Part shown: one piece after another, positions 1 to 35,647 of the stretch
How positions within the stretch are numbered: the first letter of the stretch is position 1
Layout: each line of letters begins with the position of its first letter
Source: a bacterium
Lineage (GTDB): Bacteria > Patescibacteriota > Minisyncoccia > Phycocordibacterales > UBA5272
NCBI GenBank assembly: GCA_043736875.1
Contig: JAYTBU010000027.1
Coordinates: forward strand, 1-35,647
Direction of reading: 5' to 3'
Length of the DNA stretch: 35,647 bases
Notes under the pieces: generated by a model
The model's database searches: none
Seen by the model: only the letters and a program-made list of their open reading frames with translations
What the model was told of the DNA's origin: nothing
Made by a program: the position numbers and the translations under genes

Positions 1-10
1 TAGCGCGGCC
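1..10 (-). terminator. Partial GC-rich hairpin arm just past the L,D-transpeptidase stop; probable terminator cut by the window edge
   Basis: GCGCGGCC lies at 3-10. Its reverse complement GGCCGCGC resembles the 5' arm of the complete hairpin at 24911-24931. The partner arm would lie outside the window. Confidence 0.3.
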
Positions 11-14
11 ATTT

Positions 15-953
15 TTAAATAAACTGTAACAAATAACTCTTATTACTTTTTATAAAATTATAAAAAAGCACTCTGTCATTTACATTTTCAAAATTAATAT
101 CACTTATACCTATAGCTTGTGATTTTTTTATTCTGTAGTCATTAAAAGCCTTGCCACCTATTTGAGACTCTACCACTTTGACAGCTTCTTCATTTCCATT
201 GATTATGTAGTAGTTCAAGTCTTTGATTCTTATTTTCTCTTTGTTAAAAGTTATTAATTTTTCTTGATTAACTATCTCCAAAGAAACTAGTGAGGTCAGC
301 ATATTTTTACTAGTTTCTGCGCCTATATCTACATTTTCAGATACATTTGTATCTGTTTTTACTATTATTTTTGTACCTATTTTTGAAAAGTCATATATCT
401 CTTTTGCGTCTACGTCATGCATGCGTATACAACCACCACTATATGCCGTCGTTACTCTCTCTCCATTTTTATGATATGGTATACCATGTATAAAAAAATT
501 ACCAAAAAACTGCATAGCGTATGGCATGTATACATTGCCAAGCCCAGAGAGTCTGACATCTTGCTTTGTCGAGACTTCATAACTACCACTAGGAGTCTCG
601 TAGTAACTACCTGGTTTACCTTTTGAGACTATGTCAAAAGTCTTATAATTCTCTCCTTCTTTTAACAGTGTGAGCTTCATACTGGTTAGATCAGCTATTA
701 TTATATCTTCTTGTATTTTTATATCTGAAAACTCTGGATTTATTTGAGGAGTATTTACCAGAATATTTTCTTGAGCATGATTAATAGGTGTCTCATTTAT
801 TTTTATTGGAGGCGCATTATATACAGCTGTTTCTTTTGCTAAAGCAGATGTAACAAGCTTGGATCTGTCCAGACTAACTATCGATGTATACATAATCATA
901 AATCCGAGAGTAAAAGACAGTGTAGGGAGTATTATGTAGTGATATAGATTCAT
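15..953 (-). CDS. L,D-transpeptidase (YkuD domain), membrane anchored
   Basis: 312-aa ORF with an N-terminal hydrophobic anchor (IILPTLSFTLGFMIMYTSIV). The C-terminal signature HGIPYH...YSGGCIRM matches the catalytic His/Cys motif of L,D-transpeptidases. Confidence 0.85.
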   Translation of the reverse strand: MNLYHYIILPTLSFTLGFMIMYTSIVSLDRSKLVTSALAKETAVYNAPPIKINETPINHAQENILVNTPQINPEFSDIKIQEDIIIADLTSMKLTLLKEGENYKTFDIVSKGKPGSYYETPSGSYEVSTKQDVRLSGLGNVYMPYAMQFFGNFFIHGIPYHKNGERVTTAYSGGCIRMHDVDAKEIYDFSKIGTKIIVKTDTNVSENVDIGAETSKNMLTSLVSLEIVNQEKLITFNKEKIRIKDLNYYIINGNEEAVKVVESQIGGKAFNDYRIKKSQAIGISDINFENVNDRVLFYNFIKSNKSYLLQFI

Positions 954-1019
954 AAAATATCCTTTATTTATAACATATTTTCAACTTTTTTTCAACTTTG
1001 TATATTTTTATTTGTTTTA

Positions 1020-1028
1020 TGTTATAAT
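1020..1028 (+). promoter_or_regulatory. Extended -10 promoter (TGtTATAAT) for gatC; leaderless spacing
   Basis: TG at 1020-1021 and TATAAT at 1023-1028, then exactly 6 nt to the gatC ATG at 1035. No Shine-Dalgarno sequence. Confidence 0.6.
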
Positions 1029-1034
1029 ACAAAT

Positions 1035-1319
1035 ATGATAAGCATACAAGATTTACATTATTTGGAGAACTTAGCAAAGGTAAAAATACCAGAAACAGAA
1101 TTAGAAAATTATTCAAAAGAAATAAGTGACGTTTTAGAATACATAAAAGAGATACAAAATCTAGAAGTTGGTGAATATGCTCTGGACAAGCAAGTTCACA
1201 GCAATATTTTTAGAGATGATTTAGTTTTAAATCAAAATAATCACATAGACAAAGCTATACAAAATGCACCAGATAGTATCGGTAACCTTTACAAAGTCTC
1301 ACAAGTTATAAAACAATAA
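1035..1319 (+). CDS. gatC: Asp/Glu-tRNA amidotransferase subunit C
   Basis: 94-aa ORF directly upstream of gatA. Its size and the FRDD...NAP...KV pattern are typical of GatC. Confidence 0.85.
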   Translation: MISIQDLHYLENLAKVKIPETELENYSKEISDVLEYIKEIQNLEVGEYALDKQVHSNIFRDDLVLNQNNHIDKAIQNAPDSIGNLYKVSQVIKQ

Positions 1320-1343
1320 ATATTTAAATAAAAAAATAAAAAT

Positions 1344-2789
1344 ATGCAAATAGAAAATAAGACAGAAAGTAAAATACTAAAAATATACAATCAGATTTTA
1401 AATAAAGAAAAAACTATAAAACAAATAGTAGATGAGCACATGGCTATTATAAATGAAAAAGAAAAAACTGTAGACGCTCTGCTTGGCATATATGATAACG
1501 ACTTTATCAGCAAGCAAATAGAAAAAGCAGAGCAGATGTTTGCAGAAAATAAACAGACACAGATGACAGGTGTGCCGATAATAGTAAAAGACAATCTGTG
1601 TGTCGAGGGTCAGATAGCAAGTGCGGCGTCAAAGATGCTTGAAAATTATACAGCCACTTATAATGCAGGGGTAGTACAAAAATTAATAGATGCCGGAGCT
1701 GTGATAATAGGTAGGGCTAATATGGACGAATTCGCTATGGGTGGCAGTACAGAAAATAGTGCTTATAAGAAAACCATGAATCCACTAGACACAACTCGTG
1801 TCCCTGGTGGTTCATCTGGAGGATCTGCTGCTGTGGTTGCATACGGAGGAGTGCCAGTATCTATAGGGTCAGATACAGGAGGTAGTGTGCGTCAGCCAGC
1901 AGCATTTTGTGGGGTCATGGGTTTAAAGCCTACTTACGGTGATGTGTCACGTTATGGACTGATAGCGATGGGATCATCACTCGATGTGGTTGGTCCATTT
2001 GCAACCAATGCTACAGACCTTGAGATAGTTTACAATATAATAAAAGGTAAAGACGATCACGATGCTACCAGCTTAGAAGAAAGTGAAAAAGAAAATATTA
2101 GAAAAAGTAATAAAAAGTCTGGTAAAATTATAGGCATACCAAAAACTTTTATAGATACTGATGGAGTGAGCGAGGATATAAGGAAAAACTTTTATGACAC
2201 TATAGAAAAATTAAAAGCAAAAGGTTATGAGGTAAAAGAGATAGAATTAAACAATATAGAAAAAGCTTTATCTGTGTATTATATACTTATGTTCGCAGAG
2301 GTCAGTTCTAACCTTGCTCGTTTTGACGGAGTGCGCTACGGTAAAAGTGTGGCAGGAGAAACTCCAAATGAAAGCATGATAAAGTCAAGAACAGAAGGAC
2401 TAGGAAAAGAGCCAATACGCAGGTCGCTACTAGGAACTTATGTACTTTCTAGTGGTTATTACGATGCTTATTATTATAAAGCAGTTAGTGCGAGAGAGGC
2501 GCTTAAAAAAGAATTTGCAAAAGTATTTGCAGGGGTTGATTATATAGCTACACCGACTTCTCCTATACATGCATGGAGATTTGGAGAAAAATCTGATCCT
2601 ATTAGTATGTATCTGGCTGATATATTTACAGTGCCGGCGAATATTGTTGGTGTGCCTGGCATATCTGTGCCGACAGGAAAAGTATCAGAAGCAGGATTTG
2701 AAAAACTAGATTACAGTGTGCAGTTTTTAGCAAATTGGTATAATGACTGTGGATTAGTTAGTGTCGCAAAAGACGTAGAGATGCTATAA
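1344..2789 (+). CDS. gatA: Asp/Glu-tRNA amidotransferase subunit A
   Basis: 481 aa with the amidase signature GGSSGGSAA and GSDTGGSVRQPA. Located next to gatC. Confidence 0.95.
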   Translation: MQIENKTESKILKIYNQILNKEKTIKQIVDEHMAIINEKEKTVDALLGIYDNDFISKQIEKAEQMFAENKQTQMTGVPIIVKDNLCVEGQIASAASKMLENYTATYNAGVVQKLIDAGAVIIGRANMDEFAMGGSTENSAYKKTMNPLDTTRVPGGSSGGSAAVVAYGGVPVSIGSDTGGSVRQPAAFCGVMGLKPTYGDVSRYGLIAMGSSLDVVGPFATNATDLEIVYNIIKGKDDHDATSLEESEKENIRKSNKKSGKIIGIPKTFIDTDGVSEDIRKNFYDTIEKLKAKGYEVKEIELNNIEKALSVYYILMFAEVSSNLARFDGVRYGKSVAGETPNESMIKSRTEGLGKEPIRRSLLGTYVLSSGYYDAYYYKAVSAREALKKEFAKVFAGVDYIATPTSPIHAWRFGEKSDPISMYLADIFTVPANIVGVPGISVPTGKVSEAGFEKLDYSVQFLANWYNDCGLVSVAKDVEML

Positions 2790-2796
2790 TGTAAGT

Positions 2797-4323
2797 GTGT
2801 ATTCATTTAACCTAGATTATATTTTTGATAAAGTTTATGATGTTGTCCTCAGTGTAAAATACTTTTGGTATTTTACTGTACTTGGGTATGATGAAAAGAG
2901 GTACTTGGAAAGTGTTAGCAATGAAGTGTGGGACGGGCTACGTGACAGAGGCTGGTTTGAAAAAGGGTATATTACCTCTGAAGAAAATCGTATAGATAAT
3001 TTTTTGAATATGATTGGTTTTAACACAAAATTAGATACTGACGGTGATGGTGTTCCAAACCTAAAAGACAATAAACCATTAGATACAAATAATTTTACAC
3101 AAGAAAAAACAAAAGAAGTTTTTGGAGCGGATATGAATATGGGTGACAAGATAAAAAGTTTTTTTGGTCTGGATATTTTAGATACAGATAAGGATGGTGT
3201 GCCAGACAGTTATGAGGTTAAGCACAGCATGAATATAAATAAGCCAGACAGTGATGGTGATGGCATACTAGATAGTGAAGAGGTTTTTAAAGGTTTAAGT
3301 CCAATGAATGCAGATCAAGATAGAGATGGTATATTAGACGGACGAGATGCCTACCCTTTGGATATCAATAGAAGTGTGGTAGAGAGTGATGTTGATAGTG
3401 ACGGTGATGGTATTGGAGATAGATTTGAAAACATACTAGGTAGTGACCTAAACAATCCAGATAGTGATGGCGATGGACTGAGTGATGGTGCTGATCAGTA
3501 TATAAATAATAAATTAAATACAGTGCACAGCTTGCAAAGCTTTACAAATGAAGGTGTATTTTCTGGTTTAACTTTTTCTGTACAAAATGACATATTGCGT
3601 TTTCTGTCTGACTTAATCTCACTCTTAACTTTATTTTTACTACCACTTTCTATGTATATTTTTTATAAGTGGTATGTACAAATAGATCATGACATAAAAC
3701 ATTATTATCACCTTTTCCATCATGCATATGGTTACAAGCATCATGATGGTGATGAGGGACACGGTAAAAATAATCATGGAGGAAAAAAGAAAAACTTTTT
3801 AGACAAAGTTTTAGACAAGATATTTGGTGTAGAAAAATACGCAAAGAAGCTAGAGGGTTCAGACAAGAATACTGCGCACAATAAAAACTTTTCAGAGATA
3901 AAAAATAGTATAGATAAAGACAAAGACTTTCATAAAAATACACATACAGAAAGTGCTGAAAACAATACTATACACCATGTTGTGGATCCTGGCATAATCA
4001 GTGTGTCTGTATTAGAAAAAGATAAGAGATGGGAAATAGTAGATAAGTATATGAATGAAAAAGATGAGGTATTCTGGAGGCTAGGTATAATAGAGGCTGA
4101 CAACATACTTGATGACGCTCTTAAAAATAAAGGGTATTCTGGCCAGAACTTGGGAGAGAGGCTGATCAATGCTAATTTTAGAACTATAGACTTGGCTTGG
4201 GATGCCCACAAGATAAGAAATAAAATAGCTCACGCAGGATCAAATTATAACCTGACAGACAGAGAAGCAAGGCGAGCTTATATTATGTTTGAAACTGTTT
4301 TACAGGATCTAAAAGTAATTTAA
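2797..4323 (+). CDS. Membrane protein with six thrombospondin-type-3 (calcium-binding) repeats, a His-rich tract and a C-terminal RNxxxH (HEPN-like) domain
   Basis: GTG start 8 nt after the gatA stop. Six DxDxDGxxDxxD/E repeats are present (DTDGDGVPNLKD, DTDKDGVPDSYE, DSDGDGILDSEE, DQDRDGILDGRD, DSDGDGIGDRFE, DSDGDGLSDGAD). There is one hydrophobic span (LISLLTLFLLPLSMYIFY) and a His-rich tract (HDIKHYYHLFHHAYGYKHHDGDEGHGKNNHGG). The C-terminus reads ...AWDAHKIRNKIAHAG... Confidence 0.6.
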   Translation: MYSFNLDYIFDKVYDVVLSVKYFWYFTVLGYDEKRYLESVSNEVWDGLRDRGWFEKGYITSEENRIDNFLNMIGFNTKLDTDGDGVPNLKDNKPLDTNNFTQEKTKEVFGADMNMGDKIKSFFGLDILDTDKDGVPDSYEVKHSMNINKPDSDGDGILDSEEVFKGLSPMNADQDRDGILDGRDAYPLDINRSVVESDVDSDGDGIGDRFENILGSDLNNPDSDGDGLSDGADQYINNKLNTVHSLQSFTNEGVFSGLTFSVQNDILRFLSDLISLLTLFLLPLSMYIFYKWYVQIDHDIKHYYHLFHHAYGYKHHDGDEGHGKNNHGGKKKNFLDKVLDKIFGVEKYAKKLEGSDKNTAHNKNFSEIKNSIDKDKDFHKNTHTESAENNTIHHVVDPGIISVSVLEKDKRWEIVDKYMNEKDEVFWRLGIIEADNILDDALKNKGYSGQNLGERLINANFRTIDLAWDAHKIRNKIAHAGSNYNLTDREARRAYIMFETVLQDLKVI

Positions 4324-4353
4324 AAGATATTAAAAATAAAATTATATAAAAAT

Positions 4354-4785
4354 ATGCAAGACAAAAATATAAAATCAGAAAAACCAAAATATAATATTAC
4401 TTATGCTAAGCCGAGTAAAATTAATTTTAAAGACTTATTAAAAGTTTCTAGTATCCCAGTTTTTATCGCATCATTGTGTTGTCTGTCTCCTGTTATCTTA
4501 CTGTCACTTGGCCTCGTTACTGTGAGTGTAGCGGGTGAGCTGGCTGATGTATTTTATGGTACTTACAAGTGGGTATTTCGCGGAGTTGGAATGATTGCAC
4601 TCGTAACAGCTTTTGTATTTTACATGAGAAGGCAAGGCATATGTACATTGGATGATGCTAAAAAAAGAAGAAATGAAATAATTAATAAATTACTTTTAAC
4701 TTTAATTATAGGAGTTTCTACTTACTTATTCTTTTTGTATGTTGTGGTACATTATTTGGGTGTCTTTCTAAACATTTGGAAATAA
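4354..4785 (+). CDS. Three-span membrane protein with a CCxxP motif in TM1 (MerT-like architecture)
   Basis: 143 aa. TM1 is [21 protein letters not shown], followed by TM2, a loop with a single Cys ([10 protein letters not shown]), then TM3. The layout parallels the mercuric transporter MerT (recalled from memory). Confidence 0.5.
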
Positions 4786-4810
4786 ATTATTGTATCATTG
4801 TAATATAAGT

Positions 4811-6070
4811 ATGTTAAAACTAAATCTAAATCTAAATCTTAAAAATATTTTAACAATAATTGTATTATCTTTTATCTCTTTTGTGTTGTATAATACATAC
4901 AAGAGATCACATTCACCTCAATACAAAAGAGAAATAAATATGCAACAAGAAATAAATACAAAATTAAATAATGGAGAGTATAAAAAAATCATTTTTGCTG
5001 GAGGGTGTTTTTGGTGCACAGAGGCAGAGTTTAATCATGCTCCTGGTGTAATATCAGCTATATCTGGTTATGCTGACAGTGAGAAAGACAGAGTATATTT
5101 TTCGCCAACTTATGAAGAAGTTAGTTCTGAAAAAGTAAAAGCTCGCGAGGCTGTAGAGATTGTATACGATAAGAATAAAATTTCTATAGGTGACTTATTG
5201 GAAAAGTATTTTAAACATTTTGACCCGTCTGACACTGGAGGATCTTTTGGTGATAGGGGTTACCAATACACTTCTGCTATATATTACACAACAGAAGATC
5301 AGAAAATAAAATCAGAAGCAATAAAAAACAAAATAGAGCTGAGTAAAAAGTTTATAGAAAATAATAGTAAAGTAGCGACAGAGATATTGCCTCTTAATAA
5401 TTTTTACCCAGCCGAGGAGTATCATCAGGACTATAAAGACAAGAACCCAGTTAGATATAATCTGTACCGAGAGGGTAGTGGTAGAAATAGTTTTATAAAA
5501 TTACATTGGCAAGACGGCAGCACTACCACAAAGTCTATTTTCTCTGTAGAAAAAGAAATAAGTAGTATAGATTATAATCAAGATAAAAATATGCAAGAAG
5601 AAAATAAAAAAAATATTAAAAGATGGGAAAATTTTACCATAAAAGATAAAGAAGAAAAACTTAAAACTCTGACATCGGTACAGTATGACGTGACTCAAAA
5701 AGAGGGAACAGAGCGAGCATTTCAAAATGAATATAACGCAAATAAAGAAGCTGGTATATATGTCGACATAGTTTCTGGAGAACCTTTATTTTTATCCATA
5801 GATAAATATGATAGTGGCACTGGCTGGCCCAGCTTTACGAGACCATTAAGTGATTCATCTGTTACTACACATTCAGATAATGGTATATTTGTAAGTAGGA
5901 CAGAAGTTAGGAGTAAAATAGCTGACTCGCATTTGGGCCATGTATTTGAAGATGGTCCAAAAGATATGGGTGGCATGAGGTACTGTATGAATAGTGCTAG
6001 TCTCAGATTTGTAAAGTTAAAAGATATGGAGGTGGAGGGTTACAGTGAGTATATTTCTCTTTTGAGATAA
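4811..6070 (+). CDS. msrAB: Fused peptide methionine sulfoxide reductase MsrA-MsrB with N-terminal membrane anchor
   Basis: MsrA motif [11 protein letters not shown]. MsrB motifs GWPSF and [11 protein letters not shown]. Hydrophobic anchor [15 protein letters not shown]. The ATG at 4811 is preferred over the TTG at 4790 used by the ORF track. Confidence 0.9.
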
Positions 6071-6095
6071 TATATTTTGTATTTTATAAAAAATA

Positions 6096-6104
6096 TGGTA
6101 TAAT
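6096..6104 (+). promoter_or_regulatory. Extended -10 promoter (TGgTATAAT) upstream of the tRNA cluster
   Basis: TG at 6096-6097 and TATAAT at 6099-6104, about 30 nt upstream of the tRNA-like fragment. Confidence 0.5.
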
Positions 6105-6135
6105 GTTTTTTATAGAGCATATCTATGAAAAACAT

Positions 6136-6185
6136 AGCGGAATAGAGTAATGAGGTAACTCAAGAAATATAGACTCATAACCTCG
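6136..6185 (+). pseudogene. Decayed 5' fragment of the tRNA-fMet gene (tandem partial duplication)
   Basis: AGCGGAATAGAGTAaTGAGGTAACTCA...CTCATAACCTCG matches the acceptor 5' strand, D arm, anticodon loop and 3' anticodon-stem strand of the tRNA at 6214-6284. It also shares the upstream flank TGAAAA(A)CAT. The 5' anticodon-stem strand, T arm and 3' acceptor strand are absent. Confidence 0.7.
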
Positions 6186-6213
6186 AGGTTGTATAGTCAA
6201 GCTTTGAAAACAT

Positions 6214-6284
6214 AGCGGAATAGAGTAGAGGTAACTCACGAGGCTCATAACCTCGGGACACTGGTTCGATTCCAGTTTCCGCAA
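6214..6284 (+). tRNA. tRNA-fMet: tRNA-Met (CAT), probably the initiator tRNA-fMet
   Basis: Cloverleaf folded by hand. Acceptor AGCGGAA/TTCCGCA has an A1xA72 mismatch with G2:C71 and C3:G70. D arm is GAGT-AGAGGTA-ACTC (A11:U24). Anticodon arm is CGAGG-CTCATAA-CCTCG. T arm is ACTGG-TTCGATT-CCAGT. Discriminator is A73. No CCA is encoded. Confidence 0.75.
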
Positions 6285-6314
6285 CAAGTAAAACTACGCG
6301 AGCAAAAATTAAAT

Positions 6315-6339
6315 GCCCCGCCAGCGTAGCTGGCGGGGC
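6315..6339 (+). other. GC-rich perfect hairpin between the two CAT tRNAs (processing signal or weak terminator)
   Basis: GCCCCGCCAGC-GTA-GCTGGCGGGGC forms an 11-bp perfect stem with a GTA triloop. The following T run is poor (ATTTATAGAATTT). Confidence 0.5.
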
Positions 6340-6352
6340 ATTTATAGAATTT

Positions 6353-6426
6353 GTCGGTGTAGCTCAGTTGGTTAGAGCATAGCATTCATAAAGCTAAGGT
6401 CGGTGGTTCGATCCCACCCATCGACA
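6353..6426 (+). tRNA. tRNA with CAT anticodon (elongator Met or lysidine-modified Ile2; not resolvable by eye)
   Basis: Acceptor GTCGGTG/CATCGAC (one G-U pair). D arm GCTC-AGTTGGTTA-GAGC (C11:G24, elongator type). Anticodon arm TAGCA-TTCATAA-AGCTA. T arm GGTGG-TTCGATC-CCACC. 74 nt, no CCA encoded. Confidence 0.8.
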
Positions 6427-6452
6427 CAGAGATATGGCACACTTGATTTATC

Positions 6453-6491
6453 TACCTATTTAGTGTATACTAAATAGGTATTTAATTTTTT
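6453..6491 (+). terminator. Rho-independent terminator after the tRNA cluster
   Basis: 12-bp stem TACCTATTTAGT/ACTAAATAGGTA with loop GTAT, followed by TTTAATTTTTT. Confidence 0.6.
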
Positions 6492-6506
6492 AACAGGAGA
6501 AATAAA

Positions 6507-7013
6507 ATGAATCAAGTGATCTTTCTGGCTGGGCTTCCTGCCGTAGGTAAATCAACCTTGGCACAACAAATGGCTAAAAAATATGATGGAAAGGTTTTAG
6601 ATATAGATGACATAAAGAGAAAGTTAAGCGACCCTAATCTTGTAACGTCTTCTATTGATACTCCTGAGATTAGGTGGAGGTGCTACGAAGAAGCTGCTAG
6701 ACAAATCTTTCAATTTTTTAAAAATGGTGAAGATGTCGTTATTGTGGATGAAGTTTTTCACCTAAATGAGCTCAGGGAAAAATTAGAAGCTTTACTTGCG
6801 TCCAATGAAGTAGAAGTTGTGTGGATTCAGGTTGTTTGTTCTTTTGAACAAGTTAAGAAAAGATTGGAAAGTAAGTCTCGTACAGGTCATATTTTGTCAA
6901 CAGATGAAGCTTTGAAAATGTACGTACTTTTTCAGGAAATTTTTGAACCATTCCCCCAAGACAAAAAGAATCATTCAGTTTTCAACAATGATACTAGTTC
7001 ATTAACTGTTTAG
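6507..7013 (+). CDS. Small P-loop NTPase/kinase (AAA_33 or zeta-toxin/polynucleotide-kinase-like fold)
   Basis: 168 aa. Walker A motif is GLPAVGKST and the Walker B-like motif is VVIVDEVF. A strong Shine-Dalgarno sequence (AGGAG) lies 8 nt upstream. The gene is visibly more GC-rich than its neighbours. Confidence 0.6.
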   Translation: MNQVIFLAGLPAVGKSTLAQQMAKKYDGKVLDIDDIKRKLSDPNLVTSSIDTPEIRWRCYEEAARQIFQFFKNGEDVVIVDEVFHLNELREKLEALLASNEVEVVWIQVVCSFEQVKKRLESKSRTGHILSTDEALKMYVLFQEIFEPFPQDKKNHSVFNNDTSSLTV

Positions 7014-7028
7014 TAATCATTTTTAATT

Positions 7029-7062
7029 TGGCTGATGTAATCAAATACTCAGCCATTTTTTT
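7029..7062 (+). terminator. Rho-independent terminator after the kinase gene
   Basis: Stem TGGCTGA/TCAGCCA with inner GTA/TAC pairs, followed by TTTTTTT. Confidence 0.6.
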
Positions 7063-7118
7063 AATATATTTAACGACTTTAAATATAATTTACAATACTA
7101 ATTTTTAATAAAAATCAT

Positions 7119-7868
7119 ATGAATAAAATTTTACATTTACCCACAAAGAGAATAACTAATTCAGAATCTATAGAAAAAGTTAAAATTAACGATTCGTTAA
7201 TGTTAGCAACTGCAATAGGATTAAAAAAAGAAATAAACGAAGACTCCGTCAGTCTTTTTATTGACGGCAATATTACAAGAATATGTATTTCAGATGGTCA
7301 CTGGGGAGAAGAAGCTTCTGATATTATCAATAAGTATTGGATCGATAAAAATTTAATATTCCCTAAAAACTTAATAGAAGCACAAAATGAAACTAATAAG
7401 ATAGAAGATATTCTTTATCAAAAATTTGGTGAAAAAGTTACAGATGAAAATAAAGATTTTACACCAGAATCGAGTTTTATCTGTATAGAAATAGTGGACG
7501 ACAAGGTATCAATAGTTAGCTACGGCGATAGCAGGCTTTTTATAATGGATAAAGAAAATATAAAATTTATTCAAGAGTGTAAGAGTACATGGCTTGGAGT
7601 TTTTTCAAGACTGGGCCTCAGAGGTAGACTATCTGTAAAAGAGGGGGTTGTATTTAATGTAGAAAAGTTAAATCCTGGAGATAGTGTATTTTTATTTACT
7701 GATGGAGTGGATCAGTGTATTTATGAAAAAGATACAATAAGTTTTGATGCTATTGCTAGCTTTTCAAAAAAGTTGAATGTAGAAGATTCTGTTGACACCA
7801 TATTAAAAGAAGTCTTTAATTTTGGTGCCGAAGATAATGCTAGCTTGGTAATTTATAAATATGAGTAG
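7119..7868 (+). CDS. PP2C-family Ser/Thr protein phosphatase-like protein
   Basis: 249 aa. It carries the PP2C motif series ISDGHWGEEAS (DGxGG-like), YGDSRLF, FLFTDGV and a C-terminal AEDNASLVIY (DN-I/V-T-like). Confidence 0.65.
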   Translation: MNKILHLPTKRITNSESIEKVKINDSLMLATAIGLKKEINEDSVSLFIDGNITRICISDGHWGEEASDIINKYWIDKNLIFPKNLIEAQNETNKIEDILYQKFGEKVTDENKDFTPESSFICIEIVDDKVSIVSYGDSRLFIMDKENIKFIQECKSTWLGVFSRLGLRGRLSVKEGVVFNVEKLNPGDSVFLFTDGVDQCIYEKDTISFDAIASFSKKLNVEDSVDTILKEVFNFGAEDNASLVIYKYE

Positions 7869-7918
7869 TTTTTATTTGACCACTTGCAAAAAGAACTCTT
7901 TTTGAAAAGTTGGCACTT

Positions 7919-10900
7919 CTATTTTAAATCATTAATCATCTCTACCACAAAAGTTTTTTCGCTATTTCTACTTGCTACTTTACCTTTTATTATGCACACA
8001 GTGTCTAACTTTATTTTATTTTTTATCTTTTCAAAAGTTTTTGGAAAGACTGCCATCTCTATTGCTCCTGTATAGTCACGAGTGTTTATGAGTGCCATCA
8101 TATCACCTTTTTTCGTCTTCATTATTTTTACTTTTTCTATAAGCACAGCAAGGCTACACTCAAACTCATCTGCATAATCATGATGTACTCTGTCTATATT
8201 TATATTTCTATTTATTATCTGTTCTCTCCATGGATCAAGAGGAAAACCAGAGACATACAGTCCCAGCAATTCTTTTTCCCAGTTTAATTTTTGTGTAGCG
8301 GATGCTGCAGCTACTTTTTTTAATTTAAAAGTTGGCGCAGACACACTTTCTCCGAACAGACTCATCTGAGACTCATTATCTTTTATGACATTTTTATGAT
8401 ACTCTAATATGTTTTCTATGTTAAGAATTATCTGATTCCTTTCTTCGAACATGTCTAGAGCCCCGCACATAGCTAGTGCATCCATAGATTTTTTACTAAG
8501 ATTTTTATGTGTAACTCTTTTTAAAAAGTCCTCCAGATTTTTATATTTACCATTTTTATTTCTCTCATTTATAACCGCATCCGCTATGTCCACTCCAAAG
8601 TTTTTAATAGTGTATAATCCAAACCTTATCTCTTCTACCCCTTCTACGTTTTTAACTATTTCAAAGCCGCCGACAGACTCATTGATATCTGGTGGCAGTA
8701 CGGTTATGCCCATGCGTTTACATTCTGCGACTATCTCGGCTATTTTATCAACATCACCGCTCTCATTTGTCATAATCGCTGTCATATAGGCATGAGGGTA
8801 GTGGGCCTTCATATATGCGGTCTGATAAGCGACGCGGCCGTAACTTGCAGCATGAGCTTTGTTAAAACCATACGCTGCAAACGGCTCTATTTGTGTCCAC
8901 AGTTCATCCGCTTTACTTTTGGATAGACCATTTGCGAGAAACCCTTTATAGAGTTTTTCTTTTTGTTCCTCCATTTCCGCAGGGATTTTTTTACCCATAG
9001 CTTTACGCAGCTTGTCAGCCTCTAGCCAGCTGTAACCAGCAAGATGTATAGCAGTTAACATCACGTCATCTTGATAAACTATAACACCGTAGCTCATATC
9101 AAGTATTTCTTTTAGTCTCGGATCTAAAAAAGTAACAAGGTCAGGATTATGTTTTCTTTTTATATATTCTGGTATCATCTCTAGTGGTCCTGGGCGATAC
9201 AGTGCTACCATCGCATTTATGTCGTGTACATTTGTGGGTTTAAGTTCTTTTAAGTATCTTGTCATACCGCTACCATTCAATTGGAAAAGTCCCATGGTCT
9301 CGCCGCGTGACAACATCTCAAAAGTCTCTTTATCATCTTCACTTATCTCTTCTATATCCACATCTATATTATATTTTTCTTTTACTATTTTTATAGCAGT
9401 AGCGAGTATTGATAAGTTTCTAATTCCAAGAAAGTCAAATTTTAAAAGTCCAGCATCCTCGATGGTATACATGTCATATTGTGAGATTAACTTACCTTCA
9501 CCTTTTGGGTCATATTGTATTGGTGTCCACTCGGTCAGGGCAGCAGGAGAGATAACGGTACCAGCAGCGTGTACACCGATATGACGTACGTTACCTTCTA
9601 ATTGTTTTGCCATGTCTAGTATTATGCTTGTGTCTCTGTCTGTATCATACATTTCTTTTAGTTCTGGTACGTCTTTTATAGCACTATCTATGAAAACAGG
9701 AAAGCCTTGTTTTGGTGGTGGTATTAGACGAGATAATTTGTCGCCAACAAGATAAGGAAAGCTCATGGCACGCGCCACATCACGCACGGCACCGCGCGCC
9801 ATCATAGTACCAAAAGTACCGATCTGTGCTACGTGATCAGCTCCATATTTTTTTCTGGCATAATTAATCACGTCGTCACGTCTGTCATCTGCAAAGTCCA
9901 TGTCTATATCTGGCGCTGATGGACGCTCCGGATTTAAAAATCTCTCAAATGGTAACTTATAAACTAAAGGGTCACATTTTGTAATACGAAGCAAATAAGT
10001 CACAAGTGATCCAGCTACTGATCCACGTATATTTGTAAGTACGCCGTTCTCTCTCGAAAAGCGAAGCAAATCATAAACCACCAAAAAGTAAGGTGAGTAA
10101 CCTTTGTTTTTAATTACTTCTAATTCGTAGTCTAACCTTTTCAAAGTCTCTGGAGTTGCCTCTTTTTTTCTATCTTCTAATCCTGCGTATGCCAATTTTT
10201 TCAAGTCCTCATCGTAATTAACTTCAAACTCTATAGCAGGGAAAACCCATTTACCCAGCTCTATTTCAAAATTTATTTGACCAGCTATTTTTTCTGTATT
10301 TATTATCGCCTCAGGTATATCTGAGAAAGCATTTATAAAGTCATCTTTATTTGGAAAAGAAAAATCTGCTTGTGAAAAATGTGTCTTATAATATTCGCTA
10401 GCATCTATCTCACTGTCTATCTGTATAAGTGTCTTGTGGGCCGGCTTATCATTTGCAGATATATAATGTGAGTTTTGAGTAGCGACTAATTGTATATTAT
10501 TTTCTTTCGCAAAGTTTATTGTATTCTCACGCATCTCTCTCCCATAATCCATAAAAGTATGATTGGTTACTTCTAAGTAAAAATCATTATAAAAAATATC
10601 AGTGTATTTTTTTAAGGTATTTTTAGCTTGTATTTTATTTTTATCATCATTTATTTTTAAATGACTGGAAACTTCACCCCAAGGACCACCAGACAGGCAA
10701 AATAAGCCGGTGGTATTTTTGGCGGCAGCTTCGCTGCCGCCACCACTCTCATCTACTTTCAAATTTTCAAAATCCTCAAAAGTTAAAAATGGATTATCAT
10801 TTTTAATGTGCTTTGTATTTGCTACACTTACTAGCTTCATCAAGTTTTTATAACCTATTTCATTTTTAGCAAGTAATACTATTTCAAAAAATCTTTCACC

Positions 10901-11113
10901 GACCTTCACTTGAAGCTCAGCACCAAAAATAGGTTTTATTTTTCTCTTTTGACATTCCTTTTGAAATTCTATAGTACCATACATATTATCTGTATCTGTT
11001 ATAGCTAGATGTGTGTATTCAAAAGATACAGCTTTTTTAATTAGTGTGTCTATTTTAGGTAAAGCTCTCAAGAGAGAGTATTGTGTATGATTTCTTAGTT
11101 GTACCGGATTCAT
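7919..11113 (-). CDS. dnaE: DNA polymerase III alpha subunit
   Basis: 1064 aa counted from the ATG at 11113 (MNPVQLRNHTQYSLL, PHP-domain start). Polymerase core motifs are present, e.g. PDIDMDF and GLLKFDFLG. The TTG at 11140 in the ORF track is probably upstream of the true start. Confidence 0.95.
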   Translation of the reverse strand: MNPVQLRNHTQYSLLRALPKIDTLIKKAVSFEYTHLAITDTDNMYGTIEFQKECQKRKIKPIFGAELQVKVGERFFEIVLLAKNEIGYKNLMKLVSVANTKHIKNDNPFLTFEDFENLKVDESGGGSEAAAKNTTGLFCLSGGPWGEVSSHLKINDDKNKIQAKNTLKKYTDIFYNDFYLEVTNHTFMDYGREMRENTINFAKENNIQLVATQNSHYISANDKPAHKTLIQIDSEIDASEYYKTHFSQADFSFPNKDDFINAFSDIPEAIINTEKIAGQINFEIELGKWVFPAIEFEVNYDEDLKKLAYAGLEDRKKEATPETLKRLDYELEVIKNKGYSPYFLVVYDLLRFSRENGVLTNIRGSVAGSLVTYLLRITKCDPLVYKLPFERFLNPERPSAPDIDMDFADDRRDDVINYARKKYGADHVAQIGTFGTMMARGAVRDVARAMSFPYLVGDKLSRLIPPPKQGFPVFIDSAIKDVPELKEMYDTDRDTSIILDMAKQLEGNVRHIGVHAAGTVISPAALTEWTPIQYDPKGEGKLISQYDMYTIEDAGLLKFDFLGIRNLSILATAIKIVKEKYNIDVDIEEISEDDKETFEMLSRGETMGLFQLNGSGMTRYLKELKPTNVHDINAMVALYRPGPLEMIPEYIKRKHNPDLVTFLDPRLKEILDMSYGVIVYQDDVMLTAIHLAGYSWLEADKLRKAMGKKIPAEMEEQKEKLYKGFLANGLSKSKADELWTQIEPFAAYGFNKAHAASYGRVAYQTAYMKAHYPHAYMTAIMTNESGDVDKIAEIVAECKRMGITVLPPDINESVGGFEIVKNVEGVEEIRFGLYTIKNFGVDIADAVINERNKNGKYKNLEDFLKRVTHKNLSKKSMDALAMCGALDMFEERNQIILNIENILEYHKNVIKDNESQMSLFGESVSAPTFKLKKVAAASATQKLNWEKELLGLYVSGFPLDPWREQIINRNINIDRVHHDYADEFECSLAVLIEKVKIMKTKKGDMMALINTRDYTGAIEMAVFPKTFEKIKNKIKLDTVCIIKGKVASRNSEKTFVVEMINDLK
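10720..10744 (-). repeat. 25-nt GC-rich palindrome inside dnaE, identical to 35623-35647
   Basis: Minus-sense sequence is GGTGGCGGCAGCGAAGCTGCCGCCA, with 10-bp stem TGGCGGCAGC/GCTGCCGCCA and loop GAA. It is translated GGGSEAAA within ...VDESGGGSEAAAKNTTG... Confidence 0.9.
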
Positions 11114-11151
11114 ATTTTTATTATATGTATTATAACACAAATATCCTCATA

Positions 11152-11184
11152 CAAAAATAAAAGGCACCATCTTTTTGATGGTGC
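11152..11184 (-). terminator. Rho-independent terminator of the small minus-strand gene, upstream of dnaE
   Basis: Hairpin GCACCATC-TTTTT-GATGGTGC at 11164-11184. In minus sense it is followed by CTTTTTATTTTT. Confidence 0.65.
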
Positions 11185-11200
11185 GTTAAGAAAAAGTTTT

Positions 11201-11380
11201 TTAACTAAAATCATTGCCAGAAGCTTTTTTCAAGTCTGTCATATTTGTGACAGAGATGGAAGGTTTTTTTGCTTTCGTTTTTTTTGACTTAAGGTACTTA
11301 TTTCCGTCAATTTGTCCAGACAATATCTTTGTCTGGATTGATGGAGGTAAATCAGTGAACAGGTTTTTCATTTTAGACAT
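11201..11380 (-). CDS. Small basic protein (59 aa), unknown function; absent from the supplied ORF track
   Basis: Translated by hand: MSKMKNLFTDLPPSIQTKILSGQIDGNKYLKSKKTKAKKPSISVTNMTDLKKASGNDFS. It is bracketed by a near-consensus promoter (11436-11463) and a terminator (11152-11184) on the same strand. A weak RBS (AAAGGAAAAAG) is present. Confidence 0.55.
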   Translation of the reverse strand: MSKMKNLFTDLPPSIQTKILSGQIDGNKYLKSKKTKAKKPSISVTNMTDLKKASGNDFS

Positions 11381-11435
11381 ATCTTTTTCCTTTTTAAAAA
11401 AGTTTAAAAATAAATTAACCGAAAGAACTATATAG

Positions 11436-11463
11436 AGTATACTACTTTAAAAACATTTGTCAA
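11436..11463 (-). promoter_or_regulatory. Near-consensus sigma70-type promoter (TTGACA-16 nt-TATACT) on the minus strand
   Basis: Plus-strand TGTCAA at 11458-11463 and AGTATA at 11436-11441, separated by a 16-nt spacer. Confidence 0.6.
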
Positions 11464-11517
11464 GCTTATTTTTATAATTAATGGGCATAACTGGATTGTA
11501 TTTATTTATTTATAGTA

Positions 11518-11523
11518 TATAAT
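11518..11523 (+). promoter_or_regulatory. -10 box (TATAAT) of the pilus operon; leaderless spacing to pilM
   Basis: TATAAT at 11518-11523, then exactly 6 nt to the pilM ATG at 11530. Confidence 0.5.
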
Positions 11524-11529
11524 TAAAAT

Positions 11530-12573
11530 ATGTTTGGCTTATTTAAAAAAGTAGAGAAAAGATATATAGGACTTGATCTAGGAGAGTCGAGTATAAAGCT
11601 TGTCGATATATCCAATCTAGAAGACAGACTAATTCTTAATAATTATACAGAATTAGAAATAGGCACATATGCAGGCAGAGAAAATGGTGAGATAGTAAAG
11701 CTTGGAGAAAAAGAGATAACCCAGGCAATAAAAGATATATACACGAGCTCAGAATCATCTTGTAAAAATTTTGTAGTGTCGGTCCCTATGCAATCATGTG
11801 TTATAAAAAGTTTTGACTTACCTATAGAAACTAAAAGTATATTGGACACTATTGTACCATACGAATTTTCAAAAGGGACAATGTTAAAAGCATATGATTT
11901 TAACATTAATTATAACATAGTAGAAGAGACAGACTCTAAGTTGAGCTTACTTGTTGTTGCAATAAAGCAAAAGGATGTAGACAGGATAAATAGTATATTT
12001 GCAGACATAGACCATAATGTTCTGCGAGTAGAACCGAGTATATTTGGACTTTCTAGAAATATAGAAAGATTAAATACTGGAAGTGTCAATATGATTATTG
12101 ATTTTGGCGCCAGTGTAACAAGCGTTCTTTTTGTCAGTGCCAACAAAGTATATATGGCTCAGACTTTTTCAAAAGGTGTAAATCAAATAATCTTAAATAT
12201 TAAAAACAATCTAAGTGTGAGTTTTTTATCAGCAAAGAAATTCTTTTTTGAGTTGGATATTTTAAATGAAAGTAGTCTAGAAGCACAGATATGTAATAGT
12301 TCATTTGCTTCTATTTTAGAAGAAGTTATACACATACAAAATAATTTTTATAATAAATTTTCATTAAAATGTAGTAATATATATATAAGCGGTGGAGGGT
12401 CAAAAATAAATAATATTGAAAGTATGATAAAGCAGTTTTTCCCGCTCATGCAAGTCTCAAAAATAAATGGATTTGAGAGATTATTTTTACCAGAAACTTT
12501 AAAGGAGACAACTTTTAAACATGGTGGAACATTTAACAATGCGATAGGAGTTACATTATCAGAAATAGAATAA
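11530..12573 (+). CDS. pilM: Type IV pilus assembly protein PilM (actin-like ATPase fold)
   Basis: 347 aa. N-terminal IGLDLGESSIKLV motif. First gene of the pilMNO-pilBTC operon. Confidence 0.85.
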   Translation: MFGLFKKVEKRYIGLDLGESSIKLVDISNLEDRLILNNYTELEIGTYAGRENGEIVKLGEKEITQAIKDIYTSSESSCKNFVVSVPMQSCVIKSFDLPIETKSILDTIVPYEFSKGTMLKAYDFNINYNIVEETDSKLSLLVVAIKQKDVDRINSIFADIDHNVLRVEPSIFGLSRNIERLNTGSVNMIIDFGASVTSVLFVSANKVYMAQTFSKGVNQIILNIKNNLSVSFLSAKKFFFELDILNESSLEAQICNSSFASILEEVIHIQNNFYNKFSLKCSNIYISGGGSKINNIESMIKQFFPLMQVSKINGFERLFLPETLKETTFKHGGTFNNAIGVTLSEIE

Positions 12574-12577
12574 ATAT

Positions 12578-13369
12578 ATGCCACCTTTCAGAAAAAATAA
12601 TAATTTTATAACAAATAAAACAGAAGAGCTGTTACCGTCTGATCCTTTTAGACCTATTGCTATTCTGGTATTTACTTTTTCTATACTTATTTCTATCTCG
12701 GTGTATGGGGGGCTTTATTATTTTGAAGCTAAAAATAAAGCTTTAGAAGATGGGGTAAAGTCACTAGAGGTTGAAATAGCTAAAATGCCACTGAAAGAAA
12801 TGGTTCAGATGTACAACAAGATCACAAACATAAACACTATTCTTTCTACAAGAAATAATGTGCTGCTGGTTCTTAATTTGCTGGCTGACTCTGTAGAAGA
12901 TGGAGTTTATTTTGAAAAGATGGACATAGTTACAAAAGAAAAATATGCTGAAATGTCTATTTTTGGAGTTACAAATAGTTATGAAAATATAGTAAAACAA
13001 ATAGATAGTATGAAAAGAGAGTCAGAATCATATAAGAGTCTGATTAAAAAAGTTACACTAAAGTCAGTCTCATCTGACAAAGATAATAATATAAAATTTT
13101 TATTATCTGTAGAAATAGACATGGTAAATAAAAATCAGTTTATGATAGAATCTAAAAAATATGACCCTACATACCAGAGTCCTTCTAGTGTAGAGATTAA
13201 TTTTGGGGGTCTAAATATCAGTACCAGTACCACCTCTACTTTTATACAAAGCTCTACGTCTTCTATAGCAACCACCACCTCAAGCTCTACTGTAGAAATA
13301 AAACCTGCACCAGACACAAAAACCACCCCAACAGAAACAGTCAAGGTAATTAAAATTAAAACAACCTAG
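12578..13369 (+). CDS. pilN: PilN-like bitopic pilus assembly protein with Ser/Thr-rich C-terminal tail
   Basis: 263 aa with an N-terminal TM span (IAILVFTFSILISISVYGGLYYF) followed by a coiled segment. It follows pilM. The tail reads STSTTSTFIQSSTSSIATTTSSSTVEIKPAPDTKTTPTE. Confidence 0.65.
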   Translation: MPPFRKNNNFITNKTEELLPSDPFRPIAILVFTFSILISISVYGGLYYFEAKNKALEDGVKSLEVEIAKMPLKEMVQMYNKITNINTILSTRNNVLLVLNLLADSVEDGVYFEKMDIVTKEKYAEMSIFGVTNSYENIVKQIDSMKRESESYKSLIKKVTLKSVSSDKDNNIKFLLSVEIDMVNKNQFMIESKKYDPTYQSPSSVEINFGGLNISTSTTSTFIQSSTSSIATTTSSSTVEIKPAPDTKTTPTETVKVIKIKTT

Positions 13370-13372
13370 AAT

Positions 13373-13951
13373 ATGAAACAATATATATTAACCATATCAC
13401 TATTTACAATATCTACGATACTGGTATTTTGTATTGTTATGCCACTGTATAATGGTTCTGGATATAGTGTTATACCGATGTCAAATCTAATACAAAAATA
13501 TACTGAAAATAAAAAATTAAAAGAAGCTTTACTGATTTCTCAGGATTTATTTTCAAATAGTGAAGAAAATGTGCGAGGCTTTTATTCTATAGATGATGAA
13601 TATAAAAGAAAATTAGACTTGGCGGTCCCAGCGGTAAAAGATATACCAAGAACTCTTAATAATATAAATGTACTTGCTTATGAAAACTCAATAGAGCTTT
13701 CCGATTTCAAGTTTTCTAAAAATATAAATGATGTAAAAAAGAAAGACTATATTACTTACGACGTTTCTTTTTCTTTGATTGGTAGATACGATAATTTTCT
13801 TAATTTTATATCTAAAATAGAAAAGAGTTTAGAAATATACAACATAAAAAGTATCTCTATAGCTACAGCTGATAACAAAGAACAGTCATATGGAACTATG
13901 AAATACGTAATTTCTCTGGAATCTTTTGAGATTAAAAATAATATTAAATAA
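13373..13951 (+). CDS. pilO: PilO-like bitopic pilus assembly protein
   Basis: 192 aa with an N-terminal TM span. The call rests on its position after the pilN-like gene and its size, both typical of PilO. Confidence 0.55.
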   Translation: MKQYILTISLFTISTILVFCIVMPLYNGSGYSVIPMSNLIQKYTENKKLKEALLISQDLFSNSEENVRGFYSIDDEYKRKLDLAVPAVKDIPRTLNNINVLAYENSIELSDFKFSKNINDVKKKDYITYDVSFSLIGRYDNFLNFISKIEKSLEIYNIKSISIATADNKEQSYGTMKYVISLESFEIKNNIK

Positions 13952-13963
13952 AATAATAAACAT

Positions 13964-14263
13964 ATGAATAAAATACAACTAAAACAAGAAAACATAAAGT
14001 ATATATACGGACTATTTTTTATGGTACTGTTATCTTTTTTTGCATACGTTGCTTATGATATTTTATACAGAGAACATCAGACAGAAGAAGTACTTTTGTT
14101 ATCGTCTGATACATTTAGAATAGTTCAGGATTTTAAAAATAAAGGTGTAAGTTTTCTAAATATAGAAAACCTAATAAATGGGACCTTCTCTTATCTGGAA
14201 AATATAAATAAAGACGTATTGCCTTTTACTGAAAAGGGCAGATTTAACCCTTTTGAAAGATAA
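13964..14263 (+). CDS. Small bitopic membrane protein of the pilus operon (possible PilP-like role)
   Basis: 99 aa with TM span YGLFFMVLLSFFAYVAY. The C-terminal GRFNPF resembles the R-D/N-P-F motif recalled from PilP-type proteins. Confidence 0.45.
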   Translation: MNKIQLKQENIKYIYGLFFMVLLSFFAYVAYDILYREHQTEEVLLLSSDTFRIVQDFKNKGVSFLNIENLINGTFSYLENINKDVLPFTEKGRFNPFER

Positions 14264-14264
14264 T

Positions 14265-15989
14265 ATGATAATATTAACCGAACTTTTAAAAAGAAATATA
14301 TTATCTGAGCTGCAGGTAAGAGACATAAGTAACAAATTAGATGCGGGAGATGTTTTAACTGTTGATGATGCTTTTAAAGTTTTTAATGTGCAAGCTAGTG
14401 TAGTAAAGCAAGTCAGGTCTGAGATTTTCGCTTTACCAACTTTTGATACTGTAATAAAATTAGACACTAATAATATAAATTATCTAGATCAGAGCATGGC
14501 TAGAAAATATAAGATATTGCCACTTAATTTTTCTGATAATACACTAAGTGTTGGTCTGGTTGACCCAGAAAATCAAGACACTATATCTGTTATAGAAAAT
14601 TCAACCATTAAAAATGGTATCAAATACAAACTTTTTTTAATATCTCAAGATCAGTTTGAGGCAGGTCTGATTGAGTATTTTAATGCAAGTGTAGAAGAAG
14701 AGTCTGCAAAATCATTGGTTTTGGGAGATGTAAATAGTAGTGTCGGAGACTTGGATAAAAAAGAGGCAACAGACATAACCAAATTTGACCAAGATTTATC
14801 TAAAAATATAACAGACGATAGTGTAGATACAATAGTAAACACTCTTATAAATCAAGCTTTAAAGCAAGATGTAAGTGATATACATATAGAGCATCTGGGA
14901 GACAGTCTTCGGGTTAGGTACAGGATAGACGGAGTGTTAGAGAAGAAATTAGAGTTACCACCGAGCATGCACTCATCATTAATAGCAAAAGTTAAAATAC
15001 TTTCTGATATGAAGCTTGATGAAAAAAGAAAGCCACAAGATGGACGTTTTTCTGTCAGGATAGAAGGTCATAAGGTAGATTTTCGTGTGTCATCTATGCC
15101 AGGATACTATGGTGAGAAAGTGGTTATACGTATTTTAGATAGTTATAGAGGTATAAGAAAGCTTGAAAATATGGGTTTTAGTGAGCTGCATTTAAAGCAA
15201 ATTAGAAATGCTCTGCAGAGACCTTATGGTATGATACTCATAAGTGGTCCGACAGGATCTGGAAAAACCACCACTTTATACTCAATGATAAATGAAATAG
15301 ACAGAGATAAAAGAAATGTTGTATCATTAGAAGACCCAATAGAATACAATGTGTCAGGCATGAATCAGTCACAGATATTCCCAGAGATAGGTTATAACTT
15401 TTCTACTGGATTACGCTCTATATTACGTCAAGATCCTGACGTCATTATGGTTGGAGAAATACGTGACGCAGAGACGGCTCAGCTAGCTGTGCAAGCAGCA
15501 CTGACAGGACACTTAGTTTTTTCTACTATACACACCAATAATAGTGTTGGAGTTATAACTAGATTAATAGATATGGGTGTAGATCCATTTTTGATAGCAC
15601 CTACGCTTTGTCTTTCTATAGCACAACGTCTGGTTCCTCAAATATATCCAAAATGTGAAGCTCCTCTTGAAATGGGTGAAGGTTTAAAAGCTATGATAAA
15701 AAAAGAATTTGAAGAATTGCCGGAAAGCTTTAGAGAGAAATTAGATTTGGATAGGCCTGTGTATCAAGCTCTGCCAAATGAAATAGCACCATCAGGAACA
15801 AAAGGTCGCGTACCAGTTTTGGAGATACTAGAAATTGATGATGATATACAAAATGCTATAGTTACTAAAAAATCAGAAGATGATTTGTGGAAAATAGCAA
15901 AGACAAAAGGTATGATAACCATGAAGCAAGATGCTATCATAAAATCTATGAATAAAATAGTTCCATTTGTGGAAATCGCCGGCTTGTAA
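14265..15989 (+). CDS. pilB: Type IV pilus extension ATPase PilB (GspE family)
   Basis: 574 aa counted from the ATG at 14265. Walker A motif is GPTGSGKTTT, plus VGEIRD and FSTIHTN boxes and an N-terminal T2SSE_N-like region. Confidence 0.9.
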   Translation: MIILTELLKRNILSELQVRDISNKLDAGDVLTVDDAFKVFNVQASVVKQVRSEIFALPTFDTVIKLDTNNINYLDQSMARKYKILPLNFSDNTLSVGLVDPENQDTISVIENSTIKNGIKYKLFLISQDQFEAGLIEYFNASVEEESAKSLVLGDVNSSVGDLDKKEATDITKFDQDLSKNITDDSVDTIVNTLINQALKQDVSDIHIEHLGDSLRVRYRIDGVLEKKLELPPSMHSSLIAKVKILSDMKLDEKRKPQDGRFSVRIEGHKVDFRVSSMPGYYGEKVVIRILDSYRGIRKLENMGFSELHLKQIRNALQRPYGMILISGPTGSGKTTTLYSMINEIDRDKRNVVSLEDPIEYNVSGMNQSQIFPEIGYNFSTGLRSILRQDPDVIMVGEIRDAETAQLAVQAALTGHLVFSTIHTNNSVGVITRLIDMGVDPFLIAPTLCLSIAQRLVPQIYPKCEAPLEMGEGLKAMIKKEFEELPESFREKLDLDRPVYQALPNEIAPSGTKGRVPVLEILEIDDDIQNAIVTKKSEDDLWKIAKTKGMITMKQDAIIKSMNKIVPFVEIAGL

Positions 15990-16004
15990 TTTGTAAAAAT
16001 GTAG

Positions 16005-16010
16005 TATAAT
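16005..16010 (+). promoter_or_regulatory. Internal -10 box (TATAAT) with leaderless spacing to pilT
   Basis: TATAAT at 16005-16010, then exactly 6 nt to the ATG at 16017. Confidence 0.45.
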
Positions 16011-16016
16011 GTATCT

Positions 16017-17087
16017 ATGCAAGAAAAATATTTATCTAACGACTTACTTAATAATCTAATACTAACTCTGGTAAAAGAAGACGGTTCTGACATACACTTG
16101 GTTGCGGATATGAGTCCAGCAGTGCGTATACATGGTGAACTTATACCCATAACAAAAGTTTCCAAGTTAGAATCTTCTGAAATAGTTGAAATACTGAGGC
16201 TCATAATAACTCCAGAGCAGTATGAAAAGTATTTGAGTGATCAGCAAGTGGACTTTTCTTACACTCATTCAGGTGAGTACAGACTAAGAGGGCATGCCTT
16301 TGTTCAAAAAGGGAAAACTAGTTTAGTGCTTAGGCTTGTACCAAAAATAAAAGAGATTAATGACCTTAACTTACCAAAAGAGTTATTGGATGTGTGCAAG
16401 CTAAAACAAGGCTTCTTTTTGGTGGTGGGCCCAGTAGGACAAGGAAAGTCAACTACGCTTGCTAGTATGATTAATTACATTAACACAAATGATAAAAAAA
16501 TAATCTCTACCATAGAGGACCCTATAGAATATATACACGAATCAAAAAATAGCTATATAACACAAAGAGAAATAGGTACAGATACAAAAAGTTTCCCAGC
16601 AGCTCTGGAGGCAACTTTTAGACAAGATGTAGACGTCATACTTTTAGGAGAAATGCGTGACGCAGATACTATACGCACTGCCGTAACTGCTGCTGAGACT
16701 GGGCATTTAGTGTTTTCTACTTTACATACTAACTCTGCTTCACAGACGATAGACAGAGTTATAGATTCTTTCCCCTCTAATCAGCAAGATCAGATACGCT
16801 CACAACTAGCTTCTTCTTTGGTTGGAGTATTTTCACAGAGACTGCTACCAAAGATTGGTGGCGGACTCATGCCTATATATGAGCTATTAATGGTTAATAG
16901 TGCAGTACAGAACCTGATCAGAGAGAAAAGATCTTATGAGATAGATAATATAATAGAGACTGGCGCACATTCTGGCATGATTAGTTTTGACAGATGTCTA
17001 GCTGCTGCTGTTGTTAGAGGTGATGTACCGATAGACGAAGCTATATTGCACGCTAAAAACAAAGACATGTTTCAAGACTTAATATAA
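16017..17087 (+). CDS. pilT: Twitching-motility (retraction) ATPase PilT
   Basis: 356 aa. Walker A motif is GPVGQGKSTT, plus LGEMRD and GHLVFSTLHTNSA. The size is typical of PilT. Confidence 0.9.
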   Translation: MQEKYLSNDLLNNLILTLVKEDGSDIHLVADMSPAVRIHGELIPITKVSKLESSEIVEILRLIITPEQYEKYLSDQQVDFSYTHSGEYRLRGHAFVQKGKTSLVLRLVPKIKEINDLNLPKELLDVCKLKQGFFLVVGPVGQGKSTTLASMINYINTNDKKIISTIEDPIEYIHESKNSYITQREIGTDTKSFPAALEATFRQDVDVILLGEMRDADTIRTAVTAAETGHLVFSTLHTNSASQTIDRVIDSFPSNQQDQIRSQLASSLVGVFSQRLLPKIGGGLMPIYELLMVNSAVQNLIREKRSYEIDNIIETGAHSGMISFDRCLAAAVVRGDVPIDEAILHAKNKDMFQDLI

Positions 17088-17112
17088 AAAATTAAACATA
17101 AATACTATCAAT

Positions 17113-18321
17113 ATGAAATATAAATACAAAATATTTGGTCAGGATACAAAAATAAAAGAGGGTTATGTCGAGGATACCAGTAGAGAAAATGTGATCTTAA
17201 AGTTGCAGGCCGAGGGTAATATAATCATAACTGTAGAAGAGTCTATGGTTGTAGATGAGCTTTCTTTTTTTAAAAGATATCAAAAGAGAATAACAAAAAA
17301 AGATATAGTGTTATCGACAAAGCAATTGTCAACTTTGGTGGGTGGTGGAGTGCAGATACTAAGGGCTTTTAGGTTGCTTTCTAGTGAATCATCTTCTGCT
17401 GGTTTAGGAGAAAGATTCAAGATAATAGCAGATGATATACAGGCTGGTATGCAAGTATACAAGGCAATGTCTAGACATAGTGATGTTTTCGATTCTTTTT
17501 ATATATCTATGGTGCATAGCGGTGAAGAGACTGGAAAGTTAAAAGAAACTTTTGAATACTTGGCTGATTATATAGAAAGGAATTATGAGCTTGTGCAAAA
17601 AACAAAAAAAGCTTTGACATATCCTATGTTTGTTATAGCTACATTTATCGTTGTTATGATGATAATGGCTTTTGTTGTTTTGCCAAAATTAGTTGCCCTG
17701 ATATCAGAGCAAGGCCAAGAGATACCAGCTTTTACCAGGGGTATACTATGGGTATCTAACTTTTTGAAAGATTTTTGGTATATAGTTTTTCCAGCTATTG
17801 GGGCATTTATATTTTACCTATTTCAATATTCTAAAACTCCAGGAGGAGTGGCTTATTTTGACACTTTAAAGCTAAAAGTACCGATACTTAGTGGTTTGTA
17901 TCAAAAGCTATACTTGTCGCGCTTTGCTGACAATATAGATACTATGATAGGCTCTGGAGTGCCGATAGTTCAGTCACTGCAAATAACAGCTGAAGTAGTT
18001 GATAATTATGTTTTTAAAAAGATATTTGAAAGAGTGGCTGAGAAAGTTAAACAAGGTAAAATCTTGTCTGTTGCGCTAACAGAAGAGCCGATGATACCAA
18101 ATATTATGGTTCAGATGACCAGAATAGGAGAGGAGACTGGCGAGCTGGGTTACATGCTTAAAAATGTAGCAAAGTTCTACAAAAGAGAGTTAGAACAGAC
18201 AATAGAGTCAACGATATCGCTCATAGAGCCGCTTATGATAGTAGCTCTCGGCGGTGGTGTCGGACTACTCATGGCCTCTGTGCTTATGCCTATGTATAAC
18301 ATAGCTAGCTCTATACAATAA
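17113..18321 (+). CDS. pilC: Type IV pilus platform protein PilC (GspF family)
   Basis: 402 aa with a duplicated GspF-type domain, three hydrophobic spans, and a position after pilB/pilT. Confidence 0.9.
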   Translation: MKYKYKIFGQDTKIKEGYVEDTSRENVILKLQAEGNIIITVEESMVVDELSFFKRYQKRITKKDIVLSTKQLSTLVGGGVQILRAFRLLSSESSSAGLGERFKIIADDIQAGMQVYKAMSRHSDVFDSFYISMVHSGEETGKLKETFEYLADYIERNYELVQKTKKALTYPMFVIATFIVVMMIMAFVVLPKLVALISEQGQEIPAFTRGILWVSNFLKDFWYIVFPAIGAFIFYLFQYSKTPGGVAYFDTLKLKVPILSGLYQKLYLSRFADNIDTMIGSGVPIVQSLQITAEVVDNYVFKKIFERVAEKVKQGKILSVALTEEPMIPNIMVQMTRIGEETGELGYMLKNVAKFYKRELEQTIESTISLIEPLMIVALGGGVGLLMASVLMPMYNIASSIQ

Positions 18322-18337
18322 TATAAATAATAATTAT

Positions 18338-18928
18338 ATGCAAATCATGACAAAAAATCTAAAATACATAAAATACTTTTTACTAACACTTGCTGTTATA
18401 ATTCCTTTCCTACCAATTTTTGTAAAAGGGTTAGGAAAAGATCTTGGAGGTATTTCTCTTAATTTACTTTTACTGTCTCTCTTAATTGGCCCACTCAGTA
18501 AATTATTTACCAAAAATATTATTGGTAAATCTATGACTTTTTTGATGAATATAAGAGGGGAGATAGGCATACTTATGGCGAGTACTGCGATAGGTCACGG
18601 AGTATCATTTTTAACCAATCCTTATTTTCAAAATTTTATGAGTGATGTAAATATACCTTTTACACAAAAGTTACCAACAGTTTTAGGTGTGTGGGCCATG
18701 CTACTCACTATACCATTACTTATAACTTCTAATATTTATTTAAAAGATAAGATGGGTGATTGGTGGTTTAGATTACACAAGCTTGCCTACGTTATATTTA
18801 TACTTGGTGCTCTACATTCTGCAACTATAAAAGGTGGATTTAGTTTAGATAGTGTTGTAAAAACATTGCCAATTATTTTCGTATATATTTTTGTTGTATT
18901 AGCTGCGAGAAAATGGGGTAAGAAATAA
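18338..18928 (+). CDS. Ferric-reductase-like transmembrane domain protein (YedZ/MsrQ-like)
   Basis: 196 aa with about 6 TM spans. Conserved-looking His positions (GEIGILMASTAIGHGVSF and WWFRLHKLAYVIFILGALHS) parallel the RRxLGL...LH and RWxxLHxxVY...H blocks of MsrQ. The MsrQ blocks are recalled from memory. Confidence 0.55.
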   Translation: MQIMTKNLKYIKYFLLTLAVIIPFLPIFVKGLGKDLGGISLNLLLLSLLIGPLSKLFTKNIIGKSMTFLMNIRGEIGILMASTAIGHGVSFLTNPYFQNFMSDVNIPFTQKLPTVLGVWAMLLTIPLLITSNIYLKDKMGDWWFRLHKLAYVIFILGALHSATIKGGFSLDSVVKTLPIIFVYIFVVLAARKWGKK

Positions 18929-18946
18929 TTTTTAAAAACAGATCTT

Positions 18947-20029
18947 TTAATCTAAAACATATTTCTCATTTTCAAATATAACTTCTTCTAACTTTGTATT
19001 TTTATTTATAGTTGTAACTTTATCTACAACAGGGAATAGGTCCACGTGATACTTTGTTTTTTTACTTATGAGTCCCTCCTTTTTATACACGCTATGTTTT
19101 TCACCCATAGACAAATGCATGCCATATATACGCTCAAATGCTGTTATATCACCCAGGAACCTTTCTTTTGTTATTGCTTTGTTTAGACCAAAACCTATTT
19201 CACGTATTAGTGACCTCTCATAATCTTTTACTTGATTAAAGATATTTACAAACTCGAGAGGAGCATTGTCGTCATATCCAACCACTACACCTTTTTCTAT
19301 TGTAATATCAAATGGTTCATACATTTGCATATTAAAATCAGTATCAGCTAATGCGTAGATCAGTACTTTACCACTCATATTTTCCAATAGTTTACTTTCA
19401 GTAAAAACTTCACCAATAGGAAAAGTTCCGCCAATATTTTCCATTTGACTGTAATCGCCTATGTTTAATTTTGCTTCTTCTAACTCTCCATTTATTTCCA
19501 AAAAGTTTTCGCCACTTTTGATAATTAACTTTTCACTATTTGCTAATTTATTTTTAATATTATGTGCGTGATTATAATAATAGTCTTTGTCATATTCTAA
19601 GCTATTCACATATACATCCCACACATTCTCATCATTTCTATCTAGGTGCATATGCTCTATCACTTTTAATTTTTTAGTAAATAGGTGCAAACGTATTCTA
19701 AAGTCATCTAATCTAAAATTGGTAGTCTGTATCATAACAACTAGGTCCCTTTCTTTTAACTTTTCTATTTCTCTCAAAATCTCTTCTTTATTACTTTTAT
19801 CAAAATCTAAAAACTCTACCTTTTTTTCAAAGATTTCAAAATCTCCCCCACAGATTTCAGTCAGAGATTTTTTGTAACTCTCAGTCAATATATTAGTCAG
19901 TCCATTTTGAGTATCGTAAATAACTAAAACATTTTCGGTTTCTTTGTTGTATTTTATACTTAGATTTAAAATATTTTTTATATTTTTAGTACAAGTTTTT
20001 ATTAAGTTTTGATTTTCTATTGAGTTCAT
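18947..20029 (-). CDS. M29 (AmpS/aminopeptidase T)-like protein
   Basis: 360 aa. Motifs GGTFPIGEVFTE, EIGFGLN, FERIYGMHLSMGEKH and KYHVDL resemble the conserved blocks of family M29 aminopeptidases. Metal-ligand conservation was not verified. Confidence 0.5.
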   Translation of the reverse strand: MNSIENQNLIKTCTKNIKNILNLSIKYNKETENVLVIYDTQNGLTNILTESYKKSLTEICGGDFEIFEKKVEFLDFDKSNKEEILREIEKLKERDLVVMIQTTNFRLDDFRIRLHLFTKKLKVIEHMHLDRNDENVWDVYVNSLEYDKDYYYNHAHNIKNKLANSEKLIIKSGENFLEINGELEEAKLNIGDYSQMENIGGTFPIGEVFTESKLLENMSGKVLIYALADTDFNMQMYEPFDITIEKGVVVGYDDNAPLEFVNIFNQVKDYERSLIREIGFGLNKAITKERFLGDITAFERIYGMHLSMGEKHSVYKKEGLISKKTKYHVDLFPVVDKVTTINKNTKLEEVIFENEKYVLD

Positions 20030-20056
20030 ACTTATATTATACCATATTTTCTAATT

Positions 20057-20084
20057 TTGAAAAAAGACATTTTTATAGTATAAT
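20057..20084 (+). promoter_or_regulatory. Sigma70-type promoter (TTGAAA-16 nt-TATAAT) for the dus gene
   Basis: TTGAAA at 20057-20062 and TATAAT at 20079-20084, about 37 nt upstream of the ATG at 20122. Confidence 0.55.
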
Positions 20085-20121
20085 GTCAAATAGATAATTA
20101 TTATATTTAATAAATAAAAAT

Positions 20122-21147
20122 ATGTACAAAGGATTTTGGAAAGATATACAGGAAAAAGCTGAATCAGAAAATAGGCCGATATACACTTTGGCTCCGATGG
20201 CCGATGTGACCGACGTGGCTTTTCGTCACATGATAGCGAAACATGGTAAACCAGATGTGACTTGGACAGAGTTCGTATCTTGTAATGGCCTCATGAGTGC
20301 AGGCAGGGAAGTGCTTAAAAGAGATCTAGAATACAGTGAGATAGAGAGACCGATAGTGGCTCAGCTATTTACCAATGATCCAGAAACTATGGAGGGGGCA
20401 GCACGTTTATGTCTTGAGCTTGGTTTTGATGGTATAGATATAAATATGGGCTGCCCAGTAAATACTATAGGCAAGCAAGGTGCTGGAGCAGGTCTTATAA
20501 AAACTCCAGACATAGCTCAGCAGCTCATATATGCGGCTCAGAGAGGTGCAGTGCTAAAAGATGATGCTGGTAACATCTTGAAGCAAATCCCCGTCACAGT
20601 AAAGACCAGATTAGGATATCATAGAACTGATGAGTACAAGGAGTGGCTCTCTAAAATATTGGAATGCAATGTTCCAGTTCTTAGTCTTCATCTACGCACA
20701 AAACAAGAGATGTCTCTGGTACCAGCCCATTACGAAATGATTGATGAGGTGCATGACTTTGTAAAAGAAAAATCTCCCGATACTATATTTATAATTAATG
20801 GTGATATCAAAAACATAAAACACTCGCAAGAATTGTATGAAAAATACAAAATAGACGGTGTGATGATAGGCAGAGGAATATTTGGAACGCCGTGGCTTTT
20901 TAATAGAGAAAGAGATACAAAAGGTTTAGAGTACTCTTTAAAAGAAAAATTAGAAATAATGCTAGAGCACACAAAGCTTTTTCAAGAAAAATTAAGTGAT
21001 ATAAAAAGTTTTTCTATTATGAAAAAGCATTACAAAGCATATGTTAATGGTTTTGATGGGGCAAAAGAATTGAGGGAGAGACTGTTTGAAACAAATGATT
21101 ATGATGAAGTAGAAAAGATAATTCTAGAATATATAAAAAGTATATAG
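20122..21147 (+). CDS. dus: tRNA-dihydrouridine synthase
   Basis: 341 aa with LAPMADVTDVAFR, DINMGCP and VKTRLG motifs typical of the Dus family. Confidence 0.9.
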   Translation: MYKGFWKDIQEKAESENRPIYTLAPMADVTDVAFRHMIAKHGKPDVTWTEFVSCNGLMSAGREVLKRDLEYSEIERPIVAQLFTNDPETMEGAARLCLELGFDGIDINMGCPVNTIGKQGAGAGLIKTPDIAQQLIYAAQRGAVLKDDAGNILKQIPVTVKTRLGYHRTDEYKEWLSKILECNVPVLSLHLRTKQEMSLVPAHYEMIDEVHDFVKEKSPDTIFIINGDIKNIKHSQELYEKYKIDGVMIGRGIFGTPWLFNRERDTKGLEYSLKEKLEIMLEHTKLFQEKLSDIKSFSIMKKHYKAYVNGFDGAKELRERLFETNDYDEVEKIILEYIKSI

Positions 21148-21453
21148 TTTTATTTATTAGTATATTTGTGGATAAGTGTTGAAAATTAATTTATATTTTA
21201 TCTCTTATATAGTATAATATAAATATATAAAATAATTAAAATAAAATATATGGCAAAAAAAGAACAACATGGTGGACGTGAAGCTAAAAAACCAAAAAAA
21301 GTAGTTGTTAAAAAATAGTTTAAAATAAGGGTAAAAATCATTTGAATTTTTTTTGAAAATAGTGTATAATGTAAACATAGATTTGATAGAGTAATCTTTC
21401 AAGTCTAGTAAGTAAAAATAATTTATTTCCAAATTTTTTATTTTTACTAACAT

Positions 21454-21528
21454 TCCGTGATAGCTCAGCGGTAGAGCAGTTCCCTGTTAAGGAATTGGTC
21501 GTAGGTTCGATCCCTACTCACGGAGCCA
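21454..21528 (+). tRNA. tRNA-Asn: tRNA-Asn (GTT), CCA encoded
   Basis: Acceptor TCCGTGA/TCACGGA. D arm GCTC-AGCGGTA-GAGC. Anticodon arm GTTCC-CTGTTAA-GGAAT. T arm GTAGG-TTCGATC-CCTAC. Ends in G-CCA. Confidence 0.9.
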
Positions 21529-21535
21529 GAAAAAT

Positions 21536-21567
21536 AAAACCTCTCATCTGAGAGTTTTTATTTTTTA
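21536..21567 (+). terminator. Weak hairpin plus long T run after tRNA-Asn
   Basis: CTCTC-ATCT-GAGAG followed by TTTTTATTTTTT. Confidence 0.45.
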
Positions 21568-21572
21568 TCAGC

Positions 21573-21617
21573 TATATTTATTTTAGATAAAGTGTGGTAT
21601 CATAAAATCATGAAATT
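21573..21617 (+). repeat. 45-bp direct repeat, copy 1 (decayed copy of the pseudouridine-synthase promoter and start)
   Basis: TATATTTATTTTAGATAAAGTGTGGTATcATAAAATCATGAAATT is identical to 22181-22225 except C/A at 21601/22209. That change turns TATAAT into TATCAT. Confidence 0.9.
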
Positions 21618-21711
21618 ATGGAAGAAGTAAATCCACAAATGACTCGATTAATAGTAGATAAAAGTATGGAAAGTAAACAAGAAACATTTTCAGTAAATTG
21701 TTAATAAAAAT

Positions 21712-22194
21712 ATGAAAAAAGGCTATCTTAGTTTTAGTTTAAATAAAAAATCTAATGATGATGTTGCTAAATTTGTCAATTCTTTAAATGAAAGTATTTT
21801 TGCACATAAAAATATTAACGGTAAAATAATAGGTGGTAAAGAAAAAGATTTACATATGACTTTATTTTTTGGTATTAATGATGAAAAGTTGAATAGTGGA
21901 AAAATGAATACTTTTTTAGAAAGTGTAAAATTAAAATCATTAAACGTAAAAGATTTAGACTTATTTAAGATAAAGGGAATGAAAGAAAAAGTTTTAGTTA
22001 TAAAATTAGAAAAAAATGAAGAATTAGAAAAACTTAGAAATTCTGTTTTTAATTTTGATTATTTTGAAGATGGATTTACTAACAGCTACACTCCACACAT
22101 AACATTGGGTTATGTAAAATCTGGTATAAATATTTCTAATATGAGCATAAATATTAAAAGTGTTGATTTCGAAAAACCTTTATATTTATTTTAG
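21712..22194 (+). CDS. 2H phosphoesterase superfamily protein (LigT/cyclic phosphodiesterase-like)
   Basis: 160 aa with two H-x-T-x motifs at the expected spacing (LHMTLFFG and PHITLGYV). Very AT-rich. The last codons and the stop lie inside repeat copy 2. Confidence 0.65.
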   Translation: MKKGYLSFSLNKKSNDDVAKFVNSLNESIFAHKNINGKIIGGKEKDLHMTLFFGINDEKLNSGKMNTFLESVKLKSLNVKDLDLFKIKGMKEKVLVIKLEKNEELEKLRNSVFNFDYFEDGFTNSYTPHITLGYVKSGINISNMSINIKSVDFEKPLYLF

Positions 22195-22225
22195 ATAAAG
22201 TGTGGTATAATAAAATCATGAAATT
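22181..22225 (+). repeat. 45-bp direct repeat, copy 2 (functional TGgTATAAT promoter and start of the pseudouridine synthase gene)
   Basis: Matches 21573-21617 at 44 of 45 positions. Contains TG at 22203-22204, TATAAT at 22206-22211 and the ATG at 22218 (6-nt gap). Confidence 0.9.
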
Positions 22226-22886
22226 CACAGTAAAAAACACAGGTAGAATAAATAAAGCAATACAGGATACTGGTATGTATTCGCGTCGTGAGGCTGATTC
22301 GTTAATAGAAAGGAGAAAAGTACATGTTAATGACACTTTTGGATATTTGGGTATGCAGGTGAGAGAGGGTGATAGTATAGAGATACGTTCTGGCACAGCA
22401 CAAATAGAAAAGAAATTAGAATATGCGCTTTATTATAAACCAATAGGAGAAGTGACTAGTACAAAAGAAGCAGAACTATTAAAAGGTTTACACCCAGTTG
22501 GCAGATTAGACAAAGAATCAGAAGGGTTGCTGGTATATACAAATGATCCGACACTAACCGAGGCACTGATGAACCCTGAAAATAAAATTGAAAAAGAGTA
22601 TAGAGTTAAGACGAGAGAAAAGAGCTCTCCTAGAGTACCACGCATCATGATGAGTGGTATGTATACTCAAGAAGAAAAGTATGCGCCAGCCAAAATGGTA
22701 AAAGTAGATGATGGGGGACATCACTTGACTGTTGTTCTGGTTGAGGGTAAAAAACATGAGATAAGACGTATGTTAAATGCTCTGAATATGACTATTGTTA
22801 GTCTGAAAAGAATCAGAATACACAATCTGAAAATAGGAACTATGAAGCCTGGACAGATAAAGAAAATAGAGAGACCGGTTATTTAG
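22218..22886 (+). CDS. Pseudouridine synthase, RsuA/RluB/RluF family
   Basis: 222 aa counted from the ATG at 22218. N-terminal S4-like segment (INKAIQDTGMYSRREADSLIERRKVHVN) and catalytic motif VGRLDKESEGLLVYTND. Confidence 0.85.
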   Translation: MKFTVKNTGRINKAIQDTGMYSRREADSLIERRKVHVNDTFGYLGMQVREGDSIEIRSGTAQIEKKLEYALYYKPIGEVTSTKEAELLKGLHPVGRLDKESEGLLVYTNDPTLTEALMNPENKIEKEYRVKTREKSSPRVPRIMMSGMYTQEEKYAPAKMVKVDDGGHHLTVVLVEGKKHEIRRMLNALNMTIVSLKRIRIHNLKIGTMKPGQIKKIERPVI

Positions 22887-22894
22887 TTTTTTGC

Positions 22895-22926
22895 TTGACA
22901 GTATGGGGGGGGGTCTATGCTATAAT
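22895..22926 (+). promoter_or_regulatory. Promoter with consensus TTGACA and TGcTATAAT separated by a 20-nt spacer containing a G9 homopolymer
   Basis: TTGACA at 22895-22900, G9 at 22905-22913, TG at 22918-22919, TATAAT at 22921-22926. An in-frame ATG follows after exactly 6 nt, at 22933. Confidence 0.55.
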
Positions 22927-22932
22927 TTAGTC

Positions 22933-23508
22933 ATGTTTAAGTATTTAGGGTTTGCGTTCTGCGGACCTGACTTAACACACAGAATTATATTCTGTAAATT
23001 GTTCTTTCAGGAGATTGTCATGGAAATGAAAATTGTTTTAAAAAGACCAGCAGTCAAATCATCTCTACTTGATGCAAGGCTGCATTCAGGTGAAAAAGAA
23101 GACTTTATTGTTTGGGGCAAGATCATTGTTGCAGATTTTGAAAGAGAGAAGTCTTACCTCTCAATGACAAAATCATATTCACAAGATAAGGTTGCTGAAA
23201 TGGAGCTAGAATTTAAAAAATACATGTTCCTTTCTTCAAAGTATAAAGATTTAAAATTACCAATGTCTAGGGGTGTAGACGATTTCTGGCACACCGCCAT
23301 TCTAAATACTAGAAACTATCAAACTTTCTGTGAAGAGGTTTTGGGAAGATTTATTCACCACATGCCTACTATTTCAGATGAAGAAAATTGGTCACTTATG
23401 CCAGAGTATTTAAAGAACACAATACCTCTTTACTCTAAACACTTTGGTGCATGTCCAGATCAATACTGGAAGACAGGTTCACATAAAGAATCTTGTTGTA
23501 TTTGCTGA
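22933..23508 (+). CDS. Protein with a WHTAIL...Y..FC...G...HH block (DUF1399/GRDP-like, from memory) and a Cys-rich C-terminus; alternative SD-preceded start at 23020
   Basis: The frame is open from 22891. The ATG at 22933 has the leaderless 6-nt spacing. The ATG at 23020 is preceded by AGGAG (23009-23013). The protein contains DDFWHTAILNTRNYQTFCEEVLGRFIHHMP and ends ...GACPDQYWKTGSHKESCCIC. It carries the only TGA stop seen in the window. Confidence 0.55.
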   Translation: MFKYLGFAFCGPDLTHRIIFCKLFFQEIVMEMKIVLKRPAVKSSLLDARLHSGEKEDFIVWGKIIVADFEREKSYLSMTKSYSQDKVAEMELEFKKYMFLSSKYKDLKLPMSRGVDDFWHTAILNTRNYQTFCEEVLGRFIHHMPTISDEENWSLMPEYLKNTIPLYSKHFGACPDQYWKTGSHKESCCIC

Positions 23509-23512
23509 CTCT

Positions 23513-23543
23513 AAAAATCCAGTCTTCGGCCTGGATTTTTTTT
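23513..23543 (+). terminator. Rho-independent terminator
   Basis: AAAAATCCAG-TCTTCGGC-CTGGATTTTT followed by additional Ts. Confidence 0.7.
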
Positions 23544-23544
23544 A

Positions 23545-23553
23545 TGTTATAAT
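23545..23553 (+). promoter_or_regulatory. Extended -10 promoter (TGtTATAAT) for cysS
   Basis: TG at 23545-23546 and TATAAT at 23548-23553, then 10 nt to the ATG at 23564. No Shine-Dalgarno sequence. Confidence 0.55.
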
Positions 23554-23563
23554 ACTTAGATAT

Positions 23564-24886
23564 ATGAAAAAAGAAATTTTTATACTAAATACACTTTCTA
23601 AAGAAAAAGAAAAATTTACCCCTCTCAGAGAGGGTGAGGTTAAAATATATCACTGTGGTCCTACGGTCTACTGGAATCAGCACATAGGAAATATGAGAGC
23701 TGTTTTTTTTGCTGACATAATAAATAGGGTTTTTAGGTTTAATAATTACAAGGTGATTCTGGTTAGAAATTATACAGATGTTGGGCATCTTACTGGTGAC
23801 AACATAGGAGATGCTGACACTGGTATCGATAGAATGGAGAAAGCTTCTCTGAGAGAAGGTCTATCTGCTTTAGAAATATCTAACAAGTATATAAGTTCAT
23901 ATCTAGAAGATATAAAAATGTTGAATGTTATACTCCCAGATTTTACACCATCTGCAACAGAGCATATTGTTGACATGATTAATATGGTTGAGATTTTAAT
24001 ATCCAAAGGTTTTGCTTACATTACAGATCTGGCAGTATATTTTGATGTTAAGAAAGCTAAAGATTATTATAGACTGTCTGGTCAAAAGTTTTCTAAATTA
24101 AAAGAAGGGGAAGGTTTTGGCCAGGTATCAGATTTAAATAAAAGAAATAGTAATGATTTTGCCTTATGGTTTTTTAGAGCAGGTACACACTCTAACATAT
24201 TACAGTTTTGGAGCTCCCCCTTCAAGTCTTCTTTGGTAGAAAATGGACAAGGTTTCCCTGGTTGGCATATAGAGTGTTCAGCTATGAGTAAATTTTTTCT
24301 AGGAAATAGTTTCGATATTCATCTCGGCGGAATAGAACACATTCCAATACATCATACAAATGAAATAGCTCAATCAGAAAATGCTAACGGAGAGAAGTAT
24401 GTCAATTATTGGATGCATAATGAGCATTTACTTGTGGAGAATAAGAAAATGTCAAAGTCAGAAGGTACATCTTTTTTACTAAGCGATGTAATCAGTATGG
24501 TAGATAATTTTGATGGAAATAAAAAAATCTCAGAATCTTTGAAGGCTTTAGTTTTAAGATATTTTTTCTTGCAAGCTCACTACAGATCAAAACAAAATTT
24601 TACAACAGAAGCACTAAAAGCTTCTTTTTCAGCCTATAATAAATTATTAAATAAGATTCATTTTATGGGGCTAGAGTCCTCACATTTTTTTGGAGTTGTT
24701 AATGAGCATTATATTAATAAGTTTACTTTGGTTATAAATGATGATTTTAATACTCCCAAAGGTTTAGCTATTTTGTGGGAGCTCATAAAGGATAAAGATG
24801 TTTCAAATTCTGAAAAATTAGAAACTATTTTTGAGATGGATAAAGTGCTAGGTTTAAATTTAAAAATAGAGAGGCCTGTTATCTAG
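23564..24886 (+). CDS. cysS: Cysteine-tRNA ligase
   Basis: 440 aa counted from the ATG at 23564. Contains CGPTVY...HIGN (HIGH motif), WHIECS and KMSKS. The upstream extension in the ORF track overlaps the previous gene and a terminator. Confidence 0.92.
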   Translation: MKKEIFILNTLSKEKEKFTPLREGEVKIYHCGPTVYWNQHIGNMRAVFFADIINRVFRFNNYKVILVRNYTDVGHLTGDNIGDADTGIDRMEKASLREGLSALEISNKYISSYLEDIKMLNVILPDFTPSATEHIVDMINMVEILISKGFAYITDLAVYFDVKKAKDYYRLSGQKFSKLKEGEGFGQVSDLNKRNSNDFALWFFRAGTHSNILQFWSSPFKSSLVENGQGFPGWHIECSAMSKFFLGNSFDIHLGGIEHIPIHHTNEIAQSENANGEKYVNYWMHNEHLLVENKKMSKSEGTSFLLSDVISMVDNFDGNKKISESLKALVLRYFFLQAHYRSKQNFTTEALKASFSAYNKLLNKIHFMGLESSHFFGVVNEHYINKFTLVINDDFNTPKGLAILWELIKDKDVSNSEKLETIFEMDKVLGLNLKIERPVI

Positions 24887-24906
24887 AAAAAATAAATATA
24901 AAAAAC

Positions 24907-24934
24907 AAAAGGCCGCGACGAAGTCGCGGCCTTT
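24907..24934. terminator. Bidirectional GC-rich terminator hairpin between convergent cysS and the M23 peptidase gene
   Basis: AAAA-GGCCGCGAC-GAA-GTCGCGGCC-TTT forms a 9-bp perfect GC stem with a GAA triloop. Confidence 0.75.
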
Positions 24935-24943
24935 CCCTTTCTA

Positions 24944-26101
24944 TTAAAAAGGATTACTAGCTCCGCGTATCTCAAAATGTAAATGTGGACCAGTAGATTT
25001 TCCAGTGTTACCAGACTCTCCTACAACCTCTCCTTTTGAGACAGATTGTCCATTAGAAACATATACACTATTCATATGTCCATATACAGACTGAGTTCCA
25101 TTAGAGTGGCTTATAATAAGCATTTTACCATAACCACCATTCCACCCACTATTTTTAGCTACTTGTACCACTCCGTCAGCAGCAGCGAGTAGTGTAGATC
25201 CTACAGGAGCACCGATATCTACTGCATTTTGCCCATGTATTCCCTGGGTTCTAATTCCGCCTATAATAGGTCTAGTATAGTAACCATCACCAGCATTAGC
25301 ATATATTTTTCTTTTTTTGATTACCGTTTTCTCTTTTATATTTTTCTTACCATCTTTCTTCTCCTCTTTTTTACCATCTGGATACAGGTTGCCATCTGGA
25401 ACTATTATCTCATCACCTACAGACAGTTCTAAATTTGTAAGATTGTTAAATTCACTAATGTCATCAATGTCAGCATTATATTTTTTTGCCAAAAACTTTA
25501 AAGTATCTCCTTTTTTAACCACATGCTTTACACCAGACACAGGAAGTATAACGAGTATTTCACCTCGTTTCGCTTTGCCATCTTTAATATCATTAGCCCA
25601 AGCAATAGTATTTTTAGAAACATTGTACATCTTTGCTATGTCACTTAGTGTGTCACCTTCTTTTACTTCATATACTTGTATAGAATCATTTTCATATACC
25701 TCCTCATCTGTACTTGTTCTAAGAGGTCCTACGGAAGCTTTTAAAGTGTTTTCTTCATTTACATTTTTTAAAAAGTTAGCAGAATCTTTAGAAGATGCTG
25801 TGCCAAAAGATGTTACTTCTACATCTTTTCTATCTTTTGCTTTTTCTACTGTAGTTTTTGCACTTGCACGCAGTACAAAAACTTCTTCTTTTTGTATCTC
25901 TTCTGACTTTACAACAGATTCACTTTTAACATTAGAGACTAGGAGGTTTTTTATTTTATCAAACGTTGTATCAAAAATACTAGCTGAAGCGTATTTTGTA
26001 TCGGCAGAAACAAGTGTTATGGTAATAATAAAAGACAAAATAACCTTTGTGTAGTAAAGGTTATTTTTAAAACTATTTATTTGTGAGTTAGTTTTTTTCA
26101 T
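24944..26101 (-). CDS. Secreted or anchored peptidoglycan hydrolase: two LysM domains plus an M23 metallopeptidase domain
   Basis: 385 aa with an N-terminal hydrophobic segment. LysM repeats are YEVKEGDTLSDIAKMYNVSKNTIAWAN and HVVKKGDTLKFLAKKYNADIDDISEFN. M23 motifs are HGQNAVDIGAPVGS and GNTGKSTGPHLHFEIR. Confidence 0.9.
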   Translation of the reverse strand: MKKTNSQINSFKNNLYYTKVILSFIITITLVSADTKYASASIFDTTFDKIKNLLVSNVKSESVVKSEEIQKEEVFVLRASAKTTVEKAKDRKDVEVTSFGTASSKDSANFLKNVNEENTLKASVGPLRTSTDEEVYENDSIQVYEVKEGDTLSDIAKMYNVSKNTIAWANDIKDGKAKRGEILVILPVSGVKHVVKKGDTLKFLAKKYNADIDDISEFNNLTNLELSVGDEIIVPDGNLYPDGKKEEKKDGKKNIKEKTVIKKRKIYANAGDGYYTRPIIGGIRTQGIHGQNAVDIGAPVGSTLLAAADGVVQVAKNSGWNGGYGKMLIISHSNGTQSVYGHMNSVYVSNGQSVSKGEVVGESGNTGKSTGPHLHFEIRGASNPF

Positions 26102-26252
26102 AATTTACCAGACTTTTACTCTGGCTTATTTCGAACGTATACAAATACTAACATTTATACAATATAAAAGCAAGGTTTTTTGCTATATTTTTATACACAT
26201 ATTTCTTATTGCTAATTGTGTATAAGGCACCTTTTATTTTTTATTTTTAGTG

Positions 26253-26258
26253 TATAAT
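26253..26258 (+). promoter_or_regulatory. -10 box (TATAAT) with leaderless spacing to the long coiled-coil gene
   Basis: TATAAT at 26253-26258, then exactly 6 nt to the ATG at 26265. Confidence 0.5.
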
Positions 26259-26264
26259 AGAATT

Positions 26265-29200
26265 ATGAATCCATCTCAAAGCCAGCCAGTCTCAGAAGTT
26301 AAGCCGTCACAAAGATTATCTTTTCATGAACAGATGAAGAGACTAAAACAAGGTATAAATGATAACTCCCTAAATCCAGAAAGAAATCTTTTACAGATAC
26401 AGGATCTAAATAGAGGTTTTGATGCTATGGATAGATTTGAAAATAACACCAAAACACCATTAAGCAAAGAGTTTGTAGATGTGAAAAATTCTTCTATTCG
26501 TGATGGGGTTATAAATCTTGAAAATATTGCAACCTTACTAAAGAAGAGAGAAACCTTACTTGGTCAACCAGCATCTTTAGCTAGAGTCAAAAAATTTGGC
26601 GGTGAGATAAAATCTAAAACAGTAGAATTACAAAATAAAATAGAAGATTTTAAATCTGCGGAACTTAAAAAAGATTTTACTATAGAAAAACTAACAGAAA
26701 GTAGAAATAATTTTACCCGCGAGTTATCTATGGCTGAGAATTATCTCCAAAGTTATCAAATAAAAATACTATCTCTCAGTAAAAAAATCTCAGAGATGCA
26801 TATCGAGATAGACAGTGTTTCAGAAGATAGTATCGAGCACAAAAAAGCAAAAGAAGAATTAGAAAATAAAGTAAAAGAGTTAGAAAAGTCTGATATCACT
26901 CTAAATGAGCAGATTAAAAACTATGAAAAAGAGATAATGGAATTAAGAGATGCAAAAGACGAAGCTGAGAATCTTATAAAAGAAAAAGAAGCTCTATTAA
27001 AAACCGCAACAGAGAATCATTCAAAAGAAGTATCAGACCATACAAAAGTATTGTCCGGAGCATTATCGCATAATGCTGCTTTGAAAGTAGAAAACATCAG
27101 CTTGGATCAAGGTAATAAAAAACTTGTATCTGAAGTAGATAAGACTAAATCAGAAAAACAACAAATGGAGGAAGATAATAGAAAAGAGTTGCGCGAAAGA
27201 GTGTTGGAAAAGAAAAAAGACATAGAGTCTGACTCAGATAATTATTTACTAGAAATACAAAAAATTTTAGATGAGATTAAAAATAAAAATAACTTATACA
27301 CCAAAGCTGATTTTGAAAAAGATAGAAACCTCTTAAATGATAAGGTTAAAAAAAGCTCTAAATCAATAGAGTCATACAGAAAAGATCTTTTGAAAAGTGA
27401 TAGTCTTGACAGTCGAAACTTTTGGTCAAAATATATAAATAAAAATGCTTCAAAAATTGGAGATGAAGACTATGTTCCATTTTATGTAGATAAAAAAGTC
27501 CATGATATGATGTTGGATTTTGTAGCTAGGGCACAACAGAGAATAAAAGAGGTGGTAAAAAAAGATAAGGACTTAAAAAAAATTAGCAAGCTACCTTTAG
27601 ATGAAGATGATAGCGCTAGAGATTATTTTAACAATGACTTTCTGAAACCGGCAGAAGAGATTTCTGAATATAATCGCAGACAAAAAGCCTTAAGAGAAAT
27701 ACAGAGTAAGCCTGTTGCCAAAGAAAATATTGCAGAAGAGGATATAGTAGTTCCAGTTCCTGAGAGCGACTTAGAGAAACTTTCCAAAGATCCAGACTGG
27801 ATTGAAGCCGTTAGAACAGGAGTTGTACCAGATACTATTTTTGATGAGATAATAAGAAAAACTGTAGCTGGAGAAACTCTATCTTTTAAAGAAATTCAAA
27901 TGGGTACTTTACAGTCCGACAGAATAAATAAAAAATTACAGGAAATAAAAGATGATGAAGAAGCTAAAAAAAATATAGACTCAGCTGCGCTGTGGGAGGA
28001 GCAACAGAAAGTAGACTTAAAAGAATCTTTGGATAAAAAAATAAAAGAAGAAAACGTGCTCTTTATTTTAACTAATAAAGCCGCAACTACAGAGAGCTAT
28101 TTAAAAATTATTAAAACTTTTAAGAGTGTTGGTACTATCGGAGACGATGAGATATTGAAATCTCTTGAGATACAGATCCAAAATAGTTTTGGCAAATATA
28201 ACATAAGTGAAAAAAGTAAAAAAGATTTTTCTACTGCATTACTTAAAAAATACAATGATGATAAATTGGAAGCAGAAATAGGAAAACAAAAACTTATTGA
28301 TTTGGGTATAGCTGCTGCTCAAGAAGTAAAAAGAATTTTTGACTTAAAAGAAAAAGAGCGGTTGGAAAAAGAAAAAAAAGACAGAGAGATTAAAGCTTGG
28401 AGAGAGGACATGGACAAGGTCTTTGGCCCAAGATTTATTGTTTCCCAAAATCAAGATCAGGTTAGGGTATGGGCTAAAAATGATCTACCTGAAGAAACTT
28501 TTGTGGCGGAACCCACTGATATTAATTTGAGTGATTTAGATAAGGTAGAAGACTTGCCAGAGCAAATAAAGACTCCAGAAAGGCAAGGTTTTCTAAAAAA
28601 ATGGAGCTCTTATCTTGCTATTGCTCTAGCTTCTAGTCTTGTTGCTGTTGGGATAGGGGACGACTCAAATGATAAAGAAGTAAAACAAGTTGCGCCTGTA
28701 ACCCAAACTGCGCCAGTACAAGAGGTTAAGGAATCAGTTTTTGCCGCACCAATTAGCGATTTTGATAAAATAGAATCAGGAGATGAAAAAGAATACAGAA
28801 TGGGCTACACACTAATACAAGGAGGCAGGTTTAACCCTTGCGGATTAAGATATGCTAATCAAGTGGGAGCTAAAAATGTAAACGGTTTTGCTATCTTTGA
28901 AAATATTAATCAAGGTTGGACGGCGTGTTTGAGGCAAATTGAAAAGTATCAAGACGGAACAACAGCAAATAAAAATCCGGACGGAAGCAAAGTGGTAACT
29001 TTAGAGCAGTTTGTAAATGTCTGGGCTCCAAAAAATGAAAATGATACAAATGGTTACTTAAACAAACTTTCAAAAATATTAGAAGTTGATAAAAATAAAA
29101 AAATAGCAGAAATAGATTACAGGAAACTGGCGATGGGTGTTATTAGAATGGAGGGTTATGCGTATACAAAACCAGAATGGGAAAAGATACAAGTAGAAGG

Positions 29201-29270
29201 GAAAAGATTTGGTAGTTATGTGATGCAAGGGTCGCCAATCAATAATCTAAATTATAATATAAAAATATAA
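26265..29270 (+). CDS. Giant coiled-coil protein (about 1000 aa) with one membrane span and a C-terminal globular domain
   Basis: 1001 aa counted from the ATG at 26265. About 780 residues are Lys/Glu-rich with heptad-like character. A single hydrophobic span (WSSYLAIALASSLVAVGIG) is encoded around 28600-28660. The C-terminal domain contains GGRFNPCGLRY...NGFAIFENINQGWTACLRQIEKYQ...VWAPKNENDTNGYL. Confidence 0.6.
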   Translation: MNPSQSQPVSEVKPSQRLSFHEQMKRLKQGINDNSLNPERNLLQIQDLNRGFDAMDRFENNTKTPLSKEFVDVKNSSIRDGVINLENIATLLKKRETLLGQPASLARVKKFGGEIKSKTVELQNKIEDFKSAELKKDFTIEKLTESRNNFTRELSMAENYLQSYQIKILSLSKKISEMHIEIDSVSEDSIEHKKAKEELENKVKELEKSDITLNEQIKNYEKEIMELRDAKDEAENLIKEKEALLKTATENHSKEVSDHTKVLSGALSHNAALKVENISLDQGNKKLVSEVDKTKSEKQQMEEDNRKELRERVLEKKKDIESDSDNYLLEIQKILDEIKNKNNLYTKADFEKDRNLLNDKVKKSSKSIESYRKDLLKSDSLDSRNFWSKYINKNASKIGDEDYVPFYVDKKVHDMMLDFVARAQQRIKEVVKKDKDLKKISKLPLDEDDSARDYFNNDFLKPAEEISEYNRRQKALREIQSKPVAKENIAEEDIVVPVPESDLEKLSKDPDWIEAVRTGVVPDTIFDEIIRKTVAGETLSFKEIQMGTLQSDRINKKLQEIKDDEEAKKNIDSAALWEEQQKVDLKESLDKKIKEENVLFILTNKAATTESYLKIIKTFKSVGTIGDDEILKSLEIQIQNSFGKYNISEKSKKDFSTALLKKYNDDKLEAEIGKQKLIDLGIAAAQEVKRIFDLKEKERLEKEKKDREIKAWREDMDKVFGPRFIVSQNQDQVRVWAKNDLPEETFVAEPTDINLSDLDKVEDLPEQIKTPERQGFLKKWSSYLAIALASSLVAVGIGDDSNDKEVKQVAPVTQTAPVQEVKESVFAAPISDFDKIESGDEKEYRMGYTLIQGGRFNPCGLRYANQVGAKNVNGFAIFENINQGWTACLRQIEKYQDGTTANKNPDGSKVVTLEQFVNVWAPKNENDTNGYLNKLSKILEVDKNKKIAEIDYRKLAMGVIRMEGYAYTKPEWEKIQVEGKRFGSYVMQGSPINNLNYNIKI

Positions 29271-29283
29271 AAAATAATAAAAT

Positions 29284-29535
29284 ATGCAATTATTTAAAAT
29301 AGACGAGAAAGTTTTATATGAAAAATACTTTGAAAATATGACACTCAAAGAGTTTTTTGAGTTGGATCATATACCAAAAAATGTAGAAGAAAATCATATG
29401 CGTAATATGGCTGTATTTTTAAAAAAAGTTACAGATGAAAATAGTAAAGTGTCAGATATTCAAAATATGACTATAGGCAATATTATGATAAATATTATTA
29501 TAAACAATAACATGTTAGACTTATCAGAAAAGTAA
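29284..29535 (+). CDS. Hypothetical small protein (83 aa) between the two coiled-coil genes
   Basis: ORF spaced 13 nt after the previous stop, on the same strand. No recognisable motif. Confidence 0.45.
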   Translation: MQLFKIDEKVLYEKYFENMTLKEFFELDHIPKNVEENHMRNMAVFLKKVTDENSKVSDIQNMTIGNIMINIIINNNMLDLSEK

Positions 29536-29565
29536 TTTTTTGTGATATAATAATATTAGAAATAT

Positions 29566-31443
29566 ATGTCATTAGAAAATCCTGAAACAAATCCAGAAAA
29601 AGAAATAAAACAACATAGGTCGCCCGAGGATTATTCTGGTTACAGAGATGATTTAGAGATGAAATTAAGCGATGCGCATAGTAAATTAATTAACTTTGTT
29701 AGTAAGTATCAATCTGATAAATCAAAAGCTGATACACTAGAAAAAAATAAGTCTGCAGAAGATAACTTTTCTACATCTTTGGAAGTTTTAAAAGTATCTT
29801 TAAAGAATTTTAAAAAACAATTACCTTCAAATACTGACATAGATATATTGGAATTAGCAGAAGATGAGAAAAGTGGAGAAAAAAATAAGGATAATAAAAA
29901 ACTTACCAATAAAAAGACTAAATTAAAATCTGATTATAAGAGCGTATCTGACAGTGTTGATAAGTTTGTAAAAGAAAAAATAGATCCATATCTTGATAAA
30001 ATGACTAATCCAGATGCTATTTTTAAAAAAATAGAAGAAAATAGTCCTCAGAAAATAAATGAGTTTTTAGAGAGTCAGATTAGTAAAGCTCTTGACCTGA
30101 AGATAGAAATTGAAAACAAGAAAAAAGAATCAAAAACTCTATCAGATTCAGAGAAGCAAAGATATAAAAACTCTCTCATAAATTTGGAAAAAGGTTTTAA
30201 TGTTAGTTTTTTAAGGTTGCAAAATGCTGACACCACATTGAATAAAAGGTTTTTAGAATTAAGAACCCAAATAGAGTTGGAGCTAGATAAAAAACCAGAT
30301 GACACGGTAGAAAAATTCCAAAAGGTAGTGGAGGGTTTAGAAAAAATTAATTCTAATTTGTCAAAAATTAATGCAGATGTGACTACTGTACAGAAAGATG
30401 GTAGCATAATCAAAAGAGGTACAGAAGAGTTTATAGAGTTTTCAGATAGGTTAGAATCAGAAGCAGTAAAAATAGATGATATTAATATACTAATTCAAAA
30501 AATAGAAGATACTTTTACTTCACCTTCTAGGCCAAGCAGAGATCAGGTTTTAAAAATGGATAGAATAATTATTTTAAGAGATAAGGCGTCATCTTTTATA
30601 AACAGAATACAAAAAAAGATAGATAAAGAAAAAAACATGTCCGCAAAGGACCAAAGAGACAATGCAAAGGCCATGAGTGATCGTATGGTTGTTACTGAAA
30701 AACAAATAAGTGAGGCTCATGATAAGCTCGTTATAGGTGAAAAGTTTCCAGCAGGAGAAAAAGAAGGGTTTCAAGTGTTATTAGATGTAGAAGATGTAAA
30801 CTTAAAGGAAGTAAAATCAGAATTAGAAAAATTAGAAGCAAAAAATGATGATGCAGATAATCCTACAAAGATATTGGTTAGAAAAATAGTAGATAGAATA
30901 GAAAAGAGGTTGATAGTTTTGCATGAAAAGCTTGATAAAGAGAGACTTCCAAAAGAAAAAGATATACTAGAAAAACTGGATGCTGCAGAAAAAGAAATAG
31001 AAAAAACAGAATCAAAAATACGAGACATAAGCCAAAAAATGGCTGAAGAAAAAAACAAAATAAAACAAGAACTTGCAAGCGGAGATAAAAATGTCTCAGC
31101 CATAGCAAGTATAGGTAAAATAGTTATGGGTCCGACTAACCCAATGACATATCACGACCAGTATGATGTAAGTAGTGAGATGGGACATGCTCTGGATGAT
31201 ATAAATACAGCAAAAGACTGGATAAATATGATGCCAGCTGATGATGAAAAACAAAGAAAGTTAAAAAATAAGTTAAGAAGCAAATCACGCCGTATGTATA
31301 GACGTCAAAATAGTGTAAAGTGGAGACACTTTATGAAGTTGCCTGCTGGACAGATGGGTAAATATGTTGGAAATAAAATGATAGCTGATCCGCTTGTGGC
31401 AGGTTATGATAAAGTGGCAGATAGAGTATTTGGGGGTAGATAA
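29566..31443 (+). CDS. Long coiled-coil protein (625 aa) with a basic C-terminal tail
   Basis: Lys/Glu/Asp-rich helical sequence throughout, with no hydrophobic span. The tail reads KLKNKLRSKSRRMYRRQNSVKWRHFMKLPAG. An extended -10 (TGaTATAAT, 29543-29551) lies 14 nt upstream. Confidence 0.55.
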   Translation: MSLENPETNPEKEIKQHRSPEDYSGYRDDLEMKLSDAHSKLINFVSKYQSDKSKADTLEKNKSAEDNFSTSLEVLKVSLKNFKKQLPSNTDIDILELAEDEKSGEKNKDNKKLTNKKTKLKSDYKSVSDSVDKFVKEKIDPYLDKMTNPDAIFKKIEENSPQKINEFLESQISKALDLKIEIENKKKESKTLSDSEKQRYKNSLINLEKGFNVSFLRLQNADTTLNKRFLELRTQIELELDKKPDDTVEKFQKVVEGLEKINSNLSKINADVTTVQKDGSIIKRGTEEFIEFSDRLESEAVKIDDINILIQKIEDTFTSPSRPSRDQVLKMDRIIILRDKASSFINRIQKKIDKEKNMSAKDQRDNAKAMSDRMVVTEKQISEAHDKLVIGEKFPAGEKEGFQVLLDVEDVNLKEVKSELEKLEAKNDDADNPTKILVRKIVDRIEKRLIVLHEKLDKERLPKEKDILEKLDAAEKEIEKTESKIRDISQKMAEEKNKIKQELASGDKNVSAIASIGKIVMGPTNPMTYHDQYDVSSEMGHALDDINTAKDWINMMPADDEKQRKLKNKLRSKSRRMYRRQNSVKWRHFMKLPAGQMGKYVGNKMIADPLVAGYDKVADRVFGGR

Positions 31444-31469
31444 ACCACCTAGAAATAAATATATTTTTA

Positions 31470-31478
31470 TGTTATAAT
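31470..31478 (+). promoter_or_regulatory. Extended -10 promoter (TGtTATAAT) for tRNA-Ile
   Basis: TG at 31470-31471 and TATAAT at 31473-31478, 36 nt upstream of the tRNA. Confidence 0.55.
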
Positions 31479-31514
31479 ATAAGCACATATATATTCTGCT
31501 GAATATATATGTAT

Positions 31515-31587
31515 GCGCGAATAGCTCAGCTGGTAGAGCACTCGACTGATACTCGAGCGGTCCCAAGTTCGAATCTTGGTTCGCGCA
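31515..31587 (+). tRNA. tRNA-Ile: tRNA-Ile (GAT), no CCA encoded
   Basis: Acceptor GCGCGAA/TTCGCGC. D arm GCTC-AGCTGGTA-GAGC. Anticodon arm CTCGA-CTGATAC-TCGAG. Variable loop CGGTC. T arm CCAAG-TTCGAAT-CTTGG. Discriminator is A. Confidence 0.9.
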
Positions 31588-31605
31588 CAGCAAAAAACTC
31601 AAATA

Positions 31606-31651
31606 ATACTCGAGCGGTCCGCTATTAAAATTTTGTCGAATCTTGGTTCGC
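31606..31651 (+). pseudogene. Decayed 3'-half copy of tRNA-Ile, 18 nt downstream of the intact gene
   Basis: ATACTCGAGCGGTCC (31606-31620) equals tRNA positions 31549-31563. TCGAATCTTGGTTCGC (31636-31651) equals 31569-31584. The intervening CAAGT is replaced by GCTATTAAAATTTTG. Confidence 0.8.
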
Positions 31652-31662
31652 TTACTAAATAA

Positions 31663-32292
31663 ATGTTAGACTTAACTACGATAATAATAGACATAATAAA
31701 AGAATATAGCTATATAGCTATATTTGTAATAATATTTTTAGAGTGCTGCGCTATATTTTTCTTGCCAGGGGACAGTTTACTTTTTACTGTAGGGATACTT
31801 GCTGCAAAAGGTTATATAAACATACACATAGCCGTACTTATTATAATAATAGCTGCTATTTTGGGTGGTGAAGTTGGTTATAGGGTGGGTAAATATTTTG
31901 AAAAATTAAGTGAAAATAAATATCTCAAAAAAATATTTCACACCAAAAAAATAGAAGAGGCCACTGAATATTTTAAAAAACATGGCGAAAAGACGATACT
32001 CTTTGCCAGATTCATACCTATAGTGCGTACTTTTGCACCAGCAGCAGCAGGTTTTTCAGAGATGAATAAGAAAAAGTTTTCAAAATATAATGCACTCGGT
32101 GCTGCGCTATGGGCTGTGACTATACCATATGGTGCATATATTGCTGGCGAGTCTTTTCCGGAACTTGAGCAAAATATAACTTTGGTTTCTGTGATCATCA
32201 TAGCCATAACTCTCACACCTTTTGCTGTAAAAATAATAAAAACCAAAATTAAAAATTATAATAAAAATAAAGTTATAAATACTAAAAAATAA
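31663..32292 (+). CDS. dedA: DedA-family membrane protein
   Basis: 209 aa with FFLPGDSLLFTVGILAAKG and FARFIPIVRTFAP motifs typical of DedA/SNARE-associated proteins. Confidence 0.85.
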   Translation: MLDLTTIIIDIIKEYSYIAIFVIIFLECCAIFFLPGDSLLFTVGILAAKGYINIHIAVLIIIIAAILGGEVGYRVGKYFEKLSENKYLKKIFHTKKIEEATEYFKKHGEKTILFARFIPIVRTFAPAAAGFSEMNKKKFSKYNALGAALWAVTIPYGAYIAGESFPELEQNITLVSVIIIAITLTPFAVKIIKTKIKNYNKNKVINTKK

Positions 32293-32320
32293 AATAATAG
32301 TTAATTTTTAAAATAAATAT

Positions 32321-33670
32321 ATGGCAAGCTTTAAAGTTATAGGGGGAAAAGAATTGAAAGGAGAAGTGTGTGTGCAAGGATCTAAAAATGAAGCGCTACA
32401 AATAGTAGCTAGCAGTATAATTGCTCTGGACATTACTATAAAAAATATACCAAAAATTTTGGATGTTCTTAAAATGATAGAGATGCTGGGCGATGCTGGA
32501 GCAAAAGTTAATTGGCTAGATAAAAATATAGTAAATATAAATACAGCAAATATAAATAGTGAATATTTTAAAAGTGAAAAATATTTTGTAGATGCGCAAA
32601 AGACGAGAGGCGCATTACTTTTTATGGGGCCATTACTTGCGCGCTATGGTTTTGCTTATGTACCCAAAACTGGCGGTGATAAAATAGGAGCGAGACCGAT
32701 AGATACGCATACTCTTGGATTTATAAATATGGGGGCAACTATGGGCGTAGATGAAAATAACTTAAATTATCTAAAATTAGAAAAAGAAAATATTATAAAT
32801 AACACAGAGATGCTTTTAGAGGATGCAAGTGTAACAGGTACTGCAAATATACTTATGTGCTGCGCTACCGGTACAGAAAATTTAAGCATATACAATGCAG
32901 CTTGCGAGACTTATATATCACAACTTTCAAAAGTTTTGCGTGCTTGTGGTGTGAATATTATTGGTGACGGGTCAAATAGAATAATAATTTCTGGTTCTAT
33001 TAATTTTGATAAAGATGAAAATACACAAAAAGAAAAAAATAAAACAAAGAAGATAGAACATGTTGTGCTACCTGATTTTATAGAAGTTGCCAGCTTTATA
33101 GCACTCGCAATCAGCACAAAAAGTGAGATAATAATTAAGAATGCTGGAGTTAAAAACCTTGGCATGACGCTAAATATGTTTAGAAAATTAGGGGCTGATT
33201 TTGAAATTATTGGCGATGATATAAGAGTTATAAAAAAAGAAAAATATATTATAGAAAAGATGTATGATGGAAGTATGATGAAAATATCTTGCGAGCCGTG
33301 GCCAAAAATAAGTCCAGACATACTGAGTCTGGGTATAGTGTCAGCAATGCAGTGTGAGGGTGTCGTCCTTTTTCATGAAAAAATGTATGAGGCGAGGATG
33401 TTTTTTGTGGATAAGTTAATAGCTATGGGAGCACAGATAGTTTTGTGTGATCCGCACCGTGTCGTGGTGACAGGTAATAATTGGCAGAGCAAATTAAATG
33501 CGAGACACCTAACTAGTCCTGATATACGCGCTGGTGTATCGCTACTAATAGCTGCTCTAGGAGCAGAAGGTGAGAGTATTATAGATAATATAGAGCAGAT
33601 AGACAGAGGATATGAAAATATAGAAATGCGCTTAGCAAAGCTCGGTGCTGACATCGTACGTATAAATTAA
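32321..33670 (+). CDS. murA: UDP-N-acetylglucosamine 1-carboxyvinyltransferase
   Basis: 449 aa with SKNEAL, the active-site loop KTGGDKIGARPID (Asp where E. coli has Cys115), and a C-terminal IDRGYENIEMRLAKLGA. Confidence 0.92.
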   Translation: MASFKVIGGKELKGEVCVQGSKNEALQIVASSIIALDITIKNIPKILDVLKMIEMLGDAGAKVNWLDKNIVNINTANINSEYFKSEKYFVDAQKTRGALLFMGPLLARYGFAYVPKTGGDKIGARPIDTHTLGFINMGATMGVDENNLNYLKLEKENIINNTEMLLEDASVTGTANILMCCATGTENLSIYNAACETYISQLSKVLRACGVNIIGDGSNRIIISGSINFDKDENTQKEKNKTKKIEHVVLPDFIEVASFIALAISTKSEIIIKNAGVKNLGMTLNMFRKLGADFEIIGDDIRVIKKEKYIIEKMYDGSMMKISCEPWPKISPDILSLGIVSAMQCEGVVLFHEKMYEARMFFVDKLIAMGAQIVLCDPHRVVVTGNNWQSKLNARHLTSPDIRAGVSLLIAALGAEGESIIDNIEQIDRGYENIEMRLAKLGADIVRIN

Positions 33671-33691
33671 AAAACTCAAAAAATATAAAAT

Positions 33692-33720
33692 AAAAACTTC
33701 TATAAAATATAGAAGTTTTT
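33692..33720. terminator. Bidirectional AT-rich terminator between convergent murA and the 78-aa gene
   Basis: AAAAACTTCTATA-AAA-TATAGAAGTTTTT. Confidence 0.65.
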
Positions 33721-33746
33721 ATTTTAGAATTAATATTTAATTATTT

Positions 33747-33983
33747 TTATTTTAATAAAAAGTATGCTGCTATACCTATGATAAGTGCAAATTGAGTGTT
33801 TGCTGGCATATTACCATTTATTATTATTAGAGCTAAAAATCCTATCATAACAGCTTTACCAATTGACCTGCCTCCTGATGCGGGTGTAGCGGGAGCTGGA
33901 GTTGGATCACCACCAAGCGCTACAGCTGGAGCGAGCATTGCAGAGTCTGTTATTATTTGTATTGTTTCTGGAGTTAATATCAT
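33747..33983 (-). CDS. Small membrane protein (78 aa) with a Pro/Ala/Gly-rich segment and two C-terminal hydrophobic spans
   Basis: MILTPETIQ...GGDPTPAPATPASGG...AVMIGFLALIIING...FALIIGIAAYFLLK. A consensus promoter lies upstream on the same strand and a terminator lies downstream. Confidence 0.55.
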   Translation of the reverse strand: MILTPETIQIITDSAMLAPAVALGGDPTPAPATPASGGRSIGKAVMIGFLALIIINGNMPANTQFALIIGIAAYFLLK

Positions 33984-34015
33984 ATTTTATTTTTATATTA
34001 TTTACTAATAAATAC

Positions 34016-34043
34016 ATTATACACGAATATAATATTTTGTCAA
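34016..34043 (-). promoter_or_regulatory. Consensus sigma70-type promoter (TTGACA-16 nt-TATAAT) on the minus strand
   Basis: Plus-strand TGTCAA at 34038-34043 and ATTATA at 34016-34021, separated by a 16-nt spacer. Confidence 0.6.
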
Positions 34044-34062
34044 GTGTTTTGATTATTTAAAT

Positions 34063-34095
34063 AAAAAGAGGCCGAGCTTTGCTCGGCCTCTTTTT
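34063..34095. other. Orphan GC-rich hairpin flanked by A and T runs, between divergent promoters
   Basis: AAAAA-GAGGCCGAGC-TTT-GCTCGGCCTC-TTTTT forms a 10-bp perfect stem. No gene ends next to it on either strand. Confidence 0.5.
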
Positions 34096-34108
34096 ATTTT
34101 TTATAATA

Positions 34109-34117
34109 TGTTATAAT
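34109..34117 (+). promoter_or_regulatory. Extended -10 promoter (TGtTATAAT) with leaderless spacing to the MFS gene
   Basis: TG at 34109-34110 and TATAAT at 34112-34117, then exactly 6 nt to the ATG at 34124. Confidence 0.55.
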
Positions 34118-34123
34118 ACATAA

Positions 34124-35341
34124 ATGTTAAATAAAAATACACTAAAGATAATAATCCTGATCGCGTTCATAGATATTATCTCTTATACGATGCTGATACC
34201 ACTCATCACTCCCATGTTTCAAGAGAGTGGCTTATTTGGGTCCCAGTATAACCCTATATATTTAAAATTATTACTAGGTATCTCATTTACACTATTTCCC
34301 ATCTTTCAGTTTTTAATATCACCTGCCATTGGTTTTTATAGTGATAAGATAGGGAGGAGAAATATAATAATCTGGTCATTGTTTTTTACTGTTATAGCTA
34401 GAATATTTGTATTTACTTCATTTCAAAATGGATCAGTAGCTCTATTTTATATATCAAATATCTTAGACGGTATTACAGGAGCCATGTACGGGGTCATATT
34501 TTCCTCGATTGCGGACGTGTCAAAAGAAGAAGAGAAAGCTAAAAACTTTGGACTCGTCGGAGCTGCTTTTGGTATAGGGTTTATTATTGGTCCCGCTCTT
34601 GGGGGTATATTATCTTTGCTACCTAATTATTACTTTTTGGTAGCTGTAATCTCAGTTCTGATAACTATTATTAATTTATGGCTGGGCTATAAATACATAA
34701 AAGAAACTCTGCCAGTAGAAAAAAGAAGCAAAGAAGAAGTGCATCCAATCAGGCTCATATACAAAATCTTTGACGTGTTCAAATATAAAAAAGTATTACC
34801 GCTAATAATGGTTATATTTATAGGTACATTATCTTTTCAATTCTTTACTAATTTTTACTATGACTATTATATAGATACCAGAAATATAACAGCCTTGCAA
34901 ATTGGGGCTGTATTTGGAGTTATAGGTATTTCTATTGCATTTTTCCAAGGGTATTTTAATAATATTTTAATGAAGTATTTTTCTAGTAAGCAGATGATAG
35001 TTGTCGGACATGTAATATTATTTGTAACTATCGCGGCTCTCCTATATCCAAGTTTTAGTAATATTGGCATATGGCTCTCATTTATAATATCTATTTTTGT
35101 CGCAGCAGGCAGGTCTATTGTTGATCCTAATTTACTCGCTGAGTTAAGCGCCGAGGCAGGTGATAAGCAAGGTGAGATATTGGGTTATAATCAGGCACTT
35201 TCGGCACTTGCAATGGCGATACCCGGCATACTCGGTGGGTTTTTAGCAACTATAAATATAAACTTACCGATGTTAACCGCGAGCCTCATAACCGTGCTCG
35301 GACTATTTGTGTATTTGTATAGTAAGAGAAAAGTGGTGTAA
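34124..35341 (+). CDS. MFS transporter (DHA1/TetA-like)
   Basis: 405 aa with about 12 hydrophobic spans. MFS motif A is GFYSDKIGRRNIII. Confidence 0.85.
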   Translation: MLNKNTLKIIILIAFIDIISYTMLIPLITPMFQESGLFGSQYNPIYLKLLLGISFTLFPIFQFLISPAIGFYSDKIGRRNIIIWSLFFTVIARIFVFTSFQNGSVALFYISNILDGITGAMYGVIFSSIADVSKEEEKAKNFGLVGAAFGIGFIIGPALGGILSLLPNYYFLVAVISVLITIINLWLGYKYIKETLPVEKRSKEEVHPIRLIYKIFDVFKYKKVLPLIMVIFIGTLSFQFFTNFYYDYYIDTRNITALQIGAVFGVIGISIAFFQGYFNNILMKYFSSKQMIVVGHVILFVTIAALLYPSFSNIGIWLSFIISIFVAAGRSIVDPNLLAELSAEAGDKQGEILGYNQALSALAMAIPGILGGFLATININLPMLTASLITVLGLFVYLYSKRKVV

Positions 35342-35382
35342 TTTTTTATTTTTCTATATATGCTATACTTAAAAAAATAAAT

Positions 35383-35647
35383 ATGACAAATTACGGATTA
35401 AAAATAAATAGTAAATACAACATAACTGACTACTCAGAAAAAGTTATGACTAGCGCAGGAGATATAGTGTTATTTGAATCTGGTATATATAAAATATATT
35501 GTGACGGGGATACTTTTATTTCTCATAATATATTTGAAGGATTAATACATATAACATGTATTAGTGTGCGTGATGATATATCTATAAATATTAGAGCTAG
35601 TGGTGTGGCTGGTGAAGTGTGCGGTGGCGGCAGCGAAGCTGCCGCCA
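35383..35647 (+). CDS. Open-ended ORF (5' part only), unknown function; absent from the supplied ORF track
   Basis: Translated by hand: MTNYGLKINSKYNITDYSEKVMTSAGDIVLFESGIYKIYCDGDTFISHNIFEGLIHITCISVRDDISINIRASGVAGEVCGGGSEAAA... with no stop before the window end. A TGcTATACT box (35361-35369) lies 13 nt upstream. Confidence 0.5.
   Translation, partial: MTNYGLKINSKYNITDYSEKVMTSAGDIVLFESGIYKIYCDGDTFISHNIFEGLIHITCISVRDDISINIRASGVAGEVCGGGSEAAA
35623..35647 (+). repeat. Second copy of the 25-nt GC-rich palindrome, ending exactly at the window edge
   Basis: GGTGGCGGCAGCGAAGCTGCCGCCA is identical to the reverse complement of 10720-10744 and is in the same reading phase (GGGSEAAA). Confidence 0.9.

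Follow-up and report, generated by a model that had tools for sequence, protein, structure and literature searches.

The window analyzed here is the whole stretch of 35,647 nucleotides, and it carries a short unit of three genes, the last of which we call X.

1035..1319, forward strand: gatC (Pfam GatC, E = 2.4e-9), which opens the conserved gatC-gatA-X unit
1344..2789, forward strand: gatA (TIGR00132, 506 bits against a cut-off of 481; Pfam Amidase, E = 1.4e-123)
2797..4323, forward strand: X, GTG start, a membrane protein of 508 amino acids from the gat-operon HEPN family, TSP3 type

The reading frame of X is present as the original prediction described it, and its GTG codon lies 7 nt beyond the gatA stop; a terminator was looked for at this junction, and none was found. 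The gatC-gatA-X order recurs in homologue loci. It had been proposed that X replaces the gatB gene, and this holds for the present locus to the extent that gatB is absent after gatA: in the source clade it is relocated elsewhere in the genome, and in the source genome it is found on another contig, full length and with both of its domains (GatB_N and YqeY). Replacement does not describe the family, however, as in most other lineages X sits between gatA and gatB, with gatB directly downstream in 20 of 29 loci. The idea that X is itself a displaced or derived piece of GatB was considered and rejected, given the full-length GatB elsewhere in the genome and the finding that no family member matched GatB_Yqey. 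A look for RNA-seq runs bearing on co-transcription turned up DNA runs only, and the run covering the whole stretch comes from a sediment metagenome.

Within X, the following features are distinguished, in an order (TSP3 repeats, membrane helix, His-rich tract, HEPN-like domain) that had been predicted correctly.

2812..2880, forward strand: conserved N-terminal helix, residues 6-28, weakly hydrophobic (AlphaFold helix, pLDDT about 70)
3034..3495, forward strand: six TSP3 calcium-binding repeats, residues 80-233 (motif scan; Pfam TSP3_bac)
3604..3672, forward strand: single membrane helix, residues 270-292 (hydropathy; AlphaFold long helix 265-310)
3688..3777, forward strand: His-rich linker beside the membrane, residues 298-327 (9 His; HY(Y/E)HxF motif)
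4024..4308, forward strand: C-terminal helical domain assigned to the HEPN superfamily, residues 410-504 (AlphaFold, hhalign, PDB fold match)
4216..4233, forward strand: RNKIAH, an Rx4H motif (R474, N475, H479), residues 474-479 (motif scan and conservation)

The DxDxDGxxDxxD/E repeats start at residues 80, 129, 151, 173, 200, and 222 in the motif scan, and Pfam TSP3_bac (PF18884) scores 32.2 bits against a gathering cut-off of 25 (E = 9.7e-8), which together bear out the six repeats first noted; NCBIfam returned only repeat-level TSP3 similarities for X. Residues ~270-292 form the only 19-residue stretch with a Kyte-Doolittle hydropathy above 1.0, in agreement with the single hydrophobic span expected, and the segment N-terminal of this helix has a net charge of -31. 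On its other side, 9 His were counted in the 30 residues of the linker, where the original prediction had given 11 in about 32. The HY(Y/E)HxF motif of the linker is common to the TSP3-type subclade, and linker His content is 13% in 26 TSP3-type members versus 3.6% in 155 others. The TSP3 ectodomain and the His-rich linker are confined to this one subclade, and most family members have no outer domain at all.

The TSP3 segment is predicted to lie outside the cell. Consistent with the earlier reading, no signal peptide was found in X, the best N-terminal hydropathy window being only 0.99, and several relatives have no N-terminal hydrophobic helix of any kind; export of the acidic N-terminal segment of 220 to 370 residues is therefore an assumption. 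Residues 6-28 align with a clear first membrane helix of SH3-type relatives, and the N-terminal helix is more hydrophobic in a relative from the same family (locus L012). It is conceivable that these residues act as a poor signal anchor or first membrane helix. The full-length AlphaFold model (pLDDT 63.8) is of poor quality except in the HEPN domain and membrane helix, and it settled neither the N-terminal topology nor the TSP3 fold.

The assignment of the C-terminal domain combines motif conservation, profile comparison, and predicted structure. HEPN domains are defined by an Rx4-6H motif with a polar residue (N, D, or H) right after the Arg (PMC3710099), and RNKIAH, the sole Rx4-6H match in X, includes such a residue, as originally pointed out. 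The R, N, and H of this motif are invariant in 14 of 14 sequences; in a set of 31 sequences R and H never vary and N is at least 90% conserved, and the strict extended RNxxxH motif is present in 182 of 193. None of the HEPN Pfam models reaches its gathering score on X, the best being HEPN_Swt1 with 16.1 bits against 27.5, and no Pfam, NCBIfam, or PADLOC model covers the domain. Below threshold, however, HEPN families are the commonest weak Pfam matches across 31 family members: HEPN_Swt1 is matched in 16 (best E = 3.8e-4) and RiboL-PSP-HEPN in 10, and the further weak matches include the HEPN families pEK499_p136, Cthe_2314, Ymh, and DUF4145. When an alignment of 192 family sequences was compared by hhalign with 18 above-threshold DUF4145 domains, a probability of 91.7% was obtained (E = 7.9e-7, 86 columns) with R, N, and H aligned between the two families, versus 0.3% for reversed controls.

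The AlphaFold2 model of the isolated domain (pLDDT 90.9) has four core helices, to which a helix at the N terminus and a short inserted one are added. Its top PDB match in Foldseek is the HEPN protein AF_0298 (2hsb), with a probability of 0.98, a TM of 0.58, and an E of 0.2, which is not significant, and the HEPN entries 8xdj and 2q00 are also among the PDB fold matches listed. Many unrelated bundles follow below 2hsb. All E-values are 0.2 or worse, and helical bundles match promiscuously. Foldseek against the BFVD viral models returned nothing informative, and sequence and HMM searches of PDB chains returned no HEPN protein, their top matches (MukF, spike proteins) being due to chance. From these results, and from the lack of a Pfam match above threshold, it could be argued that the domain is a lineage-specific helical bundle other than HEPN in which the R-x4-H is coincidental. 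We consider this very unlikely in light of the invariant motif with its typical polar residue, the predominance of HEPN families among the weak Pfam matches, and the separation of the hhalign score from its reversed controls. On motif and profile evidence, and with a predicted fold whose best match, though not significant, is a HEPN protein, the C-terminal domain is classified as a real but divergent HEPN-superfamily domain. The original prediction had staked its HEPN-like assignment on structural or profile similarity to HEPN folds and on conservation of the Arg and His among homologues; profile similarity and conservation were both found.

DUF4145 (PF13643), HEPN_Swt1 (PF18731), and RiboL-PSP-HEPN (PF18735), all of Pfam clan CL0291, are the nearest sequence and profile neighbors of X. 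Like the predicted structure of X, they have a four-helix core whose third helix bears the conserved N-xxx-H and an upstream Arg, with one last helix after it. Motif spacing differs, with R-xx-G-N-xxx-H in DUF4145 and R-N-xxx-H in X. As the domain scores below the gathering thresholds of DUF4145 and HEPN_Swt1 (and also of RiboL-PSP-HEPN), X is best treated as belonging to a separate, unnamed family.

The family as a whole gives insight into how the domain is likely to be placed relative to the membrane. A membrane helix lies upstream of the HEPN domain in 181 of 190 members, and the mean number of K and R residues is 3.4 in its C-side flank versus 0.9 in its N-side flank; K and R are more numerous on the C side in 158 members and on the N side in 4. 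By these positive-inside statistics the HEPN domain of X is predicted to be cytoplasmic, and we infer that X is a single-pass, possibly a two-pass, inner-membrane protein.

The same domain is widespread. The family comprises 2,031 clusters at 50% identity (E <= 1e-3), and the domain was detected in 122 of 201 sampled Patescibacteria genomes (about 60%), of which around four-fifths carry one copy and the rest two. Class names were not relied on, since many TPA assemblies are labeled "Candidatus Saccharibacteria" and others "Paceibacterota/Parcubacteria" for equally close matches. The minimal form consists of the membrane helix and the HEPN domain in 140 to 230 amino acids, and outer domains, as types, are absent, SH3, or TSP3. 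Across three samples, gatA is the co-directional gene directly upstream of X in 5 of 5, 27 of 29, and 76 of 77 informative loci, and the two genes often overlap; neighbors in the loci examined are gatC, gatA, gatB, and ligA. The X family is therefore a near-core, mostly single-copy Patescibacteria gene, fixed in a gatC-gatA(-gatB) operon. In the literature on HEPN domains in Patescibacteria, on HEPN with gatA, and on GatCAB in CPR, nothing was found on the X family.

This distribution bears directly on the suggestion, made in the original prediction, that X is a signaling or abortive-defense effector, in which a surface sensor of calcium or another metal would be wired to a HEPN toxin. The majority of prokaryotic HEPN families are toxins or defense nucleases, and an outer domain joined by a membrane helix to HEPN would fit stimulus-dependent RNA degradation (PMC3710099). 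Yet the patchy occurrence at variable loci that is typical of defense genes is not what the X family displays: it keeps to one housekeeping locus in about 60% of the sampled Patescibacteria, and most of its members lack the outer domain. Neither X nor its C-terminal domain matched any PADLOC family at E <= 1, and no partner antitoxin or nucleotidyltransferase gene was seen in the loci examined. Genuine, defense-type DUF4145 genes provide the contrast, as they are patchy (17 of 301 genomes of the same phylum) and tied to restriction-modification and defense, whereas X is syntenic with gatCAB; the source genome itself has no DUF4145 match at E <= 1e-5. Because the family is kept fixed in the gat operon, X looks like a core gene and not an anti-phage suicide device, and we regard a role as defense effector as highly implausible. 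Being near-core, mostly single-copy, and embedded in a gatC-gatA-(X)-gatB operon, X most likely has a housekeeping role.

When these observations are combined, our preferred reading, to which we assign a probability of about one-half, is that X is a housekeeping, membrane-tethered HEPN protein, either a ribonuclease or an RNA-binding protein, with a putative link to GatCAB and tRNA. The C-terminal 100 residues would form a divergent four-helix HEPN domain on the cytoplasmic face, and two such tethered domains may pair so that their invariant R-N-xxx-H motifs create a composite site. This site could be a metal-independent endoribonuclease or an RNA-binding site at the inner membrane surface. 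Its substrate might be tRNA or another RNA tied to GatCAB-dependent synthesis of Gln- and Asn-tRNA, as operon linkage suggests action on RNA connected to GatCAB. In the subclade of the source genome, a short outer stub would have been swapped for a strongly acidic module of two to six TSP3 repeats together with the His-rich cytoplasmic linker. It could be speculated that the TSP3 module or the linker binds Ca2+ or another metal, or provides attachment to a surface, and that binding or attachment then tunes the pairing of the HEPN domains.

Conservation of the locus could also be accommodated if X were a noncatalytic accessory or tether of GatCAB, with a HEPN-like domain that has tRNA, a nucleotide, or a Gat subunit as its ligand and so anchors the amidotransferase at the membrane or controls it there, R, N, and H then serving binding and not cleavage. 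The position of X between gatA and gatB or straight after gatA throughout the phylum, with overlapping stop and start codons (as in loci L006 and L008), would agree with such a function. The retention of relatives without the motif would do so as well: in a relative of the same class (G123) the homologous gene after gatA has lost RNxxxH, and a paralogue, X2, a few kilobases downstream, is also without it (X2 was searched for in the window, and none was found). It follows that at least some functions of the family do not need RNxxxH. Binding-only HEPN domains are moreover known from nucleotidyltransferase fusions, but these usually lose Rx4-6H (PMC3710099), which is here almost invariant, and GatB is full length with a tRNA-binding YqeY domain of its own. 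In addition, among 20 X-lacking Patescibacteria tested, 19 retain gatA, so GatCAB can do without X. An accessory role is, on balance, rather unlikely. Operon membership, for its part, may reflect co-expression alone.

The minimal family architecture raises a further comparison, with Csx28, the type VI-B CRISPR accessory protein, which likewise has an N-terminal membrane helix and a cytoplasmic HEPN-like four-helix bundle and which forms an octameric pore (bioRxiv 10.1101/2021.11.02.466367). By analogy, X might assemble face to back into a ring that governs membrane permeability and would then lack any nuclease function. Csx28 is, however, encoded with Cas13b, and its motif is degenerate, with the Arg sequestered, whereas the RNxxxH of the X family is canonical and invariant in a housekeeping context. 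Csx28 is also absent among the 50 PDB fold matches listed, PADLOC gave no matches, and no CRISPR-associated family was reported among the genes flanking X in the loci examined. A pore of this kind is accordingly a very improbable function for X.

The original prediction did not recognize the architecture as described, and this is partly right. Proteins that link a cytoplasmic HEPN domain to membrane helices and outer sensor domains had been recognized as a class by 2013, with the prediction that such domains of inner-membrane proteins process RNA at the membrane (Anantharaman et al., PMC3710099); the X family and its gat context are not part of that description. Like X, members of the class have a cytoplasmic Rx4-6H HEPN domain and an outer or N-terminal domain, with a membrane helix connecting the two, and the DUF4145-like fusions to "TM and SH3" resemble the SH3-type relatives of X. 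The three groups set out there (a WP-signature membrane helix with DUF4145, an Abi2/Swt1-type with an alpha-helical N-domain, and HEPN-2TM-Zn-ribbon) do not include the X family, and none has TSP3 repeats, a fixed gatCAB position, or a near-core distribution in a phylum.

A more distant parallel is found in eukaryotes, where the KEN domains of Ire1 and RNase L, and C6orf70, combine a sensor on the far side, one membrane helix, and an oligomerization-dependent HEPN RNase, and serve core cellular functions and not defense. X differs from these in being bacterial, in having no kinase domain, and in showing no specific sequence relationship to them; the analogy is one of design only. Extending it, one could imagine that the Patescibacteria GatCAB (transamidosome) operon encodes a fourth, membrane-anchored component, a catalytically active HEPN ribonuclease whose task would be to cut or survey tRNA at the inner membrane, unamidated Glu-tRNAGln or Asp-tRNAAsn being examples. 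The SH3 and TSP3 subclades would then relay surface conditions, such as Ca2+ or host contact, to translation in the manner of a minimal bacterial form of Ire1-type signaling placed within a housekeeping pathway. In this specific form the proposal is doubtful, and we offer it as speculation.

To our knowledge, HEPN domains in prokaryotes have been reported almost exclusively as toxins or defense nucleases. If our preferred housekeeping reading is correct, X would be a rare case of a HEPN protein in bacterial housekeeping: near-core across a phylum, membrane-tethered, and encoded within the operon of an essential tRNA-modifying enzyme. One of the more frequent "hypothetical proteins" in this phylum would also gain a testable function as a membrane-associated RNase or a partner of GatCAB. 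The variation of outer domains (none, SH3, or TSP3) would further present a natural experiment on whether surface signals can be coupled to an RNA-directed domain in episymbiotic, genome-reduced bacteria.

The outer module of X has counterparts of its own. The surface proteins CglD, MtsC, and MtsD of Myxococcus (PF18884) are unrelated to X over the remainder of their sequence, with a score of 40 bits against an equivalog cut-off of 400, and it is the repeats alone that match, these being the same DxDxDGxxDxxD calcium-binding repeats as in X.

The open reading frame predicted to join a calcium-binding module to a HEPN-like domain (X; 2797-4323, + strand, GTG start, 508 aa) is present as described. 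A motif scan places six regular DxDxDGxxDxxD/E repeats from residues 80, 129, 151, 173, 200, and 222, which Pfam TSP3_bac confirms (32.2 bits; cut-off, 25), and a single strongly hydrophobic span follows at approximately residues 270-292. The His-rich tract was also found, with 9 His (residues 298-327) rather than the 11 claimed, and RNKIAH (residues 474-479) is the sole Rx4-6H match in X. Across the family, a His-rich linker characterizes the subclade carrying TSP3 repeats (TSP3-type), with 13% His in 26 members versus 3.6% in 155 others; in a relative belonging to the same taxonomic family, the TSP3 repeats number only two.

The assignment of the C-terminal domain draws on sequence, profile, and structural comparisons. 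When 31 members were scanned singly against Pfam, HEPN families were the commonest weak matches, with HEPN_Swt1 in 16 (best E = 3.8e-4) and RiboL-PSP-HEPN in 10, and further weak matches were to pEK499_p136, Cthe_2314, Ymh, and DUF4145; in X itself, HEPN_Swt1 covers the RNKIAH region below threshold (E = 0.014, 16.1 bits against 27.5). None of the existing HEPN models reached threshold with the domain, and PDB chains searched by sequence and by HMM yielded no HEPN protein. DUF4145 is an accepted HEPN family (clan CL0291; PMC3710099), and hhalign of 192 X-family sequences against 18 genuine DUF4145 domains (all above threshold) collected from genomes of Patescibacteria gave a probability of 91.7% (E = 7.9e-7, 86 of approximately 105 columns) and matched the motif residues R, N, and H; with either alignment reversed, the values were 0.3% and E = 0.2. 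AlphaFold2, run on the domain with a 31-sequence alignment, confidently predicts an all-helical bundle (pLDDT 90.9, pTM 0.82) whose best-ranked PDB entry is a HEPN protein, AF_0298 (2hsb; probability 0.98, TM 0.58), with other HEPN entries lower down, generic four-helix bundles interspersed, and no significant E-value for any match. The agreement of the weak Pfam matches, the alignment with DUF4145, and the predicted fold argues that this domain represents a divergent family within the HEPN superfamily, as yet unnamed (probability approximately 0.9). The domain does not belong to DUF4145 or HEPN_Swt1 themselves. The original observation is confirmed, and its HEPN assignment is supported.

An exhaustive search with residues 397-508 recovered 2,031 clusters (50% identity) at E <= 1e-3, 961 of them at E <= 1e-10, with the domain at the C-terminus in almost all. 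Most members are short (140-230 aa), a short stub being followed by one membrane helix, then a linker, then the domain, while longer ones carry differing modules ahead of the membrane helix, either TSP3 repeats, as in X, or bacterial SH3 domains between two clear membrane helices (SH3-type). In a 14-sequence full-length alignment, R474, N475, and H479 are invariant, as are W412, W427, I431, E433, A434, D435, L438, G446, G449, G453, A467, W468, A470, H471, A478, L486, and V501. Among 31 domain sequences, R and H never vary and N rarely does, and the extended motif [AV][WF]x[AV]HxxRNxxAH is found in 182 of 193 collected sequences, the remainder being conservative exceptions.

The architecture had been regarded as undescribed, which holds for part of it. 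Three groups of HEPN domains fused to membrane helices were reported by Anantharaman et al. in 2013, predicted to be cytoplasmic parts of inner-membrane proteins and proposed to act in "stimulus-dependent RNA degradation," and DUF4145-like fusions to "TM and SH3" were also recorded (PMC3710099). Csx28, which works as a pore, is a solved protein with a membrane helix and a HEPN-like domain. The architectural idea was therefore already known; the novelty lies in the X family, on which we found no paper, in the form with TSP3 repeats, in the near-core distribution of the family across Patescibacteria, and in its fixed position within the gatCAB operon.

A membrane helix lies upstream of the HEPN-like domain in 181 of 190 family sequences. 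The 15 residues flanking it contain a mean of 3.4 K+R on the domain side versus 0.9 on the opposite side, the domain-side flank having more in 158 cases and fewer in 4. The positive-inside rule predicts a cytoplasmic HEPN domain, which fits the expectation for an RNA-directed domain, and the TSP3 module of X would consequently lie outside the cell. The segment preceding the helix is strongly acidic (net charge -31 in X, -20 to -43 in relatives). As noted previously for X, a proper signal peptide is absent from every TSP3-type member, and a hydropathy check found no N-terminal hydrophobic helix in some of them. A conserved N-terminal helix of X (residues 6-28) is aligned with the first of the two membrane helices in SH3-type proteins, and its counterpart in a close relative has greater hydrophobicity, so that two membrane helices are possible in X. 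For the TSP3 and His-rich additions, binding of Ca2+ or another metal is possible, as is a role in attachment, and these additions might influence the pairing of cytoplasmic domains.

The main result is the genomic context of X. The gene is preceded by gatC and a genuine gatA (TIGR00132 above cut-off), whose stop is 7 nt from the GTG of X, with no terminator found between them. The 0.67-Mb Patescibacteria assembly is approximately 91% complete and carries a full-length gatB (GatB_N and YqeY domains) on another contig; a sediment metagenome is the only sequencing run found to contain the entire stretch. The domain occurs in 122 of 201 sampled Patescibacteria genomes, approximately four-fifths of carriers having one copy and the rest two. 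In all five homologue loci chosen by identity, distant SH3-type and short forms included, gatC-gatA is directly 5' of X, in some overlapping at the gatA stop. In 27 of the 29 best non-self loci, gatA immediately precedes X in the same orientation (of the two exceptions, one is truncated by a contig edge), and gatA is likewise upstream in 76 of 77 informative loci (those with enough upstream sequence among 80 named GTDB loci). X was said to replace gatB. Indeed, gatB is not beside X here, nor within 4 kb of X in any of 80 named relatives in this clade, but in 20 of those 29 non-self loci gatB begins just downstream of X, giving the order gatA-X-gatB, so that X would rather have stayed behind when gatB moved. 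Where no X is detectable, the gene after gatA is gatB, an MFS transporter gene with gatB behind it, or a cyclophilin gene; one such genome, of the same class as that of the window, has a degenerate X after gatA, a homologous 162-aa membrane-helix protein beginning 83 nt downstream with WEGYKILYIEQKKD in place of RNxxxH, a natural motif-less member still in this slot.

A membrane-anchored cyclophilin directly follows gatA in three loci from lineages without X (L121, L123, L124). In five loci from several lineages (L159-L163; e.g., L159:932-4316), the order is gatA, a membrane-anchored cyclophilin-type PPIase, X (148 aa), and gatB, placing two membrane-anchored proteins between subunits of a soluble enzyme. 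The same loci encode a paralogue (X2; 205-235 aa):
L159:4643-5284, X2
L160:9954-10622, X2
L161:4927-5634, X2
L162:3713-4336, X2
L163:4143-4775, X2
In X2, the HEPN-like domain is N-terminal and RNxxxH is lost; four of the five have hydrophobic stretches resembling membrane helices at the C-terminal end. The usual distance of X2 downstream of X is 1.5-8 kb, and the next ORF starts like dnaE in three of the five loci; none was found in the window.

A signalling or abortive-defence effector, as originally suggested, is not supported, since a gene that is near-core, mostly present once per genome, and located at a fixed housekeeping site shows the reverse of what marks defence or abortive-infection genes. 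X has no PADLOC match, and no toxin-antitoxin or nucleotidyltransferase partner gene occurs in any locus examined; true DUF4145 genes are patchy in the same phylum (17 of 301 genomes). HEPN domains that only bind have usually lost the motif (PMC3710099), and invariance of the canonical motif argues that the R-N-xxx-H site is in use. Given the near-core, fixed locus and this motif, we favor a housekeeping role for X, which would act as a membrane-tethered protein, either a dimer-dependent endoRNase or an RNA-binding protein. Its embedding in the operon plausibly, though not provably, links X to GatCAB and tRNA. Against strict dependence on the motif or on GatCAB, GatCAB genes occur in other lineages in the absence of X, GatB of this genome carries its own tRNA-binding tail domain, and relatives lacking the motif persist.

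Many TPA metagenome assemblies that encode the closest TSP3-type relatives (L041-L120) bear the label "uncultured Candidatus Saccharibacteria," equally close matches bear the label Paceibacterota or Parcubacteria, and one 1.5-kb contig labeled Gammaproteobacteria is probably mis-binned; these organism labels look unreliable.

Other features of the window are as follows:
4354-6070, small membrane protein resembling MerT and bearing a CC motif (sub-threshold Pfam MerT match, E = 1.1e-4) and, 4 nt later, a membrane-anchored MsrA-MsrB fusion
6214-6285 and 6353-6427, two tRNA-Met (CAT) genes, 67 nt apart
6310-6344, minus strand, strong 16-bp GC-rich hairpin between the two tRNA-Met genes
6507-7868, AAA_33/KTI12-like P-loop kinase (168 aa), then SpoIIE/PP2C-like phosphatase (249 aa)
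11530-18321, type IV pilus cluster (PilM, PilB-like T2SSE ATPase with MshEN domain, PilT-like ATPase, PilC/T2SSF)
The MerT-like protein and the MsrA-MsrB fusion may form a thiol-relay and methionine-sulfoxide-repair pair, which is not conserved beside X in other genomes. No Pfam family matched the 1006-aa ORF (26250-29270) or the 360-aa ORF (18947-20029, minus strand) at E <= 1e-5. The kinase has weak PADLOC matches through its P-loop only, and the pilus cluster is typical of Patescibacteria.

Follow-up and report, generated by a model that had tools for sequence, protein, structure and literature searches.

With a probability that we put at about 0.5, the 25-nt sequence GGTGGCGGCAGCGAAGCTGCCGCCA, found inside both dnaE and a SufD-like gene of a single Paceibacteria (CPR) contig, is a copy of a very small codon-phased repeat element that is tolerated in loops and copied within its genome. 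The window referred to throughout is that entire NCBI contig (35,647 bp, 32.5% G+C), in which the sequence occurs exactly twice, the same two matches being the only ones obtained when up to three mismatches were allowed; at the dnaE site the forward strand reads TGGCGGCAGCTTCGCTGCCGCCACC, the reverse complement of GGTGGCGGCAGCGAAGCTGCCGCCA (Table 1). Its setting is an ordinary environmental CPR chromosome segment, which encodes type IV pilus genes among others, and a Pfam scan of 30 ORFs of the window gave no transposase, RAYT, Y1/HUH protein or homing endonuclease, while an Rfam scan of the same stretch gave just 4 tRNAs at the gathering score and no family match at the site of the 25-mer.

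Table 1. Positions of the two copies of the palindrome, of their host genes and of other GC-rich hairpins in the window
Feature	Positions	Strand	Basis or remark
Apparent 3' arm of a GC hairpin with a T-run after it (TAGCGCGGCC ATTTTT)	1..16		Contig start; context only
Terminator-like intergenic GC hairpin, perfect, with GTA as its loop and A/T tracts on its flanks	6310..6344		Between two tRNA-Met genes; context only
dnaE, DNA polymerase III alpha, 1064 aa (P0001), host gene of copy 1	7919..11113	-	ORF, orthologue alignment, structure comparison
Hypervariable DnaE insertion hot spot between FEDF and GLFCLSGGPWGE, residues about 117-138	10700..10765 (approximate)	-	Orthologue alignment
Copy 1 of the 25-mer, in dnaE, encoding G124-A131 (GGGSEAAA) and the first base of K132	10720..10744	-	Sequence match, reading frame, fold
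Hairpin proper of copy 1, TGGCGGCAGC-GAA-GCTGCCGCCA on the sense strand	10720..10742	-	Fold
Intergenic perfect GC hairpin AAAGGCCGCGAC-GAA-GTCGCGGCCTTT, bidirectional terminator-like	24908..24934		Between convergent genes; context only
SufD/SufB-family gene (SUFBD_core, PF01458), 5' part, 88 codons, N-terminus, host of copy 2	35383..35647	+	Exhaustive HMMER search; truncated by contig end
Copy 2 of the 25-mer, in the SufD-like ORF, last 25 bases of the contig	35623..35647	+	Sequence match; hairpins at the same site in relatives

The basic observations of a preliminary description of this DNA, namely an identical GC-rich 25-mer in dnaE and in a second ORF with the same orientation and phase, were reproduced in full. 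The matches are exact, both copies lie on the sense strand of their host gene in equal codon phase, and both read GGT GGC GGC AGC GAA GCT GCC GCC, that is, GGGSEAAA. Recomputation gave a G+C content of 19 out of 25 (76%, against 32.5% for the window), confirming the 25-mer as a compositional outlier, and a fold consisting of a perfect 10-bp stem around a GAA loop, which is stable both as RNA (dG -20.4 kcal/mol, z -4.8) and as DNA (dG -13.8 kcal/mol, z -6.5). The statement that a repeat of this length is not expected by chance also held, no 25-mer match being found in any of 100 dinucleotide-preserving shuffles of the window. The identity between the two copies ends immediately 5' of the 25-mer (GAGAGT in one, GTGTGC in the other), and as 3' identity is cut off in copy 2 by the contig end, the true length of the repeat is at least 25 nt; the shared unit is nevertheless better described as a 21-nt codon-palindrome of seven codons than as a 25-mer. 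The flanks of the dnaE copy, GAGAGTGG and AAAAATAC, contain no direct repeat and thus no target-site duplication (copy 2 ends with the contig).

Copy 1 lies in frame within an intact dnaE ORF, its hairpin falling in a segment of the PHP domain that is missing from E. coli Pol III alpha, in which the 15 residues ENLKVDESGGGSEAA are not present (4JOM, 2HNH). Alignment of DnaE orthologues, proposed earlier as a check for a lineage-specific insertion, gave a positive answer: the window protein has seven more residues after its LKVD anchor than its closest orthologue, P0002 (83% identity), which is 7 residues shorter after the corresponding LKxD anchor, has AT-rich sequence at this site and lacks the hairpin. 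As judged from these alignments, the dnaE copy is an insertion, apparently located on the surface of the PHP domain in a loop that tolerates additions. This loop is a hot spot in which relatives carry other palindromes, two of them (L004 and L005) having the same GC-rich palindromic element, GGAAGGTGCCRAAGGCGGAAGG, at the copy 1 sub-site in opposite orientations; in an alignment of 81 orthologues, AT-rich genomes contribute seven perfect palindromes that are GC-rich, and every one of these lies in insertion columns of low occupancy, against a background of just 1.9% of residues in columns with occupancy below 0.3. The sequence of a further relative (L095) at this sub-site looks, by eye, like a decayed copy. 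The 80 dnaE loci contain no SufD-like gene and thus added no sequences to the covariation set described below.

The host of copy 2, whose full-length protein has about 200 aa, was identified by exhaustive HMMER searching, the 88-aa terminal ORF having given no matches in a word-index protein search. Six related SufD-like genes (L088, L089/L090, L091, L092, L093 and L094), taken from independent ENA (several ERZ), JGI (3300046361) and NCBI (two GCA) assemblies, have a hairpin, likewise GC-rich, that coincides with copy 2 in site and codon phase. Five of these six hairpins pair perfectly and the sixth has just one mismatch, the loop is always one codon, and the encoded peptides differ (HGSEAAV, GGAEGAT, RGGEAAA and GASSAGA), palindromic DNA logic alone being common to them. 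The hairpin is almost 100% GC and perfectly paired even in hosts that are about 54% identical, despite AT bias, and fold energies of the carriers with perfect stems range from -16.7 to -25.8 kcal/mol.

In an alignment of only 7 sequences, anchored on the loop by hand, compensatory double changes were found in 7 of 11 stem pairs, paired cells amounted to 90.9% (76.8% in shuffles and 23-62% in slid controls), and none of 500 shuffles matched the observed pairing or covariation score; base pairs are kept by compensatory changes across homologues, as in a covariation-supported structure, for this small set and loop-anchored alignment. There are no G-T/G-U wobble pairs inside the perfect stems, the lone U-G cell being in the outermost aligned column, beyond most stems, and together with the GCGAAGC loop this points to a palindrome at the level of DNA. 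Presence of the hairpin is patchy on the host-gene tree, with the sister sequences P0132/P0136 and P0139/P0140 differing in this respect and the stem CACGGCAGC occurring in two host clades; such patchiness could alternatively result from one ancient gain followed by precise hairpin-mediated deletions. In the AF2 model of P0121 the HGSEAA peptide is predicted to lie in a turn between beta-strands, and the SufD-like and DnaE sites are both hypervariable loops. These comparisons indicate that the SufD-like copy did not arise by a recent random insertion and that the hairpin has been retained at one site across a clade with compensatory changes; this retention is equally compatible with a selected nucleic-acid structure.

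The other GC hairpins of the contig provide a context for these two copies. In architecture the intergenic hairpin at 6310-6344 matches the coding one, from which it differs in sequence, and the terminator-like intergenic hairpins of the window genome each differ from all others, so that no general homogenisation of hairpins takes place in it. GC hairpins coincide with both ends of the contig, since its start resembles half of such a hairpin and its end is copy 2. Interpretation of the 25-mer as an intrinsic terminator was rejected: a GC stem-loop is present without a U-tract, the sequence continuing with AAAAATACC on the sense and CCACTCTC on the antisense strand, and a terminator scan did not list the site, though it did list the hairpin at 6310-6344. 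A frameshift or recoding signal was likewise rejected, as the stem has no slippery heptamer on its 5' side. Searches for the exact 23-mer core gave no matches in 185,579 GTDB representative genomes or in IMG/VR and three in a metagenome scan, all of them unrelated intergenic hairpins in GC-richer contexts; these scans therefore offer no evidence for a widespread identical element, the source genome being absent from those collections. Exact-product searches with the window DnaE likewise turned up no further assembly of this population.

Different palindromes of a comparable kind were found in relatives. The palindrome TCCGCCAGCTGGCGGA has six copies in 13.9 kb of one AT-rich Paceibacteria sequence (L066) and two in another (L035), and its copies within long ORFs are all translated as PPAGG; further in-frame families in AT-rich Paceibacteria include CCTGCC..GGCAGG and CGGAAGC-AAG-GCTTCCG, and such mutually unrelated in-frame palindromes are present in many different genes of related genomes. 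A repeated palindrome in L031 was discarded as an in-frame example, its location being intergenic. The PPAGG palindrome may be a DNA uptake sequence; for the window element this possibility, prompted by the type IV pilus genes, was set aside in view of its two copies and of stems that vary between relatives. A search of the literature brought up no relevant account of in-frame palindromes in CPR/Patescibacteria. We suggest tentatively, as a proposition in which our confidence is limited, that Paceibacteria (CPR) genomes harbour an undescribed class of codon-phased mini-palindromes of 15-25 nt, which would spread into and persist in protein-coding genes as cassettes of 5-7 codons (GG[G/S]EAAA, PPAGG, LPAGRQ, GSKAS and others), owe their lasting GC-richness and perfect pairing to a DNA process that recognises hairpins, and undergo concerted evolution inside each genome.

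For the window itself, the repeat element that we favour would have as its core a 21-nt GC-rich codon palindrome made up of three arm codons, the loop codon GAA and three reverse-complement codons, forming a perfect hairpin of 9-11 bp centred on the d(GCGAAGC) mini-hairpin motif. In this Paceibacteria lineage a SufD-like protein of Fe-S assembly would harbour the hairpin at one permissive turn, and in the window genome an identical copy would also have been placed in the permissive surface loop of the DnaE PHP domain, its presumed source being either the SufD-like copy or another copy elsewhere in the genome. Copying is assumed to occur at the DNA level by a process that recognises or uses the hairpin, candidate routes being in-trans transposition by a hairpin-binding enzyme and template switching or gene conversion between hairpins, and the same process is assumed to hold copies identical within a genome while orthologous copies elsewhere diverge. 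As the sequence is GC-rich and free of stop codons, the 3-nt loop is in phase and the arms consist of GGC, GCC, AGC and GCT, ribosomes should read through the hairpin; the product would be a harmless linker-like Gly/Ser-Glu-Ala peptide, and copies in loops could therefore survive purifying selection. Mobility and genome-wide copy number are what we infer here, mobility from only two copies in 35.6 kb of this genome, and the persistent, perfect GC-rich pairing tells against an element in that it suggests selection on the structure itself, or else continual re-insertion.

Selection on structure is the basis of an alternative that we regard as unlikely but worth serious consideration, in which the hairpin is not a selfish repeat but a cis-acting RNA or single-stranded-DNA structure in the SufD-like coding region, serving as a determinant of mRNA processing or stability, a pause site for transcription or translation, or a binding site for a hairpin-recognising protein, the dnaE copy then being either another site at which the same trans-acting factor works or the product of a single duplication. 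The compensatory changes and the shuffle results described above would follow directly from it, as would the strong fold in each carrier with a perfect stem, the agreement of all SufD-like carriers in position and codon phase, and the persistence of GC-rich stems against both AT bias and genome codon usage. It fits less well with the differences between close SufD-like sisters and with stems devoid of G-U pairs, which are atypical of selection at the RNA level; the 83%-identical dnaE orthologue without a copy is hard to square with an essential function, and with no U-tract after it on either strand the stem is not an intrinsic terminator. The unrelated in-frame palindromes in many genes of relatives form, moreover, a general pattern for which a function tied to one gene gives no explanation. 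Origin in place by neutral processes appears improbable to us: quasi-palindromes in loops would have been perfected by intrastrand template switching (quasipalindrome correction), and the two copies would stem from one ectopic template switch or micro gene conversion, with neither an element family nor a function. Perfect Watson-Crick stems, changes that always affect both arms and the hypervariability of both loops are what template switching would give, but it does not preserve G+C, and under AT-biased mutation the arms should be AT-rich, yet those of all carriers are GC-rich; it also fails to explain identical palindromes recurring at many non-orthologous ORF sites of related genomes, always in one frame.

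An assembly artefact was the competing explanation offered in the preliminary description. In this reading, extended here to a library artefact, the terminal 25 nt or the dnaE insert would be a chimera formed at a hairpin (for example by fold-back, template switching or a tangle in the de Bruijn graph); we consider it effectively excluded, with only a few chances in a hundred left to it. Copy 2 does end exactly with the contig and is the reverse complement of internal sequence there, and the opposite contig end is likewise half a GC hairpin; breaks at both ends are, however, more simply put down to GC hairpins being, as we suppose, poorly covered or poorly assembled when the genome is AT-rich. 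As six relatives from independent assemblies carry equivalent hairpins at the identical site and phase, with compensatory changes, the terminal copy is very unlikely to be an artefact, and the 25-mer in dnaE is in frame in an intact ORF and inside an insertion hot spot. Still more improbable, and in effect refuted, is that the peptide and not the DNA is what matters, through convergence at the protein level or an engineered linker. Synthetic linkers classically contain GGGS and EAAAK, so GGGSEAAAK resembles a flexible-plus-rigid linker, and both sites are loops. The codons used are, however, rare in this genome (GGC 15% of Gly, GCC 9% of Ala, AGC 10% of Ser), and the probability of this choice, identical in both copies, is 2.4e-6 given the peptide, which indicates that it is the nucleotide sequence that the copies share; the variable peptides of relatives and the ordinary chromosomal context likewise speak against a linker.

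CPR/Patescibacteria genomes are tiny and AT-rich and, by most accounts, contain few repeats and little mobile DNA. If GC hairpins of seven codons do propagate in essential genes, these minimal cells would hold a mobile-DNA or hairpin-directed repair activity, and the hairpins would be a simple source of loop insertions driving protein length variation, as in DnaE and the Fe-S assembly machinery. In bacteria the mini-palindromes would then correspond to the GC clusters of mitochondria, and no smaller element would be known to reshape an essential protein such as DnaE. A practical consequence would be that MAG contigs of this type break at these hairpins, as both ends of this contig do, and that hairpin inserts could pass for chimeras or synthetic linkers. 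Regardless of mobility, a covariation-supported perfect hairpin conserved in a coding region across several lineages is a testable cis-acting candidate.

Several known systems share features with the window element. Rickettsia palindromic elements (RPEs) are palindromic repeats lying in frame in unrelated housekeeping genes of a reduced, AT-rich genome, where they add extra peptides wherever the fold tolerates them (PMC10969869). Like them, the window element is inserted in frame, at sites that the protein structure permits, in housekeeping ORFs with no relation to each other; RPEs, however, are about 100-150 bp long, have conserved family peptides and number tens per genome, as opposed to a simple perfect hairpin of 21-25 nt with 2 copies in 35.6 kb of a CPR host. 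A sequence relationship between the two is not to be expected. Mobile GC clusters of yeast mitochondria (e.g., GC42), double-hairpin elements, repetitive hairpin-forming elements and the byps of Magnusiomyces are short GC-rich hairpins in very AT-rich genomes, with presence/absence polymorphism and stems more conserved than loops (PMC4478555). The window 25-mer resembles these in its contrast of composition, in its absence from the closest dnaE orthologue and in its patchy occurrence in SufD-like genes; GC42, by contrast, is 42 nt long, mostly intergenic and flanked by an AG target-site duplication, while the window copies are intragenic, codon-phased, without duplication and in a bacterial host. 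Byps rely on translational bypass, which the window insert does not need, being open and a multiple of three.

REP/REPIN-RAYT systems are also similar: their palindromes are short (about 20-40 nt), GC-rich and species-specific, and an enzyme that recognises the hairpin is believed to move them in trans. REPs are, however, extragenic by definition, imperfect and equipped with a conserved 5' tetranucleotide, while both window copies are inside ORFs and lack a U-tract, and no RAYT/Y1 transposase is encoded in the window. Very short palindromic or repeat units that also enter coding sequence, in frames giving benign residues, are known from cyanobacteria as HIP1 and SDRs, and it is the PPAGG palindrome that comes closest to these; HIP1 measures 8-10 nt and occurs about once per kb, in contrast with a 23-nt stem-loop present twice in 35.6 kb. 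A MITE is a poor match, the window unit being one hairpin without a target-site duplication or a related IS in the window. Terminator-like hairpins can themselves be repeat elements, as in SPRITE (listed in PMC10969869), and d(GCGAAGC) forms a single-stranded DNA mini-hairpin of exceptional thermal and nuclease stability (PMC13037366). The loop and two closing pairs are exactly GCGAAGC in the window hairpin and in four of the relatives (L088, L089, L092 and L093), although this is a physico-chemical motif and not a genetic element, and in the window it forms the core of a stem of 9-11 bp within genes. The comparison with RPEs and mitochondrial GC clusters had already been drawn in the preliminary description, and it stands in so far as the element is real, palindromic and located in frame within a coding region; it has to be qualified by a SufD-like copy that appears to be no fresh random insertion, by a mobility that rests on two copies and by the absence of the exact core from GTDB and IMG/VR. 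With these qualifications, the best reading of the window element is that of a new, very small variant of the RPE and mitochondrial GC-cluster kind.

The preliminary description had reported an exact 25-mer repeat, with a perfect 10-bp stem around a GAA loop, translated as GGGSEAAA in the same phase in dnaE and in a second open reading frame, and sequence, fold and translation all confirm it as written: both copies lie on the sense strand of their host gene and are read GGT GGC GGC AGC GAA GCT GCC GCC. These are the only two matches in the window at up to three mismatches, and none of 100 dinucleotide-preserving shuffles contained any 25-mer match, which bears out the accompanying claim that such a repeat is not expected by chance. 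The 25-mer has a G+C content of 76% versus 32.5% for the window, and its hairpin energies (-20.4 kcal/mol as RNA and -13.8 kcal/mol as DNA) are both far under those of shuffles. It is not an intrinsic terminator, since neither strand has a U-tract past the stem, nor a frameshift site, since an upstream slippery sequence is absent, and no known RNA family in Rfam matches at the site.

A word-index search with the 88-codon second open reading frame gave no match, and an exhaustive HMMER search identified it as the N-terminus of a SufD/SufB-family protein of ~200 aa (PF01458), the genes for which usually lie beside sufB and sufS. In six relatives from independent assemblies a GC-rich hairpin, with a 3-nt loop constituting a codon, occupies the same site, with the conserved blocks I-N-I-x-x-x-G and (V/C)SD(V/I)YH on either side; more distant homologues do not have the insert. 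In a loop-anchored alignment of the SufD-like hairpins, both partners had changed in seven of the 11 stem pairs, and the proportion of paired cells was 90.9%, versus 76.8% in shuffles; the observed pairing or covariation score was reached by none of 500 shuffles, slid controls gave 23–62% pairing, and there were no G-U pairs within the stems, with a single U-G cell in the outermost aligned column. For the SufD-like homologue P0121, an AlphaFold model (pLDDT 84.8) puts HGSEAA in a turn that joins two strands of the beta-helix, where confidence dips locally. Protein context, including this model, indicates that both host sites are loops, in which an insert made of Gly, Ser, Glu and Ala ought to do no harm.

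The shared unit is the nucleotide sequence and not the peptide. GGC, GCC and AGC are minority codons in the window (15%, 9% and 10% of their families), and for this peptide the observed codon string has a probability of 2.4e-6. The peptides at the relatives' SufD-like hairpins differ (HGSEAAV, GGAEGAT, RGGEAAA, GASSAGA, IGGGEAAAK), the sole rule common to their coding DNA being three codons, a loop codon and three reverse-complement codons, so that the unit is a 21-nt, 7-codon codon-palindrome. A synthetic linker was rejected on the same two grounds, the rare codons and the differing peptides. In most carriers the loop and closing pairs are GCGAAGC, a known DNA mini-hairpin of exceptional stability (PMC13037366).

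Whether the copy in dnaE represents an insertion specific to the lineage was a check proposed at the outset. The window DnaE has seven more residues than its closest orthologue P0002 (83% identity, anchored on LKxD), the DNA of which is AT-rich here, and its PHP domain contains 15 residues, ENLKVDESGGGSEAA, that are inserted relative to the solved structures of E. coli Pol III alpha. These alignments indicate that the copy is such an insertion, in a hot spot: the stretch from FEDF to GL(I/F)CLSGGPWGE is highly variable in length among the closest orthologues. At the same sub-site two relatives, L004 and L005, have a common GC-rich palindromic element in opposite orientations, translated in frame in both, which may be MITE-like, of about 35–150 nt. 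In-frame GC palindromes also occupy a second variable dnaE site in L005, whose dnaE is called as two pieces, suggesting a frameshift or sequencing error. The 81 aligned orthologues contain 17 perfect palindromes that are GC-rich, and all seven from AT-rich genomes (the window, four in L005, one each in L035 and L066) fall in low-occupancy insertion columns, with only 1.9% of DnaE residues in columns of occupancy <0.3; the remaining 10, in conserved columns and in genomes of 43–54% G+C, look like chance.

Coordinates and sequences of palindromes and other features in the window and in loci of relatives (L-handles)
Locus	Position	Feature	Sequence
Window	10720-10744	25-mer, dnaE copy	TGGCGGCAGCTTCGCTGCCGCCACC (+ strand); reverse complement GGTGGCGGCAGCGAAGCTGCCGCCA
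Window	35623-35647	25-mer, SufD-like copy (final 25 bases)	same 25-mer
L088 (JGI)		SufD-like hairpin	TTGGCGGCGGC-GAA-GCCGCCGCCAA
L089/L090 (ENA)		SufD-like hairpin	CACGGCAGC-GAA-GCTGCCGTG
L091 (NCBI)		SufD-like hairpin	TGGGTGGCGCC-GAA-GGCGCCACCCA
L092 (ENA)		SufD-like hairpin	ACGCGGCGGC-GAA-GCCGCCGCGT
L093 (ENA)		SufD-like hairpin, one mismatch	CACGGCAGC-GAA-GCCGCCGTG
L094 (NCBI)		SufD-like hairpin	TGGCGCCAGC-TCT-GCTGGCGCCA
L004	4850-4920	dnaE element	GGAAGGTGCCRAAGGCGGAAGG
L005	4250-4410	dnaE element	GGAAGGTGCCRAAGGCGGAAGG; ends AACCCCTTC/GAAGGGGTT-like
L095	~4690-4730	Seemingly decayed copy of dnaE element (by eye)	
L005	6524-6579	Palindromes, second dnaE site	CTCCCTCTC-CAAAA-GAGAGGGAG; CCTCCCC-TTGAG-GGGGAGG
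L005	3880-4152, 4152-7316	dnaE pieces	
L066	3242, 8604, 8661, 8720, 9060, 11906	PPAGG palindrome, 16-18 nt	(A)TCCGCCAGCTGGCGGA(T)
L035	3220, 12536	PPAGG palindrome	(A)TCCGCCAGCTGGCGGA(T)
L023	1024, 8480-8525	Further in-frame palindromes	
L029	4218	Further in-frame palindrome	
L044	156	Further in-frame palindrome	
L035	17017	Further in-frame palindrome	
Window	1-16	Contig start	TAGCGCGGCC, then ATTTTT
Window	18-953 (minus)	YkuD-family gene	
Window	6214-6427	Two tRNA-Met (CAT) genes	
Window	6310-6344	16-bp perfect hairpin	TAAATGCCCCGCCAGC-GTA-GCTGGCGGGGCATTTA
Window	11530-18321	Type IV pilus cluster	
Window	21573-21617, 22181-22225	45-nt direct repeat, with extended -10-like motif and ATG	TGGTATCAT / TGGTATAAT
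Window	21712-22194	2H-phosphoesterase / Acb1-like ORF	
Window	31515-31588	tRNA-Ile	
Window	31540-31578, 31597-31635	tRNA-Ile partial repeat	

Further palindrome families were found in AT-rich Paceibacteria. The PPAGG palindrome, with the core CAGCTG, is present six times in 13.9 kb of L066 and twice in 23 kb of L035, two different MAGs which carry it at the same dnaE site; all copies in long ORFs, on either strand, read as PPAGG, and in density it resembles highly iterated palindromes or uptake sequences. An in-frame CCTGCC..GGCAGG family (read LPAGRQ or LPAQAG) occurs in three genomes, L023, L029 and L044, and an in-frame CGGAAGC-AAG-GCTTCCG family in L023, there as a sub-hairpin of a 46-nt perfect palindrome, and L035. 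A count over 1.45 Mb of loci from Paceibacteria gave 100 perfect GC-rich hairpins versus 15 mirror-repeat controls. Hairpins between genes in these genomes are constructed in the same way (9–12 GC pairs around a loop of GAA or GTA) but have A/T-tract flanks; they differ from one another in sequence and are ordinary bidirectional terminators.

The window is one entire contig of 35,647 bp with the genes of an ordinary chromosomal segment (GatCA, MsrAB, tRNAs, type IV pilus, CysRS, MurA-like, MFS transporter) and no transposase or nuclease among them; the best homologues of its 1064-aa DnaE belong to Paceibacteria, Nomurabacteria and Parcubacteria MAGs (CPR/Patescibacteria). Adjoining dnaE is a complete-looking type IV pilus or competence-type cluster (PilM, PilN, PilO, PilB-like and PilT-like ATPases, PilC), typical for CPR bacteria, which matters if the palindromes are considered uptake signals. 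The hairpin between the tRNA-Met genes has an inner stem (CGCCAGC..GCTGGCG) resembling the L094 hairpin and the PPAGG palindrome core. The 608-bp unit between the 45-nt repeats (98% identical), with a 160-aa anti-CBASS-like ORF and an adjoining tRNA-Asn, resembles a small gene cassette whose insertion duplicated the downstream pseudouridine synthase gene's promoter and start, and the 3' half of tRNA-Ile is partly repeated directly downstream (74% identity), the kind of remnant left after integration at a tRNA gene. The contig opens with what resembles a terminator hairpin's 3' arm and T-tract, lying downstream of the YkuD-family gene; GC hairpins thus lie at both contig ends, which suggests that assemblies of this AT-rich genome break at such structures.

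We give even odds (about 0.5) to the 25-mer being a miniature palindromic repeat element in coding sequence, copied within the genome by a DNA-level, hairpin-dependent process. This reading draws on the 25-mer being identical in two genes that are unrelated but share a genome, as against the divergence of orthologous hairpins between genomes, on the SufD-like hairpin being present or absent between sister sequences while the same stem occurs in two host clades, and on the dnaE hot spot and the multi-copy families in relatives. Being stop-free, a multiple of three in length and encoding small residues, such an element would survive in coding sequence; no target duplication was seen at the 25-mer.

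The main rival, that the SufD-like gene contains a cis-acting hairpin under selection, is rather unlikely: in its favour are the covarying stems and the fact that they have stayed near 100% GC under AT pressure, but the distribution is patchy, the closest relative is without a dnaE counterpart and many unrelated in-frame palindromes exist elsewhere. It and the repeat-element reading are not mutually exclusive. Neutral quasipalindrome correction alone is improbable and leaves GC retention unexplained. An assembly artefact, the alternative raised for the terminal copy, is effectively excluded, since one confined to the window contig cannot explain paired hairpins at the same site in six independently assembled relatives; this comparison indicates that the copy is real and its site common to relatives. 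Peptide convergence, the least probable of all, is likewise effectively excluded.

As a repeat element, the 25-mer probably works most like Rickettsia palindromic elements, which lie in frame at permissive sites of housekeeping proteins (PMC10969869), although it does not have their length. With mitochondrial GC clusters it has in common a GC hairpin in an AT-rich genome (PMC4478555), but neither their target duplication nor their intergenic habit, so that the two precedents proposed in the preliminary description hold for frame, site and composition and fail in these other respects. REP sequences are extragenic, whereas both copies of the 25-mer are inside genes, and intrinsic terminators have a U-tract that is absent here. 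No account of palindromes lying in frame in CPR bacterial genes came up in a literature search, in keeping with the expectation that a 25-nt version in this kind of genome would be undescribed, and since the 25-mer also lacks a defining feature of each known system, it would be a new, very small relative of the known palindromic elements.

Follow-up and report, generated by a model that had tools for sequence, protein, structure and literature searches.

A foreign 2H phosphoesterase gene between two copies of a putative promoter in a small patescibacterial genome

Introduction

Insertion sequences and transposons are surrounded by a direct repeat of their target, and these target-site duplications are typically 2-14 bp long. 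CRISPR spacer and casposon integration likewise sets inserted DNA between direct repeats of the target. Integron cassettes, which are promoterless, and tRNA islands offer a further comparison. The locus described here lies in a stretch of 35,647 nucleotides, which we call the window and to which all positions refer. It recalls the first systems in that the inserted DNA stands between direct repeats of its presumed target, and the last in that a single, promoter-dependent accessory gene lies beside a tRNA gene, with arrays of small genes separated by repeats elsewhere in the genome.

The inserted gene encodes a 160-aa protein of the 2H phosphoesterase superfamily. It shares with the ThpR/LigT RNA 2',3'-cyclic phosphodiesterases (E. 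coli ThpR, Pyrococcus PH0099; TIGR02258) the 2H fold, two HxT motifs, a proximal HxTxx(F/Y) and a stand-alone length of about 160-180 aa. In ThpR the proximal motif is HxTxxF and the distal motif HxTxxR, of which Arg130 is essential (Remus et al. 2014; PMC4201822). Plant and yeast CPDase/Cpd1 have a Tyr at the position of this Arg (PMC4201822). The Acb1 and poxvirus cGAMP phosphodiesterases (PF23474; PDB 7T26/7T27, 9BKQ, 9Q2G), which are the best structural matches of our protein, resemble it in size, in the HxT/HxT tetrad and in a distal PH(I/V)T(L/I)xY. The phage enzyme FBB1 Acb1, with the same tetrad, also has a lid of residues 145-152, including W147, that closes over the ligand (PMC9117128).

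An earlier note on this DNA had described a mobile, single-gene cassette beside a tRNA, compatible with a role like that of LigT or of Acb1. We report here a computational follow-up of that description.

Results

The tRNA-Asn (GTT) gene occupies 21454..21528 on the forward strand (ARAGORN; Rfam tRNA, 69.7 bits), behind its own predicted promoter at 21342-21370 (promoter scan). It is followed on the same strand by an intrinsic terminator at 21541..21565, recognized as an inverted repeat and consisting of CTCTCATCTGAGAG and a T-run, with the hairpin at 21541-21554; this terminator guards the downstream genes against read-through. An Rfam scan of 20900-23100 returned no RNA family other than the tRNA. 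Beyond the terminator, a 45-bp direct repeat is present at 21573-21617 and 22181-22225, the copies being spaced 608 bp apart and differing by one mismatch, C at 21601 against A at 22209, which is the fourth base of the -10 hexamer. No such 45-mer match arose in 100 shuffles, and the chance expectation is 0. The pair had been reported in the earlier note, and we recovered it at the same coordinates; an independent k=31 assembly of the source run shows this arrangement too. The search for further copies of the 45-mer or the cassette that the note proposed gave no third 45-mer in the window at three or fewer mismatches, and the 653-bp unit is present just once in the whole 668-kb genome.

The locus comes from a metagenome bin of 55 contigs, and in relatives, too, contig breaks at tRNA-Asn are frequent; both points could speak for a chimeric join of reads from different strains. 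We regard such an assembly artefact as highly improbable. A Logan contig of 3421 nt, made from the source run by another assembler at k=31, spans 21499-23200 with 0 differences and an even depth of 12.2. Within the repeat, exact identity extends over 28 and 16 nt at most, both shorter than k=31, so that the assembly path through both copies is unambiguous; the one-base difference also keeps the copies distinct in the graph. An unambiguous path, together with the independent contig, makes an artefact unlikely.

Copy 2 (22181..22225, forward strand) carries TGgTATAAT, with the hexamer at 22206-22211, followed by 6 nt, an ATG at 22218 and 5 more nt. This ATG opens a pseudouridine synthase gene of the RluB/RluF/RsuA group (22218..22886, forward strand; 222 aa; Pfam 2.3e-19, NCBIfam), with S4 and PseudoU_synth_2 domains and orthologues in 33 of 41 relatives. 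The geometry of copy 2, TGnTAT(A/T)AT-N6-ATG, is also that upstream of the orthologues in three genomes of the genus, which have TGaTATTAT-N6-ATG at the same place. Judged by this geometry, copy 2 is the putative native promoter of the pseudouridine synthase gene, as the earlier note had it, and transcription from it would be leaderless.

Copy 1 (21573..21617, forward strand) carries TGgTATCAT, with the hexamer at 21598-21603, followed by 6 nt and an ATG at 21610. Here the copied ATG of the pseudouridine synthase gene opens, by its sequence, a 6-codon stub, MKLWKK* (21610..21630, forward strand). The earlier note had taken the -10 box of copy 1 to be broken, a view that our analysis does not bear out. 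TATCAT retains T1, A2 and T6 as well as the upstream TG, and a promoter scan found no other promoter-like site on the forward strand between the tRNA terminator and 21712, where the 2H gene begins. Since it is the only evident promoter ahead of that gene, copy 1 is probably the promoter of the 2H gene rather than a dead copy, again to go by its geometry.

Between the copies lies a segment of about 563 bp (21618..22180, forward strand), delimited as foreign by its GC content of 22.4% and by its absence both in relatives and in contigs of near-identical strains. Its left part, 86 nt at 21618..21704 on the forward strand, contains an ORF of 28 codons whose end lies 7 nt upstream of the 2H ATG and which may be translationally coupled to it. 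The 2H gene itself occupies 21712..22194 on the forward strand. It has a GC content of 21.5%, compared to 33% for the genome, and was found neither in 40 relatives, 12 of them of the same genus, nor in the contigs of near-identical strains. Its close family has just two members in 5.8 billion clusters. The other member is encoded by a distantly related small genome, L027, and is 76-77% identical in amino acid sequence, whereas for the other proteins common to both genomes identity is mostly 23-38%, the best local match being 55% over 130 aa. The 2H gene is a foreign and recent acquisition, and the earlier note was right to see in the very AT-rich gene a later arrival.

In L027 the 2H gene overlaps a PolyA_pol/CCA-type nucleotidyltransferase gene by 8 nt in a two-gene operon, and the L027 island has no flanking direct repeats like the 45-mer. 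We considered the 86-nt left part as a remnant of this nucleotidyltransferase gene and rejected the idea, both DNA and protein alignments being no better than shuffles. More distant homologues adjoin PolyA_pol, DHH/DHHA1, NUDIX, HIT and RNase T genes on cellular contigs of up to 636 kb. Searches of IMG/VR returned nothing with either the 2H alignment or the 45-mer, and GTDB genome contigs returned nothing with the 2H alignment. JGI metagenome contigs gave nothing with the pseudouridine synthase protein, and the exact Dus and pseudouridine synthase proteins had no match outside the source sample.

The right-hand junction can be placed precisely. DNA-level homology to the L027 2H gene (21704..22184, forward strand; local alignment) runs as far as 22184, into the first bases of copy 2, the overlap being a 4-nt microhomology, TATA, at 22181-22184. 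The C-terminus reads KPLYKAKNF in L027 and KPLYLF here; about four native C-terminal codons were therefore lost. The codons from Y158 onward and the stop lie inside copy 2, so that the repeat supplies the tail of the ORF, as the earlier note had observed. No inverted repeats were found at the ends of the insert.

We suggest that the locus is probably, though by no means certainly, the product of a one-off illegitimate insertion that duplicated a promoter. An event of the microhomology or template-switch type would have brought in about 563 bp of DNA, derived from another bacterium with a small genome or from that bacterium's mobile DNA and containing the 2H gene minus its last four or so codons. 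The target would have been the promoter/start region of the pseudouridine synthase gene, of which 45 bp, from about -37 to +8 of the start codon, were duplicated. Copy 1 would then drive the 2H gene behind the tRNA-Asn terminator, and copy 2 would still drive the housekeeping gene. Selection may keep only those insertions that leave both genes expressed, which would account for the exact match between the duplicated piece and a promoter. The same end state would be reached in two steps, if a 2H fragment had come to lie between terminator and promoter and slippage or unequal exchange had later duplicated the promoter upstream, activating a silent gene; the C/A difference does indicate that the copies had some time to diverge. 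We consider this very unlikely, as it invokes two rare events where one is enough, and the native 2H end is lost exactly at the start of copy 2, which argues that the junction between insert and promoter was made by the insertion itself.

Two near-identical repeats around a foreign segment are also the classic product of a single crossover. A small circle bearing the 2H gene and the 45-mer, perhaps excised from a sister strain, could have recombined with the chromosomal 45-mer in a Campbell-type integration, and the resulting arrangement could excise again through recombination of the repeats. However, an illegitimate event would still be required to bring the 2H gene and a 45-mer together in the first place, 45 bp is very short for RecA-dependent recombination, the contigs of the source run contain no circular or empty form, and a search of viral contigs for the 45-mer gave no match. 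We therefore think this origin quite unlikely.

The earlier note had proposed that tRNA-Asn, its terminator and the pseudouridine synthase gene originally followed each other, an order shown by no relative. In five genomes of the genus the tRNA-Asn and pseudouridine synthase genes are 7-9 kb apart and on opposite strands. Among eight pseudouridine synthase loci from the genus none has a tRNA; there, RNase J and an MFS-like gene, in this order, precede the pseudouridine synthase gene, which is convergent with Dus. The tRNA-Asn loci of the genus have unrelated neighbours, and all the relatives examined depart from the gene order seen here, at the tRNA as well as at the pseudouridine synthase gene. 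The search of relatives for an empty site that the note had also suggested gave none that is usable, so the pre-insertion state is one that we infer.

Strain contigs that match the flanks at 96-99.6% identity stop short of 21535-22213; those of near-identical strains diverge directly after the tRNA and directly before the ATG, with only 30-nt loose ends visible beyond the breaks. Relative to the pseudouridine synthase start, the breakpoints lie at -7 in strain X9, at -4 in X2 and at +8 in this genome, that is, within 15 nt. Ahead of the pseudouridine synthase gene, the X2 and X9 contigs are without the first 30 nt or so of the 45-mer, a poor fit with the 45-mer as the long-standing promoter of the species. 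No joint skipping the 608 bp was seen in 14 runs. Apparent 2H matches in X4-X6 proved to be AT-rich chance matches of 35-40 nt.

No integrase or transposase domains were found in genes within about 5 kb, in keeping with the earlier note. The locus is on a cellular contig, where its neighbours are the tRNA, Dus, pseudouridine synthase and CysS genes. The note had also placed the cassette beside a tRNA. The repeat begins 45 nt past the end of the tRNA gene and does not contain the tRNA 3' end; with the tRNA thus outside the repeat, its proximity to the insert looks incidental. Nor does the term mobile cassette suit a single-copy segment that has no terminal structure, a gene cut at its 3' end and a homologue, in L027, that sits in an operon without such repeats. 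Nothing in the data shows a self-mobile cassette.

Two observations count against a one-off insertion. At 45 bp, the target duplication greatly exceeds the usual length, and another of near-equal size, 47 bp, is a hint that a defined mechanism, and not accident, was at work. This second locus, on another contig, has a perfect 47-bp repeat of the trpS promoter, ending exactly at the ATG, around a gene for an NYN-domain protein (RNase) between dnaJ and trpS. Three further contigs carry arrays of small genes, DUF3800 and MazF-like genes among them, with the same promoter-bearing repeat ahead of each. A dedicated system, in which a trans-acting recombinase or nuclease attacks promoters of leaderless geometry with staggered cuts of about 45 bp and repeated rounds build arrays of promoters and genes, would account for two independent repeats of nearly equal length that both begin in the -35 region and reach as far as the start codon, for the arrays, and for the breaks of three strains so close to the pseudouridine synthase start. 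We nevertheless consider such a system unlikely. No recombinase is nearby, and the one tyrosine recombinase in the assembly (a Phage_integrase match) is on a different contig. The repeats of the two loci have nothing in common beyond the generic -10 core, and thus no recognizable site, and the junction truncates the 2H gene, unlike cassettes with defined ends. The arrays contain paralogues, so tandem duplication is a possible origin for them. With two loci only, selection for expression alone can explain the duplication of whole promoters.

The earlier note had assigned the 2H product to its superfamily from two HxTx motifs and had proposed a structural comparison, which upholds the assignment. 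The motifs read H48-M-T50-L-F-F53-G and P128-H129-I-T131-L-G-Y134. An AlphaFold2 model built on an alignment of 52 sequences has a pLDDT of 95.8 and a pTM of 0.89. The best 44 PDB matches to it are all 2H enzymes, 40 of them with a probability of 1.00; BFVD matches reach a TM of 0.75, and 2H folds, with their two lobes and beta-sheet cleft, lead both structure libraries. H48, T50, G54 and H129 are invariant in the 52 homologues, and the position of T131 is T or S in 50. The proximal HxTxxF is present (H48xT50xxF53), its last position being aromatic in all 52 sequences. The position of the ThpR Arg is occupied here by Y134 and across the family by Tyr (44), Phe (7) or His (1), never by Arg. As modelled, the protein is confidently a 2H phosphoesterase with complete catalytic motifs. 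It fits no curated subfamily, scoring below the cut-offs for 2H-SAK (24.9 of 27 bits), Acb1 (21.5 of 27), 2_5_RNA_ligase2 (18.3 of 27), AKAP7 (17.3 of 24.4) and LigT_PEase (17.2 of 23.3) in Pfam, and for TIGR02258 in NCBIfam (35 of 65.7). The 2H subfamily that it defines is sparse, with some 86 representative clusters among 1.84 billion, and lies between the RNA end-healing ThpR and the viral cyclic-nucleotide phosphodiesterases.

Whether the protein acts like LigT or like Acb1 was left open in the earlier note, and neither role is singled out by our results: the fold is slightly nearer to the Acb1 and poxvirus enzymes, but the contexts of the homologues are those of cellular RNA and nucleotide housekeeping. 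An Acb1-like phosphodiesterase would destroy the cyclic oligonucleotides of CBASS/cGAS-type signalling, as a phage relic or as a weapon of an episymbiont against the signalling of its host. Acb1 itself is a phage anti-CBASS nuclease that cleaves 3'3'-cGAMP and cyclic trinucleotides. The best solved structures are the phage BCSR5 phosphodiesterase, the penguinpox cGAMP phosphodiesterase and FBB1 Acb1 (E 5e-6 to 3e-5; TM 0.58-0.66), ahead of LigT/ThpR (TM about 0.5). Sequence matches to Pfam Acb1 (2e-4) and the penguinpox enzyme (1.5e-5) agree with this, the distal PH-I-T-L-x-Y is nearer to Acb1 and the poxvirus enzyme than to the HxTxxR of ThpR, and 15 of the 52 family members match Pfam Acb1. 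Yet more members, 34 of the 52, match 2_5_RNA_ligase2, and the Acb1 match of our protein stays under the gathering score. The last strand of the model reaches residue 159 of 160, and the model ends one residue later, without a C-terminal lid; in the alignment rows shown, the family has C-terminal tails of 2-10 residues without a conserved Trp. Moreover, all retrieved homologue contexts are cellular, beside RNA and nucleotide housekeeping genes rather than phage genes, and IMG/VR held no relative. We regard an Acb1-like role as unlikely. Most likely, the enzyme opens 2',3'-cyclic phosphates on the 3' ends of RNA or tRNA, or on nucleotides, as end-healing ahead of CCA repair. PH0099 is the solved structure that best matches the family profile in sequence (1.1e-6).

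Discussion

As it stands, the locus is a well-documented, single horizontal-transfer event with a modest twist, the duplication of what appears to be a promoter. A wider and doubtful interpretation is that small-genome, Patescibacteria-like bacteria capture accessory genes (2H, NYN RNase, MazF-like, DUF3800) by a defined process that duplicates about 45-47 bp, roughly the size of a core promoter, at the open-complex region of promoters with leaderless geometry. Newcomers would then come with a working promoter, and integron-like arrays could form without an integrase. If insertion with promoter duplication were regular, ultra-small genomes with hardly any mobile-element machinery could still gain and express foreign genes, and recent acquisitions would have a simple sequence signature, namely a direct repeat whose end falls on a start codon in the position typical of leaderless genes. 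The substrate of the 2H enzyme, in turn, would help to place the functional boundary between ThpR and the viral cyclic-nucleotide phosphodiesterases.

Compared with insertion sequences and transposons, the duplication here is 45 bp long, there is no transposase, there are no inverted ends and no second copy, and the insert bears a truncated gene. Integrons and tRNA islands differ in other respects: the insert has neither an adjacent integrase nor an attC-like imperfect palindrome, and its repeat is without the tRNA 3' end; moreover, in contrast to promoterless cassettes, the repeat here is itself the putative promoter. Among the enzymes, CPDase/Cpd1, which act on Appr>p and 2',3'-cyclic nucleotides, share the Tyr, and Arabidopsis CPDase (1JH6) matches the model with a TM of 0.58, but the similarity is distant (E 3.6e-3) and the eukaryotic tRNA-splicing context is missing here. 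Acb1 has the slightly nearer fold; our protein lies below the Pfam cut-off, has no lid and no viral contig relative in IMG/VR, and belongs to a cellular gene whose homologues have housekeeping neighbours. From ThpR it is set apart by the Tyr in place of the essential Arg, by a TIGR02258 score well under the cut-off and by a lower TM to LigT, and yet a role in RNA end-healing agrees with the L027 operon, in which the 2H gene is joined to one for a CCA/poly(A)-type nucleotidyltransferase.

A probable promoter repeat flanks the 2H gene

The 45-mer TATATTTATTTTAGATAAAGTGTGGTAT(C/A)ATAAAATCATGAAATT occurs at 21573-21617 and 22181-22225, a spacing of 608 bp, with a single mismatch (21601/22209). Copy 1 comes directly after the terminator (21541-21554 plus a T-run) that lies 3' of tRNA-Asn(GTT) (21454-21528), and the 160-codon 2H phosphoesterase ORF occupies 21712-22194. 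A search for other copies found no further 45-mer in the window at up to three mismatches, 100 shuffles gave no match, and the 653-bp unit is single-copy across the 55-contig, 668,598-bp genome. The direct repeat, described in an earlier note on this DNA, is real: an independent Logan contig (k=31, from the source run) reproduces the arrangement base for base over 21499-23200, and its depth is even (12.2). Because that contig is identical, the copies are one base apart and the longest exact stretch common to both is 28 bases, a chimeric join is very unlikely, and we give almost no weight to an assembly artefact as the source of the repeat and insert.

Copy 2 overlaps the start of the pseudouridine synthase gene (22218-22886, plus strand) and reads TG-g-TATAAT, 6 nt, ATG; the orthologues in three relatives (G005, G007 and G011) have TG-a-TATTAT, 6 nt and ATG at the equivalent place. 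From this geometry we read copy 2 as a promoter of the extended -10 type, predicted to give a leaderless transcript with its 5' end at or beside the start codon; the 45-mer extends from about -37 to +8. The proposal that copy 2 is a working promoter gains support from the matching orthologues. Its companion, that the -10 box of copy 1 is broken, does not hold up as well: the hexamer TATCAT preserves bases 1, 2 and 6 together with the TG. The first, second and sixth bases of a -10 element, plus the TG, are the positions that matter most. Since these are kept and no other promoter-like site lies between the tRNA terminator and the 2H gene, we read copy 1 as probably the promoter of the 2H gene, possibly weakened, rather than a broken relic.

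Foreign origin of the insert

The 2H gene was absent from 40 relatives, 12 of them in the same genus, and when the 2H family profile was run on another 400 genomes of the phylum, 31 had hits, all of them weak, ThpR-like and about 190 amino acids long. A single protein, P0002 (77% identity), was the one close relative in 5.8 billion clusters; it is encoded on a 636-kb JGI contig, L027, and on a Logan contig. The two 2H genes encode proteins with 76% identity, and their DNA can be aligned across 481 nt; other proteins common to both genomes are mostly 23-38% identical, the best local match being UvrD (55% over 130 amino acids), and the L027 genome is only distantly related to this one. The gene is an AT-rich island in both: its GC content is 21.5% here versus 33% for the genome, and 24% in L027, where the upstream partner has 28% and the neighbours 35-40%. 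That partner is a PolyA_pol/CCA-type nucleotidyltransferase gene, the last 8 nt of which lie within the 2H gene. Together they form a two-gene island (L027:4719-6504) that looks horizontally acquired too; the 429-aa partner has a PolyA_pol/CCA nucleotidyltransferase head only, plus an unknown C-terminal half. More distant 2H homologues lie on cellular contigs, where PolyA_pol, DHH/DHHA1, several NUDIX, HIT, RNase T and Ham1 genes are their neighbours. None of the neighbourhoods examined was that of a phage, and IMG/VR contained no relative of the protein. On this evidence the 2H gene was acquired recently by horizontal transfer.

DNA homology to L027 is confined to 21704-22184, and its right end falls at the start of copy 2 (22181), with TATA common to both partners. 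The L027 protein ends in KPLYKAKNF versus KPLYLF here, with the stop codon within copy 2. As the homology ends at copy 2 and the C-termini differ, the inserted gene is about four codons short; Y158, the last conserved residue, is retained. The left part of the insert (21618-21703, 86 nt) carries a 28-codon ORF ending 7 nt before the 2H start and has no detectable relationship to the upstream gene of L027. The insert ends carry no inverted repeats and, as first noticed, there are no integrase or transposase domains within about 5 kb; the assembly's sole tyrosine recombinase lies elsewhere, on contig C20. With a single copy, ends of this kind and a truncated gene, the mobile cassette once proposed is not demonstrated, and the locus is overall a recent horizontal acquisition in which the promoter became duplicated.

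The locus in relatives and near-identical strains

An ancestral order of tRNA-Asn, terminator and pseudouridine synthase gene had been proposed and cannot be shown. The closest pseudouridine synthase loci (70% amino acid identity) read RNase J, MFS-like gene, pseudouridine synthase gene and convergent Dus, with no tRNA, and in five genomes (G001, G002, G003, G008 and G009) tRNA-Asn lies 7-9 kb from the gene on the opposite strand. Neighbours of tRNA-Asn vary among genomes, and it is probably a bystander. Contigs of other sequencing runs (X2, X3, X5 and X13), which are of low depth and whose paths through the tRNA can be chimeric, are 95-99.6% identical over 21254-21534 and then differ directly after the tRNA. 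Two contigs, likewise of low depth, match the pseudouridine synthase gene at about 97-98% identity and part from the window 4 nt (X2, at 22214) and 7 nt (X9, at 22211) upstream of its ATG, so that they are without the upstream part of the 45-mer. None of these strain contigs carries the insert, which confirms it as strain-specific, and no empty site was found among them or the relatives' loci examined.

At 21528-21535 and 22211-22214 the contigs from X2, X3, X5, X9 and X13 apparently diverge from one another too, and these edges, at the tRNA-Asn end and the pseudouridine synthase start, look like recombination breakpoints. In the same-genus genomes G001, G003, G004, G006 and G009, contig ends frequently fall at tRNA-Asn or no more than about 100 nt from it, suggesting that across the genus this point has strain heterogeneity or a repeat. 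The stretch 21254-21460, a micro-ORF and the tRNA-Asn promoter, is present in over 20 runs from freshwater, drinking water and wastewater, one of them a metatranscriptome (X17), at 95-99.6% identity where contigs were compared. The genome also has two cysteinyl-tRNA synthetase genes, 37% identical (window 23564-24886 and C54:12397-13764).

A recurrent architecture and its possible origin

Scanning the genome for direct repeats revealed a matching architecture on contig C45 (1156-1845, minus strand): dnaJ, 47-bp repeat, NYN-domain gene, 47-bp repeat, trpS. A single RNase gene (182 aa, PF01936 at 5e-15, GC 28%) again lies between the repeats. The copies of GTTTCAAGATTTTCTATATTTTTATTTTATGGTATAATATAAATATG are perfect and comprise an extended -10, 6 nt and ATG, a trpS promoter of leaderless geometry that trpS orthologues in the genus share; as the ATG forms the very end of the repeat, the NYN gene takes its start codon from the upstream copy. 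The repeat is a separate unitig in the source run, at a depth of 23.5, twofold that of its flanks (11-12). The NYN gene also stands beside trpS in relatives of about 90-93% identity (X14, X29), so this event is older. On three further contigs, DUF3800, MazF-like and other small genes are arrayed on one strand, with promoter-bearing repeats of 45-94 nt between genes (C8:1100-7100, C30:4583-5978 and C25:9192-10614). This recurrent promoter-repeat architecture is the part of the finding worth following. The arrays contain three to four DUF3800 genes, three PemK/MazF-like genes with no obvious adjoining antitoxin gene, and one methyltransferase gene; their repeats combine a forward GTGTGGTATAAT promoter with a reverse-pointing TTGCAA-16-TATAAT promoter.

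We lean towards the simplest account, in which one illegitimate event placed a foreign fragment in the promoter/start region. The fragment would have entered by a microhomology or template-switch type event, 45 bp would have been duplicated on insertion, and the insertion would have survived because both genes remained expressed. A defined promoter-targeting process, which would fit the nearly equal duplication sizes at the two loci as well as strain breakpoints that cluster at the pseudouridine synthase start site, seems to us unlikely. Campbell-type integration is possible at a slightly lower probability, and a two-step history is a slimmer possibility again.

Fold and predicted function of the 2H protein

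Pfam gave only sub-threshold matches, spread across the 2H clan (2H-SAK 2.5e-5, Acb1 2e-4, and also 2_5_RNA_ligase2, AKAP7 and LigT). PHROGs matched phrog_755 'RNA ligase' (4.5e-9), and NCBIfam matched TIGR02258 (ThpR; 1.3e-8, 35 bits versus a cut-off of 65.7). When 1.84 billion representatives were scanned in full with HMMER, 86 relatives passed E<1e-3; almost all of them are stand-alone proteins, about 140-190 aa long and 24-39% identical. The AlphaFold2 model (pLDDT 95.8, pTM 0.89) was built on a 52-sequence family alignment in which H48, T50, G54 and H129 are invariant. Foldseek searches of the PDB matched 2H enzymes exclusively, led by phage BCSR5 PDE, penguinpox cGAMP PDE and FBB1 Acb1 (E 5e-6 to 3e-5, TM 0.58-0.66), with PH0099, Usb1 and LigT lower at TM of about 0.5. 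In BFVD the matches were phage proteins named 'cyclic phosphodiesterase-like' or '2'-5' RNA ligase', reaching a TM of 0.75, and Acb1 entries with TM near 0.6. Given the invariant motif residues, the confident model and these matches, the 2H identity first suggested for the 160-aa product is borne out, and its fold is established.

Of the LigT-like and Acb1-like roles raised in the earlier note, the operon and neighbourhood evidence of the homologues leads us to favour RNA or tRNA end repair, the enzyme being predicted to hydrolyse 2',3'-cyclic phosphates. A cyclic-oligonucleotide substrate, towards which the structural lean to Acb1 and poxvirus PDEs points, is a tentative second option. The defining motifs of ThpR are HxTxxF and HxTxxR, and its Arg130 is essential (PMC4201822). 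The present family resembles it in the aromatic residue of the first motif (52 of 52 members) but differs at the arginine position of the second, which is Tyr, Phe or His and in no member Arg. Acb1 has a C-terminal lid at residues 145-152, W147 among them (PMC9117128), whereas our protein, as modelled, stops one residue past the last strand.

Follow-up and report, generated by a model that had tools for sequence, protein, structure and literature searches.

The window analysed here, a 35,647-nt stretch of DNA (contig C27), belongs to a 33% GC genome (G000) that comprises 668,598 bp in 55 contigs and is 90.9% complete. An Rfam search of the window found only tRNAs. The locus of interest lies on the forward strand between two genes. 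The upstream neighbour (22218-22886) encodes a pseudouridine synthase (RsuA/RluB-like) with a leaderless-type start at 22218, and its stop codon is located 8 nt 5' of a -35 hexamer. The downstream neighbour is cysS (23564-24886), which encodes a cysteinyl-tRNA synthetase (CysRS). The region between them contains a promoter with perfect consensus boxes, and the locus reads ...tttgcTTGACAgtatGGGGGGGGGtctaTGcTATAATttagtcATG... The -35 hexamer TTGACA lies at 22895-22900, which in the assembled state corresponds to -38 to -33 when counted from the predicted transcription start at 22933. A homopolymer of nine G occupies 22905-22913 (-28 to -20), and the extended -10 element TGcTATAAT occupies 22918-22926. 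The order is thus TTGACA-gtat-G9-tctaTGcTATAAT, in which the TTGACA-to-TATAAT spacer of 20 nt is divided into 4 nt, G9, and 7 nt including the TGc. A homopolymer of at least about 8 nt between the -35 and -10 boxes, which defines promoters of the phase-variable type, is therefore present. The preliminary description had given the same boxes, the same run, and the same spacer, and its coordinates proved exact on re-reading.

The predicted transcription start coincides with a leaderless-type ATG (22933-22935), 6 nt past the -10 box and in frame with the gene. A Shine-Dalgarno sequence (AGGAG, 23009-23013) lies 6 nt ahead of a second ATG at 23020, from which a protein of 162 aa is encoded (23020-23508, stop codon TGA at 23506-23508). 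Initiation at 22933 would add 29 N-terminal residues, giving 191 aa in total. The start at 23020 agrees with the N-terminus of the closest homologue, P0002, which has no such extension. The ATG at 23020, led by the Shine-Dalgarno sequence, and the possible leaderless ATG at 22933 are thus candidate starts, and both may serve. An intrinsic terminator, a hairpin followed by a T run, is located at 23513-23540 and ends the transcript, so that the gene forms a single-gene transcription unit.

The product had been described as a Cys-tailed protein of unknown role. The tail is CCIC, and the protein can now be placed in the family PF27765 (UCP032817-like). This assignment is a precomputed tag, carried by the window's protein and by 21 homologues; the model is absent from the Pfam copy used, and the Pfam profile search of the 162-aa protein with that copy returned no significant family. 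In the 22 PF27765 members, D87, W90, H91, H114, and P116 are invariant (motif D-x2-W-H ... H-x-P), and many members have Cys-rich C-termini. The AF2 model of the 162-aa protein is mostly helical (pLDDT 73.7). The protein has no solved sequence relative, and the Foldseek search of its model gave no match in the PDB. It contains neither a signal peptide nor a membrane segment, and looks cytoplasmic rather than surface-exposed. None of the functions that are typical, although not strictly defining, of contingency loci (surface exposure, host or phage interaction, restriction-modification, glycosylation) could be assigned to it.

The closest homologue, P0002, is 42% identical to the window's protein and also ends in CCIC. 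Its gene is located directly upstream of cysS, and its promoter has no G tract. This suggests that the pairing of the gene with cysS is old, and that the G-tract promoter was added in this lineage. Apart from the present locus, an unrelated Logan contig (L212) also carries a PF27765 gene with a Cys-rich tail directly 5' of cysS. Two cysS genes are present in the genome, the window copy at 23564-24886 (440 aa) and a second copy at C54:12403-13758, the latter with the architecture seen in G005, G007, and G011. The window CysRS shares only about 40-45% sequence identity with those of genus members. At this divergence, genus synteny gives no orthologous intergenic region. PF27765 homologues do occur behind other G-tract promoters. 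Within the genome, paralogues lie behind the promoters on C36 and C43, the C43 copy being truncated. In the sister species G006, a homologue lies behind TTGACA-aga-G8-tattgTGcTAGACT, with a spacer of 19 nt.

The promoters of this genome follow a defined geometry. The element TGnTATAAT, the dominant promoter element of the genome, occurs at 373 sites, and an ATG lies exactly 6 nt downstream at 96 of the 373, compared with 0-16 at any other offset between 0 and 15. Of these 96 ATG codons, 87 open ORFs of at least 60 aa. The leaderless geometry is pervasive across the genome, and the window contains examples at 22218, 22933, and 34124 on the forward strand and at 15619 on the reverse strand. The fixed TGnTATAAT-N6-ATG arrangement indicates that the element is calibrated as a working -10, with transcription predicted to start 7 nt after it. 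The C27 promoter has this arrangement, and the ATG at 22933 is listed among these starts with its 191-aa ORF.

A -35 hexamer with at least five of six consensus matches at a distance of 16-18 nt was found for only 29 of 369 extended -10 sites; most promoters of this genome therefore run on the extended -10 alone. Where both boxes are perfect (TTGACA/TATAAT), the spacer is 16-18 nt in 17 of 23 pairs, and the three pairs at 20 nt are all G-tract promoters. The earlier view that the C27 spacer is over-long because of its G run is thus confirmed. The further suggestion that the run forms a promoter switch is correct as far as the boxes are concerned, which form a real promoter type of this genome (the 373 sites and 96 spaced ATG codons above). 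An on/off behaviour is probably too strong a term, given the small number of good -35 boxes. Since promoters here rely mainly on the extended -10, the 20-nt state is probably dim rather than off.

The G9 run had been called highly unusual. This holds relative to composition; the run does not stand alone, however, and belongs to a genome-wide class. Across the whole 669-kb genome, G/C runs of 5, 6, and 7 nt were counted 198, 32, and 3 times, respectively, and runs of 8, 9, and 10 nt occurred 6, 6, and 4 times. The run-length distribution is therefore bimodal, and 16 tracts reach at least 8 nt, all within 8-10 nt. Extrapolation of the decay in counts would predict fewer than one such tract. Over-representation of tracts relative to composition, another feature by which phase-variable promoters are recognised, is thus found. 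According to their context, six of the 16 tracts lie in -35/-10 spacers, three are promoter-proximal, three are intragenic, and four form the arms of intergenic G/C hairpins.

The six spacer tracts share a common layout. In addition to C27, they are TTGACA gta G9 tagcaTGc TATAAT on C51, TTGACG gt G10 tagcaTGc TATAAT on C33, TTGACA gc G10 tagtgTGc TATAAT on C43, TTGACA gaaa G8 ataTGc TATAAT on C36, and TTGATT ttgta G10 taTGt TATACT at C12:5866. The spacer is 18 nt on C36 and exactly 20 nt in the other five. The promoter-proximal tracts precede a secreted protein gene (C12:3030) and, on C30, the genes for a small membrane protein and for a secreted, collagen-like protein that exceeds 700 aa; the third is the G10 tract on C31. 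The intragenic tracts are located at C8:9922, at C8:10803, and in a lipoprotein gene on C21. The hairpin arms lie between genes on C28 (two tracts), C42, and C55. In all nine promoter-associated tracts, the sense strand carries the G. This shared strand could stem from common descent of a single promoter module, in which case a functional requirement need not be invoked. When nine G-tract promoters of G000 and two sister species were aligned, the similarity was limited to a core of about 35 nt, (G)CTTGACAG..G8-10..TA..TGCTA. The sequences beside the G run differ among the six spacer promoters.

The promoters on C33 and C51 lie close to contig ends. At C33:1-140 and C51:1-140 (-), the G10 and G9 promoters are followed by an identical 90 nt, after which the contigs end. 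The identical C33/C51 overlap of 99 nt is probably the k-mer of the assembler. The repeated element behind the two promoters is thus cut off, and searches of the rest of the assembly and of the genus did not recover it. The 16S rRNA gene (G000:C55:5683-6684) is truncated by a contig end at model position 492, and the assembly lacks its promoter and the 5' third; a link between this truncated gene and the C33/C51 promoters was sought, and none was established.

Length variation of the tracts was examined by comparing copies of the same locus. For the C27 locus, no identical or near-identical second copy was found in other assemblies; exact-protein look-ups with four proteins of the locus gave no matches, and a protein-seeded metagenome scan gave no relatives. 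Other loci of the genome do differ from their counterparts. The C31 tract is ttgc-G10-taactatttgttat here and G9 in the sister species G007, with the same flanks. The intergenic hairpin at C28:34436-34462 has C8...G9 here, versus C7...G8 in G007:C59 (L196), where both arms are one unit shorter and the flanks are conserved. The spacers of the G-tract promoters in G007 are 20, 19, and 17 nt. An FkbM methyltransferase gene is split into ORFs of 132 and 191 aa exactly at a G8 tract (C8:9922-9929, -). The second ORF matches positions 22-172 of the 173 in PF05050, and one extra G (G9) would restore a single frame. Beside this split gene lies a GT9-like ORF with an in-frame G8 (C8:10803), and the two look like a pair of phase-variable glycosylation genes. 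A further tract, an in-frame poly-C (C8, coding ..TPP..) at C21:6541-6548, lies near the 5' end of the predicted lipoprotein gene and is a candidate site of translational phase variation.

Metagenomes were searched with the unbiased pattern TTGACA-N0-7-G8-N0-10-TGCTATAAT. Contigs were found with identical 12-nt flanks on both sides, in which the G count alone differs. For the promoter TTGACACCC-Gn-TATGCTATAAT (also written cggtaaaaccggTTGACACCC-Gn-TATGCTATAATattgtcgacaaa), n is 8, 9, 10, 15, or 16. For TTGACACC-Gn (also written gtaaatcgggccTTGACACC-Gn), n is 8 in 27 contigs and 9 in 10 contigs. With at least four more cases, G-count variation was observed in at least six metagenome promoters, and the length varies in 10 of the 15 cores that were seen more than once. 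The class of G-tract promoters is thus demonstrably hypervariable at other loci and in other organisms. The mismatch repair domains of MutS (PF00488) and MutL (PF01119) were not detected in the 91%-complete genome, in which the controls were positive.

In the light of these analyses, the G9 tract at 22905-22913 is most likely a promoter switch that works by strand slippage, as in porA and tp0126, restated as a "dimmer" that is currently low; a probability of roughly 0.6 is given to this reading. The run would be a simple-sequence repeat that is prone to slippage and under selection, in a promoter of the sigma-70 type. The placement of the tracts between the boxes, which is conserved, and the bimodal run lengths argue for selection. 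Transcription would start at about 22933, and the single-gene transcript would end at the terminator. Translation would begin at the ATG at 23020, and possibly also at the leaderless ATG at 22933. Replication may add or remove G residues, with no detectable MutS/MutL, and the distance between -35 and -10 would shift. In the assembled majority state of 20 nt, the consensus -35 would be out of register, and the extended -10 alone would sustain a low level. Loss of two or three G residues, to G7 or G6 (spacers of 18 or 17 nt), would bring the perfect -35 into play, and expression would rise strongly. The tract would thus act as a heritable and reversible control, graded rather than on/off, since even at 20 nt the promoter is expected to match the usual output of promoters that have no -35. 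The dependence of expression on tract length is suggested by the 16-18-nt norm of this genome and by the published systems. The C27 promoter would belong to a group of six or more such promoters specific to this lineage, within about 16 poly-G/C contingency tracts.

Several observations do not fit this model easily. From a spacer of 20 nt, two to three slippage steps would be needed to reach the optimum, which makes a poor toggle. The prevalence of 20 nt, both in five of the six promoters here and as the peak of the class, looks like selection for that length rather than like random changes around 17 nt. The PF27765 protein has no signal peptide and no obvious contingency function. Finally, the promoter of the closest homologue P0002 has no G tract, and one of the G-tract promoters in G007 precedes a trpS-like gene, which should be essential. 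The last observation argues for graded control as more likely than an all-or-none switch.

The main rival explanation is a fixed promoter element, in which a G-containing spacer of about 20 nt is itself the selected functional state; there would be no switch, and length changes would be slow evolutionary noise. As a variant, the G run might alter DNA geometry, or might be read by RNA polymerase or another factor. The distribution of the class across phyla is in its favour, as is the 20-nt length of five of the six promoters here. A scan of species-representative genomes, which covered spacers of 18 nt or more, identified 42 sites with a G8-G16 tract in the spacer of a consensus promoter (loci L027-L066). 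The hosts include gut Bacilli and Clostridia MAGs, Ca. Ancillula (five sites), Campylobacter, Helicobacteraceae, Brocadiaceae, Kiritimatiellae, Acetothermia, and one Moraniibacteriota genome. The spacer totals are 18 nt (3 sites), 19 nt (10), 20 nt (19), 21 nt (9), and 23 nt (1), so that 38 of the 42 sites fall at 19-21 nt. The 20-nt mode is independent of the G length, from 8 to 16, and the flanks compensate. C33 and C51 hold 20 nt by an A/G substitution (gtG10 versus gtaG9), and the trpS-like target in G007 is also in keeping with a constant element. The peak at 20 rather than at 18-19 nt is not a truncation effect of the scan. However, the unbiased metagenome scan gave unique-core spacers of 14-24 nt centred near 17, and promoters with identical flanks have different numbers of G in different samples. 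In experiments with poly-G spacers (porA, tp0126), the optimum stays at 17 nt (PMC7864442). The fixed element is therefore regarded as unlikely.

The occurrence of the architecture within the phylum was also examined. In its strict form it was found in 0 of 400 evenly sampled other Patescibacteria genomes, which argues against a general polymerase preference of the phylum; a phylum-wide promoter style is ruled out by the same count. A somewhat more permissive pattern, applied to 60 relatives, gave hits in G007 and G049 only. This rarity suggests that the G-tract promoters here are a lineage-specific expansion. In other phyla, the genes downstream of the class mostly encode secreted or surface proteins, prepilins and pilins, and collagen-like proteins, together with a glycosylation gene (glycosyltransferase). 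These genes are classic contingency cargo.

Two readings of the 20-nt mode can be compared. The majority phase may be kept dim on the long side of the optimum, which is also the more mutable side. Alternatively, G-filled spacers may have an optimum of about 20 nt instead of 17, and the mode (five of six promoters here, 19 of the 42 sites) would then represent the ON state; if so, RNA polymerase would accommodate poly(dG) spacers differently. The published optima of 17 nt favour the dim majority phase over a functional length of about 20 nt. The porA and tp0126 data argue against the 20-nt optimum, although they come from two organisms only, and this optimum is considered rather improbable.

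The remaining alternatives are weaker. The run might be proposed to be an artefact of sequencing or assembly, or a neutral relic that leaves expression unchanged. Poly-G artefacts of two-colour chemistry exist, and some relatives have G runs at contig ends (e.g., G043:C7:7-25). However, the C27 tract lies inside a 35.6-kb contig and is flanked by unique sequence, and the same architecture is seen at six loci of this genome and again in two sister species. The bimodal run lengths and the conserved placement between the boxes argue for selection, also against a relic. This explanation is thus highly improbable. A spacer of 19-20 nt between consensus hexamers is a hallmark of MerR-family promoters, in which the regulator twists the over-long spacer to realign the boxes; the G tract would then be the operator. 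The 20-nt spacer of C27 is the feature in favour. However, a search of the genome for MerR-family domains (PF13411, PF00376) was negative, dyad symmetry is lacking in the spacer, a homopolymer not being palindromic, and the flanks of the G run differ among the six promoters. A MerR-type long-spacer promoter was rejected on these grounds, and hardly any weight is left to it. The preliminary description had also raised a translational switch, in which the tract would lie in an N-terminal extension (ATG 22903, GGG GGG GGT ...); such a frame does exist, open from TTG 22891 or ATG 22903 through 23508, and the C43 paralogue is likewise open across its tract, but no Shine-Dalgarno sequence precedes 22903, read-through from the preceding gene is the only upstream promoter, the peptides upstream of the C27 and C43 genes have nothing in common beyond what the promoter boxes encode, the C36 paralogue and P0002 have no such extension, and at spacers of 17, 20, or 23 nt this is the sole stop-free frame across TTGACA...TGCTATAAT, so that its openness appears to be automatic and the switch can scarcely be credited.

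The slipped-strand reading can be compared with several known systems. Promoter switches built on homopolymers are a textbook means of bet-hedging in pathogens adapted to a host. In Mycoplasma hyorhinis, the vlp genes form a paralogous family in a reduced genome, with a poly-A tract in each promoter spacer, and the Vlp products are surface lipoproteins. Both vlp and G000 thus combine a paralogous family with homopolymer spacers; the tracts are poly-A there and poly-G here. The poly-G contingency loci of C. jejuni (the "phasome") are mostly intragenic tracts. The likeness to G000 lies in a small AT-rich genome with no detectable MutS/MutL, a bimodal excess of 8-10-nt G/C tracts, and intragenic tracts in glycosylation and methyltransferase genes. 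Unlike in C. jejuni, nine of the 16 tracts in G000 are promoter-associated, six of them inside -35/-10 spacers.

The closest parallels are found in N. meningitidis and T. pallidum. In N. meningitidis porA, as in C27, a G homopolymer of about 9-11 nt lies in a sigma-70 spacer, and slippage alters the distance between the boxes and with it the level of porA transcription (summarised in PMC7864442). In tp0126 of T. pallidum, as in porA, a poly-G tract lies between the two boxes and transcription is best at a spacing of 17 nt, and tprL promoters with 10 G have near-background activity (PMC7864442). The common porA lengths are at or just under the 17-nt optimum, whereas the assembled state of C27, at 20 nt, is three above it. 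The porA target is an outer-membrane porin; the C27 target is a small, apparently cytoplasmic PF27765 protein. The host of C27 is a CPR bacterium that, unlike the porA system, relies mainly on the extended -10, and length variation is demonstrated for porA and a candidate property for C27. T. pallidum resembles G000 in having several paralogous genes (tp0126, tprL/tprE,G,J), each with a poly-G tract at its promoter (PMC7864442). The tp0126 tract lies between -35 and -10, as in C27, and single isolates contain it at different lengths (PMC7864442). In Treponema, the targets are outer-membrane proteins, and length variation in vivo and reporter effects have been measured, whereas for C27 both are predictions.

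The proposed mechanism is thus of a known kind (porA, tp0126), and for simple-sequence phase variation in Patescibacteria/CPR no report was found in the open literature searched. These bacteria carry few regulators and probably live attached to other cells. In that setting, some 16 slippery tracts would stand in cheaply for regulation and would also create population heterogeneity. The tracts in G000 touch the promoters of a paralogous protein family, genes of secreted proteins, and glycosylation genes. Such tracts may also explain frameshifted "pseudogenes" in MAGs, a single assembly capturing the majority phase only.

Further features were seen near the G-tract promoters of this group. In G007, two reverse-transcriptase-like genes have a G tract at their start or immediately ahead of it, G10 at G007:C51:92-101 and G12 at G007:C14:25026-25037 (L190, L192). 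A short motif, AAGT(T)TTTAG(G/A)TTC, recurs in the leaders of several G-tract promoters, about 12-25 nt past the -10. It occurs in the window at 22935-22960, on C36 at about 1665-1700, in G007:C14 (L191), and in G006:C69 (L022). In C36 and G007:C14, the motif is part of a hairpin (aataagt...acttatt).

Follow-up and report, generated by a model that had tools for sequence, protein, structure and literature searches.

A putative membrane-tethered wall glycosidase of phage type encoded with two conserved companion genes

We propose that a three-gene block in the 35,647-nucleotide stretch of bacterial DNA analysed here (the window) encodes a bitopic wall hydrolase whose placement or activity would be governed from the cytoplasm by a helical scaffold specific to the lineage, a reading to which we assign a probability of roughly 0.5. 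The C-terminal part of the first product, ORF1 (residues approximately 856–970), is an Enc34-type lysozyme-like domain, a predicted peptidoglycan glycosidase with an intact signature.

Results

The ORF coordinates bear out the layout given in the first-pass annotation, that is, three genes of 1001, 83 and 625 aa on one strand with 13–30 nt spacers (13 nt for ORF1/ORF2 and 30 nt for ORF2/ORF3), and no terminator was predicted within the block. The features of the block and its upstream side are as follows:

24944..26101, − strand: gene of 385 aa with two LysM repeats and an M23 domain (Pfam Peptidase_M23, 9e-30; LysM, 3e-21)
26102..26264, no strand: divergent intergenic region of 163 nt between the LysM/M23 gene and ORF1
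26265-29270, + strand: ORF1, 1001 aa counted from the ATG
26265..28601, + strand: ORF1 residues 1-779, charged, mostly helical-looking, predicted cytoplasmic region (composition, periodicity)
28602..28658, + strand: ORF1 residues 780-798, predicted single transmembrane span WSSYLAIALASSLVAVGIG (Kyte-Doolittle 1.85 over 17 residues)
28659..28829, + strand: ORF1 residues 799-855, predicted extracellular linker (composition: abundant D, E, V, Q, A, P and T)
28830..29174, + strand: ORF1 residues ~856-970, predicted Enc34-type (PHA02564) lysozyme-like glycosidase domain (PHROG, phmmer, tblastn)
29022-29024, 29055-29057 and 29151-29153, + strand: predicted catalytic signature W920, Y931 and E963, respectively
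29175..29270, + strand: ORF1 residues 971-1001 and stop, short conserved tail (…NY.. NI..; alignment A3)
29284-29535, + strand: ORF2, 83 aa
29566-31443, + strand: ORF3, 625 aa
29566..30630, + strand: ORF3 residues 1-355, N-terminal half, helical and fast-evolving (dN/dS, identity to L008)
30631..31443, + strand: ORF3 residues 356-625, strongly conserved C-terminal core (90-98% identity to L008)
31231-31365, + strand: ORF3 residues ~556-600, basic helix (15 K/R vs 3 D/E)

A perfect TATAAT box lies at 26253-26258, only 6 nt ahead of the ORF1 ATG, which suggests that the ORF1 transcript may be leaderless or near-leaderless. No Shine-Dalgarno motif was visible ahead of ORF1 when the sequence of 26102-26264 was read, and an alternative GTG start, five codons upstream of the ATG, falls within the TATAAT box. 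The divergent gene, rightly called a LysM/M23 hydrolase at first pass, shows DipM/MepM-like domain matches (NCBIfam), a hydrophobic span near the N-terminus (residues 15-33) and an HLH motif, and its product is a predicted secreted or anchored peptidoglycan endopeptidase. The block is flanked by this gene and CysS on one side and by tRNA-Ile, DedA and MurA on the other, and the cellular genes of the window also include GatA, DnaE and type IV pilus genes; phage genes are absent from it, as they are from L003-L007. The tRNA-Ile beside the block end has a degenerate copy of its 3′ half behind it, resembling an att scar.

The three-gene order, whose conservation the first-pass annotation had singled out for checking, is retained in the related contigs L003-L008, and it occurs in three lineages besides that of the window, in differing chromosomal contexts and without phage genes. 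A UvrD-like helicase gene lies downstream of the block in L003-L007, and tRNA-Ile and DedA lie there in the window and L008. The contigs of the relatives all break off at a (Thr-Pro)n repeat within the ORF1 homologue; apart from the window, the M23 gene was seen beside ORF1 in a single other contig, which is identical and came from another run. Because the three ORFs share one strand, are closely spaced without an internal terminator and keep their order despite changed downstream genes, they are predicted to form one module.

The C-terminal region of ORF1, described at first pass as an unrecognised external globular domain, matched phrog_873 ‘endolysin’ (5e-19), phrog_2276 ‘tape measure’ (E about 4e-13 to 5e-14) and phrog_7182 ‘tail injection transglycosylase’ (1e-10) in PHROG, all matches being restricted to residues 855-966. 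In phmmer, the domain matched the Enc34 endolysin (PDB 7q47) at 6.4e-4, with the signature residues W79, Y95 and catalytic E131 of the phage enzyme (PMC8943055; bioRxiv 10.1101/2022.07.18.500477) aligned to W920, Y931 and E963 of ORF1, respectively. In tblastn, 146 phage records were matched (best 1e-7), as were about 400 SSU5-like phage-plasmids at approximately 30% identity. In an alignment of the window, L003, L007, the PdC23 tape-measure protein and the SSU5 endolysin (A8), Y931 and E963 are invariant, and the Trp920 position is occupied by Tyr in L003 and L007. Members of this family have an all-helical fold akin to the lysozyme alpha-lobe; the single-sequence AF2 model of the domain was all-helical but poor (pLDDT 45.7), and Foldseek with this poor model returned 7q47 as the top match (E=0.016, TM ~0.3). 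The more distant L003 and L007 homologues do not themselves match these PHROG families; their link to the enzyme domain of the window consists of an hhalign match (E=1.5e-4, probability 52%), synteny and architecture. The retention of the Trp/Tyr/Glu signature, with Tyr and Glu also present in the distant relatives, favours an active enzyme, and the domain is predicted to be enzymatically active. The first-pass statement that no product belongs to a known family thus fails for this phage lysozyme-like domain and holds for ORF2 and ORF3.

The remainder of ORF1 yielded no such relatives: residues 1-779 matched nothing in Pfam, NCBIfam, PDB or PADLOC, and the whole protein gave nothing but one weak chance match against Pfam at E<=1. 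K, E, D and R make up 36% of its residues, and stretches free of P and G extend over residues 114-264, 284-398 and 548-622. Just before the membrane span lie an acidic stretch and the juxtamembrane motif PExIKTxE, which is conserved as PE.IKT.E....F in the L003 and L007 homologues and is the only part of the cytoplasmic region with sequence conservation. The span is rich in Ala, Ser and Gly, contains small-xxx-small motifs and is flanked by four K/R on the N side vs four D/E on the C side; the same arrangement, with K/R on the N side, is found in the L003 and L007 homologues, in which the part outside the membrane is longer, with ~320 residues, some of them in a helical stalk. No N-terminal signal peptide was found in ORF1. 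The positive-inside rule in the window and its relatives, the single span and the lack of a signal peptide together indicate that ORF1 is probably bitopic with an N-in/C-out topology, and on the single span, the missing signal peptide, the topology and the approximately 200 residues beyond the span the first-pass description stands, the span being placed at residues 780-798.

Heptad periodicity was assessed by Fourier analysis of the 3.5-residue hydrophobic periodicity in comparison with shuffled sequences. A clear signal was obtained only at ORF1 ~88-240 and at ORF3 ~227-313 and ~453-533, and the heptad-covered length of ORF1 (86 residues) showed no excess over that of the shuffles (66 ± 53). 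The AF2 model of ORF3 was all-helical and split into about 15 helices. The earlier descriptions of ORF1 as carrying approximately 780 residues of coiled coil and of ORF3 as coiled coil throughout therefore appear overstated, the periodicity being patchy in the former and limited to two segments among separate helices in the latter. SMC/MukB-like, DivIVA, EzrA and other named cytoskeletal or division families gave nothing above chance in Pfam, NCBIfam and PADLOC, and these profile searches agree with the absence of SMC, DivIVA, EzrA and surface-anchor signatures noted at first pass. Known anti-phage defence proteins were likewise not found with PADLOC, barring a JetC coiled-coil match at E=0.07.

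Of the three products, ORF2 is the best conserved, with its N-terminal ~55 residues nearly invariant among relatives and 56-87% identity with 41 invariant columns in alignment A5. It has neither a signal peptide nor a membrane span, and no worthwhile match was obtained in Pfam, NCBIfam, PHROG, PDB or phage. ORF3, which also lacks a membrane span and consists of K, E, D and R to 39%, is divided sharply: residues 1-355 share 15-40% identity with the closest relative, L008 (nucleotide identity ~45-55%, with sharp edges), and the C-terminal core, with the motifs MSAKDQR…, EKLDAAEKEIEK, TYHxQ and KDW..MP, is conserved across the family (alignments A1, A2 and A4). The strongly basic end reported at first pass is present in the basic helix, within which residues 562-579 carry a net charge of +10. 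Neither ORF2 nor ORF3 matched a known family or had phage or viral-contig relatives; the COG6_N profile was matched by only one of the eight ORF3-family members, and the fold matches of ORF3 were led by spectrin-repeat rods and were non-significant. Relatives of ORF3 numbered 13 among 1.84 billion representative proteins, and with a family this rare a general core housekeeping role is unlikely. The dN/dS values were 0.10 for the ORF1 enzyme domain (vs L008), 0.16 for ORF2, 0.04 for ORF3 residues 356-625 and 0.68 for ORF3 residues 1-355. Purifying selection acts on the enzyme domain, on ORF2 and on the C-terminal half of ORF3, whereas the N-terminal half of ORF3 is almost free of it, and the low values mark ORF1 to ORF3 as real, constrained genes.

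Discussion

The catalytic domain of ORF1 is homologous to that of the Enc34-type endolysins (Hafnia phage Enc34 ORF39, 7Q47; Salmonella phage SSU5; BSPM4 M4Lys), which also join an enzyme domain and a membrane-spanning segment in one polypeptide. These phage enzymes are of ~230 aa, have the catalytic domain first, followed by two C-terminal TM helices, and belong to holin/spanin lysis cassettes (PMC8943055). In contrast, ORF1 has 1001 aa, of which 780 form a predicted cytoplasmic region, places its predicted TM span N-terminal to the domain, and is chromosomal, with no lysis genes nearby. A phage lysis-cassette endolysin was accordingly rejected, there being no holin or spanin neighbours and no TM span in ORF2 or ORF3. 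Among the tape-measure and virion proteins compared (PdC23 gp15, phrog_2276, phrog_873 and phrog_7182), the Pantoea phage tape-measure protein PdC23 gp15 is, like ORF1, long and helical with the same type of muralytic domain at its end (~31% identity over 136 residues). However, ORF1 lacks a tail-gene context and any similarity beyond the enzyme domain, and it has a positive-inside TM anchor and two conserved non-phage partner genes. Tape-measure proteins had been named at first pass as a family that might account for the block; the phrog_2276 match agrees with this, but it concerns the enzyme domain alone. Genes for tape-measure proteins stand behind those for the tail tube and chaperone and ahead of the baseplate or distal tail genes. 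A phage tail tape-measure protein was also rejected, since no such tail-gene module surrounds the block and the helical body has no PHROG or PDB match.

The block might still be a decaying or domesticated phage fragment, derived from a tape-measure-like gene or a membrane-anchored endolysin and without an organised cellular role. The extreme C-terminal position of the Enc34-type domain on a long helical protein, as in PdC23, the phrog_2276 match and the tRNA-Ile with its att-like copy at the block end would fit this explanation, which we nevertheless regard as very improbable. Neither the window nor L003-L007 contains genes for a capsid, terminase, tail, integrase, holin or spanin, the likeness to phage proteins is confined to ~110 residues, and the three genes are intact and ordered in four lineages with differing flanks, under purifying selection. 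Furthermore, no relatives of ORF2 or ORF3 were found in phages or viral contigs, and the GC content of the block is not atypical for the window. Taken with the cellular neighbours, these observations argue that the block is cellular rather than viral.

In the FtsEX systems that control division hydrolases (with PcsB, EnvC, CwlO or RipC), the coiled coil is extracellular and the signal is relayed through an ABC transporter. The logic would be similar in ORF1, in that helical elements couple cytoplasmic input to an extracellular peptidoglycan hydrolase, and an M23-family enzyme lies in the ORF1 neighbourhood. In ORF1, however, the helical mass would be inside and covalently linked to the enzyme by a single TM helix, the block contains no ATPase, and no sequence similarity to FtsEX-type systems was found (Pfam, NCBIfam). 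By analogy, ORF1 may also be likened to MapZ/LocZ of streptococci, with a cytoplasmic N-terminal region, one TM span and a wall-directed extracellular C-terminal domain, and FimV/HubP may be regarded as a mirror image of its layout. MapZ binds the wall without cutting it and also binds FtsZ, whereas ORF1 retains the catalytic residues, and neither the MapZ nor the FimV family was detected in ORF1 (Pfam, E<=1).

The first-pass annotation had proposed a structural, envelope-spanning cytoskeletal or landmark system, in which the C-terminal domain would be only a wall anchor and the helical proteins a filament or polar scaffold. Its general idea of a cytoplasmic helical region physically joined to a wall-acting part is supported, and the bitopic layout, the large helical cytoplasmic mass in two proteins, the heptad segments and the non-significant spectrin-repeat matches would suit such a system. 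We consider it quite unlikely in this form, given that the retained Trp/Tyr/Glu residues, two of them kept in distant relatives, argue for an active enzyme, that the periodicity is patchy and in ORF1 not above shuffles, that no similarity to known cytoskeletal or landmark families was seen, and that evolution of the rods is nearly neutral. An ‘apparatus’ for cytoskeleton, division or attachment is speculation, and nothing in this analysis makes the block a new cytoskeleton.

Considering these results, we propose the following scenario for a wall hydrolase controlled from the cytoplasm. The extracellular C-terminal domain of ORF1 would cut peptidoglycan glycan strands, with its ~780-residue charged helical N-terminal region remaining in the cytoplasm. 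ORF2 and the conserved C-terminal half of ORF3 may be partners in the cytoplasm, binding to one another and/or to the juxtamembrane part of ORF1; their interaction with ORF1 is suggested by gene order only. Together with ORF1, they would set the place and time of external enzyme action, so that wall hydrolysis would be controlled from inside, and the fast-evolving helical parts may serve as spacers. The likeliest use would be remodelling of the cell's own wall, such as septum splitting or the opening of the wall for envelope-spanning machines. The neighbouring LysM/M23 endopeptidase is a possible functional partner and may provide the complementary cut of peptide bonds.

Alternatively, were the organism an epibiont or a competitor, the enzyme could be aimed at another cell, the tethered glycosidase cutting a host or prey wall at the contact site and the scaffold concentrating it there. 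The Enc34-type fold typically attacks foreign walls, as in endolysins and virion and tape-measure proteins, and is also a predicted T6SS effector domain (PMC13340143); the longer, stalked extracellular part in L003 and L007, the type IV pilus genes in the window and the dN/dS of the ORF3 N-terminal half, compatible with a conflict-related system, point in the same direction. Nonetheless, we judge this target unlikely, as the enzyme domain is under strong purifying selection, the fast-evolving part would be cytoplasmic and unexposed, no secreted protein of immunity type is encoded next to it (ORF2 lacks a signal peptide), and the 55-residue linker of the window protein may not extend past its own wall. 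Whether placed in division, envelope assembly or host attack, the use of the module is a matter of inference.

More tentatively, the block could be a trans-envelope device peculiar to the lineage that arose by capture of a phage-derived enzyme and its fusion, via one membrane helix, to a large helical scaffold in the cytoplasm, possibly giving an ultra-small bacterium an FtsEX-free control of wall opening for division or host contact. ORF2 would then be a small adaptor, and ORF3 a bipartite partner with a hypervariable N-terminal half and a near-invariant basic C-terminal half.

The spatial control of wall-cutting enzymes is understood for few model systems, such as FtsEX-type activation, and to our knowledge next to nothing is known of it in uncultivated lineages that are poorly sampled. 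Two things limit the importance of the block: the family is rare, and the function is inferred. ORF1 is an unusual, rare form of a known type of wall hydrolase. It is also a clear case in which a lytic domain of phages has been taken into a membrane protein of the cell, and the enzyme domain, the juxtamembrane motif, ORF2 and the ORF3 core form a concrete, testable set. A phage-type glycosidase joined covalently to a very large cytoplasmic region and retained alongside two conserved, predicted cytoplasmic partners would represent a different solution to the spatial control of wall hydrolysis.

Results

Gene block and expression signals. The layout described in the first-pass annotation, with three closely spaced ORFs on the plus strand divergent from a LysM/M23 gene upstream of ORF1, was confirmed, with spacers of 13 nt (ORF1–ORF2) and 30 nt (ORF2–ORF3), as follows.

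24944-26101, minus strand, LysM/M23 gene, 385 aa; N-terminal hydrophobic span, two LysM repeats and Peptidase_M23 (9e-30)
26265-29270, plus strand, ORF1, 1001 aa
29284-29535, plus strand, ORF2, 83 aa
29566-31443, plus strand, ORF3, 625 aa

A perfect TATAAT lies at 26253-26258, 6 nt 5' of the ORF1 ATG, and a TGnTATAAT element (TGATATAAT) at 29543-29551, 14 nt 5' of the ORF3 ATG; the block would thus carry −10 elements close to the starts of ORF1 and ORF3. No Shine–Dalgarno motif was visible ahead of ORF1, ORF2 or ORF3, which, along with −10 elements only 6–14 nt before the starts, suggests that mRNAs of this organism may be leaderless or short-leader. A strong −10 element also precedes tRNA-Ile (31450-31478). 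CysS and LysM/M23 converge on a GC-rich hairpin of 12–13 bp with T-runs on both strands (24907-24935), which is consistent with a bidirectional terminator, and the independent 6.6-kb contig L001 starts right at this hairpin.

C-terminal enzyme domain of ORF1. No credible Pfam or NCBIfam match was obtained for ORF1–3, and the first-pass annotation had placed none of them in a recognised family. The latter statement does not hold for the C-terminal domain of ~200 residues of ORF1. Against PHROGs, residues 855–966 matched phrog_873 ("endolysin"; 1.6e-17, and 5e-19 with the C-terminal region alone), phrog_2276 ("tail length tape measure protein"; 4e-13) and phrog_7182 ("tail injection transglycosylase"; 3e-9). 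In a single-sequence phmmer search, ORF1 matched PDB entry 7q47 (6.4e-4), the catalytic domain of the Hafnia phage Enc34 endolysin, the founder of the PHA02564 family, which is all-helical like the lysozyme alpha-lobe, has demonstrated muralytic activity and was inferred to be a GH73-like N-acetylglucosaminidase (PMC8943055). The family signature of Trp79, Tyr95 and catalytic Glu131 (PMC8943055; phage PM2 protein P5 paper, bioRxiv 10.1101/2022.07.18.500477) coincides with W920, Y931 and E963 of ORF1 in the phmmer alignment, with a 7q47 chain index offset of +1 consistent at all three residues. A single-sequence AF2 model of the domain was poor (pLDDT 45.7), and its top Foldseek match was 7q47 (E=0.016). 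Unlike the single sequence, a profile combining the window and distant ORF1 C-terminal domains gave no PDB match.

A tblastn search retrieved 146 phage records with the domain at ~30% identity, under the annotations endolysin, virion protein or tape-measure protein, as well as ~400 SSU5-like phage-plasmids. The tape-measure protein of Pantoea phage PdC23 carries the domain at its extreme C-terminus; in SSU5 the domain is the endolysin within a holin–endolysin–spanin cassette. In a five-way alignment of the window, PdC23, SSU5 and the relatives' contigs L003 and L007, eight residues were invariant (N857, L861, G868, F878, G884, Y931, L955 and E963). The PHROG and 7q47 matches, the aligned signature and the phage homologues together indicate that the "globular domain" of ORF1 is a predicted phage-type peptidoglycan glycosidase domain, a newly found member of the known Enc34/PHA02564-like family. 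A tape-measure protein or lysis-cassette endolysin was also considered for ORF1 as a whole and was rejected, since neither the genomic context nor the extent of similarity agreed with either.

Topology of ORF1. Residues 780–798 (WSSYLAIALASSLVAVGIG) are the only hydrophobic span of ORF1, with K/R before and D/E after it, and ORF1 lacks a signal peptide. For these reasons, the N-in/C-out topology proposed in the first-pass annotation would be the natural one, and the same charge arrangement is repeated in two distant homologues (L003 and L007). An acidic, Val/Gln/Pro-rich linker of 55 residues joins the span to the enzyme domain, which is followed by a conserved tail of ~30 residues. The Ala/Ser/Gly-rich span prompted consideration of a SAR-type released endolysin, which was rejected because the helix cannot leave the membrane with 780 cytoplasmic residues attached to it.

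Coiled-coil content. The proposal that ORF1 and ORF3 are giant coiled coils was upheld only in part. In a Fourier test for a 3.5-residue hydrophobic repeat controlled by shuffled sequences, a clear signal was restricted to residues ~88–240 of ORF1 and residues ~227–313 and ~453–533 of ORF3, and the total periodic length of ORF1 was not above that of shuffled sequences. The AF2 model of ORF3 from a four-sequence alignment (pLDDT 62, pTM 0.30) was all-helical, with ~15 helices of 10–83 residues. The strongly basic tail ascribed to ORF3 was borne out, with 15 K/R versus 3 D/E in residues 556–600 and a net charge of +10 across residues 562–579. ORF1 and ORF3 are not paralogues.

Searches for relatives of ORF2 and ORF3. 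Neither protein had PHROG, PADLOC, PDB or phage matches, and PADLOC returned no defence-system match. With the ORF3 model, Foldseek gave nothing at E<=0.001 in PDB and viral libraries; sub-threshold matches were generic helical rods, spectrin repeats first and also tape-measure proteins. Chance coiled-coil similarity was judged to account for the ORF3 match to COG6_N (Pfam, 8.7e-7), shared by only one of eight family members, and for the PDB matches of the ORF3 profile to HlyD (E~0.007) and apolipoprotein (E~0.2). A toxin of the T7SS LXG type, accompanied by small helical partners, was rejected for want of an EssC-like ATPase or WXG support (WXG100 E=0.23). In these searches, ORF2 and ORF3 remain without known relatives outside their own families.

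Conservation and synteny. Word-indexed searches, whether started from full ORF1 or from its last 221 residues, recovered nothing beyond the query itself; K/E-rich words swamp the candidate list. A full HMMER pass over 1.84 billion representative proteins gave 13 matches to ORF3, seven of them <1e-30; the ORF3 family is real but very rare. One further locus came from a genome scan, and none from metagenome and viral contigs scanned with the ORF3 and ORF2 alignments. The family core comprises the C-terminal ~270 residues of ORF3, with the motifs MSAKDQRENAK, EKLDAAEKEIEK, TYHxQ, KDWxxxMP and KKARRMNRR..S.KWRH.

The three-gene block was conserved, the order ORF1-like, ORF2-like (81–83 aa), ORF3-like being kept on contigs of three relatives, namely L003–L006 (one lineage in four assemblies), L007 and L008. 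In the close relative L008, ORF2 is 87% and the ORF1 enzyme domain 86% identical to the window, and tRNA-Ile and DedA lie downstream of the block as in the window. In the distant L003 and L007, identity falls to 56–60% for ORF2, ~39% for the ORF3 core and ~25% for the ORF1 C-terminal domain, and the context is unlike that of the window, with a UvrD-like helicase, three unknown proteins and an FtsX/ABC pair downstream. Their ORF1 homologues have the same architecture of helical region, TM span, stalk and C-terminal domain and share the juxtamembrane motif PExIKTxE....F with the window ORF1. The C-terminal domain of L003 and L007 alone does not reach the PHROG models and is tied to that of the window only via hhalign (E=1.5e-4) and synteny.

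The L003–L007 contigs, five independent assemblies, all stop within the ORF1 homologue. The stop comes at an (ACACCA)n repeat, which is translated as (Thr-Pro)n, falls on the cytoplasmic side of the TM span and is missing from the window ORF1.

L003:1-115, contig-end repeat
L004:1-52, contig-end repeat
L005:1-28, contig-end repeat
L006:40-130, contig-end repeat
L007:1-28, contig-end repeat

These ends are an assembly break, which hides the N-terminal parts of the ORF1 homologues and all genes upstream, an M23 gene among them if there is one. Linkage of the M23 gene to the block is visible only in the window and in the identical L001 from another run.

Selection. Between the window and L008, the ORF1 enzyme domain had a dN/dS of 0.10 and ORF2 one of 0.16; the value for the DedA N-terminus, for comparison, was 0.07. 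ORF3 was bipartite: residues 1–355 showed 15–40% identity, ~45–55% nucleotide identity and a dN/dS of 0.68, and residues 356–625 showed 90–98% identity and a dN/dS of 0.04, the divergent stretch having edges at the start codon and at ~30637. This pattern points to the C-terminal half, basic helix included, as the likely functional core of ORF3. The N-terminal half evolves in the manner of a helical spacer under weak constraint, or possibly of a diversifying surface.

Genomic context. The window reads as ordinary chromosome. It encodes YkuD, GatA, MsrAB, DnaE, PilM/N/O, PilB, PilT, PilC, Dus, an RluA-like protein, CysS, DedA (VTT domain), MurA and an MFS transporter; its GC content is even, its housekeeping proteins are singletons at 90% identity, and no phage genes were found within it. 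That the block is a prophage remnant is unlikely, since its synteny is kept across different chromosomal contexts, it is under purifying selection and no other phage gene accompanies it.

The type IV pilus cluster (11530-18321; PilM, PilN, PilO-like, then PilB with T2SSE and MshEN, PilT-like and PilC with T2SSF) is 8 kb away from the block, to which it is unlinked in relatives; no secretin gene was seen in the window. Rfam matches were tRNAs only. A tandem tRNA-Met (CAT) pair is present at 6214-6285 and 6353-6427, with 67 nt between. Immediately downstream of tRNA-Ile (31515-31588), a degenerate direct copy of its 3' half (31597-31651; 39 nt at 74% identity plus 16/16 nt) resembles the att-type scar that a past integration or excision would leave; it is missing in L008, where the tRNA runs straight into the DedA start codon. 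A 160-aa ORF (21712-22191) gave weak 2H phosphoesterase matches below curated cut-offs (2H-SAK, 2.5e-5; anti-CBASS Acb1 family, 2e-4). Otherwise unannotated proteins with bacterial TSP3 (thrombospondin type 3-like, calcium-binding) repeats are encoded at 2797-4320 of the window and at L003:6291-7265, in distant relatives a few genes downstream of the block.

Discussion

Considering all the data, we infer the following scenario as the simplest fit. ORF1 may be a membrane-tethered glycosidase working on peptidoglycan outside the membrane. Control of its placement or activity would fall jointly to ORF2, the ORF3 core and the cytoplasmic region of ORF1 itself. Contacts might form through the juxtamembrane motif and the preceding acidic stretch of ORF1 (~740–778) and through the basic helix of ORF3 with its net charge of +10. 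The complementary peptide-bond cut could come from the LysM/M23 endopeptidase encoded next to the block. DedA and MurA downstream lend, as weak evidence, a cell-envelope flavour to the neighbourhood.

The target may be the organism's own wall, in division or in the insertion of envelope machines. The wall of a host or competitor is a live alternative, in line with the phage and T6SS uses of the Enc34-type fold and with the fast-evolving half of ORF3. As a tethered glycosidase governed from the cytoplasm, ORF1 would resemble FtsEX with PcsB or EnvC in the control of a hydrolase from the cytoplasm, and the bitopic landmark MapZ in logic, though it has no common sequence with either and differs from both in build. 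The block, narrow in distribution and predicted in function, would pair a wall hydrolase anchored in the membrane, its cytoplasmic region unprecedentedly large, with two orphan partners.
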